Shown one piece after another: positions 1 to 64,000 of a stretch of DNA of 64,000 bases (positions within the stretch are counted from its first letter, which is position 1; every line of letters starts with the position of its first letter). This DNA is from Burkholderiales bacterium (GTDB taxonomy: Bacteria > Pseudomonadota > Gammaproteobacteria > Burkholderiales > Eutrophovitaceae). A program made the position numbers and the translations under genes. The notes under the pieces were generated by a model that saw only the letters and a list, made by a program, of their open reading frames with translations, was not told where the DNA came from and searched no databases. Location of the stretch: positions 37,818 to 101,817 of the forward strand of contig DATMAN010000101.1 in assembly GCA_035560005.1 (NCBI GenBank), written 5' to 3'.

Positions 1-293
1 ATGCCCGTTTGAAGCGAACGCAGTTCGGCATCGCCGTCGAGCACGAATTCAATGGCCGGACACCGGCTGGGGGGCAGCTCCTGCAGAAGGCGTGCGATGA
101 CGATGCCGGGCTGAAGCTCGAGCTGGCCGGAGTCCGGATGCAGCTCTCCGGCCAGCAGAGCGAACAGGCTCGACTTGCCGACACCATTTGCGCCAGTCAC
201 GCCGACTTTCTGGCCGCGAAAGAAAGTCACCGACGCATGCGCGAAGAGCAGCCTTGCGCCGCGCCGCAGCGCGACCTCGCGCAGGAAGATCAT
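1..293 (-). CDS. ABC-F family ATP-binding protein, N-terminal fragment (continues beyond window start)
   Basis: Minus-strand ATG at 293..291. Hand translation MIFLREVALRRGARLLFAHASVTFFRGQKVGVTGANGVGKSSLFALLAGELHPDSG carries Walker A GANGVGKS. Absent from the ORF track because the window edge truncates it. Confidence 0.75.
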   Translation of the reverse strand, partial: MIFLREVALRRGARLLFAHASVTFFRGQKVGVTGANGVGKSSLFALLAGELHPDSGQLELQPGIVIARLLQELPPSRCPAIEFVLDGDAELRSLQTG

Positions 294-333
294 CGGGTGG
301 CGAGCGCGCCGCCCACCGGAGCGGGCGGGACGA

Positions 334-409
334 TGGGGTGGCCGATGGGATTCGAACCCACAACAACTGGAATCACAATCCAGGACTCTACCGTTGAGCT
401 ACGGCCACC
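334..409 (-). tRNA. tRNA-His (GTG)
   Basis: Hand-folded cloverleaf on the minus strand. Anticodon stem CTGGA/TCCAG with loop TTGTGAT, extra G-1 paired to discriminator C, T-loop GGTTCGAATCC, encoded CCA. Confidence 0.9.
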
Positions 410-444
410 ACTGAGACGGCCAGTCGGCTCGGCGCCGACGGGTT

Positions 445-521
445 TGGCGTGCCCGACAGGAATCGAACCTGTAACCCCCAGCTTAGAAGGCTGGTGCTCT
501 ATCCGATTGAGCTACGGGCAC
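445..521 (-). tRNA. tRNA-Arg (TCT)
   Basis: Acceptor GTGCCCG/CGGGCAC, anticodon stem CCAGC/GCTGG with loop CTTCTAA, T-loop GGTTCGATTCC, encoded CCA. Confidence 0.9.
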
Positions 522-545
522 GACTCCATTCCGGCCACCCGCTGT

Positions 546-622
546 TGGTCGGGGTGGAGAGATTTGAACTCTCGACATCCTGCTCCCAAAGCAGGCACGC
601 TACCAGGCTGCGCTACACCCCG
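546..622 (-). tRNA. tRNA-Pro (TGG)
   Basis: Acceptor CGGGGTG/CACCCCG, anticodon stem CCTGC/GCAGG with loop TTTGGGA, T-loop AGTTCAAATCT, encoded CCA. Confidence 0.9.
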
Positions 623-791
623 GAGGCGGCGAACTATACCGTTCGGGAGTGCACAGGTCAACGAAACTCCTGCTCCAAAACAACGCTCTATTGCATTCGC
701 GTGGCCCTGATCGGGCCGCGGTTGCACCCCCCCGTCTTTTCTGTTAAGAAGGCGCATTTTTTGGGAACGGTAAGGTCCCGGAAAGGTTCCA

Positions 792-1214
792 ATGGCTTCC
801 GAGTTTCGCACGCAGTTCAAGCCGTACGTGCCCAAGAAGGGCGAGCCGTACATGAGCCCGAAGCAGCTGGAGCACTTCAGAAGAATCCTCACCCAACTCA
901 AGGACGAACTGAGCGAGGACATCGACCGCACCGTGCACACGATGCAGGACGAAGCGACGGTTTTCGCCGACCCGAACGATCGCGCCAGCCAGGAATCGGA
1001 CATGGCGCTCGAGCTGCGCAACCGGGACCGCGAACGGAAGCTGATCAAGAAGATCGACGAGACGATCGCCAAGATCGACGCCGGCGAATACGGTTATTGC
1101 GAGAGCTGTGGCGTCGAGATCGGGTTGAAGCGCCTGGAAGCGCGGCCCACCGCAACGCTGTGTATCGACTGCAAAACCTTGGACGAAATGCGCGAGCGCC
1201 AAGTCGCCAAGTAG
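792..1214 (+). CDS. dksA: RNA polymerase-binding transcription factor DksA
   Basis: 140 aa with a coiled-coil N-terminal part and the C4 zinc finger CESCGVEIGLKRLEARPTATLCIDC typical of DksA. Confidence 0.92.
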   Translation: MASEFRTQFKPYVPKKGEPYMSPKQLEHFRRILTQLKDELSEDIDRTVHTMQDEATVFADPNDRASQESDMALELRNRDRERKLIKKIDETIAKIDAGEYGYCESCGVEIGLKRLEARPTATLCIDCKTLDEMRERQVAK

Positions 1215-1255
1215 CTGCCGCGGCTGGCGTGCGGTCACTGACCGGCCGCGCGGAG

Positions 1256-1290
1256 AAAAAGGCTGCCTTGTGGCAGCCTTTCTTTTTTTC
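1256..1290 (+). terminator. Rho-independent terminator after dksA
   Basis: GGCTGCC-ttgt-GGCAGCC stem-loop followed by a T-run (tttcttttttt). Confidence 0.8.
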
Positions 1291-1438
1291 TGTTTCCACG
1301 CCTGCCGCCGAGCGGTGCCACGGGGCACGCTCGCCGGCTTCAAGCCGATGTCATGGCGGAGCGGAACTTAGAGCGAGCCTACGTGGACCAATAGCCGTAG
1401 GCGGTTCAGCGACCGCCGTGAACAGTGGAACACAAGCC

Positions 1439-1753
1439 ATGAAGTCATCCGAGAGCATCCCGAACCCGCGAGATATCCGTCTGCGGCTCGGTCTCAACCA
1501 ACAGGAATTCTGGGGCAGGATCGGCGTAACCCAGAGCGGCGGGTCCCGTTACGAAAGCGGCCGACGCATGCCGAAACCGGTGCGCGAGCTGCTGCGGCTG
1601 GTGCACGTCGAGCAGATCGACATCCGCAAGCTCACCAAGGGCGATATGGCCCTGATCACCTACCTCAAGAGCGCTCAGCCCGCGCTCTATCGGCGGCTGA
1701 AGGAGGCGGCGACGCGGCGGAGCACGCCGCACCGCCGCCGCACCGGGCGTTAG
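1439..1753 (+). CDS. Small helix-turn-helix (XRE-like) DNA-binding protein
   Basis: In-frame ATG inside track ORF 449..1753, whose upstream part overlaps tRNAs and dksA. The sequence IRLRLGLNQQEFWGRIGVTQSGGSRYESGRR resembles an HTH_3 motif. Confidence 0.65.
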   Translation: MKSSESIPNPRDIRLRLGLNQQEFWGRIGVTQSGGSRYESGRRMPKPVRELLRLVHVEQIDIRKLTKGDMALITYLKSAQPALYRRLKEAATRRSTPHRRRTGR

Positions 1754-1754
1754 C

Positions 1755-2621
1755 CTAGGGCGTGACCTTGACCTCCAGGCCCAGCGCCCGGATGCGCCCA
1801 GCGTAGGCTTCCAGCCATTGCGCGGGAAGGCTGGAGAGTCGCTCGGCCTCCGGCTGTTGCGACTTGCGCGCCAATCCATAGAGCAGCACCCCGCGAATCG
1901 GCACGCGCGCCCTCAGGCGCTCCTCCAGCAGCTCCAGGTAGGCCTGCTGCTCTACTTCCGACGGAGCCGCGCCGTCGAGAGCGAACACACAGGTCTGCAC
2001 CCATGTCGGGCAGGCATGGGCCGCGATCGCCAGATTCTCCCTGACGCGCGCGAGGCCACTGCGCGTGTCGTTGACAAGGCGCATCCCATGCGTGCTGCCA
2101 CTGTCGATCTTGAACCACACTTCTCCCTGCTGGCCGCGCAACTTCTCGACGCCGGACTTGACTTCCCTGCGATGAAGCAGGCTGCCGTTGGTGATGAGGA
2201 CGGTTTTTACCTCCCGTGGCACGTTGAGTTCCGCGCGCGTCTCGCCGATGATTTCGATGACGTCCTCGAATTCCCTCGCGCTGGTGGGCTCGCCATTGCC
2301 CGACAGCGCGATGTCGTTGAGCCGGCGCGAACCTTCCGGGACGCGGCTTTGCAGAAAATCGCCGTGCAGCACCTGCCCTAGGAACAGGCGCAACTCTTCG
2401 CGCAGCCGCGGCAAATCGACCTCGGGCGCCGCTCCGCGCCGCAGCCCGGGCACCTGGCAATAGATGCAGCGCCAGTTGCAGGCATTGTTGACATTGAGGT
2501 TGATCCCCACCGAAAGGCCTCCGGCACGCCGGGAGACCACCGGATACACATAGCGCAAACCGGCCGCGGCACGATCGTGATCGACGACGGTTAGCGTTTG
2601 GCTCCTGGCAGCGGGTACCAT
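1755..2621 (-). CDS. Radical SAM protein of unknown specific function
   Basis: CNWRCIYC (CxxxCxxC) radical-SAM cluster motif and GNGEPT motif. Start set at the second ATG (MVPAARSQTLTVVDHDR); ATG 2678 is an alternative. Confidence 0.8.
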   Translation of the reverse strand: MVPAARSQTLTVVDHDRAAAGLRYVYPVVSRRAGGLSVGINLNVNNACNWRCIYCQVPGLRRGAAPEVDLPRLREELRLFLGQVLHGDFLQSRVPEGSRRLNDIALSGNGEPTSAREFEDVIEIIGETRAELNVPREVKTVLITNGSLLHRREVKSGVEKLRGQQGEVWFKIDSGSTHGMRLVNDTRSGLARVRENLAIAAHACPTWVQTCVFALDGAAPSEVEQQAYLELLEERLRARVPIRGVLLYGLARKSQQPEAERLSSLPAQWLEAYAGRIRALGLEVKVTP

Positions 2622-2730
2622 CGGACGGCGACTTCGGGAAGAACGAATCGACGGACAGCCAACATGAGTCAAAGCCATTCGAAGCCGACTGGCGAAGAAG
2701 TGAAGAAATTCGCTCGCTTCGCGAGCCCTC

Positions 2731-2820
2731 TGGCGGAGGCGGTGAGATTCGAACTCACGGAAGGGTTGCCCCTTCGCAGGTTTTCAAGACCTGTGCATTA
2801 AACCGCTCTGCCACGCCTCC
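2731..2820 (-). tRNA. tRNA-Ser (TGA)
   Basis: 90 nt with a long variable arm. Anticodon stem CAGGT/ACCTG with loop CTTGAAA, T-loop GTTCGAATC, acceptor GGAGGCG/CGCCTCC, encoded CCA. Confidence 0.9.
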
Positions 2821-3084
2821 TTACGATTCTGCGGTCCGGGCTCCGACTCACCTGATGAGACCAGTCCGCGCGACGTTCGCCTGCAATACGCTTGCGATCC
2901 TCGGACTCTACAACCCTGACCCACCTCGGTAATCAGCCGGTTGTGCGCGCCGCATGTAACCAATTGTACGCCTTGTACGCCGAGAAAGCAGTCCTGCCGC
3001 CACTTCAAGCAATTGAAACTTGAGGGCTCGTTAGGTAGTCTTACGCCTGCAACCGCTCTTAACCTTTCCGGAGGCAGACACAAA

Positions 3085-3774
3085 ATGCAACCCGAAGTCC
3101 AGGTGATGACGCAGTCCGCGCAACTGGCGCTTGCGCAGAATCGGGTCCTGCGCAACACCTACATGCTGCTCGGGCTGTCGATGATCCCGACGGTCATCGG
3201 CGCGATCGTCGGATTGAATACCAATTTCGCGTTCCTCGCGCAGTACCCGATCATGGGGCCACTGCTGATGTTCGCGGTCATGATCGGCGCCATGTTCGGA
3301 ATCGCGGCGCTGCGCAACAGCGTCTGGGGCGTGGTCGCGATGCTCGCGTTCACCTTCCTGATGGGCTGGTGGCTCGGGCCGATTCTGCAGTATGCGTTGA
3401 ATCTGTCGAACGGGCCTCAGCTGGTGGGCATGGCGGCGGGCGCGACCGGCCTGATCTTCTTCGCGCTGGCCACTTACGTAACGACGACGCGCAAGGACTT
3501 CAGCTTTCTGGGCAAGTTCCTGTTCGTCGGCCTGATCCTGCTGATCATCGGCGCGATCGCCAATCTGTTCTTCCAGGTGCCTGCGGCCTCGCTGACGATT
3601 TCCGCCGTCGCCGTCATCCTGTTCGCGGGCTACATGCTCTACGACGTGAGCGCGATCGTCCATGGCGGCGAGACGAACTACATCATGGCCACCTTGCGCG
3701 TGTACATCGACATCTACAACATGTTCGTACACCTGCTGAATCTGCTGCTTGCATTCGCCGGCAATCGCGAATAG
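3085..3774 (+). CDS. BAX inhibitor-1/YccA family inner-membrane protein
   Basis: Seven-TM hydrophobic profile and BI-1/YccA-like sequence (NTYMLLGLSM...YLDIYNMF-type C-terminus). GGAGG SD lies 9 nt upstream of ATG 3085. Confidence 0.85.
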   Translation: MQPEVQVMTQSAQLALAQNRVLRNTYMLLGLSMIPTVIGAIVGLNTNFAFLAQYPIMGPLLMFAVMIGAMFGIAALRNSVWGVVAMLAFTFLMGWWLGPILQYALNLSNGPQLVGMAAGATGLIFFALATYVTTTRKDFSFLGKFLFVGLILLIIGAIANLFFQVPAASLTISAVAVILFAGYMLYDVSAIVHGGETNYIMATLRVYIDIYNMFVHLLNLLLAFAGNRE

Positions 3775-5144
3775 CGCCCTGACTCGCTGACGCAAAGGGC
3801 GGCCTGGTGCCGCCCTTTTGTTTCTCCGCTGTCAGCGCCATCCTCCCGTTCGAACAGCGCGATCGACTCCACGTGGGAGGTGTGCGGAAACATGTTGACC
3901 ACCCCCGCGGCCACCAAGCGGTAGCCGTTGACGTGCACCATGACGCCCGCATCGCGGGCGAGCGTTGCCGGATTGCACGAGACATAAACGACGCGTCGCG
4001 GTCCCTGCGACCCCAGGAGCTTCACCAGCGCGATCGCTCCGTCACGCGGAGGATCGATCAACAGCTTGTCGAATCCTCCCAGCGCCTGCCACTCGGATTC
4101 GGCGATTTCGAACAGATCGAGCGCACGAAACGCGCATCGGGCCTGCAAGCCGTTATGCGCCGCGTTGCCGGACGCGCGCTCGACCAGCGCGCGATTGCCT
4201 TCGATGCCCAGAACGTGCGCCCCTCGGCGCGCGATAGCCAGGGAGAAATTTCCCAGTCCGCAGAACAGGTCGCCGATTCTTTCACCCGGACGCGGATCGA
4301 GCAGCGCGACCGCGCGGCGCACGAGAACGCGGTTGATCTCGTGGTTGACCTGGGTGAAGTCCGTCGGGCGGAAGGGAAACTCGAGGTCGAAGTCGGGGAG
4401 ACGGTAGCGCAGCGGCGGTGCCGCATCCGGGTGAAACAGCCGAGCGCTGTCCGGTCCGCCGGGTTGCAGATAGACCGTCACCCGATGGCGGTCGGCAAAG
4501 GCGCGCAGCCGCGCCTCGTCGGCTTCGGAAAGCGGCTGAAGGATGCGGAACACCAGCACATCGGCGTCCTCGCCGATCGCCAGCTCGATCTGAGGCAGTC
4601 GCTCGCGGATCGACAGGCCGCTCACCAGCTCGCGCAACGGCAGCAGCAGCGCCGAGATCCGCGGCGGGACCACGTCGCAGGAGGGCATGTCGGCAACGTA
4701 AGTGTGGCGCCGCTCGCGAAAACCGACGAGGGCGACGGCGCGGTTGCGCACGTAGCGCGAGGAGAATCGCGCGCGGTAGCGGTAACCCCAGAACGGGCCG
4801 TAGATCGGTCCCAGCATCGTCTCCGGCACGACCTTGCCGATGCGCGCCAGGTTGTCTTCCAGCACGCGCTGCTTGACGGCCACCTGCGCGCGCGGCTCCA
4901 GATGCTGCATGCTGCAGCCGCCACACACGCCGAAGCTCGGGCAGCGCGGGGTTACGCGTGTGGGCGCTGCCCGCACGACGCGCTTCGCGACCGCCAGCGC
5001 GTAACTCGGTTTGTGCCGGTACGCCTCGAGCTCGACCACTTCGCCCGGCAGCGCGCCTTCGACGAAAAACACCTTGCCATCGACATGCGCAATGCCGCGG
5101 CCCTCCTGGTCCAGGGCTTCGATGCGGGCAAGAACCGCCGTCAT
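3714..5144 (-). CDS. rlmD: 23S rRNA (uracil1939-C5)-methyltransferase RlmD
   Basis: TRAM domain followed by a 4Fe-4S cysteine cluster (CPSFGVCGGCSMQH) and SAM-MTase motifs (DLFCGLGNFSL, DPPRDG, YVSCNPATLARD). Start ATG 5144 is internal to track ORF 3714..5513. Confidence 0.9.
   Translation of the reverse strand: MTAVLARIEALDQEGRGIAHVDGKVFFVEGALPGEVVELEAYRHKPSYALAVAKRVVRAAPTRVTPRCPSFGVCGGCSMQHLEPRAQVAVKQRVLEDNLARIGKVVPETMLGPIYGPFWGYRYRARFSSRYVRNRAVALVGFRERRHTYVADMPSCDVVPPRISALLLPLRELVSGLSIRERLPQIELAIGEDADVLVFRILQPLSEADEARLRAFADRHRVTVYLQPGGPDSARLFHPDAAPPLRYRLPDFDLEFPFRPTDFTQVNHEINRVLVRRAVALLDPRPGERIGDLFCGLGNFSLAIARRGAHVLGIEGNRALVERASGNAAHNGLQARCAFRALDLFEIAESEWQALGGFDKLLIDPPRDGAIALVKLLGSQGPRRVVYVSCNPATLARDAGVMVHVNGYRLVAAGVVNMFPHTSHVESIALFEREDGADSGETKGRHQAALCVSESGRYSRLPANASSRFSRCTNML
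3795..3825 (+). terminator. Stem-loop terminator after the yccA-like gene
   Basis: AAGGGCGGC-ctggt-GCCGCCCTT followed by TTGTTT. It lies inside the 3' tail of the convergent rlmD ORF. Confidence 0.7.
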
Positions 5145-5953
5145 GGACTGCGCGCTGTCCAGGCGGCCAGAAACTCCTTCCAATGCGCTTCGCGGGAGCG
5201 TTCCAGCGCACTTCTCACCATCTGCAGTTCGCGCGCATGGCGCGGTTCGTCCAGGGCTCCCCGTAGCAGCTGAAAGCGCAGATACACGAGGTAGGTGTTC
5301 ACGACGTCGGTCTCGCAGTAGGCGCGGATCGCCTGGATGCGACCCGCCTGATGCGCCTCCCATACCCGCGAGCCCGCCATGCCCAGCTTCCCCGGAAAGC
5401 CGAGCAGCTGGGCGACTTCGTCCAGCGGCGCTGCCGCGCGACCCTGGTAGAGCGACAGCAGATCCATCAGGTCCAGATGCCGCGTGTGGTATCGGCTGAT
5501 GTAGTTGTTCCACTTGAACTCGCGGTCCTCCTCGCCCATGTCCCAGTAGCGGGCCGCCTGGACGCTGTGCAGGAGAGCCCGGTAGTGCAGCACCGGGAGA
5601 TCGAAACCGCTGCCATTCCAGGACACCAGTTGCGGCGTGTACTTGTCGATGCCCTCGAAGAAGCGCTGGATCAGCACTTTTTCCGGGTCCCCGGGATCGC
5701 CCAGCGACCAGATGCGGAAGGTGTCGCCATCGCGCAACGCGCAGGAGATCGCCACCACGCGATGCAGGTGCAGCGGCAGGAAGTCGCTGCCGGTCTTCTC
5801 GCGTCTTTGCTGGAAGGCAAGCTCGGCGACTTGCGCATCCGGAAGATCGCGCGGCAACGATTGCAGGCGGCGCAAGCTGTCGGTGTCAGGGACGGTCTCG
5901 ATGTCGAACGCAAGAATCGGCGTCATGGCGAAATTGAGGATGTTGTCGGGCAT
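5141..5953 (-). CDS. Predicted 3'-5' exonuclease related to the PolB exonuclease domain
   Basis: N-terminal AFDIETVPD (ExoI DxE) motif and downstream WNGSGFDLPVL, typical of the DNA_pol_B_exo2-type family. Its stop overlaps the rlmD start (ATGA). Confidence 0.75.
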   Translation of the reverse strand: MPDNILNFAMTPILAFDIETVPDTDSLRRLQSLPRDLPDAQVAELAFQQRREKTGSDFLPLHLHRVVAISCALRDGDTFRIWSLGDPGDPEKVLIQRFFEGIDKYTPQLVSWNGSGFDLPVLHYRALLHSVQAARYWDMGEEDREFKWNNYISRYHTRHLDLMDLLSLYQGRAAAPLDEVAQLLGFPGKLGMAGSRVWEAHQAGRIQAIRAYCETDVVNTYLVYLRFQLLRGALDEPRHARELQMVRSALERSREAHWKEFLAAWTARSP

Positions 5954-6028
5954 GATCCGACATATACGCCGAAGCCGCTCACCGGGCTGGGCGGGTCGAC
6001 GGCCGCGCAGGGCGCTACGGCAGGGAAT

Positions 6029-7024
6029 TCAGCGCCGATCGAGCAACCACTCCACGTAGCGCGACACGCCCTGCTCCACCTTCAGAAACGTCGCCTCGTA
6101 ACCGGCGGCGCGCAACTGCGTCAGATCCGCCTCGGTGAAGCTCTGGTATTTCTCCTTCAGGCCTTCCGGGAAGGGAACGTATTCGATGCAGCCGCTTGCC
6201 TTCATCGCGTCGAGCGTAAGCGGCGGCTGGCCGTTCGCTCGCCGCAAGGCGTTGACCGTGGCTGCCGCCACATCGTTGAACGTCTGCGAGGCGCCGGTGC
6301 CGCAATTGAAGATTCCCGAGCGCCCGGAGTGTTCCAGAAACCACAGATTCACCTTCACCACGTCCTCGACCGATACGAAGTCACGGCGCTGCTCGCCGGC
6401 GCCGTAGCCGCCGCTGCCCTCGAACAGGCGCACCTTGCCGGTGGCTCGGTACTCGTTGAAGAAGTGATACGCCACCGACGCCATGCGTCCCTTGTGCGCT
6501 TCCCGCGGGCCGTAGACATTGAAGTAGCGCAGGCCCACCACTTGCGCGCGGTTCTCCGACCAGCGCCGCCGAACCATCTGGTCGAACAGAAACTTCGAGT
6601 AGCCATAGACGTTCAGCGGCCGCTCGAACTGACGCTCCTCGCGAAACTCGGTCGACGCGCCGTAGACCGCCGCGGAGGACGCGTAGATGAAAGGCACCCC
6701 TTCCGCCTGGCAGTACGCCAGCAGGTCCATGGAGTAGCGGAAGTTGTTTTCCATCATGTAGCGGCCGTCGGTCTCCATGGTGTCTGAGCAGGCGCCCTGG
6801 TGGATGACCGCCGAGATCTCCCCGTCGAACGCTCCCGCCTGAAGGGCGTTGCGGAAATCGTCCTTGTGCAGATAGTCGGAAATCTCGCAGTCGACCAGGT
6901 TGCAGAACTTGTCGGCTCGGGTGAGGTTGTCCACCGCGATGATGTTGTCGATTCCGCGGTCGTTCAGCGCCTTGACCAGATTGGCACCGATGAAGCCGGC
7001 CGCGCCCGTGACGACGATGTGCAT
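6029..7024 (-). CDS. hldD: ADP-L-glycero-D-manno-heptose 6-epimerase
   Basis: N-terminal Rossmann motif [11 protein letters not shown], catalytic YGYSK, and full-length similarity to RfaD/HldD. Confidence 0.92.
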
Positions 7025-7038
7025 GTCCCGATCCCGCT

Positions 7039-8082
7039 CTACGCGAACAACTCCTCGGAACGGACCACCGCCGTACCGAGTTTGCCCACGACGATCCCGG
7101 CCGCCCTGTTGGCCCAGCGTACGGCTTCCGGCAGCGGCTGGCCCGCCGCCAGCATGACCGCCAGGATGGCGATCACCGTGTCGCCCGCGCCGCTCACGTC
7201 GTAGACTTCGCGCGCGACGGTCGGCACGTGCAGCCGCTCCCCTGCGCGGTAGAGCGTCATGCCTTCTTCGCTGCGGGTAATGAGCAAGGCGTCAACGTTC
7301 AGACTTTCGCGCAGCGCCTGAGCGCGAGCCGTGAGATCGTCCTCGGATTTCCAGCGTCCCGCCACTTCGCGGAATTCCGCGCGATTGGGCGTGAGCACCG
7401 TGGCGTTGCGGTAGCGTGAATAGTCGTCACCCTTGGGGTCGACCAGCACCGCCTTGCCCCGCGCCCGGGCGCGCTCGATCATCTGTTCGATGTGCTTGAG
7501 CCCGCCCTTGCCGTAATCGGAGAAGACCACGACGTCGCACTCGGGAAGACAGGACTCGAAATCCGCCAGTTTCGCCGCCAGCACTTCGTGGCTCGGTTCG
7601 GTTTCGAAGTCCACGCGCAGCAGCTGCTGCTGCCGGCCGATGATCCTGAGCTTGATCGTGGTGGCGAGCGAGGCGTCCCGGTGCAATTGCGCCGTAATTC
7701 CTTCCGCCCGGAGCAGAGCCGTCAATGCATCGGCGGCCTCGTCCTGGCCGACGACCGACAGCAACAATGCGCACGCCCCGACCGCCGAGATGTTGCGGGC
7801 GACGTTGGCCGCCCCGCCCAGCCGCTCTTCGGTGCGGTTGATCTTGACCACCGGGACTGGTGCCTCGGGCGATATCCGGCTTACCTCTCCGAACCAGTAA
7901 CGGTCCAGCATCACGTCGCCCACGACCATGACCCGGGCGGCGCGCAAGGCCGAAGGATGAATGGCGGAGGACGGAGGACGAACCGTGAGCGCGGAGTCCT
8001 TCTCACCGCCTGCGCTTCGAGTCCGGGGCGCAGGCCCGCCGGAGCGCGCTTCCATCCTCCCGCCTCGATCGCCGCCTTTCAT
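7039..8082 (-). CDS. hldA: D-glycero-beta-D-manno-heptose-7-phosphate kinase (RfaE domain I only)
   Basis: [29 protein letters not shown] matches the HldE kinase domain N-terminus. The true start is uncertain: the first ~45 aa are low-complexity and may not be translated. Confidence 0.85.
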
Positions 8083-8121
8083 CCTTGCGCCGCCTTCATC
8101 CTTCGCCTTCCTCCCCGTCTT

Positions 8122-9444
8122 TCACGGCCTTCCAACCGAGAAGTACTCGATGCCCGCCTCCCTGGCGAGCAGCGGGTCGTAAAGATTGCGGCCATCGAAC
8201 ACCACCGGCTGGGACAGCCGGCGCTTGATGTCCTCGAAATCGACCCCCCGAAACTCCTTCCACTCGGTGACGATGATCAGCGCATCGGCCCCGTCCAGCG
8301 CCCCGAGCGGCGAATCGGCGAACGACACCGCGGCTTCGCGCTGGAATATCCTCCGCCCTTCCGTCATCGCCACCGGATCGTACGCGCGCACCGTCGCGCC
8401 GCGGGTCAGCAGGCCGTTGACGATCACCCGGCTCGGCGCCTCGCGCATGTCGTTGGTGTTCGGCTTGAACGACAGGCCCCAGAGCGCAAAGCGCCGCCCG
8501 TCGAGGTGCTCGCCGAAACGCATGCGCACCTTGTCGAGCAGCCTCTGCTTCTGCGTGCGGTTGACTTTCTCCACCGCGTCGATAATGGTCAGCTGCATGC
8601 CGTATTCGCCCGCGGTATGCTGCAGCGCCTGGATGTCCTTGGGAAAACAAGATCCGCCATAACCGCAGCCGGCGTACAGGAAGTGATAGCCGATTCTCGG
8701 GTCCGAACCGATCCCCAGGCGAACCGCTTCGATGTTCGCGCCGAGCTTCTCCGCCAGGTTCGCCAGCTCGTTCATGAACGATATCCGCGTCGCCAGCATG
8801 GCGTTGGCCGCATATTTGGTCAGCTCGGCCGAACGCGTATCCATCACCATCAAGCGGTCGTGATTGCGGTTGATCGGCGCGTAGAGTTGGCGCATGAGCC
8901 GGATGGCCTGCTCGTCGCTGGTGCCGATGATGATTCGATCCGGACGCATGAAGTCCTCGACCGCGGCGCCCTCTTTGAGGAACTCCGGATTGGAAACGAC
9001 GCTGAAAGTCAACGCCTTGCCGCGCGCCTTGAGCTCGTCGTCGACCACCGCCCGCACCCGTTCCGCGGTGCCGACTGGCACCGTGGACTTGTCCACGATG
9101 ATCCGGTACTCGGTCATGTGCCGGCCGATGTTGCGCGCCGCGCTGAGCACGTAACGAAGATCCGCCGACCCGTCTTCGTCGGGCGGCGTGCCCACCGCGA
9201 TGAACTGCACCAGCCCATGGGCGACCGCCTCGTCCACCTCCGTGGTGAAGCGCAGCCGGCCGGCGGCCGCATTGTGGCGGATCAACCCCTCCAGTCCCGG
9301 CTCATAGATGGGCACGCCGCCATCCTTGAGCAGCTGAATCTTGGCGGCGTCCACGTCGAGGCACACCACCTCATGGCCGATCTCGGCCAGGCAGGCGCCG
9401 GACACCAGGCCCACATAGCCGGTGCCTACGATGGTCACTTTCAT
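8122..9444 (-). CDS. ugd: UDP-glucose 6-dehydrogenase
   Basis: [24 protein letters not shown]-binding N-terminus and catalytic GGSCFPKD motif. Confidence 0.92.
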
Positions 9445-10148
9445 CCAAGGCTCTCCGCGCTCTCGATTTCACGCACGATGCGCTCGACCACGGCGCGCGG
9501 ATCGGCCGCGCGCGTCACCGGCCGACCGATCACCAGATAGCTGGCGCCGGCCTCGATGGCGGCGCGCGGTGTCATCACGCGCTTTTGATCGTCCGCCGGA
9601 CCTTCCGCCAAGCGGATCCCGGGAGTCACGCGCAGGAAGGACTCATCGCAAGCCGTTCGCACCAGACGGGCTTCGTGAGCCGAGCACACGACTCCATCCA
9701 GCCCCGCCTGCCTGGCCAGCCGGGCGAGCCGCAGCGCGGCCTCGGCCGGCTCGCCGCTGATGCCCACCTCCGCGAGACCCTCTCGAGCCAGACTGGTCAG
9801 AATCGTCACGGCGACGAGTCTCGGCCGTCGATCCGCGCCGTCCAGCGCGGCGCGCGCCGCCTCCATCATCTCGCGCCCGCCGAGCGCGTGGACGTTGAGC
9901 ATCCACACGCCCAGCCCCGCCGCCGCCCGACAGGCTTGGGCGACGGTGTTGGGGATGTCGTGGAACTTCAGATCCAAAAAAACCGCGAAGCCGCGCCGCG
10001 CCAGCGTGGCCACCAGCGCGGGGCCGGCAGCCGTAAACAGCTCCTTGCCGACCTTGACGCGGCAAAGCTCCGGCGAGAGCCGTTCGCTCAAGGCAAGGGC
10101 GCGGGCCGCGTCGGGGAAATCCAGTGCGACGATGATTCGCGGTTCCAT
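9441..10148 (-). CDS. pyrF: Orotidine 5'-phosphate decarboxylase
   Basis: IIVALDF...KVGKELF...[12 protein letters not shown] motifs. Start ATG 10148 is internal to the artefactually long track ORF 9441..11330. Confidence 0.92.
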
Positions 10149-11323
10149 CAGGCGGCCAGTTCGCGCTCCTCGGAGCGGCGCGGCGGATACGTCTCCCAGC
10201 CGTTGCAGGCCGGGCAATGCCAGTAGAACTGACGCGCCTTGAACCCGCAGCTCTCGCAGCGATACATCGCCAGGCTCCTGGTGTGCTGATGCACGAGGTT
10301 CTTGATCATCTGCAGATCGTTTCGACGCTCTGCCGGAGCGTCGAGCAGTTGCGCCTCCAGCAGCTTGTCCAGCCCCAACAGCGTCGGATTGCGCGCCAGT
10401 TCCGCACGCACCAGACGGTAGGCCGGCTCGGCGCCTTCGTGCTCGAGCTCGCCCTGAAACGTGACGTTGAGCAGATCGAGCGATGGATAGCTGGCCAGAT
10501 AAGCGCGCAGCAGCCGCAACCCTTCTTCCGTCTTTCCGAGCTGACGATGCGCGGCGAGCAGCTTGTCGGCAACCAGCGCGAGGTAGGCGGGATTCTGTTG
10601 CTCGATACGCTTCCAGCACTCGATCGCACGCTCGAGATTGCCAAGGGTCAGTTCGATGTCCCCTTGCAGAATCGTCGCCCGGGCGCACTTGCGGTTGACC
10701 GAAAGCGCCTCCGCCAGATAGGAGCGCGCCGCATCCCAGCGCGAGCGGTTCATTTCGATGGCCGCAAGCTCGCAGTAATAGTTTGCGATGTCCTTCGCGC
10801 TGGAGCGCCCAGTGACGGCGTCCATCTTGCGCGAGGTGGCGATGGCTTTTTTCCAGTCCTTTTCCTGCTCGTAGATCTCGAGCAAGAACTTCAGTCCCTG
10901 CTGTTCGTACTGGGTGCCCTCGAGCTTGGCGAACAGCTCCTCGGCCCGGTCGAGCAGCCCGGCCTTGAGGTAGTCCTGCGCCAGCTCGTAGAGCGCCTGC
11001 AGGCGCTGCTCGCGCGCGAGATCGGGCCGGTCCAGCAGGTTCTCGTGCATGCGTATCGCGCGCTCGACCTCTCCGCGTCGGCGAAACAGGCTGCCTAGCG
11101 CGAAATGCAGTTCCACGGTCTGCGGATCGACCTTGACGAGTTCGATGAATGTCTCGATCGCCTTGTCCTGCTGCTCGTTGAGCAGGAAGTTCAGCCCCTT
11201 GAAGTACGACATCGGCAGTGCGCGCGACTCTGAGAGCAGCTGCTTGATGTCCACGCGTGCGGCGAGCCAGCCGAGCGCAAAGAACAGCGGAAAGCCGAGA
11301 AGCCACCAGAACTCGAATTCCAT
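10148..11323 (-). CDS. lapB: Lipopolysaccharide assembly protein LapB (YciM)
   Basis: N-terminal TM helix, TPR repeats and a C-terminal rubredoxin-like [21 protein letters not shown]. Start at ATG 11323 (MEFEFWW). Confidence 0.9.
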
Positions 11324-11336
11324 GCGACACCGACGC

Positions 11337-11600
11337 CTAGCGCGCCTCCTCGGATGAGTGGGCGCGAAGCTGCTTACGCAGTCGCACGCTTTCCCTGCGC
11401 TGGCGCAGCATCTTGCCCAGACCCGCGACCAGCCCAGTGGCCACGCCAAGCACGTATGCGACCAGCAAGACGAACACCAGAGGCACCTCCCACTGGCTGC
11501 CGAGGTAGAAACGGACAAGCACGGGATCGGTGTTCTTCGCGGCGAACCCGAGAATCACCAGGAATACGGCAAACCGCACAACCCACGCCACTATGCGCAT
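11337..11600 (-). CDS. lapA: Lipopolysaccharide assembly protein LapA (YciS, DUF1049)
   Basis: 87-aa two-TM protein immediately upstream of lapB, the conserved lapAB arrangement. Confidence 0.8.
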   Translation of the reverse strand: MRIVAWVVRFAVFLVILGFAAKNTDPVLVRFYLGSQWEVPLVFVLLVAYVLGVATGLVAGLGKMLRQRRESVRLRKQLRAHSSEEAR

Positions 11601-11711
11601 GACAGTCTACATCCGGTTCGTGTGCGCAATACCCCTGCGACCCAAAAAAAAGCGGCACCTCCGAGGACGGTGCCGCCGTGCTCCAATGCTGCTGGCCACC
11701 AGTACGCCGCG

Positions 11712-11999
11712 CTACTGCTTCTTGAGGTCCACGCGCTCGCGCAATTCCTTGCCGGCCTTGAAATGCGGCACATACTTCGCTGGCACGTGCACCTTGTCCC
11801 CGGACTTCGGATTGCGGCCGATGCGCGGAGGGCGGTAGTTCAGTCCGAAGCTCCCGAACCCGCGGATCTCGATGCGATGCCCCTGGGCCAGGCTCCTGGC
11901 CATCGCGTCCAGGATCATCTTCACCGCGAGTTCGGCGTCGCTCGCCACCAGCTGCGGGAAATGCGCAGCGAGCCTTGCGATCAGCTCCGACTTGGTCAT
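11712..11999 (-). CDS. ihfB: Integration host factor beta subunit
   Basis: MTKSELI...IEIRGFGSF...[26 protein letters not shown] is the canonical IHF-beta sequence. Confidence 0.95.
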
Positions 12000-12008
12000 G
12001 GGCGCATC

Positions 12009-13724
12009 CTATTGCGAATTCTTGTTGTCCAGCTTGGCCTTGAGCAGCGCGCCGAGGTTGGTCGTGCCCGCGCTCGACACCTCGGTGGCGTGCTTCTGCA
12101 GCGCCTCGGCTTCCTCGGCGGCTTCCTTGGCCTTGATCGAGAGGTTGATGTTGCGGTTCTTGCGGTCGATGTTGATGATCATCACCGACACGCGGTCACC
12201 CTCCTTGAGGTGGCTGCGGATGTCTTCCACGCGATCACGCGAGACTTCGGAAGCCCGCAGATAGCCGTCCACGTCGCCTTCGAGCTGGATGACCGCCCCC
12301 TTGGGATCGAGCGACTTCACGATGCCCTCCACGATGCTGCCCTTGTCGTGGCTGGCGACATAGTTCGAGAACGGATCGCCTTCGAGCTGCTTGATGCCGA
12401 GCGAGATACGCTCGCGCTCGACATCGATCGACAACACCATGGCCTCGACCTCGTCGCCCTTCTTGTACTTTCGCACCGCCTCCTCGCCTGGGGTCGACCA
12501 GGAAAGGTCCGACAGGTGCACCAGCCCGTCGATGCCCCCGGGCAGACCGATGAAGATGCCGAAATCGGTGATCGACTTGATCTGACCGCGGACCTTGTCG
12601 CCCTTCTTGAAGTTCTGCGCGAACTCCTCCCACGGATTGGGCCTGCACTGCTTCATGCCGAGCGAGATGCGGCGGCGTTCCTCGTCGATTTCCAGGATCA
12701 TCACCTCCACTTCATCGCCCACCTGCACCACCTTGGCCGGATGAACGTTCTTGTTGGTCCAGTCCATCTCCGACACGTGCACCAGGCCCTCGATGCCGGA
12801 CTCGATCTCCACGAAGGCGCCGTAATCGGTGAGGTTGGAGACTTTGCCGAACAGGCGGGTGCCCGCCGGGTAGCGCCGCGCGAGCCCGACCCAGGGGTCT
12901 TCGCCCAGTTGCTTCAGCCCCAGCGAAACGCGGTTCTTCTCCTGATCGAACTTCAGGACCTTGGCGGTGACCTCATCGCCTACGTTGACCACTTCGGTCG
13001 GATGCTTGACTCTGCGCCACGCCAGATCGGTGATGTGCAGCAGCCCGTCGATGCCGCCGAGGTCGACGAACGCGCCGTAGTCGGTGATGTTCTTGACCAC
13101 ACCCTTGACGATGGCGCCCTCCTGGAGCGTCTCGAGCAGTTTCTGGCGCTCCTCGCCCTGGCTGGCCTCGAGCACCGCCCGGCGCGAGACGACCACGTTG
13201 TTACGCTTGCGGTCGAGCTTGATGACCTTGAACTCGAGCTGCTTGCCCTCGTACGGATTGGTGTCCTTCACCGGACGGATGTCCACCAGCGATCCGGGAA
13301 GAAACGCCCGGATACCGTTGATCATCACGGTCAGTCCGCCCTTGACCTTGCCGTTGACGAGCCCCTGGACGAGCCGGCCTTCCTCCATCGCCTTTTCCAG
13401 TTCCTGCCAGGCCGCCAGGCGCTTGGCCTTTTCGCGCGAGAGCCTGGTCTCGCCGTAACCGTCTTCCAGCGCTTCGATCGCGACGCTGACGTAGTCGCCC
13501 GGCTTGACCTCGATCTCGCCACGATCGTTCTTGAATTCTTCCGTCGGTATATAGCTCTCGGACTTCAGTCCGGCGTTGACCACGACGAAGTTGGGATCCA
13601 CGCGCACGACTTCCGCCGTGATGACTTCGCCCGCCCGCATCTCCTGTCTGGCGAGGCTTTCTTCGAACAGGGAGGCGAAGCTTTCGGGTCCGGCTGGAGT
13701 CGAGGTGTGGGATGCAGTTTTCAT
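12009..13724 (-). CDS. rpsA: 30S ribosomal protein S1
   Basis: Six S1 repeats and an N-terminal [14 protein letters not shown] 13724 is preferred over the TTG at 13739 used by the ORF track. Confidence 0.95.
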
Positions 13725-13843
13725 GGACAGAATCGACAAAAAATCCGCTCACGTACAAGCGGGTCAGTGGATCAACCCATCCGAAAGACCGAAAAACCGG
13801 CCTGCGGCCCGGTACGCCGGTCCGCCGAAGTCATGCTCTCCAA

Positions 13844-15814
13844 TCAGTGGGATGGGGCCCTGCGCAAGGCCTCCGCGCTCCAATCGAGCACCCGATCGAC
13901 TGCTTCCTCGATCGTTAAGCACGTTGTATCAAGCACTTGGGCGCCTGCGCTCTTCTGCAAAGGGGCAACGCTGCGCCTCGTGTCGCGGGCGTCGCGTTGC
14001 TCGATGTCTCGCAAAAGGGCCGCCAGAGTAGCATTTAACCCTTTGTCTATCAACTGTTTATGGCGGCGCTCTGCACGCGCCTCGACACTCGCGGTGAGGA
14101 AAACCTTGAGTACCGCATCCGGGAACACCACGCTGCCCATGTCGCGCCCCTCGGCGACCAATCCCGGCGGCCTGCGAAAGCTTCGCTGGAGTTGCATAAG
14201 CGCCTGACGCACGGCGGGAATTGCAGCCACCCGGGAGGCTGCCTCGGCAACGTCTTCGGTCCTGATGGCCTCCGTGACGTCCTCCCCGGCCAGCATGATG
14301 CGGGTGCCGGAGAAAGCCACGGGCAACGAGCGCGCCGCCTGTGCCAGGCGCTCGGAATCGTCCAGCGAGACGCGGCTTCGCAGAGCGTGCAGCGCGACCA
14401 GGCGGTACAGCGCGCCGCTGTCCAGGTAGTGGAAACCGAGGGCTTGCGCCACGCGTTGCGCAATCGTGCCCTTGCCCGACCCGGAGGGGCCGTCGATCGC
14501 AATGACCGGTGCCGCGGTGATGGCCGCAAAGCGTTCGAAGTAATCGGGAAAGGTCTTCGAAACGCAAGCCGGATCATTGATGCGCACCCGCACGCCGCCG
14601 AGCGAGACCAGGGAAAAACACATCGCGATGCGATGATCGTCGTACGTGTCGATCGCCACGTCCGGCCGCAGACCGGTCGCCGGCGGAGTCACGATCAGGT
14701 AATCGGGGCCTTCTTCAACGCTGGCGCCGACCTTGCGCAATTCGTTGGCCATGGCCACGATGCGGTCGGTCTCCTTGACGCGCCAGCTGCCCACGTTGCG
14801 CAGGCGGCTGGTACCGTCGCAGAACAAGGCGACGATGGCGAGCGTCATCCCCGCGTCCGGTATGTGATTTAAGTCCAGATCGACCGCTCTGAGCCGGCCG
14901 GACTCCGGAGCCCGCGCTTCGATCCAGCGATCTCCCATGTCCACACGCGCGCCGCATGCCTGCAGCACTTCGACGAACCGGACATCGCCTTGAATGCTGC
15001 TCCTGCCGACGCCTTCGACGCGCACCGGCCCGCCCCCGATGGCACCGGCGGCGAGGAAATAGGACGCGCCGGATGCATCGCCCTCGACGTGGATTTCTCC
15101 CGGTGCGATGTACGCTGCGTCGGCGGCGACGCGGAATCGCGCCCAGCCTTCGCGCGCGACGCTCACGCCGAAGCGCGCCATCAGGTCGAGCGTCATCTCG
15201 ACATAGGGCTTCGATATCAGTTCGCCCACGACCTCGACGGTCGTTTCGCGCCCTAGCAGCGGCAGTGCCATCAGCAGGGCCGAAAGGAACTGGCTCGAGA
15301 TCTCGCCACGCATGCGAACCGTGGCCACCGCATTCAATTGCGCCGGCAGAATCTCCAGGGGCGGATAGCCCTCGCGTTCCAGATAGCGGATCCGAGCGCC
15401 GATCGAGCGCAGCGCGTCCACCAGGTCGCCGATGGGCCGCTCGTGCATGCGCGGCACGCCGCTCACCCGGTAATGGCCACCGTTGAGCGCCAGCACGGCG
15501 GTCAGGGGCCGCAACGCCGTGCCGGCGTTGCCGAGGAAAAGCTGCGCCGACCTCGCCGGGAAGCGGCCGCCGCAACCGACGATCCGACAGCGGGTCGGAT
15601 CCGCAGCGCGCTCGACGGTGACCCCGAGGCGTACCAGGGCATCGACCATGCGATCGGTATCGTCGGAGATCAGCAGATCGCGAATGCGGGTCTCGCCCCG
15701 TGCCAGCGCGGCGAGCAGCAGGACGCGATTGGAGATGCTCTTCGAGCCCGGCAGGCGCACCGTTCCCGCCGCGCCGTAAAAGGGTCCGAGCTCGATGTAG
15801 GGTGTACCCTTCAC
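13844..15814 (-). CDS. aroA: Bifunctional 3-phosphoshikimate 1-carboxyvinyltransferase / cytidylate kinase (AroA-Cmk fusion)
   Basis: AroA motifs ([21 protein letters not shown]) run without a stop into the Cmk P-loop ([14 protein letters not shown]). GTG 15814 forms a GTGA overlap with the tyrA stop. The track ORF extends spuriously to 16189. Confidence 0.88.
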
Positions 15815-16689
15815 GGCGTCTTGCGCAACCAGGCTTCGCGGGCGTTGCGCGCCGCTTCGAAGACTCGAGCCAGCGCCTCGCCGTCCCCTGCGCGGATGAG
15901 CGCGGCGACCTCGCCGAGCGCGCCTTGAAACGCTTCCAGGTCGGCGGCGATCGCGTCGCGGTTGGCGATGCAGATGTCGCGCCACATCTCGGGGGAGCTG
16001 CTGGCGATGCGCGTGAAATCGCGGAAGCCGCTTGCGGCGAACGAAAACAGCTCCTCCGCGCCGTCGCGGGCGGCGATCATGTGAACCAGCGCGTAAGCCA
16101 CTACGTGCGGAAGGTGACTGACGGCCGAAAATACTTCGTCGTGATGCTCCGGCGTCATGCGGGTGATACGGGCGCCGCAGGCGCGCCACATCGACTCCAC
16201 GAGCTCCACGGCTTCTGCGCGATTCTCCGGCAAGGGCGTGATGACCACGCGCTTGCCTTCGAAAAGCTCCGCGCTTGCGGCCTGCACGCCGGTATGTTCC
16301 GCCCCAGCGACGGGGTGTGCAGGCACGATGTTCGGAGCGGGCGCACCGACGACCTCGCGCACCGCCGCCACGAAATCGCGCTTGGTGCTGCCGGCATCCG
16401 TGATCACGGTGCCGGCGCGCGCAGCGCCTTTCAGACGCTCCAGCACGCGGATGGTCTGCTGCACCGGGACGGCGATCAGCACCAGGTCGGCCTGCCGGGC
16501 GGCGAGGGCCGGATCCTCCGCCGCTTCATCGATCACACCGAGTTCGAGCGCACGCGCAATGTTGCCGCGGGAGCGGCCCACGCCGATCACGCGATCGACC
16601 CGGCCCGCGCGCTTCAGACGCGCGGCGACCGACCCCCCGATCAGGCCCACGCCGACGATAGCCAGCTTCTTGAAGTGGAGTCGATCCAA
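15811..16689 (-). CDS. tyrA: Prephenate dehydrogenase
   Basis: [17 protein letters not shown]-binding motif and PDH domain. The apparent start is TTG. Confidence 0.85.
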
Positions 16690-16720
16690 TGCAGGGAGGG
16701 ATCAGTGCGAGGACGCCGCG

Positions 16721-17857
16721 TCAGGCCCCGGCCCGAAGCACCTGCGCCAGCGCAGCCAGGAAGCGCTCGTTCTCAGACGCCAGCCCCACCGACACCCGCA
16801 GGTGCTCGGGCATCGCGTACGAAGCCACTGGGCGGACGATGACGCCTTTGCGCAGCAGCTTCTGATAGATCTCCTGCGCCTTGCCCACGCGCACGCTGAT
16901 GAAGTTGGCCTTGGAAGGTATCCATTGCAAGCCGAGTCGCTTGAAACCGTCGGTGAGTTGCTGCATCCCTTGCTGGTTCAGCTCGAAACTGCGAGCGACG
17001 AACGCCTCGTCATCCAGGGCTGCCACGGCTGCGGACTGCGCGATGCTGCTCACATTGAAGGGCTGGCGCACACGATTCATCAGGTCCGCGACCCGGGGAT
17101 GTGCGGCTGCAAAGCCCACCCTGAGCCCCGCCAGTCCGTACGCCTTCGAGAACGTCCTGGACACCAGGAGATTGGGGAACTGACCGATCCAGCGCAGGCT
17201 CTCCGCCTGATCCGATGCGGGGAGATATTCGTTGTAAGCCTCGTCCAGCACCACCAGCACCGTGCTCGGCAGCTTGCGCAAGAAGGCCAGCACCGCTTCC
17301 GGCGGCACCCAGGTGCCGGTCGGATTGTTGGGGTTGGCGACGAAGACGACCCGGGTGTCGTGCCGTACCGCCGCCGCCATGGCCTCAAGGTCATGGCCAA
17401 AATCGCGCGCCGGCACTTCGATTCCTGTCGCGCCCGCGGCCTGGACCGCGAGGGGATAGACGGCGAAGGCGTGCCGGGAATACACCGCGCTTGCGCCGGG
17501 TGCGAGAAAGGTGCGCGCGGCGAGTTCCAGAACGTCGTTGGAACCATTGCCCAGAACGATCTGCTGCGCGTTGATACGGTAGCGCCGACAAAGCGCCTGC
17601 TTGAGTTCGTACCCGTTGCCGTCGGGGTAGCGTCCCACGCCCTCCAGCGCGGCCGCGGCGGCCGCCAAGGCGCGCGGGCTTGCCCCCAGCGGATTCTCGT
17701 TGGACGCAAGCTTGATGATTGCGGCCTCTTCCAGACCCAGTTCCCGCGCCAGCTCGGAGACCGGCTTGCCGGGCTGGTACGGTGCAATGGCGCGCACATA
17801 GGGCGGCGCGCAATCGCACAGGTCGAGAGAATCGGCGAGGGCTTGCGGTTTGTTCAT
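16721..17857 (-). CDS. hisC: Histidinol-phosphate/aromatic aminotransferase
   Basis: LASNENPLG, NPNNPTG and SRTFSKAYGLAGLRVG (PLP lysine) motifs. ATG 17857 overlaps the pheA stop (ATGA). Confidence 0.9.
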   Translation of the reverse strand: MNKPQALADSLDLCDCAPPYVRAIAPYQPGKPVSELARELGLEEAAIIKLASNENPLGASPRALAAAAAALEGVGRYPDGNGYELKQALCRRYRINAQQIVLGNGSNDVLELAARTFLAPGASAVYSRHAFAVYPLAVQAAGATGIEVPARDFGHDLEAMAAAVRHDTRVVFVANPNNPTGTWVPPEAVLAFLRKLPSTVLVVLDEAYNEYLPASDQAESLRWIGQFPNLLVSRTFSKAYGLAGLRVGFAAAHPRVADLMNRVRQPFNVSSIAQSAAVAALDDEAFVARSFELNQQGMQQLTDGFKRLGLQWIPSKANFISVRVGKAQEIYQKLLRKGVIVRPVASYAMPEHLRVSVGLASENERFLAALAQVLRAGA

Positions 17858-18921
17858 GAGATGGCCACGGGGTAGGAGCCCAGGATCTTGAGGAAAGCGG
17901 CACGGTTGCGCACTTCTTCGAGGGCGTGGGCCACATGGGGCTCTGTGCGATGCCCTTCGACATCGACGAAGAAGACGTATTCCCAAAGGCCGGTGCGCGA
18001 AGGCCGGGACTCCAGACGAGTCATACTCACCGCGTTCTGCGCAAGTGGAGTAAGCAACTCGTGGATCGCGCCGGGACGGTTCTTCGCCGACATGATGAAC
18101 GAGGTCTTGTCCTTGCCCGAGGCCAGCGCATCGTCTGGGGCCAGCACGGCGAAGCGCGTCGTGTTGTTCGGATCGTCCTCGATGTTGGGCACGAGCACCG
18201 GCAGCTGATACTGCTCCGAGGCCATGCGCCCGGCCACGGCCGCCGACTCGGCGTCCTCGGCGGCCCGGCGTGCCGCCTCGGCATTGCTGCCGACGGGAAT
18301 CCGTTCAGCGTGCGGGCAATGCGCGTTCAACCAGCCGTTGCACTGCGCCAGGCTTTGCGCGTGCGAGTAGATGCGCCGGATGGCGCCCGGGTCGCGCAGC
18401 CGCGACAGCAGGTTCTGGTGAATCGGCAAGAGCACCTCGCCGCAGATCTTGAGCGGCGTGGAGACCAGCAGATCGAGCGTGCGCCCGACGGCGCCTTCCG
18501 TGGAATTCTCGACCGGAACCACCGCATAGCCCACGGTCCCCGCTTCGACGGTCCGGAACACGTCGTCGATCGAGGGGCACAGGACCGCTGGTGCCTGGCC
18601 GCCGAAATGTTTCATCACCGCTTCTTCGCTGAAGGTGCCCCGGGGCCCAAGGCAGGCCACCGCAAACGCATCCTCCAGGGCACGGCAGGCGGAAATGATC
18701 TCGGTGAACAGGTGGGTGACGGCCTTGGCCGGCAGCGGGCCCGCGTTGCGCTCGGCCAGCCGCCGCAGTACTTGCGCCTCGCGTTCGGGGCGGTACACCG
18801 TAGCCTCGCCCTTGAGCTTGCCGATCTCGCGGGCCAGTTGAGCACGCTCGTTCACCAGTCGCAGCAGCTCGTCGTCGAGCCGGTCGATGCGGTCGCGCAG
18901 CGCTTTGAGCGGGTTGGACAT
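17854..18921 (-). CDS. pheA: Chorismate mutase / prephenate dehydratase (P-protein)
   Basis: N-terminal CM_2 (LRDRIDRLDDELLRLVNERAQLA), PDT domain, and C-terminal ACT domain with the ESRPS motif. Confidence 0.92.
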   Translation of the reverse strand: MSNPLKALRDRIDRLDDELLRLVNERAQLAREIGKLKGEATVYRPEREAQVLRRLAERNAGPLPAKAVTHLFTEIISACRALEDAFAVACLGPRGTFSEEAVMKHFGGQAPAVLCPSIDDVFRTVEAGTVGYAVVPVENSTEGAVGRTLDLLVSTPLKICGEVLLPIHQNLLSRLRDPGAIRRIYSHAQSLAQCNGWLNAHCPHAERIPVGSNAEAARRAAEDAESAAVAGRMASEQYQLPVLVPNIEDDPNNTTRFAVLAPDDALASGKDKTSFIMSAKNRPGAIHELLTPLAQNAVSMTRLESRPSRTGLWEYVFFVDVEGHRTEPHVAHALEEVRNRAAFLKILGSYPVAIS

Positions 18922-18922
18922 C

Positions 18923-20110
18923 TCAGGCCTGGTCCGCCGGCAGATAGCGCACAGCCAGCACGCCGTCGATGGCGGCCAGCTCTTCGATGACCTTGGCGGG
19001 AACGGGACTGTCGACGTCGACCAGGGTATAGGCCATGTCCTGCTTCGACTTGTTGATCATGTTATGGATGTTCAAGCCCGCCCGGGCCACGGTGGTGGAG
19101 ATCTGGCCGACCATGTTGGGCACGTTGGCATTGGCGATGCCCAGCCGATAAGGCGATTCCCTGGCCATCAGCACGTCGGGAAAATTGACGGCGTTGCGGA
19201 TGTTGCCGTGCTCGAGGTAGTCGCGCATCTGATCCACCACCATCACCGCGCAGTTGTCCTCCGCCTCGCGCGTGGAGGCGCCGACGTGAGGCAGGGCGAT
19301 CACCCCAGGATGCCCGACAAGTCCGGCGGCCGGAAAGTCGCACACGTAGTAGCGCAACCGCTTCGCGGCCAGCGCCTCGACCACGGCCACATTGTCGACG
19401 ATACCCTCGCGCGAGAAGTTGAGCAGTACCGCCCCGTGTTTCATCAGCGCGAGGCGCCGCTCGTTGATCAGATTGCGCGTGGACTCCAGCAGCGGCACGT
19501 GCAGCGTGACGAACTCCGAGCCGCGCACGATCTCTTCGACCGAATGGGCTTTGCGCACCTGCGAGGGCAGGCTCCATGCGGCATCGACGGTAATGTCCGG
19601 ATCGTAGCCGTGCACGTTCATCCCGAGCTTGATCGCCGCGTCGGCCACCAGGCTGCCGATCCTGCCGAGTCCGATGACCCCCAGCGTGTGATGTGGCAGT
19701 TCGATACCGGCAAAGTGCCTCTTCTCCTCCTCGATGCGCAGGTTGATGCGCTCATCGCTGCCGCTCAACCCCTCCACGAACTTCAGCGCCGCCGGAATAT
19801 TGCGCGCCGCCATGAGCATGCCCGCCAGCACCAGTTCCTTGACTGCGTTGGCATTCGCTCCCGGTGCGTTGAACACCGGAATGCCGCGGGAATTCATCGC
19901 CTTTACCGGAATGTTGTTCACGCCCACCCCCGCCCGCCCGATCGCCTTGACAGAGGGCGGGATAGGCATCGAGTGCATGTCCTGGGAGCGCACCAGCACC
20001 GCGTCGGGATTGTCGATCTGCGCGCCGACCGCGTACCTGTCGGGCGGAAGGCGCTTCAATCCGGCGTGGGAGATGTTGTTGAGGGTCAGGATACGCAGCT
20101 TCTCAGCCAT
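18923..20110 (-). CDS. serA: D-3-phosphoglycerate dehydrogenase
   Basis: 2-hydroxyacid dehydrogenase fold (GVIGLGRIGSLVA NAD motif) plus a C-terminal ACT-like domain, adjacent to serC. Confidence 0.85.
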   Translation of the reverse strand: MAEKLRILTLNNISHAGLKRLPPDRYAVGAQIDNPDAVLVRSQDMHSMPIPPSVKAIGRAGVGVNNIPVKAMNSRGIPVFNAPGANANAVKELVLAGMLMAARNIPAALKFVEGLSGSDERINLRIEEEKRHFAGIELPHHTLGVIGLGRIGSLVADAAIKLGMNVHGYDPDITVDAAWSLPSQVRKAHSVEEIVRGSEFVTLHVPLLESTRNLINERRLALMKHGAVLLNFSREGIVDNVAVVEALAAKRLRYYVCDFPAAGLVGHPGVIALPHVGASTREAEDNCAVMVVDQMRDYLEHGNIRNAVNFPDVLMARESPYRLGIANANVPNMVGQISTTVARAGLNIHNMINKSKQDMAYTLVDVDSPVPAKVIEELAAIDGVLAVRYLPADQA

Positions 20111-21192
20111 CAGCCGTAGCGTTTTTCGAAGTCGCGCATGAACTCCACCAGCGTTCTCACGCCCTCCATCGGCATGGCGTTGTAGATGGAGGCGCGCATG
20201 CCACCCACCGAGCGATGACCCTTGAGCTGCACCAGCCCGTGCGACGCCGCCTCTTTCAGGAAGGTCTCGTCCAGCGCCTCGTCCCTCAGCCGGAAGGCAA
20301 CGTTCATGCGCGAGCGATCTTCCTTCTCCACCGGGCAGTGGTAAAAGCCACTCGAATCCAGACAGTCATAGAGCAGGCCGGACTTGGCGATGGCTTCCCG
20401 CTCCATTGCGGCAAGCCCGCCGCGCTGCTTCACCCACTGGAAAACCAGTCCCGCGATGTACACCGCGTAGGTCGGCGGGGTGTTGTACATCCAACCATTG
20501 TCGGCATGGATCTTGTAATCAAGCATCGCCGGCGTGCCGGCCGAAGCCTGTCCGACCAGGTCGTCGCGGATGATGACAATGGTCAGCCCCGCCGGCCCGA
20601 TGTTCTTCTGCGCACCGGCATAGATCGCACCGTAGCGCGAGACGTCGATCGGTCGCGACAGGATGTGGGAGGACATGTCCGCGACCAGAGGCACCTTCCC
20701 GGTGTCAGGGACCCAGTGGTACTCGACGCCCCCGATGGTTTCGTTGCTCGTGATGTGAACGTAGGCTGCGTCCGCATCGAGTTTCCAGTCCGACTGTTTC
20801 GGCACGTAGCTGAAATGACGGTCTTCACTGCTGGCCGCTACGTTGACGGCGCAAAATTTCCGTGCCTCGCCGATCGCTTTCCTGGCCCATTCTCCGGTAT
20901 GGATGTAATCGGCCTTCTTTCTGCCACGCAAGAGGTTCAACGGCACCATGGCGAACTGCAGAGTCGCGCCACCCTGCAGGAAGAGCAGACGATAGTTCGA
21001 CGGCACCGCGAGCAGTTCGCGCAGGTCCGCCTCAGCCGTTTCCGCGATCGAGAGGAACTCCTTGCCGCGGTGGCTCATCTCCATCACCGACATGCCGGTG
21101 CCGCGCCAATCGAGCATCTCGTCGCGCGCCTGTGCCAGCACCGGTTCCGGCAGCACGGCCGGACCGGCGCTGAAATTGAACACTCTGCCCAC
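20110..21192 (-). CDS. serC: Phosphoserine aminotransferase
   Basis: RVFNFSAGPAVLP N-terminus and class V aminotransferase features. GTG 21192, preceded by GGAAGGAAG, is preferred over the track's TTG 21225. Confidence 0.9.
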   Translation of the reverse strand: MGRVFNFSAGPAVLPEPVLAQARDEMLDWRGTGMSVMEMSHRGKEFLSIAETAEADLRELLAVPSNYRLLFLQGGATLQFAMVPLNLLRGRKKADYIHTGEWARKAIGEARKFCAVNVAASSEDRHFSYVPKQSDWKLDADAAYVHITSNETIGGVEYHWVPDTGKVPLVADMSSHILSRPIDVSRYGAIYAGAQKNIGPAGLTIVIIRDDLVGQASAGTPAMLDYKIHADNGWMYNTPPTYAVYIAGLVFQWVKQRGGLAAMEREAIAKSGLLYDCLDSSGFYHCPVEKEDRSRMNVAFRLRDEALDETFLKEAASHGLVQLKGHRSVGGMRASIYNAMPMEGVRTLVEFMRDFEKRYG

Positions 21193-21233
21193 TGCCTTGC
21201 TTCCTTCCAAGAACTGCGCGACCAAGCGTTGCG

Positions 21234-23900
21234 TTACCGAGACTCGGTCTCGCTCTCGGGCCCGCCGTCGGGCACCGGCGGACCGGATGGCTCCAAACCG
21301 CCGTTCGGACCCGACGCATCCGGCCCCGCATCCGCAACTTCCTCGTCCCCGTCGGGCAATTCGCCGTCGTCGCGATCCACGACCTTTTCCAGGCCCGCCA
21401 GGCGCTCGTTGACATCGAGATTGATCAGCCGCACTCCCTGGGTTGCCCGGCCCATCTCGCTAATCTCTTTGACGCGAGTGCGGATCAGAACGCCGCCGGT
21501 GGTCATGAGCACGATCTCGTCGTCTTCCCTCACGAGCTTGGCCGCCACGACGCGACCGTTGCGCGCGGTCGTCTGGATGGCGATCATCCCCTGCGTGCCG
21601 CGACCGTGACGCGTGTACTCCGCAATCGGCGTACGCTTGCCGAACCCGTTCTCGGTCGCGGTGAGCACCGCCTGATTTTCGTCCTCCGCCACGAGCAGAG
21701 CGATCACCTTGCCGCCCTTGGCCAGATTCATGCCGCGCACCCCACGAGCCGTCCGGCCCATCGGGCGCACTTCGTTTTCGTCAAAGCGCACCGCCCGCCC
21801 TTCGTCCGAGAACAGCATCACGTCGTGATGTCCGTCGGTGAGCGCCACTCCGATCAGGTAATCCCCTTCGTCGAGATCGACCGCAATAATGCCCGAGGGG
21901 CGCGGACGGGAGAACTCCGACAGCGGCGTCTTCTTGACCGTGCCATTGGCGGTCGCCATGAAGACGTACTTGTTCTCCTCGAACTCGCGCACCGGGAGGA
22001 TGGCGGTGATCTTCTCCCCATCGACCAGCGGCAGCAAGTTGACGATCGGCTTGCCGCGGCTCGAGCGCCCGCCCTGCGGCACTTCGTAGACCTTGAGCCA
22101 GTACATGCGCCCCCGGTTGGAGAAACACAGAATGTGGTCGTGCGTGTTGGCGACGAAAAGGTTGTCGATGAAGTCGTCTTCCTTGGTGGTCGCCGCCTGC
22201 CGGCCGCGCCCTCCGCGCTTCTGCGCACGGTAGTCGGCCACGGGTTGCGCCTTCATGTAGCCGGTATGAGACAGCGTGACCACCACGTCGGCGGGGGCGA
22301 TCAGGTCCTCCATCACCAGTTCCTGGGTGTTGATCTCGATCTGGCTGCGCCTGGGGTCGCCGAACTGCTCCTTGGTCTGTCTCAGTTCTTCGGCGATGAT
22401 CCCGGTGATGCGGGCCGGTTTGGCCAGGATGTCCAGCAGATCGACGATCTGATTCATGACCTCCCGATACTCCTCGGTGATCTTTTCCTGCTCCAGGCCG
22501 GTCAGGCGCTGCAACTGCATTTCCAGGATTCGCTGCGCCTGAACGTCGGACAGGTGATAGCCGTCTTCCTTCAAGCCATACTCGGGCGACAGCTCTTCCG
22601 GACGCGCCGATTGCGCCTCGCCTCGCGCCAGCATCGCCTCGACCAGCCGGGAGCGCCACACACGCGCCATCAGCTCCTGCCTGGCCTGCGCCGGGGTCGG
22701 TGCGGCCTTGATGAGCGCAATGATCTCGTCGACGTTGGACAGCGCGACGGCCAACCCCTCCAAAATGTGGCCCCGATTGCGCGCCTGCCGCAGCTCGTAG
22801 ACGGTGCGCCGCGTGACGACCTCGCGCCGGTGCCGCAGAAAGGCCTCCAGGATCTCCTTGAGGTTCAGCAGCCGCGGCTGGCCATCGACCAGTGCCACCA
22901 TGTTCATCCCGAACGTGTCCTGGAGCTGCGTTTCCTTGTACAGGTTGTTCAAGATGACTTCGGGTACCTCGCCGCGCTTCAGTTCCAGAACGGCGCGCAT
23001 CCCCGACTTGTCCGATTCGTCACGGATCTCCGCAATGCCCTCGAGCCGCTTCTCCCGCACCAGCTCGCCGATGCGCATTAGCAAAGCGGCCTTGTTCACC
23101 TGGTAGGGCAGTTCGTCGATGACGATCGCCTGCCGCCCCCCCTTCTCCACTTCCTCGAAGTGCACGCGAGCGCGGATGACGATGCGGCCGCGGCCGGTTC
23201 GATAGCCTTCGCGGATTCCCGCGGTACCGTAGATGATGCCGCGGGTGGGAAAGTCCGGACCTGGAATGATGCCGATCAACTCGTCGATATCGATCTCGGG
23301 GCGCTCGAGGATCGCCAGACAGGCGTCGACCACTTCGCCCAGGTTATGAGGCGGAATGTTGGTCGCCATCCCGACGGCGATGCCCGCGGATCCGTTGATG
23401 AGGAGGTTCGGGATGCGAGTGGGCAGGACGCTGGGCTCGAGTTCCTTGCCGTCGTAGTTGGGGACGAAATCGACGGTCTCCTTGTCGATGTCCGCCAGCA
23501 TCTCGGAAGCGATGCGCTCGAGGCGGCACTCCGTGTATCGGTAGGCGGCGGCCGAGTCGCCATCCACCGAACCGAAGTTGCCCTGGCCGTCGACGAGCGT
23601 GTAGCGCATCGAGAAGTCCTGCGCCATGCGCACGAGCGCTTCATAAGTGGCCGTATCGCCGTGCGGATGGTATTTGCCCAGCACGTCGCCCACGACCCTC
23701 GCGCACTTGACGTACGGGCGATTCCAGACGTTGTTCGCCTCATACATCGCATACAGGATCCGCCGGTGCACTGGTTTGAGCCCGTCTCGTACGTCGGGAA
23801 GCGCGCGCCCGACGATTACGCTCATCGCGTAATCGAGGTAGGAGCGACGCATCTCCTCCTCGAGGCTGATCGGCAGGGTTTCTCTGGCGAATTGCTCCAT
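21234..23900 (-). CDS. gyrA: DNA gyrase subunit A
   Basis: 888 aa. Contains the canonical N-terminus [35 protein letters not shown], the QRDR region [11 protein letters not shown] and an acidic C-terminal tail. Confidence 0.97.
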
Positions 23901-24185
23901 CTAGGCAAACGGACTCAGTGGGACGGGCGCTGGCGAAGAGGCCGCGACGTCTGCGTCCGCGAGTCGGTATCGCGCATGAGTCGTCGCTCGCCCAAAAGGT
24001 TGTAACGATATCATACGAGGCTAAGACAGACGAGGATAACGCGCGTATATTCGCCACCGGATCCGCCGGCGGGGCGCCGATCCGTCGGTCATCGGCGACA
24101 TTGTCGGGAACAGGCCATGCGCGCCATAATTCGCCCGCTTCCTCTGATCACCAGACTCCCTCCGAGGAGAACAGGAGAAAACGCG

Positions 24186-25091
24186 ATGCGATCCAGATCC
24201 AACCGATTGCTGATGCTGTTGATTGCCTCCGCGCTTGCTGCATGCTCGACGCAATCCGAGCGAGGCAGCACCGGGACTGAGAGCCAGGCGCCGGCGGCGG
24301 CTCCGACGCCACAACCCGAGTACGTTCCGGAGAGGGAGCCGGTTCAGTACAGCGATGCGCCACTGCCGGTCACCCCGGCCCCGCAAGCCCGGCAGCCGGT
24401 CGAGGAGTTCCCGGTGACACGCTATGAGCTGCCGCCCGAGGAAGAGGCGCGGCCCGAACCCGATCTCGCGGCAGCCGAGCCGGCCGAGGAACCCGAGGAA
24501 GAGGAGGAAGAGCTCCTCGCCGAGGAAGACGAGCCGGAGGAGGAGCCCGAGGTCGCGTTGGTCGAACCCGAAGCGCAGCAACTGGTTGCAGAGCCCGTTG
24601 CAGCGGCGCCAACTCCGGCACCCGAGCCGGCGGTGACCCAGCCGCGAGTCGCCGAAGAGCCGGTTGCGCAAGCGCAGGCACCGGCAGCGAAACCACCCGC
24701 CATCCAGCCGGTCATCGTCAGTTTCGAAGCCGAGCCGCTCTTCAGCTTCGACAAATTCAACATCCGGCCCGACCAGCGGGCGAAGCTTGACGATCTCGTC
24801 GCACAGTTGAACGGCACCGAATATGAAAGCGTTTCGGTCACCGGCCATGCCGACCGCATAGGGACGGATCAGTACAACCGCAGGCTTTCCGAACGCCGCG
24901 CGAACTCCGTAAAAGCCTATCTGGTGCGCAAAGGCGTTCCGGCCGCGAAGATCATCACAGCCGCAATGGGCGAGAGCCAGCCGGTGACGAGCAACGAAGA
25001 CTGCAAGGGCAAGCGCGGCAGAGCGCTGATCGCGTGCTACCAGCCGGACCGCCGCGTCGAAGTCACGGTGACAGGCAAGAAGATGCCCTGA
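24186..25091 (+). CDS. OmpA-family lipoprotein with acidic Pro/Glu-rich linker
   Basis: Lipobox LAAC after a signal peptide (MRSRSNRLLMLLIASALAAC). The C-terminal OmpA_C domain carries VTGHADRIGTDQYNRRLSERRANSV. Confidence 0.85.
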   Translation: MRSRSNRLLMLLIASALAACSTQSERGSTGTESQAPAAAPTPQPEYVPEREPVQYSDAPLPVTPAPQARQPVEEFPVTRYELPPEEEARPEPDLAAAEPAEEPEEEEEELLAEEDEPEEEPEVALVEPEAQQLVAEPVAAAPTPAPEPAVTQPRVAEEPVAQAQAPAAKPPAIQPVIVSFEAEPLFSFDKFNIRPDQRAKLDDLVAQLNGTEYESVSVTGHADRIGTDQYNRRLSERRANSVKAYLVRKGVPAAKIITAAMGESQPVTSNEDCKGKRGRALIACYQPDRRVEVTVTGKKMP

Positions 25092-25112
25092 GTCGCCGAT
25101 CGCCTCCACACA

Positions 25113-25138
25113 AGCCCTGCTCCGGCAGGGCTTTTTTT
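25113..25138 (+). terminator. Rho-independent terminator after the OmpA-like gene
   Basis: AGCCCTGC-tccg-GCAGGGCT followed by TTTTTTT. Confidence 0.85.
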
Positions 25139-25147
25139 CGTTCACCC

Positions 25148-26491
25148 ATGGGAAACAGACAGCCCGTCGATCTTCTGATAACGCCGTCGTGGGTCGTGCC
25201 GGTCGAGCCTTCCGGGTCGGTCTTGCATGAGCACGCGGTCGCGGTGACCGGGGGGCGGATCACGCATGTGCTTCCAGCCGCACAGGCAAACGAGACACTG
25301 GCACCGGCACGCATCGTCGACCTGCCGGGTCATGCGCTGATCCCGGGCTTGGTCAATCTCCATACGCACGCAGCGATGTCGCTGCTGCGCGGGCTGGCCG
25401 ACGACCTCGCGCTCATGGACTGGCTGTCCAAGCACATCTGGCCGGCTGAGGCCAAGCATGTTTCGCCGCAGTTCGTCTACGACGGGACGCTGTTGGCCTG
25501 CGCGGAAATGCTGCGAGGGGGCGTGACCTGCTTCAACGACATGTATTTCTATCCCGAGATGGCCGGACGGGCGGCGCTGGAAGCCGGTATGCGGGCCGCA
25601 CTGGGCATCGTGCTGATCGACCTTCCCACCGTATACGCGGCGGACCCGCAGGACTATCTGCGAAAGGGTCTCGCCGCGCGCGACGAGCTGAAGCACCACG
25701 CGACGCTTTCTTTCTGCATGGCGCCGCACGCGCCGTATACGGTCTCGGACAAGAGCTTCGAGCAGATCGTCACGCTGGCCGACCAGCTGCAGATTCCAAT
25801 CCACATTCATGTGCACGAGACACGCTTCGAGATCGCGGAAAGTCTCAAGCAGCACGGGCTGCGCCCGCTGGAGCGCTTGCGCAAGCTCGGGGTCATCGGT
25901 CCCCAAACCATCGCCGTTCACGCCGTTCACCTCGAGAACAGCGAGATCGCGATGCTCGCCGCACTGGGTGCATCGGTTGCGCATTGCCCGGCCTCCAATC
26001 TGAAACTGGCGAGCGGTTTTTCACGCGTGGGCGACCTGTTGGCGGCCTCGATCAACGTCGGGCTGGGCACCGACGGGGCTGCCAGCAACAACCGGCTGGA
26101 CGTGCTCTCCGAGTTGCGGCTCGCGGCCCTCGTGAGCAAAGCGCTGAGCGACAACGCCGAGACGCTGCCGGCGCACGCCGCACTGAGAATGGCCACGCTC
26201 GCGGGAGCCGCGGCACTGGGGCTGGATCGGGAAATCGGGAGCATCAGAACGGGGAAGGCGGCAGACCTGATCGCCCTGAACTTGTCCTCCTTGGAGCTGT
26301 CTCCGTGCTATGACCCGGCGTCGCAGATCGTCTACGCCGCCGGCCGCGAGCACGTCAGCCACGTCTGGGTACACGGCGAGGCGGTGGTGGAAAACCACAG
26401 GCTCGTGCGGGTGGACGAAGACGAACTCCGGTCCAGGACCCAAGCGTGGCAACGGCGCATCGCACCATCCCGAGCGAGCCGAAAAACATGA
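25148..26491 (+). CDS. mtaD: TRZ/ATZ-family amidohydrolase (5-methylthioadenosine/S-adenosylhomocysteine deaminase-like)
   Basis: Metal-binding NLHTHAAMS, HVHET and GTDGAASNN motifs. Start at ATG 25148, internal to the track ORF. Confidence 0.85.
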   Translation: MGNRQPVDLLITPSWVVPVEPSGSVLHEHAVAVTGGRITHVLPAAQANETLAPARIVDLPGHALIPGLVNLHTHAAMSLLRGLADDLALMDWLSKHIWPAEAKHVSPQFVYDGTLLACAEMLRGGVTCFNDMYFYPEMAGRAALEAGMRAALGIVLIDLPTVYAADPQDYLRKGLAARDELKHHATLSFCMAPHAPYTVSDKSFEQIVTLADQLQIPIHIHVHETRFEIAESLKQHGLRPLERLRKLGVIGPQTIAVHAVHLENSEIAMLAALGASVAHCPASNLKLASGFSRVGDLLAASINVGLGTDGAASNNRLDVLSELRLAALVSKALSDNAETLPAHAALRMATLAGAAALGLDREIGSIRTGKAADLIALNLSSLELSPCYDPASQIVYAAGREHVSHVWVHGEAVVENHRLVRVDEDELRSRTQAWQRRIAPSRASRKT

Positions 26492-27186
26492 TCAACGTTG
26501 ATCCCGCAGAGATCGAAAAATTCAGCCAGCTTGCGCACCGCTGGTGGGATCCGGGCAGCGAGTTCAAGCCGCTGCACGAGATCAATCCGCTTCGACTGGA
26601 TCACATCGATCGACTGGCGGGACTTTCCGGCAGGCGCGTTCTGGACGTGGGCTGCGGCGGTGGAATCCTCTCCGAAGCAATGGCGGCGCGCGGAGCCGTG
26701 GTGACCGGGATCGACATGGCGGAACGACCCCTCAAGGTCGCACAGCTGCACCTGCACGAAAGCGGGCTGAGCGTGGACTACCGCAAGACCTCCGTCGAGG
26801 CGCTGGCGCAGAGCGAAGCCGGTCAGTTCGATATCGTGACCTGTATGGAACTGCTCGAGCACGTCCCGGATCCGGCCAGTACCGTGACGGCCTGCGCCCG
26901 GGTCCTGAAGCCGGGCGGCTGGTGTTTCTTCGCCACCATCAACAGGAATCCAAAGTCGTATCTGTTCGCCGTGATCGGAGCGGAGTACGTGCTGAGACTG
27001 CTTCCCAAGGGTACGCACGAGTATGCGAAGTTCATTCGCCCCTCGGAGCTGGCGGCATGGTGTCGCACCGCCGGGCTGGCGGTCGTGGACATTACCGGCA
27101 TGAGCTACAACCCCTTCAGCAAGACCTACTCGCTGGGCAAGAACACGTCCGTGAACTACATTCTGTGCGCCCGGCTGGCGGGCTGA
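26488..27186 (+). CDS. ubiG: Ubiquinone biosynthesis O-methyltransferase
   Basis: EIEKFSQLAHRWWDPGSEFKPLHEINP and SAM motif VLDVGCGGGILSE. ATG 26488 overlaps the mtaD stop (ATGA). Confidence 0.92.
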   Translation: MINVDPAEIEKFSQLAHRWWDPGSEFKPLHEINPLRLDHIDRLAGLSGRRVLDVGCGGGILSEAMAARGAVVTGIDMAERPLKVAQLHLHESGLSVDYRKTSVEALAQSEAGQFDIVTCMELLEHVPDPASTVTACARVLKPGGWCFFATINRNPKSYLFAVIGAEYVLRLLPKGTHEYAKFIRPSELAAWCRTAGLAVVDITGMSYNPFSKTYSLGKNTSVNYILCARLAG

Positions 27187-27240
27187 CCGCGCTACGCCCG
27201 CCAGTGTGATCAACGCAATGCATGTCAAGGAGGAGACCCG

Positions 27241-27822
27241 ATGAGAACCTCGGCGCTTTATCCGGTTTTCGCCGCAACGCTCGCCGTTCTCTCAGCTTGT
27301 ACGCTGAAGCCTCAGTACCTGCATCTCGATCCCACCGTTTCGGTCCGATCCGCTTCGATCGGCAACGGCACAACGATCGGTCTCGCCGTCGAAGACAATC
27401 GTGGCAGCCAAAAGCTCGGGGAGGTCGGCGACCCCAATACCCAGATGGTGGAGGTCAACCTGACCGAGGATTTCCGGCCCCGCCTCTATGAGGAGATCGC
27501 AAAGGCCCTCGCCTCGCTCGGGTTCAACGTCGTGCCGTATAGCGATGCCATGGAACGCACGATCACGGTCGATGTCCGCAAGCTGGAGCTGAGTTCGGTT
27601 AAGCAGCCCTTCGTATTCGATACCGAACTGCGTGCGGAAGTCGGCACCGTTGCGCGCAACGGCAAAGACACCTACGATCGCCTCTATTACGTACGCACTC
27701 GGAAGGAAACCGCCGGTCCGCCATTCCTTAAGGACAGCAACGCGCTGATCAATACCGCGGTGGCGCAGGCACTGGAAGACATGCTGAACGATGAGCGGTT
27801 GCTCGAGGTGCTGGCTCGCTGA
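27241..27822 (+). CDS. YajG-like lipoprotein
   Basis: Signal peptide with lipobox LSAC. Size and sequence pattern resemble the YajG lipoprotein family; this assignment is from memory. Confidence 0.6.
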   Translation: MRTSALYPVFAATLAVLSACTLKPQYLHLDPTVSVRSASIGNGTTIGLAVEDNRGSQKLGEVGDPNTQMVEVNLTEDFRPRLYEEIAKALASLGFNVVPYSDAMERTITVDVRKLELSSVKQPFVFDTELRAEVGTVARNGKDTYDRLYYVRTRKETAGPPFLKDSNALINTAVAQALEDMLNDERLLEVLAR

Positions 27823-27888
27823 CCGACCCTTGTGCCGGGCGCGACGGCCGGAGACAATCCCGGCCGTTTGTATTTCCGGCGTGCGCGA

Positions 27889-28563
27889 ATGCTCCGCTAC
27901 AGGGCTGTGCTGTTCGATCTGGACGGGACCCTGGCCGATACTGCCGGCGATCTCGGACACGCTCTCAATCTTCAGCGCCGAGCCCGCGGACTGAACGCAG
28001 TGCCGCTCGATCTCATCAGACCGCACGCCTCGGCCGGGGCCCGGGGTCTGCTCCGGCTGGGGTTCGGGATCGAACCCGGTGACCCTGAGTTCGAAGCGAT
28101 GCGCTCCGAATTTCTCGATCTGTACGAGCAAAACTTGTCGCGTACCACGGCGCTCTTTCCCGGCGTTCCCGAAATGCTGGCGGAACTGGAACGCAACGCG
28201 GTGCGTTGGGGCATCGTGACCAACAAGCCACGCCGCTTTGCACTGCCGCTGCTGAGAACGCTGGGCCTCGGCGAGCGCAGCGCGTGCACCATCTGCGGCG
28301 ACATGGTCGATGCTCCCAAACCTCACCCGGCTTCCCTGCTCGAGGCCGCCCGACGGCTGCAGTTGCCGCCCGCTGACTGCCTCTACGTCGGTGACGATCG
28401 GCGGGATACCGAAGCTGCACGCGCGGCCGGCATGCAATCCGTGATCGCGTTGTACGGCTACTTGGGCAATGGCGAACCGCCTGGCAGCTGGGGCGCCCTT
28501 GCGATGATCGAATCCCCGCTCGACCTGTTCCGATTACTGGGTGTGCGCGAAGGGCCGGTCTGA
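27889..28563 (+). CDS. gph: Phosphoglycolate phosphatase / HAD hydrolase
   Basis: HAD motif I LFDLDGTLADT, motif II TNK and motif IV GDDRRD. Conserved position after ubiG. Confidence 0.85.
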   Translation: MLRYRAVLFDLDGTLADTAGDLGHALNLQRRARGLNAVPLDLIRPHASAGARGLLRLGFGIEPGDPEFEAMRSEFLDLYEQNLSRTTALFPGVPEMLAELERNAVRWGIVTNKPRRFALPLLRTLGLGERSACTICGDMVDAPKPHPASLLEAARRLQLPPADCLYVGDDRRDTEAARAAGMQSVIALYGYLGNGEPPGSWGALAMIESPLDLFRLLGVREGPV

Positions 28564-28625
28564 TACCATTTACCGCATGCGGGCGTTGAAAACTACCGAC
28601 CTGCGCTCCATTTTGGAAATTACGT

Positions 28626-28988
28626 GGGGGCGACCTGGTTTCGACGTGGGTCGCGAAGCAGTGCAGTGCATGCCAAGGTCCAGTCACCTTGTAAAACCGC
28701 TGGACAACGAATAGTCGCCAACGACGATCGTTACGCTCTGGCCGCCTAAACCCGGCTAGACTCCGCACCGGTTCGCTCACGGGCCGGGCTGGGCAACCAG
28801 CGGCGGAGCCATATACGTGAGATCGTGCCGGCTGGGGTTACTTCAGCCGGCATCAAATCCAAGGTAACTCGCTTCTTGTCGGCCCGTCGGTCGGCTGACA
28901 AGCGGCTAAATCAATCGGCCTGACTAAGCATGTAGGACTGCCTGCAGAGGGCTTGCGGACGCGGGTTCGATTCCCGCCGCCTCCACCA
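28626..28988 (+). ncRNA. ssrA: tmRNA (SsrA)
   Basis: The 5' end GGGGGCGACCTGGTTTCGACG pairs with the 3' end CGCCTCCACCA, including a G3-U70 pair. T-arm GGGTTCGATTCCC. The tag reading frame at 28717..28749 (GCC AAC GAC GAT CGT TAC GCT CTG GCC GCC TAA) encodes ANDDRYALAA. Confidence 0.95.
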
Positions 28989-29037
28989 CACCACCGCGCG
29001 AGGAGCTTTCCGGCGTACATCCGCGCCCGAGTCTGTT

Positions 29038-30012
29038 TCAGTGCGGACGCAGTTCGGTTGCCGGAGTGGGACTCGATGTTCTCTTCGCCTCGTAGTACGC
29101 GGCGATTTTCTGCTGAATCAACGGAATCGCGGCAAGCCCTGCTTTCTCGCCCTCGATCACCGCATAGTTCTTCGATTCGAAGCTCGTCGAGATGAGCTGA
29201 GACACGTCCGGAGCGATGACCACGTCCGCGGTTTGCAGCTCGCGCGCCGCGATCGCGCGGCCCATGATCGAAAAAGTCTGTAGCAGGACGTCTATCGTGT
29301 CCTGCAGGCGCCTGTGCTGCGGTTTGTCGGAGATGTCCACGGCGATCACGATGTCCGCGCCGAGGTCCCTCGCAACCTGCACGGGTACCGGACTCACCAG
29401 TCCGCCGTCGACGTACTCTCGGTCGCCCACCTTCACGGGCTGAAAGATCCCGGGAACGCTGCTCGAGGCGCGTACCGCAAGGCCCGTGTCGCCCTGCCGA
29501 AAGACAACGGTTTCTCCCGACTGAAGGTCGGTCGCCACGATGGCGAGCGCGCGGTCGAGCTTTTCGATCGGTCGATTCTGGACAGCATCGTTGACGAACT
29601 TCTGGAGGGACTGGCCGCGGATGAAGCCACGGTTTGGCAGTACCCAGTCCCTGACGGTGGCCTCGTCCATGGACAACGCGATCCGCTGCAGGTCGAAACC
29701 ATTGTAGCCGGCGGCATACAGCGCCCCCACGACGCTGCCGGCACTCGTGCCCACGACCAGGTCGGCCCGGATGCCATGCGCATCGAGCGCCTTGATGGCG
29801 CCGATGTGCGCAAACCCCTTGGCCGCGCCACCGCCCAGTACCAGCGCGATCTTCGGCGGTTCGACCGGTGCTTCAGGCGCCGTCGTGTCGGCTGTCGCGC
29901 CCGCTGTCGGCGCTGGAGCCGACGCGCAGCCCGCGAGCAGCGCCACAAACAGCAACGCGCTTGCTGACCGCACGGCGCGGGCGGCGGGCCCGCAAGCCGC
30001 AGAAAGCCTCAC
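29038..30012 (-). CDS. Patatin-like phospholipase lipoprotein
   Basis: Lipobox LLAGC, oxyanion GGGAAKG, nucleophile GTSAGS and a catalytic DGG motif. The GTG start forms a GTGA overlap with the bfr stop. Confidence 0.85.
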
Positions 30013-30473
30013 GTCTGGGATTGGACGTAGTTCTGGATGCCCATGCTGCCGATCAACTCGAGCTGAGTCTCCAGCCAGTCGATGTGGTCTTCTTCGCTGT
30101 CGAGGATCTCCTCGAACAGTTCACGAGAGATGTAGTCGCGCACCGATTCGCTGTGGACAATCGCCTCGCGCAGGACGGGGTGCGCCGCCATTTCCAGCTT
30201 CAGATCGCATTTCAAGCACTCTTCAACGTTCTCGCCGATCAGCAGCTTTCCCAGGTCCTGGAGGTTCGGCATGCCTTCCAGAAACAGGATGCGCTCGATC
30301 AACTGGTCGGCATGCTTCATCTCGCCGACGGACTCCTTGTACTCGTATTCGCCAAGCTTGTGCAGCCCCCAGTTCTTGAACATGCGCGAATGCAGAAAAT
30401 ACTGATTGATCGCGGTGAGCTCGTTGGTCAGTACCTTGTTCAGGTACTGGATGACTTGCGGGTCGCCCTTCAT
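30009..30473 (-). CDS. bfr: Bacterioferritin
   Basis: [36 protein letters not shown] and ferroxidase-centre residues, with full-length Bfr similarity. Confidence 0.95.
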
Positions 30474-30563
30474 GGCCGATCCTTTTATTGTGGGAGGACG
30501 GCCGAATTATAGGCGCGCACCCGCGGCTCGAAGAAGAGCCTTCACGACCGCAATGGGAATCGT

Positions 30564-30761
30564 CTACGCGGCTTGAAGCTGATTGCACCGGGACGGCGGT
30601 GCAAGGGTTTCTTCGATCACTTGCTGCGCGCACTCGGTGCATCGACCGCAGCACGATGCCACCCCAAGTTCGAAACGCAGCTTAAGCAACGAGTCAGCCC
30701 CTCCGCGAATCGCATCGCGAATCTGCTTTTCGGTGATCCCGTTGCAGAGACAGACGTACAT
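30564..30761 (-). CDS. bfd: Bacterioferritin-associated ferredoxin
   Basis: 65 aa starting MYVCLCNGIT, with ...CCGRC providing the [2Fe-2S] BFD-type cysteines. Located upstream of bfr. Confidence 0.9.
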   Translation of the reverse strand: MYVCLCNGITEKQIRDAIRGGADSLLKLRFELGVASCCGRCTECAQQVIEETLAPPSRCNQLQAA

Positions 30762-30785
30762 GGCCGGATGCGGCGGATACTAAAT

Positions 30786-30804
30786 CACAATGAGAATGAG
30801 TGTC
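30786..30804. promoter_or_regulatory. Fur-box-like site upstream of bfd
   Basis: CACAATGAGAATGAGTGTC matches the 19-bp Fur consensus GATAATGATAATCATTATC at 12/19 positions (hand count). It lies about 25 nt upstream of the bfd ATG. Confidence 0.55.
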
Positions 30805-31108
30805 AATTGCTGATTCGATCTGAAAACACCCGCCGCACTTCATCGATCAGACGACTGGCTGATCGACGACAAGCCAGGATGCGCAGACCTTGGGCCTGAG
30901 CCTGAGCCCGATAGCTGCGCATCACGTTGTGATTCAAAAAATCCGTAAACAGGATCAGCAGTTGGGCATTGGAGGGCAACCTCGCGATCCGGCGCTGGTG
31001 GGCAGATGCCCGTCCGCTGACGTGATGTACGATCCGAATTCCCAATGTTTCAAGCAGTTCCGGGATATTCCCCAGACGGTCGGCACCGACCACGATGCAG
31101 TTCATCAT
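30803..31108 (-). CDS. DUF2325 domain protein
   Basis: 101 aa with the pattern IVGGxxxxG...hhhFTDFhxHxh...A typical of DUF2325 (family recalled from memory). Divergent from a TonB-dependent receptor. Confidence 0.6.
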   Translation of the reverse strand: MMNCIVVGADRLGNIPELLETLGIRIVHHVSGRASAHQRRIARLPSNAQLLILFTDFLNHNVMRSYRAQAQAQGLRILACRRSASRLIDEVRRVFSDRISN

Positions 31109-31140
31109 GTCTCCATTCCGCGCTTTATTGGCATGCAGAT

Positions 31141-31159
31141 GATAATGAGTCTCATTTCT
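31141..31159. promoter_or_regulatory. Fur-box-like site in the divergent DUF2325/receptor promoter region
   Basis: GATAATGAGTCTCATTTCT matches the Fur consensus at 13/19 positions (hand count). Confidence 0.65.
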
Positions 31160-31160
31160 A

Positions 31161-31174
31161 AGTCAAGCTTGACT
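31161..31174. promoter_or_regulatory. Perfect 14-bp palindrome AGTCAAGCTTGACT (contains a TTGACT -35-like hexamer)
   Basis: Read directly from the sequence. It sits between the two Fur-like boxes. Confidence 0.4.
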
Positions 31175-31186
31175 GGTTAACGAAAT

Positions 31187-31205
31187 GCATATTATTCTCA
31201 TTCGC
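31187..31205. promoter_or_regulatory. Second Fur-box-like site upstream of the TonB-dependent receptor
   Basis: The reverse complement GCGAATGAGAATAATATGC matches the Fur consensus at 12/19 positions (hand count). It lies 27 nt upstream of ATG 31232. Confidence 0.55.
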
Positions 31206-31231
31206 GCTAGCTTGACCTGAGGCCATAAGAC

Positions 31232-33388
31232 ATGAATACGAAAATCCGCGTATGTGCAGTCCAGTCGCTGGTCTTGTTCCTGTGCACCGTCTCGAATGTG
31301 TGGAGTCAAGGAGGCGAGATCGTCGCTCCGGAAGTGGAGGTGATCGGCACCAAAGAGAATCTGGAACGCATTCCCGGCTCTGGGGAGATCATCGACAACC
31401 GGGTAATCGAGGACACTCACCCGTTCACGATCAATGAAGTGTTGCGCAAGGCCGCCGGCATCAACGTTCGCGATGAAGAGGGGATCGGGCTGCGCCCAAA
31501 CATCGGGATCCGCGGTTTGAACCCGACGCGCTCCACCAAGGTGCTGTTGCTCGAAGACGGAATTCCGCTCGCCTACGCGCCCTACGGCGATAACGCCTCG
31601 TACTACCATCCGCCGATCGAACGCTTCGAGCGTATCGAGATCCTCAAGGGTGCCGGCTTGATCATGTATGGGCCGCAAACCATCGGCGGGCTCATCAACT
31701 ATGTGACACCCGACCCCGCGGTCGAGCCGGGCGGGCAGTTGACCTTGAGCGGCGGCAATCGGGACTACCTGTCCGGCAAGGCGCGTCTCACGGGTCACAA
31801 CATGCTGCTGGATCTGACGCACAAGCAAACCGACGGTGCGCGGGACAACACGCACTCGACGATCAACGACCTTTACTACAAGGCCGTGCTGCCGATGGGC
31901 GACGGTCAGGCGCTCACGCTGCGGGCCAACGCCTACAGCGAGGATTCGAACCTTACGTATTCGGGCATTACCCAGGCCGAGCTTCAGAATTTCGGGATCC
32001 GCTACAACCCGTTCAAGAACGATGAGTTCAAGACCAATCGCTTCGGCGCCTCCGCGACCCATCGAATCGACCTGAGCGAGAACGCGACGCTCATGACGAA
32101 CTTCTACGGGTCGATCTTCAGTCGCGACTGGTGGCGGCAGTCAAGCTCGACCACCGACGGACAATGTAATGCGAGCTATCCGCTGGTGGGGGGCCTGAAT
32201 TTTCAGCAGCAGCGTGCAGCGGGCATCGCCGTCGATACGAATCTCTGCAACTCAGCCCAAGGCAGGCTGCGCGACTACCACACCTATGGTGTCGAGCCCA
32301 GGTTCACATTGCAGCACAACGCCTTCGGGGTGCCGAGCGAACTGGATGCAGGCGTGCGCGCCCATTACGAACGGCAGCAGCGCAAGCAGGTGAACGGGAC
32401 AATCCCGACCGCGCGCACCGGCACGATCGTCGAAGACCAGGTACGACTGACCCAGGCCTACTCCGCCTTCGCGACGAACCGATTCCTGCTGGGCGACAAA
32501 TGGACGGTCACCCCGGGTATTCGCGTCGAGAGCATCAGTGCCGATCGCCGCAATTATCTGGGCAGCAGCGGAAAGACGGACCTGACCGAGTGGATTCCGG
32601 CGCTTGGCGCCACGTTTTCGCCCACGCCTGGCACCACATTCTTCGCCGGCGCGCATCGAGGATTTGCGCCTCCCAGAGTCGAAGACCTGATCAACACGCC
32701 AAACGGTGCGGTTGCCACATTTACCGACGTGGACGCCGAAAGGAGCCTCAATTTCGAGGTGGGCGTTCGCAGCACGATCAGGCAGGGCGTAAGCCTGGAA
32801 GCGACCGCCTTCCGCAACGACTACAGTAACCTGATCGCGGTGGGCTCGATCGCCTCGAACGTGAATCTGTCGCAGGGCGAGGCGCTGACCCAGGGCCTGG
32901 AACTTGCGGCTCGCCTCGACAGTCGCGAGCTGTGGAATACGACGGATAACGCGTTCTTGCAGATCGCCTACACCTGGCTGCCCACCGCCGACCAGGAAAC
33001 TGCATTCGTGGAGGTGGCCAATCAAACGGCCGTTCCGGGCAGCGCTGCCGGCAATCGCCTGCCGTATGCACCGGAGAACACACTAACCGCAACCCTCGGT
33101 TACCAGTTTCCGTGGGGACTTGAAGCGCTGCTCGAAACCGTCCATGTCGGCGAGCAGTTCGCGGATTTCGGGAATACGGCAGCACCCAGCGCAGATGGGC
33201 AGCGGGGATTGATCGACGCGTACACGATCTTCAACCTCGCCGTCAATTACGACTGGAAAGCTGCAGACACCGCGTTGTTCCTCGCGGTAAAGAACCTGGC
33301 AGACAAGGAATATATCGTCGATCGCACGCGCGGCGTTCTGCCGGGCAGCCCTCGCCTCGTGCAGGCGGGGCTCACGTACCGATTTTGA
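31232..33388 (+). CDS. TonB-dependent outer-membrane receptor (iron/siderophore type)
   Basis: Signal peptide, TonB box region EVEVIG, plug motifs (IRGLNPTRSTKVLLLEDGIPL, IEILKG) and a C-terminal aromatic ending LTYRF. Confidence 0.9.
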   Translation: MNTKIRVCAVQSLVLFLCTVSNVWSQGGEIVAPEVEVIGTKENLERIPGSGEIIDNRVIEDTHPFTINEVLRKAAGINVRDEEGIGLRPNIGIRGLNPTRSTKVLLLEDGIPLAYAPYGDNASYYHPPIERFERIEILKGAGLIMYGPQTIGGLINYVTPDPAVEPGGQLTLSGGNRDYLSGKARLTGHNMLLDLTHKQTDGARDNTHSTINDLYYKAVLPMGDGQALTLRANAYSEDSNLTYSGITQAELQNFGIRYNPFKNDEFKTNRFGASATHRIDLSENATLMTNFYGSIFSRDWWRQSSSTTDGQCNASYPLVGGLNFQQQRAAGIAVDTNLCNSAQGRLRDYHTYGVEPRFTLQHNAFGVPSELDAGVRAHYERQQRKQVNGTIPTARTGTIVEDQVRLTQAYSAFATNRFLLGDKWTVTPGIRVESISADRRNYLGSSGKTDLTEWIPALGATFSPTPGTTFFAGAHRGFAPPRVEDLINTPNGAVATFTDVDAERSLNFEVGVRSTIRQGVSLEATAFRNDYSNLIAVGSIASNVNLSQGEALTQGLELAARLDSRELWNTTDNAFLQIAYTWLPTADQETAFVEVANQTAVPGSAAGNRLPYAPENTLTATLGYQFPWGLEALLETVHVGEQFADFGNTAAPSADGQRGLIDAYTIFNLAVNYDWKAADTALFLAVKNLADKEYIVDRTRGVLPGSPRLVQAGLTYRF

Positions 33389-33404
33389 GTAGGGCTTTTC
33401 CTCC

Positions 33405-33436
33405 AACGGCCGGCAACCAAACCGGCCGTTTTTTGG
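33405..33436 (+). terminator. Rho-independent terminator after the receptor gene
   Basis: AACGGCCGG-caaccaaa-CCGGCCGTT followed by TTTTGG. Confidence 0.75.
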
Positions 33437-33454
33437 ATCCTCGCCCGCAGTCCG

Positions 33455-33473
33455 CAAAATGATTATGATTCGC
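33455..33473. promoter_or_regulatory. Fur-box-like site upstream of the cytochrome c-FTR1 gene
   Basis: CAAAATGATTATGATTCGC matches the Fur consensus at 13/19 positions (hand count). It lies 28 nt upstream of ATG 33501. Confidence 0.6.
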
Positions 33474-33500
33474 GTTACTTGATGCAGACGATGGGCCGGC

Positions 33501-35414
33501 ATGTCTACGCGACTTTTCAGGGCCTTGCTTGGAACCTTGGCGGCGTTTCTGATTCTTGGAGCAGCCCAGGCAGATGCGCCCCCGATACATAGCGCCCAGC
33601 AAGTCTTGCATCTGCTGGATTACATCGCGGTCGAATACCCCGAGTTCGTCCGGAACGGCAAGGTCACGGACGAAGCCGAGTATCAGGAACAAGTCGAGTT
33701 CTCCGAGCAAGTAGCGCGCACCCTTGCCGGCTTTCCGGACAACGAGCACCGTTCGGCACTCGTCACGGCCGCACAGCAACTTCACGAGGCCATCCTCGCC
33801 AAGGCAAAAGGCGACCAGGTCGTCGCGCTCGCGCGTCGTCTGCAGGGCGACCTGACCGCGACCTACGACATCCGGCTCGCCCCCGCCTCTCCCCCGGATC
33901 TCGCTCGCGGGGCCGCCCTGTACGAGGCAAATTGTGCGACTTGCCATGGGGCCAGAGGCGATGGTCGTGGACCCGCCGCGGGCGGACTCGATCCGGCACC
34001 GACCGACTTCACCGATCACGCGCGTCAATCGCAGCGCAGCGTGCTCGGCCTGTTCAACACGATCTCTCTCGGTGTGGACGGCACGGCGATGGCGGCGTTC
34101 TCGCAGCTTTCCGACGCCGACCGCTGGGCGCTCGCCTTCTACGTGAGCCGCTTCGCAGCCTCCGACGCCGAGCAAGCGCGCGGCGAAGCACTCTGGCGGC
34201 AGGGTGGCCCGCGGTTGTTCTCCGGGCTTTCCGAGGTGGTGACCACCACGCCTGCGGAGGCAATGGCCGACAGCCCTGAGAAGCACGCCGTGCTCCTTTA
34301 TCTGCGCGCGCACCCCGATGCGCTTTCGAGCCCCGCCGGCGATGCGCTTTCGGTCGCGCAAGCCAAGACCGAAGAAAGCCTGCGCCTCTACGCCCAAGGG
34401 CGCTCAGAAGAGGCCTACCGCAGTGCGCTCGCCGCGTACCTCGACGGGTTCGAGCTTGCCGAAGCGCTCGTCTCGGCCGAAACCCGAGCGCGCGTGGAGC
34501 AGAAGATGGTCGCCTATCGCTCGCTTCTGCGCTCGGGTGCGCCGGTGGCGGAAGTCAGCGCTGCCGCGGACGAACTGGCGCATGAATTCAGCAAAGCGAG
34601 GGAATCGATGTCGGGCGGCTCCGCGTCGACCGGGACGAACTTCGTCGCGTCGCTCATCATCATCCTGCGCGAGGGGCTCGAGGCGATGCTCGTCATCGCC
34701 GCGATCGCCGCGTTTCTAGCCCGCTCGGGCCGGCGCGATGCCCTGGCCTATGTTCATTTCGGCTGGATCGGAGCACTGGCTGCCGGTGGCGTAACGTGGA
34801 TAGTTTCGAGCACACTGTTCGCGTTCACAGGGGCTCAGCGCGAGACGACCGAGGGTGTCACCGCCCTGCTTGCCGCGGCGATCCTGCTCTACGCCGGCTA
34901 CTGGCTGCACTCCAAGAGTCATTCGGCGCGCTGGCAGGCATACATCCGCGGCGAAATCAGCGGGGCAGTGTCCTCCGGTCAATTACGGATGCTGGGACTG
35001 GTCTCCTTCCTCGCCGTGTACCGGGAAGCATTCGAGACCGTGCTCTTCATGCAAGCGTTGTGGGTGCAGGCCGATGCGCCCGGCCGCAGCGCTCTGCTTG
35101 CCGGGATCGCGGCCGGCGCCGCGCTCCTGGTCGTCGTGGCGTGGCTGATTGCGCGCTTCAGCCTGCGGCTGCCGTTGAGATTGTTTTTCACCGCGAGCGC
35201 TTTCTTCCTCGCGGTCCTGGCTGTCGTGTTCGCCGGAAAAGGCATTGCGGCCCTGCAGGCAGCCGGCAAGCTGCCGATGACTCCCGCGGGCCTGCCGAGC
35301 CTGCCCGCGCTCGGCATCTACCCCAACTGGCAGGGTCTTGCCCTGCAGATCCTGATCATCGTGCTGATCGCCATGGTGTTCTGGTACGGCAGCACGAACG
35401 CCCGCCGCGGGTGA
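33501..35414 (+). CDS. Cytochrome c domain fused to an FTR1-family iron permease
   Basis: Signal peptide followed by a ~380-aa periplasmic region with the heme motif CATCHG. A polytopic FTR1 domain follows, with two RExxE motifs (REGLE, REAFE). Confidence 0.85.
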   Translation: MSTRLFRALLGTLAAFLILGAAQADAPPIHSAQQVLHLLDYIAVEYPEFVRNGKVTDEAEYQEQVEFSEQVARTLAGFPDNEHRSALVTAAQQLHEAILAKAKGDQVVALARRLQGDLTATYDIRLAPASPPDLARGAALYEANCATCHGARGDGRGPAAGGLDPAPTDFTDHARQSQRSVLGLFNTISLGVDGTAMAAFSQLSDADRWALAFYVSRFAASDAEQARGEALWRQGGPRLFSGLSEVVTTTPAEAMADSPEKHAVLLYLRAHPDALSSPAGDALSVAQAKTEESLRLYAQGRSEEAYRSALAAYLDGFELAEALVSAETRARVEQKMVAYRSLLRSGAPVAEVSAAADELAHEFSKARESMSGGSASTGTNFVASLIIILREGLEAMLVIAAIAAFLARSGRRDALAYVHFGWIGALAAGGVTWIVSSTLFAFTGAQRETTEGVTALLAAAILLYAGYWLHSKSHSARWQAYIRGEISGAVSSGQLRMLGLVSFLAVYREAFETVLFMQALWVQADAPGRSALLAGIAAGAALLVVVAWLIARFSLRLPLRLFFTASAFFLAVLAVVFAGKGIAALQAAGKLPMTPAGLPSLPALGIYPNWQGLALQILIIVLIAMVFWYGSTNARRG

Positions 35415-35440
35415 TGATCGTAGAGCTACTGGAGGCAACA

Positions 35441-36436
35441 GTGCGTTGGATATGCGTTGCGCTCGCCGCCCTGCTCGCCGTGCCGCTGGGCGCAAACGGC
35501 GCGCAGGAAGTCACCGTCTATTCGGCTCGAATCGAGCAGCTCGTTCGGCCCTTGTTCGATGCCTATGCCAAGCAGACCGGCGTCAACGTTCGCTTCATCA
35601 CCGACAAGGAAGGCCCGCTGCTCGAGCGCCTCAAGGCCGAGGGCCGCAACACGCCCGCCGATATTCTGCTCACGGTCGATGCCGGCAATCTCTGGCAGGC
35701 TGCCGAAGCCGCGCTGCTCCAGCCGGTTCGCTCCTCGATCCTGGAAGCCAATATTCCGGCGCATCTGCGCGACCCGCAGGGCCTGTGGTTCGGACTGTCG
35801 GTGCGTGCGCGGACCATCGTCTACAACACCGATCGGGTGAAGCCATCGGAGCTATCGACCTACGAGAACCTGGCTGAGCCGCACTGGAAAGGCAGGCTGT
35901 GCCTGCGTACTTCGAAGAAGGTCTACAACCAGTCCCTGGTCGCGATGATGCTGGCGGAGCACGGCGAGGCGAAGACAAGCCAGGTCGTTCGAGGCTGGGT
36001 GGAGAATCTCTCCGCGCCGGTGTTCGCGGACGACACGATGATGTTGCGGGCGATCGCCGCCGGCCAGTGCGACGTCGGCATTGCGAACACGTATTACTTC
36101 GGACGCCTGAAACAGCAGTCACCCTCCTTGCCGCTCGCGATCTTCTGGCCGAACCAGGACAGCAGCGGAGTGCATGTCAACGTCTCGGGTGCGGGCGTGA
36201 CCCGTTACGCGAAGAACCGCGATGGCGCGATCAAACTTCTCGAGTGGTTGTCTTCACCGCGGGCGCAGAGCATTTACGCCGACGCCAACCTGGAGTATCC
36301 GGTCAATCCCGCGGTCAAGCCCGATCCGCTGGTGGCGAGCTGGGGCACCTTCAAGCAGAACCTGATCAACGTCGCCAAGGCCGGCGAGCTGCAGGCTGCC
36401 GCAGTGAAACTCATGGACCGTGCAGGCTATCGATAA
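35441..36436 (+). CDS. fbpA: Fe(3+) ABC transporter substrate-binding protein
   Basis: Signal peptide VRWICVALAALLAVPLGANG, then an FbpA/AfuA-like sequence (VTVYSAR...LLTVDAGNLW...YNTDRV). GTG 35441 follows a GGAGG SD. ATG 35414, which overlaps the FTR1 stop by 1 nt, is an alternative start. Confidence 0.85.
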   Translation: MRWICVALAALLAVPLGANGAQEVTVYSARIEQLVRPLFDAYAKQTGVNVRFITDKEGPLLERLKAEGRNTPADILLTVDAGNLWQAAEAALLQPVRSSILEANIPAHLRDPQGLWFGLSVRARTIVYNTDRVKPSELSTYENLAEPHWKGRLCLRTSKKVYNQSLVAMMLAEHGEAKTSQVVRGWVENLSAPVFADDTMMLRAIAAGQCDVGIANTYYFGRLKQQSPSLPLAIFWPNQDSSGVHVNVSGAGVTRYAKNRDGAIKLLEWLSSPRAQSIYADANLEYPVNPAVKPDPLVASWGTFKQNLINVAKAGELQAAAVKLMDRAGYR

Positions 36437-38066
36437 CCTCCCCCCTGCCTGGACGAGGGCCCGCAAAGCTGCACTCGGCTGGCGGGCCTTCTTGTTTCTG
36501 GCGGCGGGGCTCACCGCAGCACCGCTGCTGGTGGTGTTCTCGGCCTTCCTGACCCCGGCCGACGATGTGTGGCGCCATTTCGCCGATACGATCCTCGGAG
36601 AGATCCTGTTCAACACCTTCGCGCTGGCTGTCGGGGTCGGCGTCGGCTGTGCCCTCATCGGCGTGGGGCTTGCCTGGCTGATCGCCGTCTGCGATTTCCC
36701 GGGACGCCGGTTCTTCGACTGGGCGCTGCTGCTGCCCCTCGCAGTGCCCGCCTATGTCACTGCGTTCGTGGTCATCGGCCTGCTGGATTTCAGCGGGCCG
36801 GTACAGACAGCGCTGCGCGAACTGACCGGCTCGTCACTGCGCTGGTTTCCGCAGATTCGCAGCCGGGGTGGCGCAATTGTCGTGCTTACCCTGGCGCTTT
36901 ATCCCTATGTCTACCTGTTGGCGCGCAATGCCTTTTCCACTCAGGGCAGAAGAATGCTGGAAGCCGGCCGCGTCCTCGGTCTGACATCCAGAGGTGCATT
37001 CTTCAGGGTGGCGCTGCCCATGGCGCGCCCGTGGATCGCTGCCGGACTCGCCCTGGTATTGATGGAGACGCTGGCCGATTTCGGGGCGGTCGCGGCATTC
37101 AACTACGACACCTTGACGACCGGCGTCTACAAGGCCTGGTACGCCTTGTTCTCTCTCCCGGCCGCCTCGCAGGTCGCGTCGCTGCTCGTGCTCGTCGCCT
37201 TTCTTGTGCTCGCGCTCGAACAAACTACGCGCGCACGAACGCTCTTTACGCCTGCCCATGGTTCCGGACCGGGCCAGCGGGTTCGCCTGTCCGGCTGGCA
37301 GGCGTGGTGCGCGACCGCGGCTTGTGGCGTCGTGCTCCTGGCTGCTTTCGGCCTGCCGCTGTTCCAGCTCGTGCTGTGGACAGCCACCTACGGTGCTCAG
37401 GACTTCGACGTGCGCTATCTGGGCTATGTCTGGCATTCGGTGTTGCTCGCATCGGTCGCTGCGCTGACAGTATGTGCACTCGCCGTTGGCCTCGCCTTCG
37501 CGGGTCGCCGCGACACCCGACCGGCCGCCCGTTTGGCGGTGAGAATCGCCACCCTCGGCTATGCCGTTCCGGGTGCGGTGCTCGCCGTGGGGATTTTCAT
37601 GGCTTTCGGCTGGGTCGACGCACTTCTGCCGCTGTGGTTGCGGACCTTGACGGGTGCGCAACCCGGTGCGCTCCTGCAGGGCTCGGTCGTCGCCATGATA
37701 CTGGCCTACGTCGTCCGGTTCCTCGCCGTGGGTTTCGGCCCGATTGACAGCGCCTTTCATCGCGTGACCCGCAATGTCGAGGAGGCTGCGATCTCGCTCG
37801 GAGCATCAGGCTGGCGCTTGCTGGCGCGGGTACACCTGCCGATGCTGCGCGGCGGACTCGCAACCGGCGCGATCCTGGTGTTTGTGGACGTGATGAAGGA
37901 GATGCCCATCACTCTGATGTCGCGTCCGTTTGGCTGGGACACGCTCGCCGTGCGCATTTTCGAACTCACTTCCGAGGGCCAGTGGCAGCAGGCCGCGCTG
38001 CCTGCGGTGGTACTGGTCGCCACCGGCATCCTTCCCGTGATGCGGCTCGCCCGCCAGGCCGGTTGA
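36420..38066 (+). CDS. fbpB: Fe(3+) ABC transporter permease (duplicated BPD_transp_1 domains)
   Basis: 548-aa, 12-TM-type permease. Its GTG start overlaps the fbpA 3' end. Confidence 0.85.
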   Translation: MQAIDNLPPAWTRARKAALGWRAFLFLAAGLTAAPLLVVFSAFLTPADDVWRHFADTILGEILFNTFALAVGVGVGCALIGVGLAWLIAVCDFPGRRFFDWALLLPLAVPAYVTAFVVIGLLDFSGPVQTALRELTGSSLRWFPQIRSRGGAIVVLTLALYPYVYLLARNAFSTQGRRMLEAGRVLGLTSRGAFFRVALPMARPWIAAGLALVLMETLADFGAVAAFNYDTLTTGVYKAWYALFSLPAASQVASLLVLVAFLVLALEQTTRARTLFTPAHGSGPGQRVRLSGWQAWCATAACGVVLLAAFGLPLFQLVLWTATYGAQDFDVRYLGYVWHSVLLASVAALTVCALAVGLAFAGRRDTRPAARLAVRIATLGYAVPGAVLAVGIFMAFGWVDALLPLWLRTLTGAQPGALLQGSVVAMILAYVVRFLAVGFGPIDSAFHRVTRNVEEAAISLGASGWRLLARVHLPMLRGGLATGAILVFVDVMKEMPITLMSRPFGWDTLAVRIFELTSEGQWQQAALPAVVLVATGILPVMRLARQAG

Positions 38067-38077
38067 TTGCGGCCGCC

Positions 38078-39142
38078 ATGTCCGCCCTGGTCGAACTCAG
38101 AAGCGTGCGGCTGTCCTACGGGGCGCAGCGCGTACTGGAGGGACTGTCACTGCGTCTGGAACGAGGACAAATCGGCTGCCTGCTCGGGCCCAGCGGCTGC
38201 GGCAAGACCTCCGTGCTCCGCTGCATCGCCGGATTCGAGCCCATCGAATCCGGAGAAATACGGATAGCGGATCGGGTGGTCAGCAGCCCGACGCTGCACT
38301 TGTCGCCGGAGGCACGTCGGGTCGGAATGGTCTTCCAGGACTACGCCTTGTTTCCTCACCTGACGGTGGCGCAGAACGTGGCTTTCGGCCTTCGCGGCCT
38401 GCCGCGCGAAGCGCGCCGGCGCCGTGTCGACGAAATGCTGGAAACTACCGGTCTCGGTTGCGTGCGCCAGCGCTATCCACACGAACTGTCCGGCGGGCAG
38501 CAACAGCGTGTGGCGCTGGCGCGCGCGCTCGCCCCCCGGCCGGAACTGCTGATGCTCGACGAACCGTTTTCCAATCTGGATATCGAACTGCGCGAGCGCC
38601 TCGGCACCGAAGTACGCGAGGTTCTCCGACAACAGGGTTCGACCGTCCTGCTCGTCACGCACGACCAGCAGGAGGCGTTCGCAATGGCGGACGAAATCGG
38701 CATCATGGCCGGCGGTGCCATCCAGCAGTGGGACAGCGCCTACAACGTCTATCATCGGCCGGCCAACCGTTTCGTCGCGGACTTCGTTGGACAGGGCGTC
38801 TTTCTACCGGGCCGGTTCAATGGAAGCGGAAAGATCGAGACGGAACTGGGTGCATTGCCCGGCGAGATCAAGACGGCCTCGGGCGGCCTCGGCTGCGAAG
38901 TGGAGCAGGTCGAAGTCCTGCTGCGACCGGACGACGTGGTTCACGACGATTCCAGCCCCAGAAAGGCCGTCGTGCTGCACAAGGCCTTCCGCGGCGCGCA
39001 GATCCTCTACACCTTGGGCCTGCCGGGTGGAAGCAGGTTGCTGGCGCTCGTGCCCAGCCATCACAACCATCCGATCGGAAGCGAGATCGGCATCCGCCTG
39101 GAAGCGGAACACGTGATCGCCTTTCCACGGGCCCCGCGATAA
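38078..39142 (+). CDS. fbpC: Fe(3+) ABC transporter ATP-binding protein
   Basis: Walker A GPSGCGKTS, signature LSGGQQQRVALARAL, Walker B LLMLDEP and a C-terminal TOBE-like domain. Confidence 0.9.
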   Translation: MSALVELRSVRLSYGAQRVLEGLSLRLERGQIGCLLGPSGCGKTSVLRCIAGFEPIESGEIRIADRVVSSPTLHLSPEARRVGMVFQDYALFPHLTVAQNVAFGLRGLPREARRRRVDEMLETTGLGCVRQRYPHELSGGQQQRVALARALAPRPELLMLDEPFSNLDIELRERLGTEVREVLRQQGSTVLLVTHDQQEAFAMADEIGIMAGGAIQQWDSAYNVYHRPANRFVADFVGQGVFLPGRFNGSGKIETELGALPGEIKTASGGLGCEVEQVEVLLRPDDVVHDDSSPRKAVVLHKAFRGAQILYTLGLPGGSRLLALVPSHHNHPIGSEIGIRLEAEHVIAFPRAPR

Positions 39143-39182
39143 CGAGGCCGGAGCAGCCTCCTTCGCAGGACGAGCGCCTGTT

Positions 39183-39725
39183 CTACCTTCCGGGCAGCAT
39201 GCGCTGGAAAACGCCATCCTTGTCGACCAGCAGATGCTTCAACGCCGCGACCACGTGCACCACGATGAGTGCCATGAGCAGGACCGCCGTGGTGCCGTGG
39301 ATGCCTTGCAGAAAGTCGTAGATCTCCTTGTTCTCCGGTCCGAGCGGGGGAATCTTGAACAGGCCGAAGTAGGTCACGCCGAACTTCGTGAACTGGGAGG
39401 CGGAAAACCCGGCCAGCGGCATGACGATCAGGCACAGATACAGCAGCGCATGGCTGATCCTCGAGGCGCGTACTTGCCATCCCGGAACCGAAGGGGGTAA
39501 CGGGGGGGGAGGGTTCCTGTAGCGCCACCAGAGGCGCAACAGCACCACCAGCCCGGTCGTCAGTCCGATCGACTTGTGGAGGTTGTAGAAGAACGAACGT
39601 TCGGGTGTGCCGCGCGGGATGTCGGTCATGTAGAGACCGAGGCCGATCAACGTCAGGACCAGCACCGCGGTGATCCAGTGCAGCGCAATCGCCAAGGTCG
39701 AATAACGCTGCGCGTTCTCGGACAT
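39183..39725 (-). CDS. Cytochrome b561 family protein
   Basis: Four TM helices with conserved His residues (ALHWITAVLVL, HKSIG, HALLYL, HVVAALKH), as in CybB. Confidence 0.85.
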   Translation of the reverse strand: MSENAQRYSTLAIALHWITAVLVLTLIGLGLYMTDIPRGTPERSFFYNLHKSIGLTTGLVVLLRLWWRYRNPPPPLPPSVPGWQVRASRISHALLYLCLIVMPLAGFSASQFTKFGVTYFGLFKIPPLGPENKEIYDFLQGIHGTTAVLLMALIVVHVVAALKHLLVDKDGVFQRMLPGR

Positions 39726-39914
39726 CTTCCCCTCCTTCCGGTCGATGGGCCGGTATGTTACGGGGCCGCCTCAGTCGATGACAACTGCTCGCCGCGCGTT
39801 CGAACCTCGCGTTCCTGCCTGACAGGCGCCCGGTTTCGTCGAACGCTACCGGGAACTTTGGTCCGAGAAGTTGCACGCAAGGTCTGCAGCCTTCAGTGCC
39901 GCGGACATGCAAAT

Positions 39915-39929
39915 CGGGAATTTTTCCCG
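39915..39929. promoter_or_regulatory. 15-bp palindrome CGGGAA-ttt-TTCCCG in the divergent cyb561/receptor intergenic region
   Basis: Read directly from the sequence. Function unknown. Confidence 0.3.
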
Positions 39930-40091
39930 GTCCGTCAAAGGACAATTGTGTTTTCTCCTCAGGTAGGATTCCGGTCACCCGCGGGGAACCCGAAATCCGA
40001 ACGTCGCCAGGGTGCCGCTCCCGGTGGCGTGCGCCGCCACGCGCGCGACCATTACCGGCTCGAAGACAAAGTTCAAAGGGAGGAATATCCG

Positions 40092-42371
40092 ATGCATCCG
40101 CCAATCCGGCATGTCGTGCTTGCGATCGCCTTATTGCGAGCACTGGCTGCCGCAGCACAGAATCCCGCCACCGAGCTGGAGGCTCCGACGATCGAAGTGA
40201 TCGGTACCACGCCTCTCCCCGGCTTGGGCACGCCGGTCAATCAGGTGCCGGCTAACGTTCAGGCCGCGACCGGCAACGACATTCGAGCGCAGGCGACGGC
40301 CAACCTCGGGGAGTACCTCGACAACAACCTGGGGAGCGTCACCGTCAACCACGGCCAGAACAACCCCTTCCAGCCTGACGTGAATTTCCGGGGACTTTCG
40401 GCCTCGCCCTTGCTCGGCACGCCGCAAGGGGTGTCGGTGTTCATGGATGGGGTGCGCATCAACGAGCCGTTCGGTGACGTCGTGAACTGGGACCTTGTGC
40501 CGCAGAACGCGATCTCCACCATCAACCTCATTCCGGGCTCCAATCCGGTCTTCGGCCTGAACACGCTGGGCGCAGCACTCGCGATCAACACCAAGTCCGG
40601 CTTTCAGTATCCCGGAGGATCCATCTCGGCCCAGGCCGGTTCCTGGGGGCGCAGGGTCGGCGAGTTCGAGTACGGCGGCCACGGCGACAAGAACGACTGG
40701 TTCCTTGCCGGCACATGGTTCGACGAGGATGGCTGGCGCGACTTCTCGCCCAGTGAAGTCCGGCAGCTGTTCACCAAAGCAGGACGCGAAGAGGCGGACA
40801 CGGATTTCGACGTCAGCCTGATGCTCGCGGACAATGACCTGCAGGGAACACAAGCCTTGCCGCTGTCATTCCTCGGCAACCGCGAGCAGGCGTACACCTG
40901 GCCGGACCGGAATCAGAACGAGCTGCTGTTCCTCAACGGCAGGGCCAGTCATTTCATCGCGGAGGACCGTCTCCTCGCCGGCAATCTGTACATTCGCCGT
41001 TACAAGAACGAGAACTTCAGCAGCAACGTCAACGATGATTGCGAGGAAATCGTCGGCAACTGCGCGATCGGAATCCTCAGCGGTGGCGCCGATCCGCAAG
41101 CCATCAACGACCTCAGTGAGATCAGAACAAAGGGGCTCGGTGGCTCCCTGCAGATGACCTTCCTCGACGAGCTGGCCGGCCGCAAGAATCAGCTCACGGT
41201 TGGGATCAGCGCAGATCTCGGCGATACCACCTTCACCCAGTTCGAGGAGGAGGCCGATTTCACCACCGACCGGGGAACGGTGGGAAGCGGGGTCTTCACG
41301 CTGGAAACCGACGTCCAGACCAAGAACGGCTACTACGGAATCTATCTCACCGATACAGTATCGCTGAGCGATCAACTGTCGCTCACCGTTTCCGGACGAT
41401 ACAACTATGCCAGGGTCAGGATCGAGGATCGGACAGGAACCGAACCGCAGCTCAACGGGGACCACAAGTTCACACGCTTCAATCCAGCGGTGGGTTTGAA
41501 CTTGAATCCGTCGCCGACGCTGACCGCGTACGTTGCCTACAGCGAGGGCATGCGCGCGCCGACTCCCGTGGAGCTGACCTGCGCAGACCCCAATGCACCG
41601 TGCCGGCTACCGAACAATTTCCTCGCCGACCCTCCGCTCGAAAAGGTCGTGTCCAAAACCATGGAAGCGGGCGCAAGAGGCAGGCTTTCTCCGGATATCG
41701 GCTGGAGTCTTGCCGTCTACAACACGGATCTGGTCGACGACATTCAGTTCATCAGTGCCGCTGGCGCGGGCGTCAACGCGGGCTTCTTCGACAACGTGGG
41801 CAAGACTCGTCGCCGTGGAGCGGAGTTGGGAGCCTTCGCGACGCTGGGTTCGCTAAGGCTCGTGGCGAGCTACGCCTATCTGAGAGCGACTTTCGAGAGC
41901 GCGTTCGCGATTGCCAACGAAGTCAATTCCTCTGCGGTCGATACCGACGGCGATACCGAGCCCGATACGATCTTCGTGAATCCCGGAGACCGGATCCCGG
42001 GGTTTCCCGATCACGCGTTGAAGCTGCGCGTCGAATACGGGCTGTCTGAAAAGTTCGTGCTGGGCGCAAATCTCCATTACTTCAGCGCCCAGTTCGCGCG
42101 CGGGGACGAAAACAACCAGGACGCCAACGGCAAGATCCCCGGCTACACGCTGGTCAACCTTGACGCACGCTATCAGGCCGCCCGGCGGCTGCAGATCTTC
42201 GCCCGTGTGCAGAATCTGTTCGACAAAGAGTACGAAACGCTCGGCGTGCTGGGAGAGAATTTCTTCGTCAGCGGCACCTTCGATGCATCAAACGTGCAGC
42301 CCGAGCAGTTTCGTTCGGTCGGCGCGCCGCGCGCCGTCTGGGCAGGGCTCAGGTACCAGTTCGCGAATTGA
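40092..42371 (+). CDS. TonB-dependent outer-membrane receptor (substrate unknown)
   Basis: ATG 40092 follows an AGGGAGGAA SD. Signal peptide, TonB box TIEVIG, plug motifs (NFRGLSASPLLGTPQGVSVFMDGVRINEPFG) and a C-terminal ending LRYQF. Confidence 0.88.
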   Translation: MHPPIRHVVLAIALLRALAAAAQNPATELEAPTIEVIGTTPLPGLGTPVNQVPANVQAATGNDIRAQATANLGEYLDNNLGSVTVNHGQNNPFQPDVNFRGLSASPLLGTPQGVSVFMDGVRINEPFGDVVNWDLVPQNAISTINLIPGSNPVFGLNTLGAALAINTKSGFQYPGGSISAQAGSWGRRVGEFEYGGHGDKNDWFLAGTWFDEDGWRDFSPSEVRQLFTKAGREEADTDFDVSLMLADNDLQGTQALPLSFLGNREQAYTWPDRNQNELLFLNGRASHFIAEDRLLAGNLYIRRYKNENFSSNVNDDCEEIVGNCAIGILSGGADPQAINDLSEIRTKGLGGSLQMTFLDELAGRKNQLTVGISADLGDTTFTQFEEEADFTTDRGTVGSGVFTLETDVQTKNGYYGIYLTDTVSLSDQLSLTVSGRYNYARVRIEDRTGTEPQLNGDHKFTRFNPAVGLNLNPSPTLTAYVAYSEGMRAPTPVELTCADPNAPCRLPNNFLADPPLEKVVSKTMEAGARGRLSPDIGWSLAVYNTDLVDDIQFISAAGAGVNAGFFDNVGKTRRRGAELGAFATLGSLRLVASYAYLRATFESAFAIANEVNSSAVDTDGDTEPDTIFVNPGDRIPGFPDHALKLRVEYGLSEKFVLGANLHYFSAQFARGDENNQDANGKIPGYTLVNLDARYQAARRLQIFARVQNLFDKEYETLGVLGENFFVSGTFDASNVQPEQFRSVGAPRAVWAGLRYQFAN

Positions 42372-42424
42372 CGCAACGCGCGAGGGGTACCGAGCCCGTA
42401 CTGCCTAGCGCCCGACTCGCCTGC

Positions 42425-44596
42425 TCAGAATGTGTAGCTGGCGGACAGTCCAAGCATGTAATTGCGCCCGGGTGCGGGCTCGTAATAGCGCCGGTTCGAT
42501 TCGTTGACGATGACCGAACCGACATACTCTTCGTCCAGCAGATTATCGATCCTCACGAACTGCGTCAGCCTCCAGCCGCCAGTGCGCTGTTCGAAACCGG
42601 CGCGCCAGTTGAAAATCGTATAGCTGTCCGCTGATTCGTCGTTAAGATCATTGGTGAACACTTCGTCTACCCACCGTCCCTCGATCGCTGTGGAAAAACC
42701 GCTCTCGGCATGCCGCCAGCGGACCTCCGCAAACGCGGTACTCTGCGGAATGCCCGGGATGCGATTGCCGGCGGGAACGGTTGCATTGGGGCCAGCCACC
42801 GAAGTGCAGAATCCAACACACGTTCCGAAGCTCGTGTCGAATTCGGCTTTGATGTACGTGTAGTTGGCGGCGGCCGAGAACCCGGCGGCAAGCTCGGAAT
42901 CCATCGCGATTTCGAAGCCTTGACGGGTCGTGCTCTCCACGTTCTGGAACACCGATCTGCCGCCCGAGTTGCTGAATACGACGATCTCGTTGTCGGTGTC
43001 GATCCTGAACAAGGCTGCGTTCAGGCGGGTGGCGTCGCCGATCAGCGCTTTCGCTCCTATCTCGAGATTGGTGCTCTCCGCCGGCTTGAGGTCGAAGTTG
43101 AACCCGTTGACCGTGGCGGAAGTCGACCGGTAGGCCAGCTCGGCGAAAGTCGGCGTCTCGAAACCCTTCCCGGCGTTGGCATAGACGTTGAGCGTGGGCG
43201 TCACTTTCAGGATCAGACCCGCGACCGGCGTGGTGTCGCGGAACTCGATGTTGCCGCTGTCGTCGCCGTTTGTGCCAGTGATGAAGAAATCCTCGGTCTT
43301 GAACTTCACGGAGGTGTGCCGAATGCCTGCATGAATGCTCCAGCGGTCGGTCAGATCGAGTTGAGTCTGCAGGAACTGATCGAAGTTGAAGACCGTGTTG
43401 TCCTCGTTGCGCACGAGCGCGCCGATGTTCCCGGCGTTATTGTCGAAAGCCCTGCGTGTTTCCTTCATTCGGTCGTAGTTCAGGCCCGCGGTAACCGCCA
43501 ACGCCATCCCTCCCACGGACATCCGGCGAGTCCATCGCCCGTCGACACCACCGAAGTCCCGATCGAGGTCAATCACCCCTCGGGGAGTGATGGAGAGAAA
43601 CTGCTGAACCGTCCGCTTGCCCGAATAGGCGAGCAGTCTGATGGAATCCTGTTCGCCGAGCCTGTGCTGCAATACCGTTCCTGCCTGCAGGTTTTCGATG
43701 CTCTTGCGGGTGTTCTGAGTCTCTGCATTGGTGCCAGCCTGGTCGCGATCCTGGGCCAGCTGCGTCTTGTCCAGACCGAGCGGGTCCTGGGTTTCGGGCT
43801 GGTTCAAGTAGTTCGTCACCAAGGTAATCTTCGTATCATCGCTTACGTCCAGACGCAGCTTTCCGTTGACCGTGTCGCGACGAGCAGCGCTGTGATCGCG
43901 GAAACCTTCTGTGGCGAAGCGCGCAGCCTCGATGACGTAGTTCACCAGCCCCATCTGCCCGCCCGCCTTCAGTCCCATGCGACTGGAGTCGAAGCTTCCG
44001 AACCACGCGGAACCGGTCAGCGTGTGTCGCTGGGGTCCATCCTCCGTGAACACGTTGATGACACCACCAGACGAATTCCCGTACAACGCAGAAAAAGGCC
44101 CGCGCATGACCTCCACGCTTCTGGCGGAGCTCAGGTCGATGTTCGCCGCCTGTCCCTGCCCGTCCGGCATCGTGAGAGGAATTCCGTCGGAGATTATCCT
44201 GATGCCCCGTACGCCGAAGGTCGAACGCGCGCCGAAGCCGCGGATCGAGATCTGCAGATCCTGGGCGTAGTTCTGGCGATTGTTGGCGACCACGCCGGGA
44301 GCCTTCACGAGTACTTCGGACAGATTGACTTGCGGCTGCTGTTCCTGGATCTGTTGCTGGCCGAAGGCGTCGACCGACACCGGCAAGTCGAAGGCGGACT
44401 GTTCGATGCGCGTCGGCGTTACCACGATCGGCGCAGTGCGCAGGGAATCCTCGGCCGTCTGTTGGGCAACCGCTGGGCATGGCGCGAGGCTGGCGGCAAT
44501 CAGCGCGATGAATACAGGACCACCGATCGATGCGGCTGACAGGTGACGAGCGGAGCCGCGCTTGGCGCGGCTTCCCTTCTGGTTGGCGGGGCTCAT
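42425..44596 (-). CDS. TonB-dependent receptor, YncD/PqqU-like (candidate PQQ receptor)
   Basis: ATG 44596, signal peptide and TonB box PIVVTPTR. The plug NRQNYAQDLQISIRGFGARSTFGVRGIRIISDGIPLTMPDGQGQ and the C-terminus EYVGSVIVNESNRRYYEPAPGRNYMLGLSASYTF resemble the YncD subfamily. The subfamily call is from memory and unverified. Confidence 0.85.
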   Translation of the reverse strand: MSPANQKGSRAKRGSARHLSAASIGGPVFIALIAASLAPCPAVAQQTAEDSLRTAPIVVTPTRIEQSAFDLPVSVDAFGQQQIQEQQPQVNLSEVLVKAPGVVANNRQNYAQDLQISIRGFGARSTFGVRGIRIISDGIPLTMPDGQGQAANIDLSSARSVEVMRGPFSALYGNSSGGVINVFTEDGPQRHTLTGSAWFGSFDSSRMGLKAGGQMGLVNYVIEAARFATEGFRDHSAARRDTVNGKLRLDVSDDTKITLVTNYLNQPETQDPLGLDKTQLAQDRDQAGTNAETQNTRKSIENLQAGTVLQHRLGEQDSIRLLAYSGKRTVQQFLSITPRGVIDLDRDFGGVDGRWTRRMSVGGMALAVTAGLNYDRMKETRRAFDNNAGNIGALVRNEDNTVFNFDQFLQTQLDLTDRWSIHAGIRHTSVKFKTEDFFITGTNGDDSGNIEFRDTTPVAGLILKVTPTLNVYANAGKGFETPTFAELAYRSTSATVNGFNFDLKPAESTNLEIGAKALIGDATRLNAALFRIDTDNEIVVFSNSGGRSVFQNVESTTRQGFEIAMDSELAAGFSAAANYTYIKAEFDTSFGTCVGFCTSVAGPNATVPAGNRIPGIPQSTAFAEVRWRHAESGFSTAIEGRWVDEVFTNDLNDESADSYTIFNWRAGFEQRTGGWRLTQFVRIDNLLDEEYVGSVIVNESNRRYYEPAPGRNYMLGLSASYTF

Positions 44597-44717
44597 GTTC
44601 TCTTTCTTTCTGCTTGGTTCGGGTCTTCGTTCTGAAACGCCCGGGGACTGCGCCCCGGCGGGCGGGCCCACTTCAAGTCCGGCTCGGGCGGCGGCGCTGC
44701 ATCCGGCCCGGGCCGCC

Positions 44718-44750
44718 AAAAAAAAAGGCTGCTCGAAAGCAGCCTTTTTC
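44718..44750 (-). terminator. Stem-loop with flanking A- and T-runs after pqqA-2 (bidirectional terminator/attenuator shape)
   Basis: AAAAAAAAA-GGCTGCT-cgaa-AGCAGCC-TTTTT. On the minus strand it lies 13 nt after the pqqA-2 stop. Confidence 0.75.
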
Positions 44751-44763
44751 TGAGTACAGAAGC

Positions 44764-44835
44764 TTAGCGGTTGGCGATATACATCGTGACTTCAAAGCCA
44801 AAACGCATTTCGCTGTATTCGGGTTTGGTCCACAT
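44764..44835 (-). CDS. pqqA: Coenzyme PQQ precursor peptide PqqA (second, inverted copy)
   Basis: Hand translation [23 protein letters not shown] has the PqqA E-x3-Y signature. A GAGAGGAG SD lies upstream. Too short for the ORF track. Confidence 0.88.
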   Translation of the reverse strand: MWTKPEYSEMRFGFEVTMYIANR

Positions 44836-44944
44836 GGCAAAGCTCCTCTCTCAAGAATTCGTCGGGAAGGCTGCCTCCGCAGCCGTCGGAACCTATTCTG
44901 TGAGTCCGGGCCGGCCCGAGCCACAGCAAAAGATTGAAATGCGC

Positions 44945-44961
44945 CTCATGATTTTCATTAG
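44945..44961. promoter_or_regulatory. Near-perfect 7-3-7 palindrome CTCATGA-ttt-TCATTAG upstream of pqqA-2
   Basis: 13/14 arm positions are symmetric. The same motif occurs upstream of pqqA-1, and the flanking GCGCATTT/GGCATTT is also shared. Confidence 0.5.
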
Positions 44962-44997
44962 TTTGACTCGCCGTCCGGCAACCATATCTCAAAAAAA

Positions 44998-45642
44998 TCA
45001 TGGGTCTATAAGACCTTCCCGCATTGCGATGATGGCCAGTTCCGCCGAGTTGGACGCGCCGAGCTTCTGCTTGATGTTGTAGAGGTGGGTGCCGACCGTG
45101 CGGGGGCTCAACGACATCACCTCCGCGATCTCCTGCACCGACTGGCCCCTGGCCAGCGCCAGAAAGACCTTGAACTCCTTCTCGCTGAGCGTGTCGAGCG
45201 GGTTGCGGTTCTTGGACAGCTGCTGAACCGCCAGTTGCTGCGCGATCTCGGGCTCCAGGAAAGTCTTGCCCTGATGGACCTGGCGGATCGCCTGGATCAG
45301 CGCTTCGGGCGCGCTGCGCTTTGTGAGATAGCCGGCCGCGCCCGCTTTCAGGACGCGCCTCGCGTGCATCGCGTCTTCGTGCGCGGAGAGAACCAGAATT
45401 CTCGCGGCCGCATCCTTGGCCAGGATGCGGTCGATAGCCTCCAGACCACCAATGCCCGGCATCGAAATGTCCATCACGGTCACGTCCGGCTTCGCCTCGG
45501 TGAAACGGCGAACCGCCTCCTCACCGCTTTCCGCTTCGGCGACGACCCTGATGTCCGACGACCCTTCCAGCAGCAGGCGAAATCCCATTCTCACCACTGC
45601 ATGGTCGTCCACGAGCATCACGTTGATGGTTGCGCCGGTCAT
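44998..45642 (-). CDS. NarL/FixJ-family response regulator (REC + LuxR-type HTH)
   Basis: VMLVDDH...DVTVMDISMPG receiver motifs with a C-terminal GerE HTH (LSEKEFKVFLALARGQSVQEIAEVMSLSPRTVGTHLYNIKQKLG). Confidence 0.9.
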   Translation of the reverse strand: MTGATINVMLVDDHAVVRMGFRLLLEGSSDIRVVAEAESGEEAVRRFTEAKPDVTVMDISMPGIGGLEAIDRILAKDAAARILVLSAHEDAMHARRVLKAGAAGYLTKRSAPEALIQAIRQVHQGKTFLEPEIAQQLAVQQLSKNRNPLDTLSEKEFKVFLALARGQSVQEIAEVMSLSPRTVGTHLYNIKQKLGASNSAELAIIAMREGLIDP

Positions 45643-47399
45643 TCATTCACCTCTGCCCGTTCGGGCGCGGCGCGCGAAGCCAGCGGAATCACCGCTCGAA
45701 CGCTCACACCCTTCCCGGGCTCGCCGCAGACTTCCAGCCTGCCCCCGAGCCCCTGCACCCTCTCCCTCATGCCGATCAGGCCGAATCGGGTGGCTTCCAG
45801 CTCGTTGCGTTGCGACAGGCCCTTGCCGTTGTCGCTCACCGTGACGCTCACCGCATCCTGGCCGGATTCCTCGGTCTCGCGCTTCACCGTGATCTCGGCG
45901 CGCGTGGCCTGCGCATGCCGCACGATATTGGTCAGGCACTCCTGCACCATTCTGTAGACGGTGATGTTGACCGATTCGTCGAGCGCGTCGAGTTCCCCGC
46001 TCATGTGCAGCTCGCAATCGATCTCCGGGTGGCGTTCGCGCCAGTTGGCCACCGCCGCGCGCAGCGTATCTCCCAAGCCCAAATGGTCCAGGGTGCTTGG
46101 CCGCAACTGCCGGATCATGCCGTGGACCACATCGTAGATGTGGCTCGCCACCGACACGATCGTGCGGGCGTTGGCATGGGTTTCAGGAGAGTCCCCCGTC
46201 CGGTTCGCGATGGCGGTGCCGATGGTCTTGATCGCCGTGACGCACTGGCCGAGTTCGTCATGCAGCTCGCGCGCGATGCTGCGGCGCTCCTCCTCGATGC
46301 GCGCCTGGATGATCTGGGTAAGTCTGCGGTTGTGCTCCAGCTCGCGCTCCGCCGCCTGCATCCGCTTGTGCTCGGTGATGTCGCGCAGCGCACAGATCTC
46401 GCCGATGACTGCATCGGAACCGGGATCGATCAGCGGTGCGGCGGACAACGCGACGTCGATCAGGCGTCCAGTCTTGGTCATGCGCTGGGTTTCGAAGTTC
46501 TCGACGCGCTCCCGGCGCCGGATCACAGCCAGATTTTCCGCGATCTCGTTCTCCAGGCCCGGCGGCGTCAGCAGCGTGGCGGAGCGTCCCAGGATCTCAT
46601 CCGCGGAGTACTCGAAGAGCTGCGCCGCGGCGGCATTCCAGAACGACACTCGTCCCTCGAGGTCGTGGATCATGATCGCGTCGCTCGCCTGCTGCGCGAC
46701 CAGGGCGAGCCGGCGGTTCTCGTCCATCGCTTCCTCCAACGCGGCGGCCATGCGGTTGAAGGTGTGGCTGATGGATGCGAATTCGGGAAGCGTGTAGTCG
46801 GGCAGCCGCACGTCGAAGCGTCCGCGTTCCATTTCCGACAGGCCGCCGAGAATCGAGCGCAGCGGCCGCAGCGAACGTCCCAGGAGCCAGAACACCAGGG
46901 CATTGAGCAGCACGAAGAAGCCCAGCACGATCCAGAGAAAGTTCTTCGTGTCGTCCCACGCATCGAGGATCGACCGGGATGCGTCGGGCGTGATCACCAC
47001 GGTGCCGCCCGGCAGGTTGAGGCGAAACTCGTCGAGCTTCGGTCCGACCAGCCTTGCGAACCAGTCGGGCGCCCAGCGTCCGGCCTTGTAGATCGGAGGC
47101 GGCGACTCGTAGATCAATCTGTCGTGCTCGTCGTAGAGCCGGATCTCGTTGGCCCGCACCCGGCCGACGTGCCGCAGGAACGCGAGCAACGCCTGGTTGC
47201 GCGATTCGGCCGTCTCACGGTGAACTCCGGCAATGACCGTCTCCATGAGCTGCACGGTCACCCGGGTTCCCGCCTCCATCTCCTCTCGGATCGAGCGGCG
47301 CATGTCTTGCAGGACCACGTGTCCGGCGCCCACGGTGAAGGCGATCATCACCAGCGTGATCACCAGGTTGATGCGAAAACGCAGGCTCATGCGCTTCAT
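45639..47399 (-). CDS. Sensor histidine kinase (2 TM, periplasmic domain, HAMP, PAS, HisKA_3, HATPase_c)
   Basis: H-box RSIARELHDELGQ, plus a PAS segment and N/G boxes. ATG 47399 (MKRMSLRFRINLV...) overlaps the pip stop, and its own stop overlaps the regulator start (ATGA). Confidence 0.88.
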   Translation of the reverse strand: MKRMSLRFRINLVITLVMIAFTVGAGHVVLQDMRRSIREEMEAGTRVTVQLMETVIAGVHRETAESRNQALLAFLRHVGRVRANEIRLYDEHDRLIYESPPPIYKAGRWAPDWFARLVGPKLDEFRLNLPGGTVVITPDASRSILDAWDDTKNFLWIVLGFFVLLNALVFWLLGRSLRPLRSILGGLSEMERGRFDVRLPDYTLPEFASISHTFNRMAAALEEAMDENRRLALVAQQASDAIMIHDLEGRVSFWNAAAAQLFEYSADEILGRSATLLTPPGLENEIAENLAVIRRRERVENFETQRMTKTGRLIDVALSAAPLIDPGSDAVIGEICALRDITEHKRMQAAERELEHNRRLTQIIQARIEEERRSIARELHDELGQCVTAIKTIGTAIANRTGDSPETHANARTIVSVASHIYDVVHGMIRQLRPSTLDHLGLGDTLRAAVANWRERHPEIDCELHMSGELDALDESVNITVYRMVQECLTNIVRHAQATRAEITVKRETEESGQDAVSVTVSDNGKGLSQRNELEATRFGLIGMRERVQGLGGRLEVCGEPGKGVSVRAVIPLASRAAPERAEVNE

Positions 47400-48376
47400 C
47401 GGCGGACCCGCCCGCGCATGTCGTCCGTGGCGCGACGCAATGCACCGGCGATCAAAGGATCCAGCGCCGAGTGTCCGCCGTTCTCGACCATCCTGAGCTC
47501 GGCGTTCGGCAGCCGTCGCGCCAGCTCGGCCGCCGCAAGGGGAGGACACACCATGTCCAGCCGCCCCTGGACGAGGATGGCCGGCACATCACCCACTCTC
47601 CAGGCACGCTCCAGCAGCTCGTTGTCGCGAAGGAAGCAACCGTTGGCCAGGAAGTGCAGCTGAATGCGCGCGCGATGCAGCGCGTCCGCAGCGCCGGAAG
47701 CCGAAGGCATCGGTGCACTGCCGCTGCCCAGGCGCATGACCGCCTCTTCGTAGCCGACCCAAGCCTGGGCTGCGCGGGTGTGTGTTTGCATGTCGGGATG
47801 ATTGACCAGAGCATGATACCGCGCGAGCAACCCCTCGCTGCACTCCGCGGTCGCGGTCAGCAGCCGCCGGGCGCAGGGGACGAACCTTCGCAGTCCGTCG
47901 ACGTACCACCGTATTTCCGTCTCGGTTCCCAGAAAAACGCCGCGCAGCACCAGGCCGGCGACACGCTCGGGATGGGTCTCAGCGTAGGCGAGCGCCAGCG
48001 TAGCGCCCCATGAACCACCGAACAGCAGCCACCTTTGCACGCCCAGATGAATCCGCAACCGCTCGATATCCGCCACCAAGTGCCAGGTCGTGTTCTGCTC
48101 GGTGCATCCCGCAGGCAGCGATTGACCGCAGCCGCGCTGATCGAACAGCACGATCCGGTAGAAGGCGGGATCGAAGTACTGGCGCTGATGGGGACGGATA
48201 TGGCTTCCGGGACCACCGTGCAGGAAGAGGACGGGAAATCCTTCCCGATTGCCGCATTGCTCGACATGAAGCGAATGCAAAGCATCGACCGCCAGGCGCT
48301 CGATGCGATAAGGCTCCAGGGGCGGATACAGCGCGCTTTGCTGCTCGGTACCAGCCACGGGGCTGGAGGGAATCAC
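47396..48376 (-). CDS. pip: Proline iminopeptidase (prolyl aminopeptidase, S33 alpha/beta hydrolase)
   Basis: LYPPLEPY, VEQCGN..G.PVLFLHGGPG and nucleophile elbow GGSWGATLALAY are canonical Pip motifs. Confidence 0.88.
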   Translation of the reverse strand: MIPSSPVAGTEQQSALYPPLEPYRIERLAVDALHSLHVEQCGNREGFPVLFLHGGPGSHIRPHQRQYFDPAFYRIVLFDQRGCGQSLPAGCTEQNTTWHLVADIERLRIHLGVQRWLLFGGSWGATLALAYAETHPERVAGLVLRGVFLGTETEIRWYVDGLRRFVPCARRLLTATAECSEGLLARYHALVNHPDMQTHTRAAQAWVGYEEAVMRLGSGSAPMPSASGAADALHRARIQLHFLANGCFLRDNELLERAWRVGDVPAILVQGRLDMVCPPLAAAELARRLPNAELRMVENGGHSALDPLIAGALRRATDDMRGRVRR

Positions 48377-49761
48377 GAATCCTGGAGGCGAAAGACGATC
48401 GGCACCGTGACGGTGAGCTCCCGACCGCGCAGCCCTTCCGGGGCCTGCGGGAGCGGAGTGGCCCGACGCACCATTTCCATCGCCTCTCTGTCCAGCACCT
48501 CACGACCGGAACTCTTGGCGAGCGCGATCTCGGTCACCCTTCCGTCTGCCGCGATTCTCAACTGAACTTCCGTGGTGCCCTCCCAACCGCGGCGCTGGGC
48601 GATGACCGGGTACTTCTGATAGCGCTTGATCTGGGTGGACAGTTGCTGGCTGTACGCCACCGTCAATTCGCGCGGGATCGATCGAGACGGCACTGCCTTC
48701 GGTACCGGCGGCGCAGGGGCCGGGACGACGGGTCCTGGTCTGGGCGCAGGAGGCGAGACCGTCGGCAGGGTCGGCGTTGCCGGAACGGGCGACGACAGCG
48801 TCGGCTCCGCCGTCCGCGGGCGCACAACGGGCATCGGCGCCGGGAGGGTGGGGGGTGTGGCAGCGGCGACGTTCACCGCTGGCGGAGCAGGCCGCTCGAT
48901 GCTCGGCTCCACGCGCGCCGGCAACTGAGACAGCGGCTGCGGTTCGGACCGCGTGGCGAGCGGCGCGAGGCGGGGCGCGGGCTGCGCCGGCGGTTGTACG
49001 ACCGGGGTGACGTTGACCGCCGGCGGAGCAGGCCGCTCGATGCTCGGCTCCACGCGGGGGGGCAACTGCGCAACGGGCCGCGGTTCGGTCCGCTCCACGG
49101 CCGGCGCCGGCCGTGGAGCCGGTTGAGGTGGTGCCAAGTCGCGGACGACAGGTGCCACCGGCTGCGGCTGTGGGTCGACTCGCGCCGTAGGCTGGGCAAC
49201 CGGGGGAGGCTCGAGCCGAGCGCCCGGAGGCGGCGGAAGGACAGCCGCCGGCGCTGGAGGGATGGGCTGGGGCTGCTCAGGCAGGGCGACGCGCTGTTCC
49301 GGTTGAGGTTCGGGGCGAGCGCTGACGAGGGGCTCGGGCGACGGTGGTACTGCACGCGGAGGTGACGGGGTCAGCTCGGCCCGAGTCGGGGCCGGCAGCT
49401 CTGGGTCAGGCGGCGCAAGCACGGGCTGCGGCTGCTCGATCACGGGCTCCGGACGCGAAATCAGCGGTTCGATCGGGCGCGGCTCAGGCGCAACGACGGC
49501 TGGCTGTCTGAGCGGCTCGGGAACCGGTTGCGGCGCTGGCCGCTGCTCCCGCCGCACGGGTTGCTCCCGGGGGATCAGCTCGACGCTCAGGACCTTCGGG
49601 GGCGGCTCGATGCGGACCGAGCGGAACCCGGGGACCACAGCGATCAGCAGCGCGTGGATCAGGACGGAGGCAGCTAGCGCGACCTGGAACGGTCGCTCCC
49701 GATACCACTGGCCAAACGGATCGGGGAGAAACAAGCCCCTGTCGAGCGCCACGTCAGACAT
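48373..49761 (-). CDS. tonB: TonB-family energy transducer with unusually long proline-rich spacer
   Basis: N-terminal TM helix (VALAASVLIHALLIAVVP), a ~330-aa Pro-rich region, and a C-terminal TonB_C domain (YPVIAQRRGWEGTTEVQLRIAADGRV...). ATG 49761 is preferred over the track's TTG 49779. Confidence 0.85.
   Translation of the reverse strand: MSDVALDRGLFLPDPFGQWYRERPFQVALAASVLIHALLIAVVPGFRSVRIEPPPKVLSVELIPREQPVRREQRPAPQPVPEPLRQPAVVAPEPRPIEPLISRPEPVIEQPQPVLAPPDPELPAPTRAELTPSPPRAVPPSPEPLVSARPEPQPEQRVALPEQPQPIPPAPAAVLPPPPGARLEPPPVAQPTARVDPQPQPVAPVVRDLAPPQPAPRPAPAVERTEPRPVAQLPPRVEPSIERPAPPAVNVTPVVQPPAQPAPRLAPLATRSEPQPLSQLPARVEPSIERPAPPAVNVAAATPPTLPAPMPVVRPRTAEPTLSSPVPATPTLPTVSPPAPRPGPVVPAPAPPVPKAVPSRSIPRELTVAYSQQLSTQIKRYQKYPVIAQRRGWEGTTEVQLRIAADGRVTEIALAKSSGREVLDREAMEMVRRATPLPQAPEGLRGRELTVTVPIVFRLQDS
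48868..49094. repeat. Imperfect tandem duplication (141-nt period) inside the tonB spacer
   Basis: An identical 35-nt core GGCGGAGCAGGCCGCTCGATGCTCGGCTCCACGCG occurs at 48881..48915 and 49022..49056. It encodes RVEPSIERPAPPAVNV twice. Confidence 0.85.
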
Positions 49762-49811
49762 GTGACTCAGCCTATGCAAGCCTTTGACGTGAGTAAAGTT
49801 TCGCGGCGAAA

Positions 49812-49828
49812 CTCATGAAAATCATGAG
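49812..49828. promoter_or_regulatory. Perfect 7-3-7 palindrome CTCATGA-aaa-TCATGAG upstream of pqqA-1
   Basis: Read directly from the sequence. It lies in the divergent tonB/pqqA-1 intergenic region, 160 nt upstream of ATG 49988. Confidence 0.55.
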
Positions 49829-49987
49829 AGGCATTTGGTGATTTTTCTGTGGGAGAAGCTTCGTTCTTTTTTTGAGAATGCCGTCGGAGCTTTCCGCGGG
49901 GGAAACTGTCTATCGCCTCGGTGGCTCTGCGGCGAGCGATCGCCGCTCGGAGAAGTCGAATGTTAATTCAACTTTCTGGAGACGCCT

Positions 49988-50059
49988 ATGTGGACCAAAC
50001 CCGAGTACAGCGAAATGCGCTTTGGCTTTGAAGTCACGATGTACATCGCCAACCGCTGA
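49988..50059 (+). CDS. pqqA: Coenzyme PQQ precursor peptide PqqA
   Basis: Hand translation [30 protein letters not shown] lies upstream, and the gene sits immediately upstream of pqqBCDE. Too short for the ORF track. Confidence 0.93.
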
Positions 50060-50078
50060 TCGCGGGCGGGTAAACCGA

Positions 50079-50108
50079 CGAAAGCCCCTGTAGGGGCTTT
50101 CGTTTTTT
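50079..50108 (+). terminator. pqqA-pqqB intergenic stem-loop (attenuator/terminator)
   Basis: CGAAAGCCCC-tgta-GGGGCTTTCG followed by TTTTTT, 22 nt before the pqqB ATG. Confidence 0.8.
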
Positions 50109-50130
50109 CACCACGCCGCCGACAACAGTC

Positions 50131-51045
50131 ATGAGAATAGGAGTGCTCGGCTCAGCCGCCGGTGGGGGATTCCCCCAGTGGAACTGCAATTGCCGCAACT
50201 GCGATGGGGTCCGCAAGGGAACGATCCGCGCCCGGCCGCGCACGCAATCGTCGATCGTCCTTTCCGCCGACTCCGTCAACTGGGTGCTGTTCAACGCTTC
50301 CCCGGACCTGCTGTACCAGTTCCGCAGCTTTCCGCAGCTGCAGCCTGGACGGGCGATACGGGATACGGCAGTGCGCTCGATCGTTCTGATGGACGCGCAG
50401 ATCGACCACACCACCGGGCTGCTGATGCTGCGCGAAGGCAAGCCGCTGGAGATCTACTGCACGGACATGGCGCGCGAAGACCTCACCAGCGGCAATCCGC
50501 TGTTCAATATCCTTCAGCACTATTGCGGCGTAAACTGGCATCAGATTCCGACCTATCCGGGCAACCGTTTCGCGGTGCTGGGCGCCGAGGAGCTGTACTT
50601 CACGGCCGTGCCTCTGAAAAGCAAGGCACCGCCCTACTCCCCTCACCGCGACAACCCGCACGAGGGAGACAACATCGGCATGCGCATCTTGGACCCGCGC
50701 ACCGGAAAGGTGCTGTTCTACGCGCCGGGCCTGGGCGAAATCGAGCCGCATCTCCAGCCGTTCCTCGAGGAAGCCGACTGCCTGATGGTGGACGGGACGT
50801 TCTGGACCGACGACGAGATGATCCGGCTGGGCATTTCCGGCAAGCGCGCACGCGACATCGGACATCTTCCGCAATCGGGCCCCGGCGGCATGATCGAGGT
50901 GCTGCGCCCGCTCAAGGCGGAGCGCAAGATCCTGATCCACATCAACAACACCAATCCCATCCTGGACGAGGATTCGCAGGAGCGCCGTCAGCTCGAGGCG
51001 GCCGGAATCGAGGTTGCGTGGGATGGCATGGAAGTGGTTCTCTAG
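50131..51045 (+). CDS. pqqB: PQQ biosynthesis protein PqqB (MBL-fold)
   Basis: [24 protein letters not shown] is the canonical PqqB N-terminus. 304 aa. Confidence 0.95.
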
Positions 51046-51074
51046 ATTTTCCGAAAGTCTGCAACGGAGCGATT

Positions 51075-51794
51075 ATGGGTGCCGCAGAGCAACTGCCTTG
51101 GAGCCGGGACGAGTTCGAACAGCAACTGCGCGCAAAAGGCAAGCGCTACCACATCTATCACCCGTTTCATATCGCCATGAACAGCGGGCAATGCACTCGC
51201 GAGCAGGTGCAGGGCTGGGTGTACAACCGCTTCTACTACCAGATCAGCATTCCGATCAAGGACGCGGCGATCCTGTCCAACATGCCGGACCGGGAGCAGC
51301 GCCGGCAGTGGATCCAGCGCATCATCGATCACGACGGCACCGAGGGCGAGGAAGGCGGCATCGAGGCGTGGCTGCGGCTCGGGGAAGCCTGCGGCTTGAA
51401 ACGCGAGGATGTGACGTCCTTGCGCTACGTACTCCCAGGCGTGCGCTTCGCTGTGGATGCCTACGTGAACTTCGCGCGGCGGGCGCCGTGGCAGGAAGCG
51501 GTGTGCTCTTCGCTCACCGAGCTGTTTGCTCCGGAAATCCACCAGAAGCGGCTCGATAACTGGCCGCAGCACTATCCCTGGATCGAAGCGGAAGGTTATG
51601 CGTACTTCCGCAAGCGGCTCTCCGAGGCGCGGCGCGACGTGGAGCACGGACTGCAGGTCACGCTCGACTATTTCCGGACGCGGCGCGATCAGGAACGCGC
51701 GCTCGATATCCTGCAGTTCAAACTGGATGTATTGTGGACGATGCTCGACGCCATGCAGATCGCCTATGGCATCGGGCCCGCGCAACGCCAATGA
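51075..51794 (+). CDS. pqqC: Pyrroloquinoline-quinone synthase PqqC
   Basis: YHIYHPFH...[10 protein letters not shown]...RIIDHDG are canonical PqqC motifs. ATG 51075 is internal to the artefactual track ORF 50178..51794. Confidence 0.95.
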
Positions 51795-52072
51795 GTGTCA
51801 TCAGCGAAGACATGGTGCCCGTGCTGGCAAGGCACTACCGCTTCCAGTTCGAACCGGCGCAGCAAGCCTACGTCCTTCTCTACCCGGAAGGCATGGTCAA
51901 GCTCGGTGCCAGCGCGGGCGAAATCATGAAGCGGGTGAATGGCACTGCGACCGTCTCGAGCATCATCGCCGACCTGCAGGCGGCCTATCCGGGCGTCGAC
52001 CTGAGGGCCGACGTCATCGATTTCCTGGAGCATGCACATGGAAAAGGCTGGATCCACGCCAAACGGCCCTAA
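51791..52072 (+). CDS. pqqD: PQQ biosynthesis peptide chaperone PqqD
   Basis: 93 aa with a PqqD fold sequence ([37 protein letters not shown]). ATG 51791 overlaps the pqqC stop (ATGA). Confidence 0.92.
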
Positions 52073-53201
52073 GCCGCCGCTGTGGCTGCTGGCGGAACTG
52101 ACGTACCGCTGCCCGCTGCATTGCGTGTTCTGCTACAACCCGGTCGACTACGCGACCTACGGCACCGAACTGTCCACCGAGGACTGGATGCGCGTGCTCA
52201 GGCAAGGCCGCGAGCTGGGCGCGACGCAGCTTGGCTTCTCCGGCGGTGAACCGTTGATGCGCGACGACCTGGAAGCGCTGGTCGCCGAGGCGCGCAAGCT
52301 CGGCTACTACTCCAACCTCATCACCTCGGGAGTGGGCCTGAACGAAAAGCGCATCGCAGCTTTCAAGGAAGGCGGGCTCGATCACATCCAGGTCTCGTTC
52401 CAGGATTCCACCCGCGAGATGAACGACTTCCTGTCCAGCACCCGCACCTTCGAGCTGAAGCAGCGGGTCGCCAGACTGGTCAAGCGGTACGACTACCCGA
52501 TGGTGCTCAACGTCGTGCTGCACCGGCTCAACATCGACCACGTGCAGCAGATCCTGGAGATGGCCGAGCAGCTCGAAGCGGAGTACGTCGAACTCGCCAA
52601 CACGCAGTACTACGGCTGGGCGTACGTCAACCGCGACCAGCTGCTGCCCAGCCGGGAACAGTTGCAGCGCGCCGAGGAGGTGACCAACCGGTTTCGCGAA
52701 CGCGTCGGAAACAAGATGAAGATCTACTTCGTCGTGCCCGACTATTACGAAAACCGGCCCAAGGCGTGCATGAACGGCTGGGGCGCCGTGTTTCTGACCG
52801 TGACCGCAGACGGCTTGGCGCTTCCCTGCCACGAGGCCCGAATGCTGCCGGGGCTGAGTTTCCCGAATGTCCGCGAACACGATCTGCGCTGGATCTGGTA
52901 CGACTCGCCCGGATTCAACGTCTACCGTGGAGACGGCTGGATGAAGGAGCCCTGCCGCAGCTGTCCGGAAAAGGTGAAGGACTTCGGCGGCTGCAGATGT
53001 CAGGCGTATTTGCTCACCGGAGATGCCGCCAACGCCGATCCGGTCTGCGACAAATCGCCTTTCCATGGACTGGTCACCCAGGCGGTGCAGCGCGCCCAGA
53101 AGCCGGCCCCCGCGGTGTCTGTAAAACCGGTCATTCTGTATCGAGACGACAAGAACTCACGCAGCCTCGCCGGCCGCAAGGACAACGCTCCGGTCGCATG
53201 A
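52032..53201 (+). CDS. pqqE: PqqA peptide cyclase PqqE (radical SAM/SPASM)
   Basis: PLWLLAELTYRCPLHCVFCYNP radical-SAM motif and C-terminal SPASM cysteines (CRSCPEKVKDFGGCRCQAY). The start may be 52032 or 52038. Confidence 0.95.
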   Translation: MHMEKAGSTPNGPKPPLWLLAELTYRCPLHCVFCYNPVDYATYGTELSTEDWMRVLRQGRELGATQLGFSGGEPLMRDDLEALVAEARKLGYYSNLITSGVGLNEKRIAAFKEGGLDHIQVSFQDSTREMNDFLSSTRTFELKQRVARLVKRYDYPMVLNVVLHRLNIDHVQQILEMAEQLEAEYVELANTQYYGWAYVNRDQLLPSREQLQRAEEVTNRFRERVGNKMKIYFVVPDYYENRPKACMNGWGAVFLTVTADGLALPCHEARMLPGLSFPNVREHDLRWIWYDSPGFNVYRGDGWMKEPCRSCPEKVKDFGGCRCQAYLLTGDAANADPVCDKSPFHGLVTQAVQRAQKPAPAVSVKPVILYRDDKNSRSLAGRKDNAPVA

Positions 53202-54145
53202 ATGCGCCTCAGCCCGTCGACACGCGCGCCGCGATCCGCGCCCAAGGTCTGACCAAGCGCTACGGCGAGCTGCTCGCGGTAGACGGGCTCGACCTGGATA
53301 TTCCCTCGGGCCAGTTCTTCGGCCTGCTCGGTCCGAACGGCTCCGGCAAGACGACCACCATCCACATGCTCGCCACGCTGATCCGGCCCACACGCGGCAC
53401 GGCACAGGTTGCGGACTTCGACGTGGTGCGCCAGGCAACGCGCGCGCGCGAGGCCATCGGGCTGGTCTTCCAGGAATCTGCGCTGGATCGCACGCTCACC
53501 GTCGCCGAGAACCTGCGCTTCGCCGGATTCCTTCAAAACCTGCCGGCGCGCATCATCGCGGAGCGCAGCCGCGAGCTGCTCGAGCTGTTTGGTCTGGGTG
53601 AACGGCGCGACAGCCCCGTTGCCGCCTTGTCGGGTGGCATGCGCCGTGCGCTCGACATCGTGCGCGGCGTGCTGCACGAGCCCAGGATCCTGTTTCTGGA
53701 CGAACCGACCATCGGGCTCGATCTGCCCAACCGGCGCAGGATCTGGCGCTTCATCGAGCGCCTGCGCGCCCGCACCGGCATGACGGTTCTGCTCACCACT
53801 CACTACCTGGAAGAAGCCGATGGCTGCGATCGCGTGGCCTTCATCCGCGCCGGGAAACTGGTGGAGACCGGCGCGCCGTCCGAACTGGTCCAGCGCCTCG
53901 GCAGTCGCATCGTGGAGGTCGAGGCGCAGGATCTGGAAGCGCTCATGGGTTTCCTGGAACCCAGGCTCGGCCCGGGGCTGCGCGACGGGGAAATCGCCAT
54001 GTTTCGCTGCCGGGAGCAGGAGCTCCACGCGCTCGCCGGGCTGCAGGCCGATATCGGCACCAAAGCCTCGGCGTGGCGGGTGCGGCGCCCGAACCTGAAC
54101 GATGTCTTTCTCTGGGTCGCGGCGGGGAAGGCCTTGGCCCGATGA
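53198..54145 (+). CDS. ABC transporter ATP-binding protein (ABC-2/DrrA-like exporter type)
   Basis: Walker A GPNGSGKTT, signature LSGGMRRAL and Walker B ILFLDEPTIGLD. ATG 53198 overlaps the pqqE stop (ATGA). Confidence 0.9.
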   Translation: MNAPQPVDTRAAIRAQGLTKRYGELLAVDGLDLDIPSGQFFGLLGPNGSGKTTTIHMLATLIRPTRGTAQVADFDVVRQATRAREAIGLVFQESALDRTLTVAENLRFAGFLQNLPARIIAERSRELLELFGLGERRDSPVAALSGGMRRALDIVRGVLHEPRILFLDEPTIGLDLPNRRRIWRFIERLRARTGMTVLLTTHYLEEADGCDRVAFIRAGKLVETGAPSELVQRLGSRIVEVEAQDLEALMGFLEPRLGPGLRDGEIAMFRCREQELHALAGLQADIGTKASAWRVRRPNLNDVFLWVAAGKALAR

Positions 54146-54933
54146 AACTGCGGCCGGTATACGCCGTCCTCGAGCGCGAGGTCGTGCGCATGTTTCGCCA
54201 GCGGGGGCGGCTGCTGTCCGCCATGGTGCGTCCCTTGATCTGGCTGTTCGTGATCGGCGCCGGTTTCGGAGCGATCATGGATCAGGCGCGCGGAGTGCCG
54301 TATCAGTACTTTCTGGTCCCAGGGGTGCTGGGCATGACCATGTTGTTCGGCGCCATGCTTGCTGCGCTGACGACGGTCTACGACAAGGAATCCGGAGTGA
54401 TGAGAATGATGATCGTCGCGCCGCTGCCCCACGCGTGGATCGTGATCGCGAAACTGCTTTCCGCGGCGCTCGCCGGAATCGTCCAGGCGTTGCTGCTGCT
54501 CGTCGTGCTCGCGCTGCTCGGCTATCTCGAGCCCCGGACCGACTGGATTCTGCTTTCGGTCGCGCTGGTGACGACCTCGCTGGCGTGCGGAGGCATCGGC
54601 ATGCTGACCGCCTCGTTCACCCGCACGCTGGACAACTTCGCGGCAATCATGAACTTCGTGATCTTCCCGGTGTTCTTTCTGAGCGGTTCGCTCTACCCGG
54701 TGCACGATCTGCCGCAGGCGCTGCGCTGGATCGCCACCCTCAACCCCTATACCTACGGTGTCGATCTTCTGAAGCACGCCACCCTGCCGCGCGTGGCCGA
54801 CTTCGGCGCAGGATTCGATCTTGCCGTGCTGGCGGGCTTCACGCTGGCTGCGCTGGCAGCCGCGAGCTGGCGCTTCTCGCAGGAGTCGGCCTACGAGCCG
54901 ATGATCCACGTGCTCGCCGGCAGGCGCGGCTAG
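54142..54933 (+). CDS. ABC-2 type transporter permease
   Basis: 263 aa with six predicted TM helices and an ABC-2 membrane-domain pattern. ATG 54142 overlaps the ATPase stop (ATGA). Confidence 0.85.
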   Translation: MKLRPVYAVLEREVVRMFRQRGRLLSAMVRPLIWLFVIGAGFGAIMDQARGVPYQYFLVPGVLGMTMLFGAMLAALTTVYDKESGVMRMMIVAPLPHAWIVIAKLLSAALAGIVQALLLLVVLALLGYLEPRTDWILLSVALVTTSLACGGIGMLTASFTRTLDNFAAIMNFVIFPVFFLSGSLYPVHDLPQALRWIATLNPYTYGVDLLKHATLPRVADFGAGFDLAVLAGFTLAALAAASWRFSQESAYEPMIHVLAGRRG

Positions 54934-55084
54934 CACTCGGCGGGAAAAGAAAGACCGGAAGGCAGGACACGGCGGGGACGCCAACGCGCCAGGAGCCGCT
55001 TTCGTGACGTTCCTGGCGAACTTGACGCGCGATCCGCTTTTGAGGGTTTTTTGATTTCCCCCTTGTGCAGGAACAAGGGGCGAT

Positions 55085-55564
55085 TCAGTGGTGATGGCCG
55101 TGAGGGCCGTGCACGTGGCCGTGGCTCAGCTCCTCGCCGGTGGCAGCGCGAACATCCTCGACCGTGCAGAAGAAGACCAGCGACTGTCCGGCGAGCGGGT
55201 GATTGCCGTCCACGACCACCTCGTTGTCGCTCACTTCGGTCACCGTGTAGATCACGAACTCCTGCGATCCTTCCGGCGCGCCCTCGAACTGCATGCCGAC
55301 TTTCACGTTGGCGGGAAACCGGTTGCGCGGTTCGACCCGGACCAGTCGCGCGTCGTATTCTCCAAAGGCGTCCGTGGGCTCGAGCCGCACTTCGCAGCGG
55401 TCACCGGCCACCTTGCCGGCGAGCGCCGCCTCCACCCGCGGGAAGATGCCGTGATAACCGCCGTGCAGATAGCTCATCGGTTCGACTCCCCGCTCGATCA
55501 GCTTGCCGGCCGCGTCGAACAACTCGTAGCTGATGGTGACCACCGTGTCCTTTGCGATTTGCAT
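55085..55564 (-). CDS. slyD: FKBP-type peptidyl-prolyl cis-trans isomerase SlyD
   Basis: FKBP plus IF domain sequence (VVTISYELFDAAGKLIE...HPLAGQSLVFFCTVEDVR) and a His-rich tail HGHVHGPHGHHH. Confidence 0.9.
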   Translation of the reverse strand: MQIAKDTVVTISYELFDAAGKLIERGVEPMSYLHGGYHGIFPRVEAALAGKVAGDRCEVRLEPTDAFGEYDARLVRVEPRNRFPANVKVGMQFEGAPEGSQEFVIYTVTEVSDNEVVVDGNHPLAGQSLVFFCTVEDVRAATGEELSHGHVHGPHGHHH

Positions 55565-55566
55565 TT

Positions 55567-56037
55567 TCAATGAAGTCCCTTGACGAGATTGAGTACCTCC
55601 GCAGCGTGACCGCGCGGGTTCACGCCGTACAGCGCGTGCCGGATCACGCCGTTGCGGTCGATGACGAAGGTCGAGCGCACGACACATCGCTTCCTGCCCT
55701 TGCCGTTCACTTCCTTCTCCTGGAGCACGCCGTATTTGTCGCACACTTCGCCTTCGGCATCGGCCAGCAGCGTCACCGTCAAACCGTGCTTGTCCCGGAA
55801 CGACCCGTGACTGAGGCAGTCATCCATGCTCACGCCCAGAACGACGGTGTTGTGCTTCAGGAAATCGTTCTGGCGCTCGCTGAAGTCGATGGCTTCCAGC
55901 GTGCATCCCGGAGTGTCGTCCTTCGGATAAAAATACAGCACGACGTTACGCGAGCCGAGGAAGCTCGACAGGCTCACAACATTCATGTCGGCATCCGGCA
56001 GATCGAACTCGGGTGCCGGCTGCCCGGCTTTCAGCAT
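55567..56037 (-). CDS. bcp: Thioredoxin-dependent peroxiredoxin Bcp
   Basis: FYPKDDTPGCT peroxidatic Cys motif. 156 aa. Confidence 0.92.
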   Translation of the reverse strand: MLKAGQPAPEFDLPDADMNVVSLSSFLGSRNVVLYFYPKDDTPGCTLEAIDFSERQNDFLKHNTVVLGVSMDDCLSHGSFRDKHGLTVTLLADAEGEVCDKYGVLQEKEVNGKGRKRCVVRSTFVIDRNGVIRHALYGVNPRGHAAEVLNLVKGLH

Positions 56038-56163
56038 GGAACAGCTCCATCGTGGCGCAGGCCGATTCTAACCGAAATGCGTTTGCCCCCTTCCGGGCAG
56101 CACAGAAAAGACACGCGCGCCGCGGCCGCTGCGCTCGAGTGTGCGCCGCTATAATCCCGCCGC

Positions 56164-57282
56164 GTGAGCAATACGCTGCTCGGGGGGCTATCGGGCGAGG
56201 AGTTTCTGCGCCGCCATTGGCAGTCGCGTCCACTGCTGGTGCGTGGAGCCCTTGCGCACTTCGCCGGCTTCGTCGACCTGGACCTTCTTCTCGAACTCGC
56301 GACGCGGGAGGATTGCGAGAGCCGGCTCGTCTTGCGCGCGGGGCGGCACTGGCGCGTGGAGCACGGCCCGTTGTCGCGCCGGCGGTTGCACGCACTGCCT
56401 CCCCTCGGGTGGACGCTGCTGGTTCAAGGCGTGGATCGTTTCGTCCCGCAGGCGCGCGAGCTGCTGCGGCGATTCGATTTCGTTCCACGTACGCGGCTCG
56501 ATGACCTCATGGTGAGTTTCGCCCCACCGGGCGGCGGCGTCGGACCGCATTTCGATTCCTACGACGTATTCCTCCTGCAGGGCTCCGGGCGCAGGCGCTG
56601 GCAGGTCAGCCATCAGACCGATCTCGCGCTGATCGACGGCGAACCGCTCAAGATCCTCGAGCGATTCAGGCCGCAGGGCGAGTGCATTCTGACTCCCGGC
56701 GACATGCTCTATCTGCCGCCGGGATGGGCGCACGACGGTGTGGCCATCGACAGCTGCTTCACCTACTCGATCGGTTTTCGGGCGCCCTCGCGGCGCGAAC
56801 TCCTCTCCGGTTTTCTGGCATATCTGGACGAGACCGTTCCGGACGATGGCCTGTATTCCGATCGCGGCCTGGTCAGGCCCAGGCATCCGGGCGCCATCGA
56901 TCGGCGGCTCGTGGAGTACACCGCGAAAGCGCTCGGCGCGATTCGCTGGGGACCCGCCGACGTGATCGAGTTCCTCGGGCGCCACCTCACGACGCCCAAG
57001 CCGCAGGTAACGTTCGCTGAGGCTGCGCCCCTGCCGCTGAGCGCCTTCGCCCGCCGCGCGCGACAACGCGGATTGACGCTCGCCGGAGGAGCGCGCCTGG
57101 CCTATCATGGCAGCCGCGCCTATATCAACGGCGAAAGCCTCGCGATGCGAGGCCGGTTGAAGCGCGCGATCGTGCGCTTGGCCGACGAACAGCGGCTGCG
57201 CGGTGCCGAATTGCCCCCGGGCCACGGCGCCTTGCGTGTCCTTTACCGCTGGTATCGCAACGGCTATATTGAGTTCGCCTGA
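56164..57282 (+). CDS. Cupin/JmjC ribosomal protein arginine hydroxylase-like (RoxA/YcfD family)
   Basis: FLRRHWQSRPLLVRGA N-terminus and the Fe(II) facial triad context GVGPHFDSYDVFLLQ...GWAHDG. GTG start. Confidence 0.8.
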   Translation: MSNTLLGGLSGEEFLRRHWQSRPLLVRGALAHFAGFVDLDLLLELATREDCESRLVLRAGRHWRVEHGPLSRRRLHALPPLGWTLLVQGVDRFVPQARELLRRFDFVPRTRLDDLMVSFAPPGGGVGPHFDSYDVFLLQGSGRRRWQVSHQTDLALIDGEPLKILERFRPQGECILTPGDMLYLPPGWAHDGVAIDSCFTYSIGFRAPSRRELLSGFLAYLDETVPDDGLYSDRGLVRPRHPGAIDRRLVEYTAKALGAIRWGPADVIEFLGRHLTTPKPQVTFAEAAPLPLSAFARRARQRGLTLAGGARLAYHGSRAYINGESLAMRGRLKRAIVRLADEQRLRGAELPPGHGALRVLYRWYRNGYIEFA

Positions 57283-57302
57283 TCTTCGAAGGTGCTCACG
57301 CC

Positions 57303-57794
57303 ATGGCGGCGACCGGCCCCGCTATGCCCCAGCCGCTCAGCGGCACCAAGGAATACGAAGAAGCCGTCGATCGCGTCATCGACAGCGCGGTCTGCACCGT
57401 ACGGGTGTTCGACAATATTCTGTCCGCCGGCTTCAACTCTGCGCAGCGTTACGCGGCATTGCGCCGGCTGCTGCTCTCCAGCCGGCGCAGCGCGCTGCGC
57501 ATCGTCGTTCACGAGCCGAGGTCGCTGGACAGGAACTGTCCCCGGCTGCTCGCGCTGCTGCGCCAGTTCGGCCATCTCGTGCAGATCCACGAGACGCACC
57601 CCGCCGCGAAGGCAGTCTACGACCCGTTTGTCATCGCCGACGAGCGCGGTTACGTTCGCCGCTTTCATTTCGACCAGACGCCGGGAACCTGCGCAATCGA
57701 AGACCCGATTGGGGCGCGGGCCTTGATCGATCGCTTCGAGGAGATCTGGGAGGCCTCTTCGCCGGCGGTGAATGCGACGACCCTGGGGCTTTGA
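57303..57794 (+). CDS. Conserved hypothetical protein
   Basis: 163-aa ORF with coding-like composition, 21 nt after the roxA-like gene. No motif recognised. Confidence 0.55.
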   Translation: MAATGPAMPQPLSGTKEYEEAVDRVIDSAVCTVRVFDNILSAGFNSAQRYAALRRLLLSSRRSALRIVVHEPRSLDRNCPRLLALLRQFGHLVQIHETHPAAKAVYDPFVIADERGYVRRFHFDQTPGTCAIEDPIGARALIDRFEEIWEASSPAVNATTLGL

Positions 57795-57898
57795 GCGCAC
57801 CTCTTCCGCACGGAAGACAAACATTGTTACAATTTCGCCCCGCACCGATGGGTGCCGAGAACACTTCGTAACGTTTGCAAACTCACAAGGAAATTGTC

Positions 57899-58114
57899 AT
57901 GAAACGCGTCCTCCTGCTCTCCGCCCTCCTTGCCGTCGCCCTGAGCGCCTGCGGCAAGAAAGAAGAATCCGCCGCCCCGGCCAGCTCCGCAGCGCCGGCC
58001 GCTTCCACTGCGCCCGCCAGCGAGAGCGCACCCGCGGCGCAGGATGCCTCGGCACAACCGGCTGCGCCGGCCGCCGCGCCCGCGGAGCAATCCACCGAGC
58101 AGAAGAAGCAGTAA
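57899..58114 (+). CDS. Small Ala/Pro-rich lipoprotein
   Basis: MKRVLLLSALLAVALSAC lipobox, an AAGGAA SD upstream of ATG 57899 and a terminator downstream. Confidence 0.7.
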   Translation: MKRVLLLSALLAVALSACGKKEESAAPASSAAPAASTAPASESAPAAQDASAQPAAPAAAPAEQSTEQKKQ

Positions 58115-58140
58115 ACTCTGGGCTGAAGGCAGCAACAAGA

Positions 58141-58166
58141 AGCCGGCCGCAAAGCCGGCTTTTTTT
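58141..58166 (+). terminator. Rho-independent terminator
   Basis: AGCCGGC-cgcaa-GCCGGCT followed by TTTTTTT. Confidence 0.8.
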
Positions 58167-58184
58167 GCGCGTCGCGCGGGCGTC

Positions 58185-58961
58185 CTATTCGACCGCGATC
58201 CAGTCCAGTCCGGCGCTTTGATCGGCCACGTGGATGCAGTCCGGTTCGCATCCGAGGACACGCGCCAGGGCGGCCCGCGCCAGTTGCGGATGGTTGTTCT
58301 GCTGCGACAGGTGCGCGGCCACCACGCAAGCCAAGCGGCTGCGATCCAGCCTGCCCAGCAGCGCCGCCGCTGCCGAGTTGTCCAGATGCCCGTAGCGACC
58401 GGCGATGCGCTCCTTGAGCGCCCTGGGGTAGTCGCCGGCCTGAAGCAGGTCGCGATCGTGATTGCACTCCAGTACGAGCGCATTGCAGCCCGATAGAACG
58501 CGCTCGATGTGCCGCGTCGACTCGCCGGCATCGGTGAGCACGCCCAGGCGCCGGACTCCGTCGCCGAACACGAACTGGGCCGGCTCGCGGGCGTCGTGGG
58601 GAACGGGAAAGGGCTCGAGTTCGAGGTCACCGATCGCGAAAGCGGCGTAGTTCTCGATGATGCGCGTGTCGATGCCGGCGAACAGTTCCTCCAGGCCCGC
58701 CAGCGTGCCGTAGGTCAGCCAAACCGGAATCGCGTAGCGGCGGGCCACGCGCGCCGCTCCGCCGATGTGATCTTCGTGCTCGTGGGTCACGACGATGCCG
58801 TCCAGGTCCTCGGGCGAAAGGCCGAGGCGCGAAAGGCGCGAGACCGTCTCGTTCAATCCGAACCCGCAGTCGAGCAACACGCGGGTGGTGCCGCGTTCGA
58901 CGACGAGCCCGTTGCCCTGGCTGCCGCTGCCCAGGCTGGCGAAGCGCATCGCGCCAGCCAT
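58185..58961 (-). CDS. MBL-fold metallo-hydrolase
   Basis: The HEHEDH metal-binding motif and overall beta-lactamase fold pattern. Confidence 0.85.
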   Translation of the reverse strand: MAGAMRFASLGSGSQGNGLVVERGTTRVLLDCGFGLNETVSRLSRLGLSPEDLDGIVVTHEHEDHIGGAARVARRYAIPVWLTYGTLAGLEELFAGIDTRIIENYAAFAIGDLELEPFPVPHDAREPAQFVFGDGVRRLGVLTDAGESTRHIERVLSGCNALVLECNHDRDLLQAGDYPRALKERIAGRYGHLDNSAAAALLGRLDRSRLACVVAAHLSQQNNHPQLARAALARVLGCEPDCIHVADQSAGLDWIAVE

Positions 58962-58986
58962 CAGCGCCCGCGCGCCGTGCCGCGGT

Positions 58987-60090
58987 TTATTTCAGCTCCT
59001 CCTGCAGCAACGCGAGGATGCGTCCCGCCGTGGAGGACTTCTCGACCTCTCCGGAAGGGCTCAGGACCCTGACCTCGCTGCCCTTTTCCGCGTCCTGCAC
59101 GCTGATCTGGAACTGCGCATCCCGCGGCAGCTCGTCGTTGCGCCAGAAGGCGAGGCGGGCAAGGCCCCGGCGCTTGCGAGCCTCGGCGTCGGGGTCGACA
59201 TAACGCACGTAGTACAGGCCCTTGGAGCGGTCGCGATCTTCCACCGTAAAGCCGATGCGGTCGAGCGCGAGCCCCACCCGGCGCCACGCGCGGTCGAACG
59301 AATCGGTCAGATGCAGGCCGGAGACGGTTTCTCCGGCTTTCTTCAGTTCAGCGCGCGCCGCGGGCGGCGGGGCTTTGCGCGCTTCCCGAACTTGCGCCTC
59401 CTTCGCGCCGAGCCGGGCCATCAAGCGGTAGAGCATCTCCGCCTCGAGATCCGGATCGGAGGGGCGCGCCTGCCACATCGTGTTTTCCCGGGCGCGACCC
59501 TCGCTGGTGAGCACTTCGTACACCCCGCGGTGGGTAATGTAGATCTCGCTCGTGCCCGGCTGCTCGCCACGCTCGATGCGCGTGCGGAACTTGTCGCGTT
59601 CCGGATAGCTGTAGACGTCGTCGAAAGCCAGCCCGATCAGCCTGCGCACAGCGCTCTGCGGAATCTTGGCACGGTTCTCCGCCCAGTCCGTCTCCATCAA
59701 GCCCGCCTCGGGAACCTCGCGCACTATTAGGAAACCGTTGTCCTGCCAGAATTCGCGAACCGCCTCCCAAAGCGCTTCCGGCTCCGAATGAACCACCAGC
59801 CAGCGCTCCGCGCCCGCGCGCTCGATGCGCATGCCCTCGGACTGGGGCAGGAGATGCGATCCGGACTCGGCGCGACCGCCTGTGCGCTCGTTCGAGAAAG
59901 TCGAATAGGTCGCTGTGCCGGCTTCAGGCACGCTGAAGCGGTCGTCGGTCTTCGGTGCCGCGAGGTCGGGCGGCACTTCCAGCGGACGCGCCTTGCCGGC
60001 GGACTTGTAGTCGATCTTGTTGCGCTCAGCGAGCGAGCCGCAGCCGGCGATTAGCGCAGCCGCGACGAGGGCGATACCGATTGACTTCAT
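58987..60090 (-). CDS. bamC: Outer membrane protein assembly factor BamC
   Basis: Lipobox IAGC after MKSIGIALVAAAL and a BamC/NlpB-like sequence. Conserved position downstream of dapA. Confidence 0.85.
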   Translation of the reverse strand: MKSIGIALVAAALIAGCGSLAERNKIDYKSAGKARPLEVPPDLAAPKTDDRFSVPEAGTATYSTFSNERTGGRAESGSHLLPQSEGMRIERAGAERWLVVHSEPEALWEAVREFWQDNGFLIVREVPEAGLMETDWAENRAKIPQSAVRRLIGLAFDDVYSYPERDKFRTRIERGEQPGTSEIYITHRGVYEVLTSEGRARENTMWQARPSDPDLEAEMLYRLMARLGAKEAQVREARKAPPPAARAELKKAGETVSGLHLTDSFDRAWRRVGLALDRIGFTVEDRDRSKGLYYVRYVDPDAEARKRRGLARLAFWRNDELPRDAQFQISVQDAEKGSEVRVLSPSGEVEKSSTAGRILALLQEELK

Positions 60091-60143
60091 CGCGTCAAGT
60101 TTCCACGAGAAACCCGAAGCGGCGGGCGAAGGACTCGAACGGC

Positions 60144-61052
60144 TCACTTCGCCATCGACGCCAAAGCCTGGGGTGAAACCGAGATCCCCGCCTGGTCCAT
60201 CGCGGCGCGCAGCAGGTCGTGAAACGACGAGGACAGCGGGGTGAGCGGCAACCGTATGCCGCCGTCGATCAGTCCCATTTGGTGCAGCACCCATTTGACC
60301 GGAATCGGGTTCGCCTCGACGAACAGATGCCTGTGCAGCCCGAGCAACCGGTTGTTGAGGCTGCGCGCGCGCGCGATGTCGCCGCTGAAGACCGCCGCGC
60401 ACATTTCCCGCATCAGCCGCGGCGCGACGTTCGCCGTGACCGAGATCACGCCGTGCGCGCCGAGCAGCATCAGCGCCAGCCCGGTGCCATCATCACCGCT
60501 ATAGACGGCGAAGTCGCGCGGAATGCGCCGCAGCAGATCGGCGCCACGCTCCATGTTGCCGGTGGCGTCCTTGATCCCCACGATATTGGGAATTTGCGCC
60601 AGTCGCAGCACCGTGTCGTTTTGCAGGTCGGCCACGGTGCGCCCGGGCACGTTGTACAGGATCTGCGGGATATCGACCGCCTCCGCGATCGCGCGAAAAT
60701 GCCGGTAGAGGCCTTCCTGGGTCGGCTTGTTGTAGTAGGGAACGACCGACAGGCTCATCGCCGCTCCCGCCGCCCTGGCGTAAGCCGAGAGTTCGATCGC
60801 CTCGCGAGTCGAGTTGGCACCGGTGCCGGCGACGACCGGAATACGTCCTGCCGCATGCTCGATGGCGGTGCGGATCAGCAGGCAGTGCTCGTCGAAATCG
60901 ACGGTGGGCGACTCTCCCGTCGTGCCCACGACCACGATGCCGTCGGTGCCCTCTTCGACATGCCAGTCGATCAGGCGCCGCAGCCGCTCCAGATCCAGGC
61001 TGCCGTCTTCGAGCATGGGAGTGACGATGGCGACGATGCTGCCTTTGATCAT
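60144..61052 (-). CDS. dapA: 4-hydroxy-tetrahydrodipicolinate synthase
   Basis: [10 protein letters not shown]...GTTGESPT...[10 protein letters not shown]...GIKDATG (catalytic Lys) motifs. Confidence 0.95.
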
Positions 61053-61096
61053 GAGCGGTCCCCCCTTTGCTTGTCGCATGCGCGAATTCTAACCGA

Positions 61097-61678
61097 TCAG
61101 GTCTCTCCCGCCGCGGCGAGTCCGGGGCCGGGTTGCAGCGCGCCCGCACAGGCCACGAGCCGCTGGATCATGGCCGGCTTCGGGACCTCGACGTACCAGT
61201 CCTCGAACGCGACGACTCGCAACCGGCCCCGCACGACCTCCAGAAGTTCCCCGGGGCGAAGCAGATGCGCCGGATTCGACGGTCTGCCGAAGCGTTCGTT
61301 GCCGAGCGCAAAGGTTTCGTAGATCAGCACGCCCTGCACGCTCAGGGCATCGAGAATGGCCGGGAACAGCGGCCGATGCAGATAGTTGGTCACGATCACG
61401 CAATCGAACCGCAGGCCGCTGAACGGCCACGGGTCGGCCTCCAGGTCGGCCCGGAGTGTCCGGACCCCGGAGATGCCTGCCAAGAGCGCCAGCGCCTGCG
61501 CATCCCGATCGACTGCGCACACGCGCAAACCGCGCGCAGCGAGCAGCCGTGCGTGCCGGCCGCTGCCGCATGCCAGGTCCAGCGCCTCGCCGCCCGGCTT
61601 CGCCAGCGGCAGCCAGCGGCGCACCCAGGACGAAGGCGCCTGCGCGAGGTCTGCTCGAGGTTCGCTCATCGTGGCCAT
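61097..61678 (-). CDS. Class I SAM-dependent methyltransferase
   Basis: SAM motif LDLACGSGRHA. The start is ATG 61678 or 61669. The upstream part of track ORF 61097..62500 is antisense to sodC and spurious. Confidence 0.75.
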   Translation of the reverse strand: MATMSEPRADLAQAPSSWVRRWLPLAKPGGEALDLACGSGRHARLLAARGLRVCAVDRDAQALALLAGISGVRTLRADLEADPWPFSGLRFDCVIVTNYLHRPLFPAILDALSVQGVLIYETFALGNERFGRPSNPAHLLRPGELLEVVRGRLRVVAFEDWYVEVPKPAMIQRLVACAGALQPGPGLAAAGET

Positions 61679-61852
61679 TAAAGCGCGGTGCGAAGGACGC
61701 TCTATTCTCGCCCGTTGCTCGGGCGCATGCGTGCCGTGACCGGGGGGTTGCAGTTCGCGTCGCTTCAGCGACACTATTTGACACCGTTTCCGCGGCGGTG
61801 CTAAAAGAAGCCGACCCGGCCGCCTGGAACAAAGAAGCGGGAGGAAGAAACA

Positions 61853-62398
61853 ATGCGAGCAAGCCACTGGTTGTCGATCGCGCTGTGCGCCGTGCTGGCG
61901 GCGTGCGGCAACATGGGGAATGTCTTCAAGCGCGGCCCGACTGCGACCGCGGTGCTCGCCCCGACCAAGGGCAACCAGGTCAGCGGGACGGTTCAGTTCA
62001 GGCAGAAGGGCGAGGTCGTGCTGGTCGAAGCCAAGGTCACCGGGTTGAAGCCCAACGGCACACATGGCTTCCACATCCATGAGAAGGGCGACTGCTCGGC
62101 GCCCGACGCTTCGAGCGCCGGTGCGCATTTCAATCCGCAGGGCACGCCGCACGGCGGTCCGGGATCGGAAAAGCGCCACGCCGGCGACCTCGGCAACCTG
62201 CAGGCCGATGCAAACGGCTTTGCCCAGGCAAGCATCGAAATCGCCGGAATCACGCTCGGCACCGATGCGAACAGCATCATCGGGCGCTCCGTCATCGTGC
62301 ACGCCAATCCGGACGATCTGAGCACCCAGCCGGCCGGCAACGCCGGTGCGCGGATCGCCTGCGGTTTGATCAGCAAGAACCCCGACAAATTCTTCTAG
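61853..62398 (+). CDS. sodC: Cu/Zn superoxide dismutase, lipoprotein form
   Basis: Lipobox LAAC, copper ligands [10 protein letters not shown] and HAGDLGN, and GARIACG near the C-terminus. Confidence 0.93.
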
Positions 62399-62435
62399 CG
62401 CGCCGCGACGAGCGAAGCGGGTCGCGTTTCCCGGG

Positions 62436-63125
62436 TTGATTCCCTGGCTCGGCGAAGACAGTTCCTTTCCGCCGCTGTCCCGGGCGCTGAGAGAGCCCAA
62501 CGGATTGCTGGCGGCGGGCGGCGATCTTTCCGTGGAGCGCCTGGTCGAGGCCTACCGTCGCGGGATCTTCCCGTGGTTCTCGGAGAACGATCCGATCCTG
62601 TGGTGGAGCCCGGATCCGCGCATGGTGCTGTTTCCGCGCGAGCTGCGAATCTCGCGTTCGCTCGCCAAGACCCTGCGCAAGGGCCGTTTCCAAGTCACGG
62701 CGGACCGCGCGTTTCGCGCAGTGATCCAGGGTTGCAGCGAGCCGCGCCCTGGGCAGCGCGGGACCTGGATTACCGCGCAGATGATCGACGCCTATTGTCG
62801 GCTGCACCAGTCCGGCATCGCCCACTCGCTGGAAACCTGGGAGCAAGGCCGACTGGTCGGCGGCCTGTACGGCGTGGCCCTGGGTCGCGCGTTTTTCGGC
62901 GAGTCGATGTTCGCGCGCGTGAGCGACGCTTCGAAAGTCGCTTTCGTCACACTGGTGCGGCAGCTCGACAAGTGGCGCTTCGGAATGATCGACTGCCAGA
63001 TGAAGACGCAGCATCTGGCCGCTTTCGGAGCGCGGGAGATCCCGCGCAGCGAGTTCGCACGCCGTCTCGCCGCCTTGGTAGACTATGAGCCGATCCCGGG
63101 ACCATGGCGCCTTGACCCGACGTGA
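62436..63125 (+). CDS. aat: Leucyl/phenylalanyl-tRNA--protein transferase
   Basis: [10 protein letters not shown]...AYRRGIFPW...[10 protein letters not shown] are canonical Aat motifs. TTG start. Confidence 0.9.
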
Positions 63126-63865
63126 CCCAGCTCAACGACCTGCCGTTCTCGGTACTGCAGTTCTACGCGACTGCCCCTTATCCCTGCAGTTACCTGCCGG
63201 ACAAGCTGGCGCGTTCCCAGGTCGCCACGCCCAGCCATGCAATCGACAGCGCGGTATACAGCGAACTCGTCAAGGTCGGGTTCCGTCGCAGCGGCGCTTT
63301 CACCTACCGGCCCTACTGCGACCACTGCCGCGCCTGCGTGCCGGTCAGGGTCATCGCCCGGGAGTTCAGGCCCAACCGTTCCCAGCGCCGCGCGTGGCGC
63401 AATCATCGGGCGCTGGAGGCGAAGATCCTCGATCTGAAGTACAACCCGGAGCACTACGCGCTGTATCTGCGCTATCAGTCGTATCGTCACAGCGGCGGCG
63501 GGATGGACCACGACAGTCGCGAGCAGTACCGGCACTTCCTCCTTCAAAGCAACGTGCAGTCGAATCTCGTCGAGTTTCGCGAAGGCGGCCGGCTGCGCAT
63601 GGTCAGCATCCTGGACCGGCTCGACGACGGGCTGTCGTCCGTGTACACCTTCTTCGAGCCCGATGTCGCGGGGGCGAGTTACGGAACCTACAATGTGATC
63701 TGGCAGATCGAGCTGTGCCATCGGCTCGGATTCCCTTATCTGTATCTGGGCTACTGGATCGCGCAGAGTCGCAAGATGGCCTACAAGATCAACTTCCAGC
63801 CGCTGGAAGGGCTGATCGACGGGCGCTGGCGGCGCTTGCCGCGCGAGTGCGTCCGGGACGCCTGA
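63122..63865 (+). CDS. bpt: Aspartate/glutamate leucyltransferase (arginyl-tRNA-protein transferase family)
   Basis: [10 protein letters not shown]...FRRSG...[16 protein letters not shown] motifs of the Bpt/Ate family. The GTG start overlaps the aat stop. Confidence 0.9.
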
Positions 63866-63905
63866 GGCGCGCCCCGCTTCCGCACCCGCTCGTTCATCAC
63901 GGTTG

Positions 63906-64000
63906 ATGCTGTATCGGCTCGCGCGCCCGCTGCTCTTCGCGCTGGACGCCGAGCGGGCGCATCGTCTGGTCCTGCAAGGGCTCGAAGCAGCCCACGCGGC
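63906..64000 (+). CDS. pyrD: Dihydroorotate dehydrogenase (quinone), N-terminal fragment (continues beyond window end)
   Basis: Hand translation MLYRLARPLLFALDAERAHRLVLQGLEAAH matches the PyrD class 2 N-terminus. Confidence 0.8.
   Translation, partial: MLYRLARPLLFALDAERAHRLVLQGLEAAHA

Follow-up and report, generated by a model that had tools for sequence, protein, structure and literature searches.

Two outward-facing pqqA genes, a shared palindrome and a pqqU-like importer gene at a Burkholderiales pqq locus

Genes and signals at the locus

The window analysed here, a 64-kb stretch of DNA from a Burkholderiales bacterium, carries two pqqA genes, pqqA-1 (49988..50059, +) and pqqA-2 (44764..44835, -), whose ORFs translate to the same 23-aa PQQ precursor peptide, in agreement with a preliminary description of this DNA. 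The peptide common to both copies matches the NCBIfam PqqA model TIGR02107 over residues 2-22 with 48.7 bits (cutoff 20), and the cross-link pair E15/Y19 is found in both, as claimed. Their alignment gives exactly the four differences in 72 nt reported earlier, all of them silent, at codon 6 (GAG in pqqA-1, GAA in pqqA-2), codon 11 (CGC/CGT), codon 19 (TAC/TAT) and the stop codon (TGA/TAA). A repeat search recovers the pair as a 70-nt inverted repeat whose arms are 96% complementary and lie 5152 nt apart. However, the flanks, which had been held to be unalignable apart from one palindrome, contain a further, shorter inverted repeat (44 nt, 80%; 44921-44964 / 49809-49852) that spans the promoter region of both copies. 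Each copy does have a Shine-Dalgarno sequence and a downstream stem-loop, as had been noticed; by sequence inspection, the former are GGAG for pqqA-1 (49978-49981, +) and AGGAG for pqqA-2 (44843..44847, -).

The hairpin that follows pqqA-1 (50079..50108, +), CGAAAGCCCC-UGUA-GGGGCUUUCG with a UUUUUU tract, was identified by fold and covariation, and the 63-nt stretch that contains it folds at -34.5 kcal/mol (z = -5.3). The candidate terminator or attenuator after pqqA-2 (44718..44749, -) is AAAAAGGCUGC-UUUCGA-GCAGCCUUUUU with a tract of nine U; its 66-nt stretch folds at -25.7 kcal/mol (z = -2.05), and its stem GGCTGCTTTCGAGCAGCC is identical in two related loci, L001 and L002. Compensatory changes occur at 11 of the 15 hairpin pairs in a 12-copy alignment. 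At both copies a G+C-rich hairpin is immediately followed by a U tract, which is the structure of a terminator or attenuator, and a consensus terminator scan flagged neither of the two hairpins. Only 22 nt separate the pqqA-1 hairpin from pqqB, and pqqBCDE must therefore be expressed through a hairpin as strong as that of pqqA-2.

Downstream of pqqA-1 lie pqqB (50131..51045, +; TIGR02108, 424.6 bits), pqqC (51075..51794, +; PF03070), whose exact 239-aa product is on record, and pqqD (51791..52072, +; 93 aa, PF05402), which has an ATGA overlap with pqqC. They are followed by pqqE (52032..53201, +), with radical SAM/SPASM domain matches, an ABC ATPase gene (53198-54145, +) with an ATGA overlap at the pqqE stop, and the ORF of an ABC-2 permease (54073-54933, +). 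Past pqqB the stop and start codons of the genes overlap, and the ABC ATPase and ABC-2 permease genes after pqqE are kept in relatives.

The genes enclosed by the pqqA pair had been named as tonB, pip, kinase and regulator, and profile matches agree for all four. The TonB paralog (48373..49761, -; 462 aa) has an N-terminal transmembrane anchor (…SVLIHALLIAVV…), a TonB_C domain (PF03544, 2.6e-18) and, in translation, a long proline-rich linker that holds a 141-nt tandem duplication. The start of pip (47396..48376, -), which encodes a prolyl aminopeptidase (TIGR01249, 300.6 bits, above the cutoff of 259.75), overlaps the tonB stop codon (GTGA), and the sensor histidine kinase gene (45639..47399, -) has ATGA overlaps with pip and with the regulator gene. 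Its 586-aa product is on record and carries HAMP, PAS, HisKA_3 and HATPase domains; the N-terminal region has no Pfam match. The regulator (44998..45642, -) is of the NarL/LuxR type, and its receiver domain (REC; PF00072, 8.6e-30) and C-terminal GerE helix-turn-helix (PF00196, 1.8e-16) place it in the NarL/FixJ class. It falls below all NCBIfam equivalog cutoffs, the best model being UvrY/SirA/GacA with 210.9 bits against 280, and ErdR gives 65 against 390.

The second pqqA had been regarded as detached, and the module as framed by two pqqA genes, a reading that mistook the functional units and overlooked a pqqU-like gene. Instead, pqqA-2 probably heads a unit of its own and is directly followed, on the same strand, by the gene of a PqqU-like TonB-dependent PQQ importer (42425..44596, -) whose 723 aa include a signal peptide and a TonB box. 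This protein matches E. coli YncD/PqqU (PDB 6v81, 9c4o) over its full length with E ~1e-161, the next-best receptor giving 6e-16, and the NCBIfam PqqU model (NF041535) is by far its best (678.7 bits; next 192), yet under the equivalog cutoff of 1200. Since lanthanide receptors are frequently mislabelled as PqqU, the signature residues are an important test, for which the criteria were taken from Munder et al. (2025, PMC12124388). The signature Y99/K274/R304/R365/R536 reads F/K/R/R/R in the window protein (F127, K298, R328, R381 and R547), which includes the aromatic residue at Y99 and the arginines at R304 and R365 by which PqqU is recognised in that study. The neighbouring receptor (40092-42371) is without the PqqU signature residues. 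A cytochrome b561 gene (39183..39725, -; PF01292) is 60-70% identical to the gene found downstream of the pqqA-2 unit in relatives.

Conservation and age of the pqqA pair

The outward-facing layout is conserved across several lineages of related uncultured bacteria, and the pair occurs together with the module it encloses on four more distant contigs, L001, L002, L091 and L200, and also on partial contigs. L001 and L002 have the order ABC<pqqEDCB<pqqA / tonB>pip>HK>RR>pqqA>pqqU (HK, kinase; RR, regulator), with PqqU proteins 62-65% identical. L091 (GC 0.44) and L200 have the same gene order minus pqqU, and cytochrome b561 directly follows pqqA-2 there, as it follows pqqU in L001 and L002; the link between pqqA-2 and pqqU is therefore not obligatory. 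In L013 the order is pqqABCDE>pqqU, in the same orientation. Neither an assembly artefact nor a strain-specific rearrangement, both of which had been considered at the outset, accounts for the arrangement: four independent assemblies from different samples, 99.9% identical, carry the regulator-pqqA-2-pqqU junction.

Purifying selection or gene conversion had been proposed for the identical peptides, and the comparison of five genomes upholds the former (dN/dS far below 1) and makes the latter unnecessary. The paralog dS/dN values are 0.30/0 in the window, 1.38/0 in L001, 1.44/0.055 in L002, 0.61/0.055 in L200 and 2.01/0.045 in L091. Summed over these five pairs, 32.5 differences are synonymous and 8.5 non-synonymous, against an expected synonymous share of ~18% (p ~1e-16). 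E15, Y19 and the string RFGFEVTMY are unchanged throughout the paralogs compared, and every copy keeps its promoter element, Shine-Dalgarno sequence and hairpin, so that both copies are probably functional, as had been supposed. At codon 6, all pqqB-linked copies of the window, L001 and L002 have GAG and all regulator-linked copies have GAA; the duplication is therefore older than the split of these three. Both pqqA genes are intact, were duplicated anciently and are retained by purifying selection.

It could be argued that the copies are alike because the duplication is recent or gene conversion still goes on, or that the 72-bp inverted repeats flip the 5-kb segment by recombination. The window paralogs are indeed closer to each other than those of L001 and L002, and residues specific to a lineage (S8 in the window, F7 in L200) are present in both of its paralogs, which implies some concerted change. 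However, the first difference (3 of 12 against 8 of 12.7 synonymous sites) is statistically not meaningful, and in three genomes the flanks and hairpins particular to each copy, like its codon-6 signature, are orthologous. Nor does the conservation call for gene conversion, since paralog dS in sister genomes is as high as 1.4-2.0 and in three of the five genomes the two peptides are 1-2 residues apart. The four differences are also stable, copy 2 being unchanged in all four of the independent assemblies and copy 1 in L201, the sole one that reaches it and in which both copies are present. The inverted configuration of the 5-kb segment was found in none of the genomes compared, and we regard this whole set of explanations as highly improbable.

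A second alternative takes pqqA-2 for a promoter-and-leader cassette that was recruited as the regulatory front end of pqqU and cytochrome b561 and whose peptide is dispensable. Promoter, Shine-Dalgarno sequence, ORF and hairpin do move jointly as a cassette, and this cassette sits where pqqU begins in relatives, but a dispensable peptide would gain non-synonymous changes and stops, and dN/dS is instead far below 1, with the Glu-x3-Tyr pair invariant among the paralog pairs of all five lineages (window, L001, L002, L091, L200) at a dS of up to 2. A leader role without a peptide role thus appears very unlikely.

The palindrome and its neighbours

A 17-bp palindrome, hereafter the PQQ box, lies upstream of each pqqA: CTAATGAAAATCATGAG (44945..44961, -), the putative operator of the pqqA-2 unit, begins 36 nt past the stop codon of the regulator gene, and CTCATGAAAATCATGAG (49812..49828, +) is in the intergenic region between the divergent tonB and pqqA-1. 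The consensus is CTmATGAAAATCATGAG, and a search of the 64 kb with up to three mismatches allowed finds the 17-mer just twice, where 0.03 occurrences are expected by chance. Putative -10-like elements, proposed from spacing, follow each palindrome after 45 nt, CAGAAT for pqqA-2 (44895..44900, -) and GAGAAT for pqqA-1 (49874..49879, +), the AGAAT core of the latter standing at 46 nt. Counted in aligned pqqA and pqqU promoters, the distance from the palindrome to AnAAT is 45 and 46 nt in the window and 46 nt in L016, and the cassette order is palindrome, 45-46 nt, AnAAT, Shine-Dalgarno sequence, pqqA, hairpin and U tract. A simple sigma-70 promoter scan of 44400-50300 found none. On the other side of the pqqA-1 box, the tonB ATG lies 53 nt from the palindrome, as compared with 52-55 nt in L016, L028, L053 and L054, and is preceded by 7 nt by the -10-like hexamer TAGGCT (49769..49774, -). 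A TAnnnT hexamer is present 6-9 nt before the ATG in all seven loci inspected (the window, L001, L194, L016, L028, L053 and L054), and this short spacing suggests that the tonB mRNA may be leaderless.

Of 125 pqqA copies of this peptide subfamily, 70 carry the box; shuffled controls give 2 of 125. Relatives that lack a second pqqA have it directly before pqqU, tonB, a quinoprotein (PQQ) dehydrogenase gene or another receptor gene; it is immediately 5' of pqqU in about ten loci that have no pqqA there, and it also precedes tonB-HK-RR. That one palindrome keeps a fixed place in front of genes of related function, in genomes that are themselves divergent, is what is expected of an operator.

As for the factor that binds it, orthologs of the window regulator (59-86% identity) adjoin the box in 9 of 10 box-bearing genome loci, against 6 of 70 loci without a box (Fisher p = 2e-7). 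Loci with such an adjoining ortholog include L001, L002, L016, L019, L028, L053, L091, L150 and L200, and the regulator gene ends 14-36 nt before the box in L016 and the window, where the distance was measured; in L013, L049, L131 and L160 the ortholog is divergent from a box. The 7-3-7 inverted repeat moreover suits a dimer of the GerE type, as in regulators of the NarL family. Both observations speak against the palindrome being the operator of another transcription factor, with the adjacent two-component system sensing, for instance, lanthanides or alcohols (cf. PedS2/PedR2) and acting on other targets. On the other hand, many Methylophilaceae-like box-bearing pqqA contigs have no regulator gene nearby, so that another factor could bind the box, and the sub-cutoff NCBIfam scores of the regulator point the same way; we consider this alternative unlikely.

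Whether the pqqA-2 box also serves pqqU depends on what lies between them. The window has 125 nt between the pqqA-2 hairpin and pqqU, L001 and L002 have ~80 nt, and an AGAAC/AGAAT-like pentamer stands in this gap 22-42 nt before the pqqU ATG in all three, so that pqqU may have a promoter of its own. In that case pqqA-2 would be monocistronic, ending at a strong terminator, pqqU would be a mere neighbour and the box would regulate pqqA-2 alone. The nine-U tract, which may make termination efficient, and the persistence of pqqA-2 without pqqU in L200 and L091 agree with this. However, the equally strong pqqA-1 hairpin must be read through for pqqB, relatives have the box-bearing promoter directly before pqqU, in the corresponding place behind the regulator gene, and in the clade of the window the box before pqqA-2 is the only one near pqqU. 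Although possible, a monocistronic pqqA-2 seems to us the less convincing account.

A proposed PQQ regulon and known systems

We therefore favour, as probable, the reading that two divergent PQQ units, pqqA-1BCDE with the ABC-2 exporter and pqqA-2-pqqU, are co-regulated via the palindrome, plausibly by the regulator encoded between them, and the outward-facing geometry would simply result from their divergence, each unit having pqqA as its first gene. The first (+) would comprise the PQQ box, promoter, pqqA-1, a leaky hairpin, pqqB, C, D and E and the ABC-2 exporter, and the second (-) the PQQ box, promoter, pqqA-2, hairpin and pqqU, for a PQQ-specific outer-membrane importer; the tonB-pip-kinase-regulator genes would lie in the middle as a tightly coupled operon whose divergent transcription starts from the pqqA-1 box region. 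The phosphorylated regulator would bind the palindrome as a dimer and switch on the two pqqA mRNAs, and thus precursor supply, along with the biosynthetic enzymes, and also its own operon with the dedicated TonB and the re-uptake of leaked PQQ. The hairpins with their U tracts may yield an abundant, stable short pqqA transcript, which a minority of polymerases pass, so that much peptide substrate but little enzyme (first unit) or receptor (second unit) would be made. In this scheme pqqA-2 would double the stoichiometric substrate and act as first cistron of the uptake unit.

More tentatively, the locus could represent a Betaproteobacterial PQQ-homeostasis regulon that has not been described before, in which a kinase-regulator pair with its own TonB senses PQQ or quinoprotein status and one 17-bp palindrome jointly sets synthesis, ABC-2 export by the pump coupled to pqqE, and PqqU recapture. 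If so, the clade of the window has built a precursor-peptide gene into the front of the importer unit and placed synthesis and re-uptake on one switch, and these would be the first known regulator and operator for pqqU.

Several parts of this arrangement have precedents. According to the literature cited in PMC11317620, Methylovorus sp. MP688 has five pqqA genes and Methylorubrum extorquens AM1 has pqqA2 and pqqA3, PqqA supply is reported as rate-determining and the methylotroph copies as regulated. As in the methylotrophs described there, an extra pqqA lies away from pqqBCDE, and in Methylophilaceae-like contigs the same peptide subfamily is often encoded by tandem or orphan genes. Unlike those systems, as that source presents them, exactly two copies here face outward around tonB-pip-kinase-regulator with the same operator and spacing, and the second leads a unit with a PQQ importer gene.

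PqqU beside the pqq genes of a producer is likewise known, since four Burkholderiales genomes have pqqU in synteny with their pqq operon (Munder et al. 2025, PMC12124388, fig. S11), and co-regulation was proposed for them. In those genomes pqqU is co-oriented with the operon, as in L013, whereas here it follows its own pqqA on the other strand, and a second pqqA, a two-component system, TonB and an operator all go unmentioned in that synteny report. The five PQQ-contacting residues of E. coli PqqU (YncD; 6V81, 9C4O) are conserved or conservatively replaced here; E. coli, however, is a PQQ scavenger without pqq genes, while in the window pqqU would stand behind a regulated pqqA promoter, near a dedicated TonB. 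In P. aeruginosa pqqU is reported to be constitutive, which counts against a regulated pqqU here.

LuxR-type control of pqq genes has been described in Pseudomonas, where AgmR activates the pqq operon (PMC12997753); in that review the word "palindrom" is absent and an AgmR site upstream of pqqA was not found. As in AgmR/PedR1/ErbR and PedS2-PedR2, which act on ped and pqq genes in Pseudomonas, a regulator of the NarL/LuxR family is paired with a sensor kinase, the likeness to the AgmR group being one of family, with UvrY/GacA as the best, sub-cutoff NCBIfam model; unlike in the AgmR system, kinase, regulator and TonB are here in one operon inside the pqq locus. Finally, G. oxydans and other producers are reported to transcribe pqqABCDE from PpqqA alone (PMC8102297), and the short first cistron, the stem-loop and the expression of downstream genes by read-through are shared with that canonical operon, but the cassette is reused here before a transporter gene instead of biosynthetic genes. 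The arrangement is thus a variation on multi-copy pqqA, PqqU and LuxR-type pqq control, each of which is already known.

Two pqqA genes and their proposed divergent units

As the preliminary description had claimed, the two pqqA genes translate to one and the same 23-aa sequence. The copy linked to pqqB (pqqA-1, 49988-50059, +) and the one linked to the regulator gene (pqqA-2, 44764-44835, -) differ at 4 of 72 nt, namely in codon 6 (GAG/GAA), codon 11 (CGC/CGT), codon 19 (TAC/TAT) and the stop codon (TGA/TAA). With the NCBIfam PqqA model the peptide scores 48.7 bits (cutoff 20), and the pair was the region's longest inverted repeat in a repeat search (70 nt, 96% complementary, 5152 nt apart). 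The enclosed module is also made up as described, with a TonB paralog, a prolyl aminopeptidase (pip, 47396-48376, -; above the TIGR01249 cutoff), a HAMP-PAS-HisKA_3 kinase and a REC-GerE regulator. These genes run on the minus strand from 49761 down to 44998 and are translationally coupled through stop/start overlaps (GTGA, ATGA and ATGA), so that they make up one tightly coupled operon. The unusual length of the TonB paralog (462 aa) is partly due to a 141-nt tandem duplication in its proline-rich linker (48865-49125; 120 nt aligned at 78%). No Pfam domain was found in this linker or in the first 220 residues of the kinase, and a search of positions 42000-53500 against Rfam at permissive thresholds gave no match.

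Downstream of pqqA-1 lie pqqB, C, D and E, followed by genes for an ABC ATPase and an ABC-2 permease (53198-54933, +), the ATPase ATG overlapping the pqqE stop codon. The permease is PedC-like, with a score of 181 bits that is below the cutoff of 241, and the pair is a candidate PQQ exporter or PedABC-like transporter. It is kept after pqqE in the related loci L001, L002 and L194, while in L200 the ATPase gene follows pqqE and the contig then ends. The pip gene is found inside the operon throughout the window clade (the window, L001, L002, L091, L200 and L121) and is missing from the tonB-kinase-regulator-pqqU modules of L016 and L028. Given that no pqqF or pqqG was found nearby and that Pro5 of PqqA is invariant, one may speculate that the prolyl aminopeptidase helps to process PqqA. 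Upstream of the locus there is also a metal-uptake-type gene run (31232-39142) with a TonB-dependent receptor, an FTR1-cytochrome c fusion and an ABC permease and ATPase.

The window proteins have database entries that come from a TPA MAG, and the preliminary description had named an assembly artefact or a strain-specific rearrangement as the alternative. This alternative fails, since the regulator-pqqA-2-pqqU junction is common to four assemblies from four different samples (L201-L204, 99.9% identical to the window), and the layout recurs in relatives. All four have the same copy-2 sequence as the window, and both copies are present in L201, the one that reaches pqqA-1. A PqqU scan of species-representative genomes gave 80 loci (the window's own genome being absent and the best match 65% identical). 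The closest two, L001 and L002 (PqqU 65% and 62% identical, PqqB-E 65-88%), have the same order as the window, with the ABC genes, pqqEDCB and pqqA on one side and, divergently, tonB, pip, kinase, regulator, pqqA and pqqU on the other. A metagenome scan with the 11-residue peptide core as query added two full instances, L091 (GC 0.44) and L200 (GC 0.64), and the partial instances L150, L194, L121 and L165. The synteny comparison that had been proposed hence shows the inverted pair and the enclosed module occurring together in L001, L002, L091 and L200. An invertible switch was rejected as well, since the copy-specific flanks keep the same downstream genes in every assembly. The finding is real.

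That both copies are functional, the main inference of the earlier reading, is well supported. The paralog dS and dN were 0.30 and 0 in the window, 1.38 and 0 in L001, 1.44 and 0.055 in L002, 0.61 and 0.055 in L200, and 2.01 and 0.045 in L091. Summed over the five pairs there were 32.5 synonymous vs 8.5 non-synonymous differences, where about 18% synonymous is expected under neutrality (binomial p ~1e-16, the pairs not being fully independent). Amino-acid differences are few (positions 3, 20 and 21), and E15, Y19 and RFGFEVTMY are invariant in all five pairs; judging from these substitutions, both peptides are under selection. The window, L001 and L002 agree on codon 6, with GAG wherever pqqA is linked to pqqB and GAA wherever it is linked to the regulator gene, and the copy-specific hairpins are also orthologous, which together indicate an old duplication. 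Hence, where purifying selection or gene conversion had been invoked, selection stands, and continuous conversion is not required. The sharing of S8 by both window paralogs and of F7 by both L200 paralogs points to occasional conversion or co-selection, perhaps via recognition by PqqD/E.

The putative importer gene behind pqqA-2

The next gene after pqqA-2 on the same strand (42425-44596), missed in the preliminary description, encodes a TonB-dependent receptor. It gave a full-length alignment with E. coli YncD/PqqU (PDB 6V81, 9C4O; E ~1e-161), the next-best solved receptor giving 6e-16, and the NCBIfam PqqU model was by far its best match (678.7 bits, under the equivalog cutoff of 1200). Since lanthanide receptors are known to get mislabelled as PqqU (bioRxiv 10.64898/2026.07.10.737718), we checked the residue signature of Munder et al. 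(PMC12124388), in which Y99, K274, R304, R365 and R536 correspond to F127, K298, R328, R381 and R547 of the window receptor. By homology and signature, the gene encodes a predicted PqqU-type PQQ importer. In public annotation PqqU goes by no more specific name than 'TonB-dependent receptor' or 'iron complex outermembrane receptor'. The NCBI accessions of receptor (HWQ40168) and regulator (HWQ40169) are consecutive, which implies that pqqA-2 lacks an annotation there; neither pqqA was called in L201-L204. Public annotation misses parts that matter, namely pqqA-2 and the identity of PqqU.

A second TonB-dependent receptor gene (40092-42371, +) is convergent with pqqU. Its product has no PqqU signature residues and no solved homolog, and is about 40% identical to PQQ-box-bearing receptors of L016, L019, L053 and L054. 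The only candidate box upstream of it, with 3 mismatches and the wrong spacing, was rejected. The pqqA-2 unit has a conserved partner on its downstream side, a cytochrome b561 gene (39183-39725, -): this gene comes directly after pqqA-2 in L200 (286-978) and L091 (418-987), where there is no pqqU, after pqqU in L001 and L002 (12199-12732 in the latter), and two genes past pqqU in the window. The gene following pqqA-2 being variable (pqqU or cytochrome b561), the unit is divided, by gene order, into a stable core of tonB-pip-kinase-regulator-box-pqqA-2 and a downstream cargo of pqqU and cytochrome b561.

A hairpin with a U tract follows all 12 pqqA copies examined, with compensatory changes at 11 of its 15 pairs across them; a terminator scan did not pick up these hairpins and was not used as evidence. 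With just 22 nt between the pqqA-1 hairpin and pqqB, pqqBCDE must be expressed by read-through. This fits G. oxydans and other producers, where pqqABCDE has no promoter besides PpqqA (PMC8102297). By analogy, pqqU would be fed by read-through from the pqqA-2 promoter. It is possible that pqqU has its own promoter in the 125-nt gap, where the window, L001 and L002 each have an AGAAT/AGAAC-like pentamer at a distance of 22-42 nt from the pqqU ATG. Leader-peptide attenuation by pqqA-2 was considered and rejected: the hairpin starts only ~15-20 nt past the stop codon, and no other pairing that could act as an anti-terminator was evident.

The PQQ box and its candidate regulator

The statement that the flanks of the two copies do not align apart from one palindrome has to be corrected, since a 44-nt block including the palindrome is 80% identical between them, and a -10-like AGAAT follows the palindrome by 45-46 nt in both window copies. 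The palindrome (the PQQ box, CTmATGAAAATCATGAG) is a 7-3-7 inverted repeat, and at up to 3 mismatches the 17-mer has 2 sites in 64 kb vs 0.03 expected. Its 13-nt core (at most 1 mismatch) lies upstream of every pqqA in the window clade, L013, L091, L150 and L200, and the aligned promoters have an AnAAT element after it, at 45-46 nt where counted. In the subfamily, 70 of 125 pqqA copies have a box (at most 2 mismatches, -280 to -40) vs 2 in shuffled controls. A sigma-70 consensus scan found no promoter and was not used as evidence.

In about ten loci (L008, L016, L019, L028, L030, L038, L049, L052, L053 and L060) the box stands immediately before pqqU with no intervening pqqA, with a spacing of 46 nt to ACAAT in L016. 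Further boxes in those relatives precede tonB-kinase-regulator operons and another receptor gene. A box is also found before a PQQ-dependent dehydrogenase gene in L028 and before HAMP-HisKA_3 kinase genes in L013 and L049. The L028 dehydrogenase gene (5013-6869, -) lies on the far side of the box region, divergent from tonB, and at the same place L016 (4747-6930, -) and L053 encode a 700-727-aa membrane protein with a 4Fe-4S domain (Fer4_5); L054 has an ORF there of like size, known by size alone. The box-facing dehydrogenase and Fer4_5 genes hint at a wider regulon. In the window (49761-49828, -), L016, L028, L053 and L054, the distance between box and tonB ATG is 52-55 nt. A TAnnnT hexamer precedes this ATG by 6-9 nt in 7/7 loci (those five, L001 and L194), none of which shows a Shine-Dalgarno sequence there; the tonB operon mRNA may be leaderless.

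The box is present at 9 of the 10 loci with a regulator ortholog (59-86% identical) vs 6 of the 70 without (p = 2e-7), and this co-occurrence suggests that the LuxR-type regulator may bind the PQQ box. There is a precedent in AgmR/PedR1, a LuxR-type activator of the Pseudomonas pqq operon (PMC12997753). The locus is better described as two divergent PQQ units with one common putative operator, the importer unit being led by the second pqqA. PQQ is costly to make, leaks from cells and is traded in microbial communities. The main value of the locus is that regulation of PQQ uptake vs synthesis becomes directly testable in a circuit that has a 17-bp putative operator, candidates for the regulator and the sensor, a dedicated TonB and, behind the second pqqA, a predicted importer gene. 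A search with the putative operator could also extend the PQQ regulon of uncultured Betaproteobacteria by further genes.

Comparison with known PQQ systems

Additional pqqA genes have been described before (PMC11317620): Methylovorus sp. MP688 has five, and M. extorquens has pqqA2 and pqqA3 as orphans. Tandem and orphan pqqA genes were common in Methylophilaceae-like contigs of our metagenome scan. Four of these (L158, L175, L180 and L183; GC 0.34-0.37) have two different tandem pqqA genes ~200 nt apart, of the …YVMNK and …YVCNR types, and many other contigs have a single pqqA without an adjoining pqqB. Munder et al. (PMC12124388) reported four Burkholderiales genomes in which pqqU is syntenic with the pqq operon and points the same way, and L013 is of this type. 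The pqqU gene of P. aeruginosa looks constitutive, with no regulator reported. In the literature searched, whose incomplete coverage makes for weak negatives, we found no report of a pqqU regulator, a pqqA-headed pqqU unit, this 17-bp palindrome or a tonB-kinase-regulator module that serves pqq and pqqU specifically. Extra pqqA copies and PqqU are known already, and what we describe here is a new variation on such systems, not a new kind of system.

Follow-up and report, generated by a model that had tools for sequence, protein, structure and literature searches.

A conserved palindromic box upstream of two pqqA copies as a candidate operator of an adjacent NarL-type regulator

Gene content of the PQQ locus

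The window (i.e., the whole stretch of 64,000 nucleotides that was analyzed) carries two copies of pqqA, the gene of the precursor peptide of the redox cofactor PQQ, on opposite strands. At the nucleotide level, their coding sequences share 94% identity. Between them, on the minus strand, lies an operon coding for a TonB-family protein, an aminopeptidase-type hydrolase, a sensor kinase and a response regulator. The genes and terminators of the locus are as follows.

42425..44596, minus strand: putative PqqU-type TonB-dependent PQQ importer, downstream of pqqA-2
44717..44748, minus strand: terminator-like hairpin with U-run, 3' of pqqA-2 (folding energy -20.7 kcal/mol, z = -3.1)
44835-44764, minus strand: pqqA-2, 23-codon ORF, peptide identical to that of pqqA-1 (four synonymous differences)
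44998..45642, minus strand: response regulator with receiver (Response_reg, 8.6e-30) and GerE/LuxR-type helix-turn-helix (GerE, 1.8e-16) domains, the candidate binder
45639..47399, minus strand: sensor histidine kinase with two transmembrane segments, a putative LapD/MoxY-type periplasmic domain, HAMP, PAS, HisKA_3 and HATPase
47396..48376, minus strand: prolyl-aminopeptidase-type alpha/beta hydrolase of the kinase-regulator operon (TIGR01249, 300.6 bits, above the cutoff of 259.75)
48373..49761, minus strand: TonB-family protein, first gene of the divergent operon, with its ATG 50 nt from box 1
49988-50059, plus strand: pqqA-1, PQQ precursor peptide of 23 aa (23-codon ORF)
50077..50110, plus strand: terminator-like hairpin with U-run, between pqqA-1 and pqqB (folding energy -25.4 kcal/mol, z = -3.5)
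50131..53201, plus strand: pqqB (50131-51045), pqqC, pqqD and pqqE (52032-53201)

The product of the importer gene matched NCBIfam PqqU with 679 bits, below the curated cutoff of 1200, the next family scoring 192, and its only strong matches in the PDB were YncD (6v81) and the PQQ transporter (9c4o), with ca. 541 bits. No separate AT-rich promoter region is visible between pqqA-2 and this gene. For the response regulator, the best NCBIfam match was UvrY/SirA/GacA, with 211 bits, which does not reach the family cutoff of 280. The periplasmic domain of the kinase in the window scored below the cutoff for LapD_MoxY_N (PF16448; E = 0.1, 13 bits, cutoff 25), and 8 of 29 homologues of the kinase did match this family (best E 3e-8). 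Foldseek found weak matches of the domain to CdgS9 (4u64, E = 0.01) and LapD (3pjv, E = 0.39), and a sequence search of the PDB with the sensor domain gave no match. The two pqqA terminators were missed by a promoter and terminator scan and became apparent by folding. A tandem-repeat scan of the TonB gene found none. It should be noted that the window is an iron island, with genes for a bacterioferritin, FTR1, an ABC permease, TonB-dependent receptors and TonB.

Sequence of the boxes and promoter layout

The palindromes originally predicted upstream of both pqqA copies are present, and their sequences and coordinates were confirmed. Box 1, CTCATGAAAATCATGAG (49812-49828), is a perfect 7-3-7 palindrome, CTCATGA-AAA-TCATGAG, located 5' of pqqA-1 and followed on its 3' side by A-GGCATTTGG. 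Box 2, CTAATGAAAATCATGAG (44961-44945, minus strand), is found 5' of pqqA-2, reads CTAATGA-AAA-TCATGAG, with a single arm mismatch, and is followed by GCGCATTTC. Allowing up to 3 mismatches, only 0.05 matches to the box are expected by chance in the whole 64-kb window, and no shuffle contained four. Similarly, when both upstream regions were shuffled, none of 2,000 shuffles had a best common 17-mer with one mismatch or less, the minimum being two mismatches, in three shuffles. Both tests exclude a chance match.

The 17-mer and its GCATTT flank had been taken as the sole noncoding similarity between the two upstream regions. This was too narrow, as they also have in common AAA 5' of the box, T24-T25, a T-tract at +31 to +34, TGTGG at +38 to +42 and a -10-like hexamer, (G/C)AGAAT, at +62/63. 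The second shared string of the original prediction does exist, as the 11-mer TTTTTTTGAGA (49867-49877 on the plus strand and 44997-44987 on the minus strand, 1 to 2 nt off the ranges first given), but it is not kept in related loci and does not qualify as a conserved element. The string overlaps the predicted -10 in copy 1 and, in copy 2, corresponds to the T-run that directly follows the stop codon of the regulator, beside a small terminator-like hairpin. The elements that make up the two upstream regions are listed below; the promoter hexamers are putative.

49812..49828, symmetric: pqqA box 1 (half-sites 1 and 2), located between pqqA-1 and the divergently oriented tonB-like operon
49835..49841, plus strand: degenerate third half-site TTGGTGA of copy 1 (consensus TTCATGA), which takes in the last two T's of the GCATTT flank and is followed by the T-tract
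49850..49855, plus strand: weak putative -35 of copy 1, TGGGAG, 17 to 18 bp 5' of the -10-like hexamer
49874..49879, plus strand: putative -10 hexamer of copy 1, GAGAAT, with the predicted start near 49886
44945..44961, minus strand: pqqA box 2, between the regulator stop codon and pqqA-2
44932..44938, minus strand: degenerate third half-site TTCAATC of copy 2
44918..44923, minus strand: weak putative -35 of copy 2, TGGCTC
44895..44900, minus strand: putative -10 hexamer of copy 2, CAGAAT, with the predicted start near 44888

The same layout was found across related sites. A third TTCATGA-like half-site lies 23 bp downstream, at box positions 24 to 30. Of 91 sites, 33 have a hexamer resembling TCATGA (five or more of its six bases) that begins at box position 25, such hexamers being absent from all other offsets, and the column consensus is W-T-T-C-A-T-G-A-T. 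Further downstream, a G occupies box position 41, within the putative -35, in 30 of the 41 sites. The -10-like hexamer (nAnAAT) begins at box positions 61 to 63, i.e., 44 to 46 nt past the box, in 61 out of 92 distinct sites. The start codon is at no such fixed distance, with 78 to 225 nt between it and the box. Relative to the predicted start, ca. 7 nt past the nAnAAT hexamer, the center of the box would be near -65 and the third half-site near -47. Against an activating site speaks that a center at -65 is half a helical turn off the classical class I positions, a figure that depends on the predicted start site. A scan of the region for consensus sigma-70 promoters found none, which fits dependence on an activator.

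Distribution of the box and of the adjacent regulator

The 7-3-7 box was present in 41 of 76 pqqA upstream regions from related genomes, and upstream of both copies in all seven related two-copy loci; the position of box 2 is kept in L001, L002, L004, L006, L007, L009 and L013. It precedes pqqA in several orders of Betaproteobacteria and in some Gammaproteobacteria, the carriers being Burkholderiales, Rhodocyclales, Methylophilaceae, Ferrovum, Pseudohongiella, a Pseudomonadales MAG and Sulfurifustis. Among the 41 sites, positions A4, G6, A7, T11, C12 and A16 are invariant, and positions 8 to 10 are always A or T. On this sequence evidence, the palindrome is a genuine part of the promoter and has been kept by many Betaproteobacteria. 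No box was found at the pqq clusters of Paraburkholderia, Burkholderia, Ralstonia and Variovorax in the plasmid collection.

Metagenomic contigs provided 120 exact matches to the box, 50 of them with a recognizable pqqA within 350 bp and ca. six more at pqqB, pqqU or kinase genes. The remaining matches were mostly in low-GC contigs (half of these within coding sequence). The high-GC copies outside pqq loci were found in DUF1800, Ppx, IS91, CopCD and FtsH contexts, and none at iron-uptake genes. In two loci (L139 and L016), the complete layout of box, 46 nt and -10 is located directly 5' of pqqU-type receptor genes. The L016 box is a symmetric variant, CTCCAGA-AAA-TCTGGAG, that keeps the palindrome. 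A symmetric change of this kind is not explained by a simple sequence-readout model and counts against the operator reading.

The box goes together with the NarL-type regulator. Where 4 kb or more of upstream sequence was present, 36 loci have both, 16 have the box without an adjacent regulator, 25 have neither and none has the regulator without the box; these are counts of loci, which are not phylogenetically independent and carry no correction for phylogeny. The association was seen in at least four different pqqA lineages, and its minimal layout is regulator, kinase, box and pqqABCDE. In 30 loci, the median distance from the box to the start codon of the divergent kinase-regulator operon is 55 nt. 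The recognition helix of the regulator, T[VI]GTHLYN[IV]KQKL (in the form TVGTHLYNIKQKL), is essentially invariant, while the regulators are only 54 to 100% identical overall. A Paraburkholderia regulator located beside a pqqBCDE cluster without the box has a different recognition helix. Thus, a REC-GerE gene adjoining the site, dyad half-sites with an extra half-site and co-occurrence across genomes, as used to test for a NarL/LuxR-type operator, were all found.

Of the 16 box-bearing loci in which no NarL-type regulator is encoded within 10 kb, nine are Methylophilaceae-like and three belong to Rhodocyclales. Among cultivable carriers of the box, Noviherbaspirillum sp. ST 5-3 (NZ_CP176528.1, L033) has the regulator next to it, and Methylovorus sp. 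MM2 (L025) has no adjacent regulator. No other regulator gene is evident beside the box-bearing pqqA of Methylophilaceae, and two protein searches for orthologues of the regulator gave mostly close relatives as matches, none of them assigned to box-bearing Methylophilaceae. Kinase-regulator pairs with the same recognition helix, unlinked from pqq, were found in L209/L210 and in Azoarcus KH32C (L201). The Azoarcus regulator is 56% identical and adjoins a PQQ-dependent dehydrogenase, with no box nearby. There is no box upstream of the unlinked operon in L209/L210, so autoregulation would not be universal. Nor was a box found in the short sequence present in L204 and in L203, an Azonexus contig end with a tonB-receptor-kinase operon.

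Candidate operator, alternatives and known systems

These comparative data (conservation, fixed distance to the -10 and co-occurrence with the regulator) strongly support the original proposal, in which the two pqqA copies share one operator and the NarL-type regulator next to them is its probable user. We take the palindrome as the probable core of a composite operator, for which we use the name pqqA box, and as a candidate activating site of that regulator that would drive PQQ synthesis and re-uptake. As we picture it, the operator would consist of two inverted CTCATGA heptamers with a 3-bp A/T spacer plus the weaker TTCATGA-like half-site 23 bp downstream, placed at a fixed distance 5' of a weak sigma-70-type promoter. 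The MoxY/LapD-type sensor kinase would phosphorylate the LuxR/NarL-type response regulator encoded in the same operon, a dimer of which would then occupy the box, extending to the third half-site, and activate (rather than repress) transcription of both short pqqA transcripts. Each of these would stop at its strong hairpin, and read-through would give pqqBCDE from copy 1 and the pqqU importer from copy 2. Since only ca. 50 nt separate box 1 from the start codon of the divergent tonB-peptidase-kinase-regulator operon, the regulator bound there probably governs its own operon as well.

The box could instead be a genuine operator of another dedicated transcription factor encoded elsewhere, with the adjacent two-component system governing, e.g., TonB/PqqU uptake. 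The 16 box loci with no NarL-type regulator within 10 kb, which include all the Methylophilaceae-like copies, speak for this, and among the well-known sites of the NarL family (7-2-7, 18 bp and 20 bp) an odd length, as in 7-3-7, is to our knowledge uncommon. However, all 36 regulator loci have the box, none of the 25 loci without it has the regulator, the recognition helix is invariant and no other regulator gene is conserved beside box-bearing pqqA. Moreover, orthologous kinase-regulator pairs are sometimes unlinked from pqq, which can account for loci that seemingly have no regulator. We consider a different factor rather unlikely, even if it is the most serious of the alternatives. By contrast, the readings of the palindrome as a Fur site, an RNA hairpin or a chance match are poorly supported. 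Iron control had been offered as the alternative from the start. In this reading, a Fur or Fur-family protein would repress pqqA and pqqU, which accords with the location of the boxes in an iron island. The A/T-rich center is like that of the Fur box (GATAATGATAATCATTATC), ATGAnAATCAT, and odd-length dyads are typical of the Fur family; in the middle 11 bp of the 19-bp Fur consensus, the core ATGA(A/T)AATCAT fits at 10 to 11 positions, and the overall match is 12/19 for copy 1, 13/19 for copy 2 and 14/19 in Methylovorus (L025). Yet the conserved outer C1, C3, G15 and G17 of the pqqA box sit where the Fur consensus has A or T, and the Fur-like boxes of the iron genes in the window are of the AATGAGAAT type, none of them within 3 mismatches of the pqqA box. 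Despite the presence of at least five iron genes, the window has no other copy of the box within 3 mismatches, and the exact high-GC copies are at pqq loci and never at iron-uptake genes. The position is also at odds with a Fur site, with the box ca. 65 bp 5' of the predicted start and ending 44 to 46 nt before the -10-like hexamer rather than over the -35 and -10, as is the directional third half-site. Besides, PqqU of Escherichia coli has been reported not to be Fur regulated (bioRxiv 10.1101/2022.06.07.495086). Altogether, control by Fur appears improbable.

Even less probable is that the palindrome acts as a nucleic acid hairpin with no protein-binding DNA site, be it a processing element of the 5' leader or the terminator of the upstream regulator operon. 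Copy 1 does fold (-8.9 kcal/mol, z = -3.3), box 2 is located directly 3' of the regulator gene, the L016 variant alters both arms symmetrically and, in an unrelated low-GC contig (L099), the same 17-mer is found inside a true terminator. However, copy 2 folds no better than its shuffles (-1.5 kcal/mol), there is no U-run 3' of the box, and the spacing is fixed to the -10-like hexamer and not to the ATG or the upstream stop codon. Arm changes in the 41 sites break pairing 25 times and are compensated only four times, so that the sequence is kept and not the pairing. An Rfam scan of positions 44000 to 51000 at permissive thresholds gave no match. Last, the similarity might be an inert leftover of the duplication behind the two pqqA copies, as the 94% identity of their coding sequences would suggest. 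This is already contradicted by the comparative data and can hardly be maintained: the flanks have otherwise diverged, while the box, together with its spacing, has been retained at both copies and in many genera, single-copy genomes included. The consensus sequences of sigma-54, FNR/CRP, PhoB, IHF and NsrR-type sites were compared by eye and did not fit in spacing or bases.

A composite operator of the adjacent regulator has parallels within the NarL family. NarL sites are TACYYMT heptamers in inverted 7-2-7 pairs, plus additional single heptamers; the superfamily and the heptamer logic are the same, with a different heptamer sequence and a spacing of 2 instead of 3. The GacA/UvrY box upstream of rsmY, rsmZ and csrB (TGTAAG-N6-CTTACA) is a palindromic activating site with its center some 65 to 75 bp 5' of the start; its target transcripts are noncoding RNAs that are short, abundant and self-terminated. 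Here too a NarL-family regulator and a similar position are shared, and the sequence CTCATGA-N3-TCATGAG differs. Unlike the Fur box, the pqqA box has outer arms with conserved C/G, is specific to pqq and is located far 5' of the core promoter. Burkholderia multivorans (NZ_CP020399.1) also has a dedicated regulator gene immediately 5' of pqqA, and an alpha/beta hydrolase and a TonB-dependent receptor beside the cluster. However, it has neither the pqqA box nor the NarL-type regulator; there, the gene codes for a Fis-family sigma-54 enhancer-binding protein, and pqqA has a sigma-54-type promoter, GGCACG-N4-TTGCT.

Among regulators tied to quinoprotein physiology, EraSR and ErbR/AgmR are LuxR/NarL-type regulators of PQQ-dependent alcohol oxidation in Pseudomonas. 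The PedS2/PedR2 system of the same genus likewise pairs a HisKA_3 kinase with a REC-GerE regulator connected to quinoprotein and PQQ physiology, a likeness by description and not by sequence; its described targets are dehydrogenase genes, PedR2 is both activator and repressor, and no operator is mentioned (PMC6115532). Part of the kinase family found here (8 of 29 homologues) matches the LapD/MoxY periplasmic domain of MxaY (MoxY), which together with MxaB/MoxX regulates methanol dehydrogenase genes in methylotrophs. MxaY controls a PQQ-related function, and no cis element for MxaY/MxaB is described in the study of this system (PMC5018670). Their targets are mxaF and xoxF, whereas here they would be the gene of a cofactor precursor and an importer. 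We found no published description of the box, nor any defined operator for pqqA in the searchable literature.

More speculatively, the MoxY-type kinase might sense the periplasmic status of PQQ (free PQQ, the load of apo-quinoproteins or an associated metal), and one regulator with one tripartite operator might coordinate every pqqA copy, pqqBCDE and pqqU with its dedicated TonB, as well as the regulator's own expression. This one code would then operate across Betaproteobacteria, including the multiple pqqA copies of methylotrophic Methylophilaceae, and would amount to a previously undescribed circuit of PQQ homeostasis. In this full form it is a tentative idea that we would not yet bet on.

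The control of PQQ production is little known outside a few studies in Pseudomonas and Methylobacterium. With its 17 bp almost unchanged and its place in the promoter fixed, the box makes PQQ regulation open to direct tests in soil Burkholderiales, in Rhodocyclales and in methylotrophs. It points to a candidate regulator and a candidate sensor, and would account for the coregulation of extra pqqA copies. It also connects PQQ synthesis with the recently discovered PqqU import pathway, where earlier work had gone no further than noting synteny in four Burkholderiales genomes (PMC12124388). In metagenomes, the box may serve as a simple sequence tag for pqqA promoters and for pqqA genes that have been left unannotated.

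The two pqqA copies and their surroundings

The original prediction had proposed a shared palindrome upstream of both pqqA copies as a common operator, and reading the sequence of 44500-50400 confirmed both palindromes. Box 1 (CTCATGA-AAA-TCATGAG, 49812-49828) is followed by aGGCATTTgg, and box 2 (CTAATGA-AAA-TCATGAG, minus strand, 44961-44945) by GCGCATTTc. Positions in this 17-bp pqqA box are counted from the first base of the palindrome (arms 1-7 and 11-17). The genes downstream, pqqA-1 (49988-50059, plus strand) and pqqA-2 (44835-44764, minus strand), are each a 23-codon ORF for the same peptide, with four differences between the coding sequences, all synonymous. Chance does not explain the likeness of the two boxes: 0.05 matches are expected in the window with three mismatches allowed, and when the upstream regions were shuffled 2000 times, the best shared 17-mer always had at least two mismatches, while the real pair has one.

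Features around pqqA-2 in the window
49761-48373, minus strand, TonB-family gene
48376-47396, minus strand, prolyl-aminopeptidase-type alpha/beta hydrolase (TIGR01249, above cutoff)
47399-45639, minus strand, sensor kinase
45642-44998, minus strand, REC-GerE response regulator
44961-44945, minus strand, box 2
44835-44764, minus strand, pqqA-2
44748-44717, minus strand, strong terminator-like hairpin with U-run after pqqA-2 (folding)
44596-42425, minus strand, TonB-dependent receptor, PqqU/YncD-type (NCBIfam PqqU, 679 bits)

On the plus strand, the order is box 1, pqqA-1, a second strong hairpin with a U-run (50077-50110) and pqqBCDE. A consensus terminator scan reported neither of the hairpins that follow the pqqA genes (50077-50110, plus strand, and 44717-44748, minus strand). 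PqqU is the best family for the receptor at 42425-44596, and its only strong solved relatives are those of E. coli YncD/PqqU (PDB 6v81 and 9c4o, ca. 541 bits). Since this gene comes after pqqA-2, a PQQ producer here couples its second copy of the precursor gene to a probable gene for PQQ uptake. Further to the left is an iron island with a bacterioferritin, a TonB-dependent receptor, an FTR1-cytochrome c permease, an ABC permease and another receptor. A protein identical to the regulator is on record from a “Burkholderiales bacterium” MAG.

Hydrolases of the TIGR01249 type accompany the pqq clusters of many lineages, among them Burkholderia multivorans (L205; L-numbers denote related loci from other genomes or metagenome contigs), Ralstonia (L207) and Rhodocyclaceae (L019), and the one at 47396-48376 is a candidate peptidase for PqqA processing. 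A second TonB-dependent receptor (40093-42371, plus strand; true ATG at 40093, the ORF start at 39576 being rejected) may also be part of the PQQ system. Its 47% homologue in B. multivorans L205 adjoins the hydrolase, a sigma-54 activator and pqqABCDE, and a 40% homologue is found within a tonB-receptor-kinase operon of an Azonexus MAG (L203). Convergent to pqqE, a 393-aa ORF (53803-54984, minus strand) without any Pfam or NCBIfam match is syntenic in L001, L002, L005, L009, L012, L013 and L014, at 28-53% identity.

Conservation and anatomy of the element

A scan based on PqqB, with one genome per species, gave 80 loci. Seven of them (L001, L002, L004, L006, L007, L009 and L013) share the two-pqqA layout together with the hydrolase-kinase-regulator operon, and in all seven the box is upstream of both copies. 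At a threshold of at least 11 of 14 arm matches, it was present in 41 of 76 pqqA upstream regions, including those of Methylovorus, Methylotenera, Methylophilus, Dechloromonas, Noviherbaspirillum, Aromatoleum, Thauera, Polaromonas, Ferrovum, Pseudohongiella, a Pseudomonadales MAG and Sulfurifustis; the Methylococcales pqqA regions had no box. Over the 41 sites, positions A4, G6, A7, T11, C12 and A16 are invariant, and positions 8-10 are A or T throughout, in either orientation. In an unbiased scan for CTCATGAWWWTCATGAG, metagenome contigs yielded 120 loci, 50 of them with a recognisable pqqA within 350 bp and about six more at pqqB, a frameshifted pqqA, the kinase gene or directly 5' of a PqqU-type receptor. 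Most other matches were in contigs of 30-50% GC, where half lay within coding sequence and one was a Firmicute-type terminator; the few high-GC exceptions adjoin unrelated genes, none for iron uptake. Tandem pqqA copies were found in L208, each with its own box (6285-6301, CTAATGAAAATCATTAG; 6478-6494, CTCATGAAAATCACTAG) and divergent from a kinase-regulator pair.

All sites were aligned ungapped on the palindrome, and flanking features played no part in their selection. Conservation extends beyond the palindrome to T24, T25, a T-tract at 31-34 and G41, and positions 23-31 read W-T-T-C-A-T-G-A-T in consensus. Of 91 sites, 33 have a TCATGA-like hexamer (at least five of six matches) starting at position 25, the only offset at which it was found. 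The operator is therefore described as tripartite, with a further half-site in addition to the inverted pair. This third half-site is oriented as the left arm and starts with the last two T's of the “GCATTT” flank of the original prediction. In 61 of 92 distinct sites, a hexamer resembling a -10 (A second, T sixth, four or more of six matches) begins at box positions 61-63, whereas the distance from box to start codon varies from 78 to 225 nt. In a second pqqA lineage (..RFGMEITMY.. peptides), nAnGAT takes its place. Assuming 17-bp spacing, the -35 would fall on positions 39-44, G41 being its conserved base. If transcription started ca. 7 nt past the hexamer, the box would span about -73 to -57 (centre ca. 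-65) and the third half-site about -50 to -44. A scan of the region detected no consensus sigma-70 promoter, and a literature search found no mapped pqqA transcription start site.

The second shared string of the original prediction does exist near both copies, as the 11-mer TTTTTTTGAGA (49867-49877, plus strand; 44997-44987, minus strand). The occurrence near pqqA-1 overlaps the predicted -10, and the one near pqqA-2 is the T-run past the regulator stop codon, beside a small terminator-like hairpin. The 11-mer was not found in the related loci and was therefore left out of the element. A degenerate third box match (44988-45004, plus strand, CTCAAAAAAATCATGGG, three mismatches), overlapping the same stop codon and 11-mer, holds one good CATGATTTT half-site and is not kept in related loci.

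Hairpin, Fur box or regulator site

We rejected the palindrome as a hairpin because pairing is not kept (25 pair-breaking, 4 compensated and 3 wobble arm substitutions over 41 sites), no U-run follows the box, the fold of copy 2 is weak (-1.5 kcal/mol, the level of shuffles; copy 1, -8.9 kcal/mol) and the box keeps its spacing to the -10-like hexamer, but not to the stop codon before it or the ATG after it. An Rfam scan of the region gave no match. Before the pqqA of L016 (11709-11725), the box reads CTCCAGA-AAA-TCTGGAG, four substitutions that leave the palindrome perfect. This symmetric variant, unique among the pqqA regions examined, has a flank homologous to the Dechloromonas promoter, and the pqqU-type gene of L016 keeps a normal left arm in front. 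The variant may have arisen through co-evolution with the protein that binds it, under a structural constraint or by quasi-palindrome template switching. Iron control, the alternative raised in the original prediction, draws on a box centre similar to the Fur consensus and on the iron-related neighbourhood. However, the whole box matches that consensus at 12-13 of 19 positions, and its outer bases are conserved as C/G, where Fur prefers A/T. The Fur-like boxes of the window itself are hexamer arrays of the AATGAGAAT type (30786-30810, 31135-31159, 31181-31205 and 33455-33479), none similar to the pqqA box; arrays of this type stand 5' of a bfd-like gene, a TonB-dependent receptor and the FTR1-cytochrome c permease. 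Besides, the unbiased scans found the box specific to pqq loci, the predicted core promoter is well downstream of it and E. coli PqqU is reportedly not under Fur control (bioRxiv 10.1101/2022.06.07.495086), all of which argues against a Fur box.

The operator hypothesis is supported by conservation upstream of pqqA, phasing with the -10-like hexamer and co-occurrence with the regulator, and the box is very probably a conserved and functional promoter element for some transcription factor. Co-occurrence, position, recognition helix and alternative wiring make the adjacent REC-GerE (LuxR/NarL-type) regulator the best candidate for its binder. In loci whose upstream sequence reached 4 kb or more, the regulator was adjacent in 36 with the box and not adjacent in 16, and without the box the figures were 0 and 25. 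The pairing is seen in at least four pqqA lineages, and minimal loci have only the kinase and regulator divergent from pqqA(BCDE), with the box in between. The median distance from box to start codon of the divergent operon is 55 nt (30 loci), and such short spacing is the usual geometry for a locally acting, autoregulated factor. The recognition helix region, T[VI]GTHLYN[IV]KQKL, hardly varies among regulators that are only 54-100% identical overall, and it differs in the regulator found after a box-less pqqBCDE cluster in Paraburkholderia. B. multivorans (L205, NZ_CP020399.1) has neither box nor NarL-type regulator; its pqqA (5712-5998 region) has a GGCACG-N4-TTGCT sigma-54-type promoter (GGCACGctccTTGCT) and an adjacent gene for a sigma-54-dependent Fis-family regulator. 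Against the NarL-type regulator, Methylophilaceae-like and some Rhodocyclales loci have the box without it nearby. Orthologous same-helix pairs unlinked from pqq do exist, none of them assignable to a box-bearing genome. For example, L209/L210 (6654-8639; genomes of 50-52% GC) have a LapD_MoxY_N kinase and a same-helix regulator far from pqq genes, with no box within 8 kb, and an Azoarcus KH32C plasmid has an orphan same-helix copy beside a PQQ-dependent dehydrogenase. On balance, we consider it fairly likely that the adjacent regulator binds the box.

Sensor kinase, predicted regulon and published systems

The kinase has two membrane segments around a periplasmic domain of ca. 120 residues, followed by HAMP, PAS, HisKA_3 and HATPase. 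Its periplasmic part matched LapD_MoxY_N below the Pfam threshold (E = 0.1), and 8 of 29 kinase homologues matched this family (best E, 3e-8). Weak fold matches of the confidently modelled periplasmic domain (pLDDT 88.7) include the LapD orthologue CdgS9 and LapD periplasmic domains. Because of the homologue and fold matches, we tentatively group the kinase with the MoxY/MxaY sensors, which control genes for PQQ-dependent methanol dehydrogenase (PMC5018670). Judging by box location, the regulon would include every pqqA copy, even the tandem ones of L208, and pqqU, which comes after pqqA-2 in the window and has the box directly in front in L139 and L016. Read-through would add pqqBCDE, and the divergent kinase/regulator operon probably belongs to it too.

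PedS2/PedR2, MxaB and MxaY are two-component regulators of the LuxR type known to act on PQQ-dependent dehydrogenases, and these reports give no binding site for any of them (PMC6115532, PMC5018670). Synteny of pqqU and pqq is known for four Burkholderiales genomes, without regulator or operator (PMC12124388). A full-text literature search for pqqA with inverted repeat, Fur box or the box sequence found nothing relevant. We therefore regard the element as a probable activating site for a response regulator. It is conserved with unusual clarity and is of practical value for work on PQQ regulation.

Follow-up and report, generated by a model that had tools for sequence, protein, structure and literature searches.

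How PQQ passes from the cytoplasm to the periplasm is the question raised by two transporter genes that stand at the end of a pqq operon in the stretch of DNA analyzed here (64,000 nucleotides, hereafter the window). PqqB, considered earlier as the PQQ carrier, was reassigned to the enzymes, and the export step has been open since then. The preliminary description of the locus stated that no dedicated PQQ exporter is established and proposed the two-gene pair as a candidate. The first statement agrees with the literature searched, where no established exporter is named and an ABC-2 pair linked to pqqE is not mentioned; the search turned up only proposals and import systems, recent papers either offering a candidate or leaving the step unnamed (PMC7391723, PMC12124388). 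The candidate is META1p2359 of M. extorquens AM1, which was proposed as PQQ exporter on the grounds that growth on methanol requires it (PMC7391723). The other source has PQQ transported to the periplasm with no carrier given; proof from both structure and function exists for a single PQQ transporter, the TonB-dependent importer PqqU (YncD) (PMC12124388).

The genes in question close a single-strand array which contains pqqA with its E-x3-Y motif and pqqB, pqqC, pqqD and pqqE, all four scoring above the cut-offs of their equivalog models (Table 1; the start of pqqC was inferred as the first ATG ahead of the family-model match). Direct reading of the sequence confirmed both ATGA junctions described before: the stop codon TGA of pqqE (53199-53201) overlaps with the ATG of the ATPase gene (53198-53200), and the TGA of the latter (54143-54145) with the ATG of the permease gene (54142-54144). 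A third overlap of the same type was found between pqqC and pqqD at 51791, and the overlap of pqqD with pqqE amounts to 41 nt. The suggestion that everything from pqqA to the permease forms one tight unit stands for pqqB through the permease and fails for pqqA, since a strong terminator-like hairpin (-25.4 kcal/mol, z = -3.46, 12-bp stem followed by UUUUUU) parts it from pqqB. Scanning of the operon for sigma-70 promoters and terminators gave nothing useful, and this hairpin was also missed by the scan. Overlaps of 4 nt are, taken alone, common in bacterial operons; the conservation of the ATPase junction across loci, unlike the overlap alone, exceeds chance. Among 73 related loci pqqE and the ATPase gene overlap by 4 nt in 26 cases, are separated by a 16-nt gap in 23 and lie within 26 nt in about 60; 51 loci show a junction of -4 or -1 nt between ATPase and permease.

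Table 1. Features of the pqq operon and its surroundings; coordinates are given in the numbering of the window.
Feature	Coordinates	Strand	Evidence
TonB-dependent receptor, PqqU-like, directly downstream of pqqA copy 2	42425..44719	-	NF041535 TonB_rec_PqqU, 678 bits
pqqA copy 2, peptide identical to copy 1	44764..44835	-	tblastn, 100% identity over 23 aa
LuxR-type response regulator	44998..45642	-	Pfam; conserved in 47/80 (first 80 loci)
HAMP-PAS-HisKA_3 histidine kinase	45639..47549	-	Pfam; conserved in 47/80 (first 80 loci)
Prolyl aminopeptidase, upstream of pqq cluster	47396..48376	-	TIGR01249, 300.6 bits (cut-off 259.75); in 50/80 loci
TonB-family protein, divergent from pqqA	48373..49779	-	PF03544 TonB_C, 66.7 bits; TIGR01352 also matches
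pqqA copy 1, precursor peptide of 23 residues, E-x3-Y motif	49988..50059	+	Translation
Terminator/attenuator-like hairpin with U-run, between pqqA and pqqB	50077..50109	+	RNA fold
pqqB	50131..51045	+	TIGR02108 (NCBIfam equivalog), 424.6 bits (cut-off 245)
pqqC	51075..51794	+	TIGR02111, 375.8 bits (cut-off 240); translation
pqqD	51791..52072	+	NF002535, 114.2 bits (cut-off 101)
pqqE, radical SAM/SPASM enzyme	52032..53201	+	TIGR02109, 536 bits (cut-off 381)
ABC ATPase, 315 aa, DrrA-like	53198..54145	+	PF00005, 104 bits (cut-off 25)
ABC-2 permease, 263 aa, six-TM type V exporter fold (predicted)	54142..54933	+	PF01061 ABC2_membrane, 127 bits (cut-off 26.9)

The assignment of the pair to DrrAB-like ABC-2 transporters lacking a binding protein, made from the outset, is supported by Pfam matches, predicted fold (type V), motifs and neighboring genes. 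In the translation of the ATPase all catalytic motifs are intact (Walker A GPNGSGKT, Q-loop VFQES, signature LSGGMRR, Walker B ILFLDEP with the catalytic Glu, H-loop TTHY); together with the PF00005 match they make it a nucleotide-binding subunit of ABC-2/type V exporters. The permease corresponds to the six-helix membrane subunit of type V according to both PF01061 and the AF2 model (pLDDT 75, pTM 0.74), for which Foldseek returned KpsM, ABCH, ABCG25, ABCG5/8, TarG, Wzm and NosY at the top (probability 1.0, TM-score ~0.6). A sequence search of PDB gave only distant matches, KpsM and ABCH. Among the neighbors of the pair, that is pqqE upstream and, downstream, an unassigned ORF plus a peroxiredoxin on the opposite strand, no gene for a cognate periplasmic binding protein was found, as is expected for ABC-2 exporters.

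Several known systems may be compared with this pair. DrrAB of Streptomyces peucetius likewise consists of a separate ATPase and a six-TM ABC-2 permease without binding protein and its genes lie among those for biosynthesis of the planar quinone that it exports (daunorubicin/doxorubicin), as the pair is encoded within a biosynthesis operon; its LDEVFL-like motif at the C-terminus of the ATPase is matched here by LNDVFL. It differs in belonging to an antibiotic cluster, whereas the pair has a Gram-negative host, a cofactor cluster and the periplasm as presumed destination. Membership in DrrAB was rejected because both subunits are below the cut-offs: 286.4 bits against 312.45 with TIGR01188 drrA, the best curated match of the ATPase, and 149.5 against 223.05 for the permease with TIGR01247 drrB. 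The CcmAB heme exporter parallels the proposed role of the pair, since there too an ABC ATPase and an ABC-2-like permease bring a cofactor made in the cytoplasm to the periplasm. Membership in this family was also rejected, given the weak CcmB Pfam match of the permease (30 bits versus 127 for ABC2_membrane), no NCBIfam match to CcmA or CcmB, and the absence of CcmC/D/E, no ccm genes being found among the neighbors. META1p2359, which is set beside the pair by description, is an ABC transporter without binding protein as well, but a fused ATPase-transmembrane protein not encoded with the pqq genes (PMC7391723). PqqU (YncD), an importer of the outer membrane and of another protein class, complements the inner-membrane export step rather than fills it.

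Both PedB/PedC (Pseudomonas putida) and LutE/LutF (Methylorubrum extorquens) are ABC-2-type pairs tied genomically to PQQ-dependent dehydrogenases. The best curated match of the permease is TIGR03861 PedC (181.8 bits, cut-off 241.35), and the ATPase matches TIGR03864 (203 bits, cut-off 302.25), the two being models for ABC transporters of the 'PQQ-dependent alcohol dehydrogenase system'. PedC/LutF, the characterised permease family nearest by HMM score, is implicated in lanthanide import and not in PQQ export, which counts against the export reading. Lanthanides enter the cytoplasm only with PedA1A2BC or LutAEF, TonB and TonB-dependent receptors are encoded nearby, and in loci L086-088 and L101 the pair is adjoined by xoxF clusters. 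One can assume on these grounds that the pair transports a metal (Ln3+/Ca2+) or metal chelate for quinoprotein maturation and is co-regulated with PQQ. We give this assumption very little credence. Neither score reaches the curated cut-off, the ATPase scores higher against DrrA, and the same cut-offs are missed by orthologues from L077 and by the 10 closest clusters at 50% identity. The Ped and Lut systems lie in a dehydrogenase cluster and have two partners, a periplasmic binding protein (PedA1/LutA) and one of beta-propeller type (PedA2/LutB); the pair lies in a PQQ biosynthesis operon and has neither, genes for both being absent in and beside the operon, in the window as well as in loci L086-L090 (annotated). 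A xoxJ-like binding-protein gene seen upstream in some loci is part of the xoxFJG unit. With scores below the cut-offs and partner genes missing, membership in PedBC/LutEF was rejected.

The survey of co-occurrence suggested together with the candidate was then of special significance. It was carried out on 170 related loci gathered by permease motifs, and since these motifs were the sole criterion the collection is blind to gene context. Upstream DNA was sufficient for a judgment in 146 loci, window included, and in 137 of them pqqE is located immediately upstream of the ATPase gene (72/73 in genome_contigs, 60/62 in metagenome, 4/10 among picked loci, plus the window itself). The flanks of this module vary. 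In one type a histidine kinase, response regulator, aminopeptidase and TonB precede it and a peroxiredoxin or TonB receptor follows; in another the order is xoxF-xoxJ-xoxG-pqqABCDE-ATPase-permease-M16 peptidase; in marine TARA contigs a PQQ dehydrogenase is found upstream. By a crude count there are about 26 distinct clusters of downstream neighbors. All related loci come from MAGs or metagenomes, MAGs of Pelomicrobium, Rhodocyclaceae and Hydrogenophilales being among the carriers, and the subfamily is narrow: about 90 clusters (50% identity) with E<=1e-30 among 1.84 billion, found only in uncultured Proteobacteria. These data support a linkage with pqqE that is no peculiarity of one genome, and because the adjacency is conserved over the survey, the connection of the pair with PQQ biosynthesis is strongly supported.

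The same collection bears on the idea of a generic efflux pump, a DrrAB-like pair moving a drug, a lipid or some other compound, which has no PQQ-specific role and stays on the pqq operon by descent. The top curated match of the ATPase is a daunorubicin-resistance subfamily, a clade with sigma54 context manages without pqqBCDE nearby, and extensive synteny is common to many Burkholderiales loci, which therefore are not independent observations. Descent, however, is hard to reconcile with an adjacency that outlasts divergence of the permease down to ~50% identity and many changes of flanks in loci from soil, freshwater, sediment and marine samples, with the tight junctions retained across loci, and with the clade in which the pair is flanked by pqqE on one side and by an M16 peptidase resembling PqqF/G on the other. 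A generic pump thus appears highly improbable.

The sigma54-context clade accounts for all nine of the 146 loci that carry the pair without pqqBCDE nearby; in four of them pqqA lies directly 5' of the pair, and the other five are devoid of pqqA too. In the NJ tree (built with no bootstrap) 169 permeases are monophyletic relative to the 10 nearest 50%-identity clusters, and the nine exceptions make up a single nested clade, which implies that the pqq linkage is ancestral. The nearest out-clusters P0241 and P0245 are on short contigs.

Four loci keep only pqqA, ATPase and permease, which links the pump no less with the peptide than with the finished cofactor. It may be supposed, then, that it serves the PQQ pathway with some other cargo, reactive quinone intermediates, shunt products or PqqA fragments, as a means of self-protection. 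The evidence of pqqE linkage applies equally to this supposition, and pumps of the DrrAB type are classically self-resistance devices. We nevertheless consider it unlikely: cytoplasmic peptidases are a simpler fate for leftover peptide, intermediates, so far as known, are bound as substrates by PqqB and PqqC, both cytoplasmic enzymes, and a need for export is known only for PQQ itself. Comparison of the subfamily with the nearest out-clusters revealed no subfamily-specific charged residues that might bind PQQ carboxylates; as the conserved positions are mostly common to both, no PQQ-specific binding signature emerged.

Based on these data we are inclined, with modest confidence, to regard the pair as a PQQ-exporting ABC-2 accessory that this lineage has added to its PQQ pathway. 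As a whole, reading the pair as a PQQ exporter is partly supported: the linkage to pqq genes and the exporter architecture stand, and from them we infer PQQ as the substrate and the outward direction of transport. The two genes would encode an ABC-2 exporter of homodimeric type, possibly produced in fixed proportion with PqqB-E since transcription would read through the pqqA attenuator and translation would be coupled to that of pqqE. Its presumed cargo is the finished cofactor, a tricarboxylate o-quinone of planar shape that PqqC releases in the cytoplasm and that ATP hydrolysis would drive across the inner membrane into the periplasm, where apo-quinoproteins may bind it. The cluster would then carry a pump for its own product, as is the case for DrrAB and other cluster-embedded exporters, and leaked PQQ could be recaptured by the neighboring PqqU-like receptor of the outer membrane.

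The pair cannot be the general missing step of PQQ export. To our knowledge, pqq operons of Klebsiella, Pseudomonas, Acinetobacter, Gluconobacter and Methylorubrum contain no such pair. PQQ is released by E. coli given only the pqq biosynthesis genes, so that a dedicated pump is not obligatory. Because the subfamily is so narrow, model producers do without it and E. coli releases PQQ, the pair is at best the dedicated solution of one lineage. Its value lies in the almost invariable attachment to pqqE, which makes it a specific and clonable candidate for PQQ export, testable in E. coli strains producing PQQ. If the proposed role is true, this would be the first protein identified for the passage from cytoplasm to periplasm in PQQ biogenesis, and if the pump works in such strains, industrial titres of PQQ could rise. 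The pair also shows that an accessory component of the pqq operon has gone unrecognised, the bacteria that carry it being uncultured.

A wider assumption, to which we attach only tentative belief, is that the whole subfamily represents a dedicated inner-membrane PQQ exporter, always placed in the pqq operon of a wide range of uncultured Beta- and Gammaproteobacteria and forming with a PqqU-like receptor and extra pqqA copies a complete module for making, exporting and recapturing PQQ. No gene for a PQQ-dependent dehydrogenase is present within the 64-kb window. The first copy of pqqA is conserved 5' of pqqB in related loci according to tblastn. The second has a terminator-like hairpin of its own downstream (-28.6 kcal/mol, followed by a U-run), and about 35 related loci carry a copy in the corresponding place. 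The receptor gene next to it, 5 kb from the pqq operon, matches NF041535 with E of 1e-203 and does not reach the equivalog cut-off of 1200 bits, the next family scoring 192 bits. PqqU-like receptors are also encoded 2-3 kb 3' of the permease gene in L078 and L142.

Both junctions that tie the transporter pair to its operon read ATGA in the window, DNA of a Burkholderiales MAG, with start codons at 53198 and 54142, exactly as the preliminary description had it. The same overlap joins pqqC and pqqD, pqqD and pqqE share 41 nt, and the products PqqB, PqqC, PqqD and PqqE each score above the NCBIfam equivalog cut-off. The whole stretch from pqqA to the permease had also been regarded as one tightly coupled unit. 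This stands for pqqB through the permease, but not for pqqA, since a strong hairpin with a U-run, the usual pqqA attenuator arrangement, lies directly 3' of it; the coupled block is transcribed via read-through from pqqA.

Features of the window and of related loci (L-numbers), with their coordinates
Feature	Coordinates	Strand	Remarks
pqqA	49988..50059		23-residue peptide; upstream of pqqB, pqqC, pqqD
pqqE	52032..53201		stop TGA overlaps ATPase ATG
ABC ATPase	53198..54145		315 aa; stop TGA overlaps permease ATG
ABC-2 permease	54142..54933		263 aa
Unassigned ORF	55085..~55560	-	between permease and peroxiredoxin; His-rich tail ...GHVHGPHGHHH
Prolyl aminopeptidase	47396..48376	-	TIGR01249, 300.6 bits, above cut-off
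Second pqqA	44764..44835	-	identical peptide; own terminator-like hairpin
TonB-dependent receptor, PqqU-like	42425..44719	-	directly after second pqqA
Cytochrome b561 (Ni_hydr_CYTB)	39183..39725	-	
ABC importer	36420-39142		iron-uptake block
FTR1-cytochrome c fusion	33501		iron-uptake block
TonB receptor	31232		iron-uptake block
Ferritin-like gene	30009		iron-uptake block
tmRNA gene	28626..28988	+	220.6 bits
Four tRNA genes	337..622; 2734..2820	-	
L077, pqqA-ATPase-permease	7541..9545		gammaproteobacterial clade
L082, pqqA-ATPase-permease	8865..10807		same clade
L091, L092, pqqA-ATPase-permease			same clade
L086, double M16 peptidase	8938..11745		

In translation the ATPase has a complete set of catalytic motifs (GPNGSGKT, Q-loop, LSGGMRR, ILFLDEP, TTHY) and the DrrA-type LNDVFL motif at its C-terminus, while the permease matches Pfam ABC2_membrane with 127 bits. 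Its AlphaFold model (pLDDT 75, pTM 0.74) resembles membrane domains of type V exporters, namely KpsM, insect ABCH, plant and human ABCG, TarG, Wzm and NosY. No binding-protein gene was found among the neighbouring genes of the window, and the exporter-type ABC-2 architecture proposed earlier agrees with intact motifs and the predicted fold. The next ORFs 3' of the permease, both on the opposite strand, are an unassigned one without a Pfam match and a peroxiredoxin. The pair falls outside the curated families: DrrAB membership was rejected (DrrA 286 against a cut-off of 312, DrrB 150 against 223), as was PedBC/LutEF, the ABC-2 pairs of Pseudomonas putida and Methylorubrum extorquens (TIGR03864 for the ATPase, 203 against 302; PedC TIGR03861 for the permease, 182 against 241). 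TIGR03864 is labelled as the ATPase of a "PQQ-dependent alcohol dehydrogenase system", and PedBC/LutEF, like our pair, adjoin PQQ enzymes. Experiments implicate them in lanthanide import, and the association of PedC/LutF relatives with metal import would favour a metal-related role here too; their cassettes, however, include a binding protein and a beta-propeller protein, and both partner genes are absent around the pair.

A scan of a single genome for each species, using motifs of the permease alone, gave 80 loci, and in all but one of those with enough upstream DNA pqqBCDE lay directly 5' of the ATPase. That the pair is a generic efflux pump inherited along with the operon has to be weighed here, as many of these loci resemble the window in gene order over a longer stretch (regulator, kinase, prolyl aminopeptidase, TonB, pqq, ABC pair, peroxiredoxin) and are therefore not independent observations. 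The survey was extended from L077, the most divergent genome-scan member (53% identity), by protein searches, ten annotated contigs and a metagenome scan, the latter yielding loci only 47–62% identical to L077 on contigs whose names point to marine (TARA) and sediment sources, among others. There, pqqE was immediately upstream in 60 of 62 assessable loci. Over all sources, including the window, it adjoins the pair in 137 of 146, so that homologues are far from being unlinked to pqq elsewhere, and the link of the pair to the PQQ pathway is strong. The flanks varied: about 26 different downstream neighbours were distinguished by crude clustering, and PQQ dehydrogenase upstream, two to three tandem pqqA copies or downstream TonB receptors were met. 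One clade has the order xoxF-xoxJ-xoxG-pqqABCDE-ATPase-permease-M16 peptidase (PqqF/G-like), which places the pair within the cluster; in L086, L087, L088 and L101, where this order is found, the gene directly after the permease encodes a double M16 peptidase of 935 aa, fused PqqF/PqqG-like. Both junctions remain tight: among 73 related loci, pqqE and the ATPase gene overlap by 4 nt in 26 and lie 16 nt apart in 23, and the spacing from ATPase to permease measures −4 or −1 nt in 51. The sediment and marine metagenome contigs L143, L153 and L156 carry two or three tandem pqqA genes 5' of pqqB.

Nine loci have no pqqBCDE nearby; there a sigma54-type two-component system is encoded divergently from the pair, and most of these pairs have genes for cytochrome b561 and a YkuD protein downstream. 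In a neighbour-joining tree built from 169 permeases and the 10 nearest 50%-identity clusters the family comes out as monophyletic, with the nine together in one clade that lies nested within the pqqE-linked clades; read most simply, the pair was linked to pqq ancestrally and was relocated once, later on. In four of these loci pqqA and its hairpin still stand directly 5' of the ATPase. In L077, L082, L091 and L092, which lack pqqBCDE within 8–10 kb, a sigma54-type response regulator and kinase are divergent upstream, with cytochrome b561 and YkuD genes downstream.

The receptor behind the second pqqA of the window is by far most similar to the PQQ importer PqqU: it scores 678 bits with that model, below the equivalog cut-off of 1200, and 192 with the next family. 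About 35 related loci have a second pqqA in the same position, followed in L023 by a 69% identical PqqU-like fragment, and clear PqqU-like genes (45–47% identity) lie 2–3 kb 3' of the permease in L078 and L142. The conserved block also includes a TonB gene, prolyl aminopeptidase and a LuxR-type two-component system, and the region therefore looks like an island of PQQ production and trafficking. Since the 64-kb window holds no pqqF/G-type peptidase, the prolyl aminopeptidase could be a candidate for PqqA processing; its gene is conserved just 5' of the pqq genes in many metagenome loci, as it is in 50 of the first 80 loci. Cytochrome b561 recurs near the pair or the PqqU-like receptor in differing contexts (window, L077, L081, L082, L085, L163, L165).

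PqqC releases PQQ as a planar quinone with three carboxylate groups, and DrrAB, which exports a planar quinone of its own cluster, offers an analogy. In the proposed mechanism, a pump produced in step with PqqB-E would use ATP to expel PQQ across the inner membrane. The data show the class of transporter, its coupling and its association with the pathway; from these we infer PQQ as substrate and outward direction, and the export function is plausible. Against it count the small size of the subfamily (about 90 clusters at 50% identity with E<=1e-30 among 1.84 billion), its carriers, found to be uncultured bacteria only, the lack of this pair in model PQQ producers, to our knowledge, and the release of PQQ by E. 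coli equipped with pqq biosynthesis genes alone. Nor did substrate-specific residues emerge in the pair. The exporter proposal is supported in part: the pathway link stands firmly, and its scope is lineage-restricted. A rival reading has the pump export some other product of the pathway, or serve to protect the cell itself. The full-text literature searched contains no description of a pqqE-linked ABC-2 pair and, as had been supposed, leaves the export step unassigned: a different, fused ABC protein was proposed as PQQ exporter (PMC7391723), and another paper goes no further than mentioning transport of PQQ to the periplasm, citing a Gluconobacter candidate screen (PMC12124388). The transporter type and the logic of a pump inside a biosynthetic cluster are already familiar; a PQQ exporter conserved within pqq operons would, if true, be new.

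Elsewhere the window carries an iron-uptake block, tmRNA and tRNA genes, and the housekeeping genes gyrA, serC, pheA, tyrA, rpsA, dksA, Cu/Zn SOD and aat/ate.
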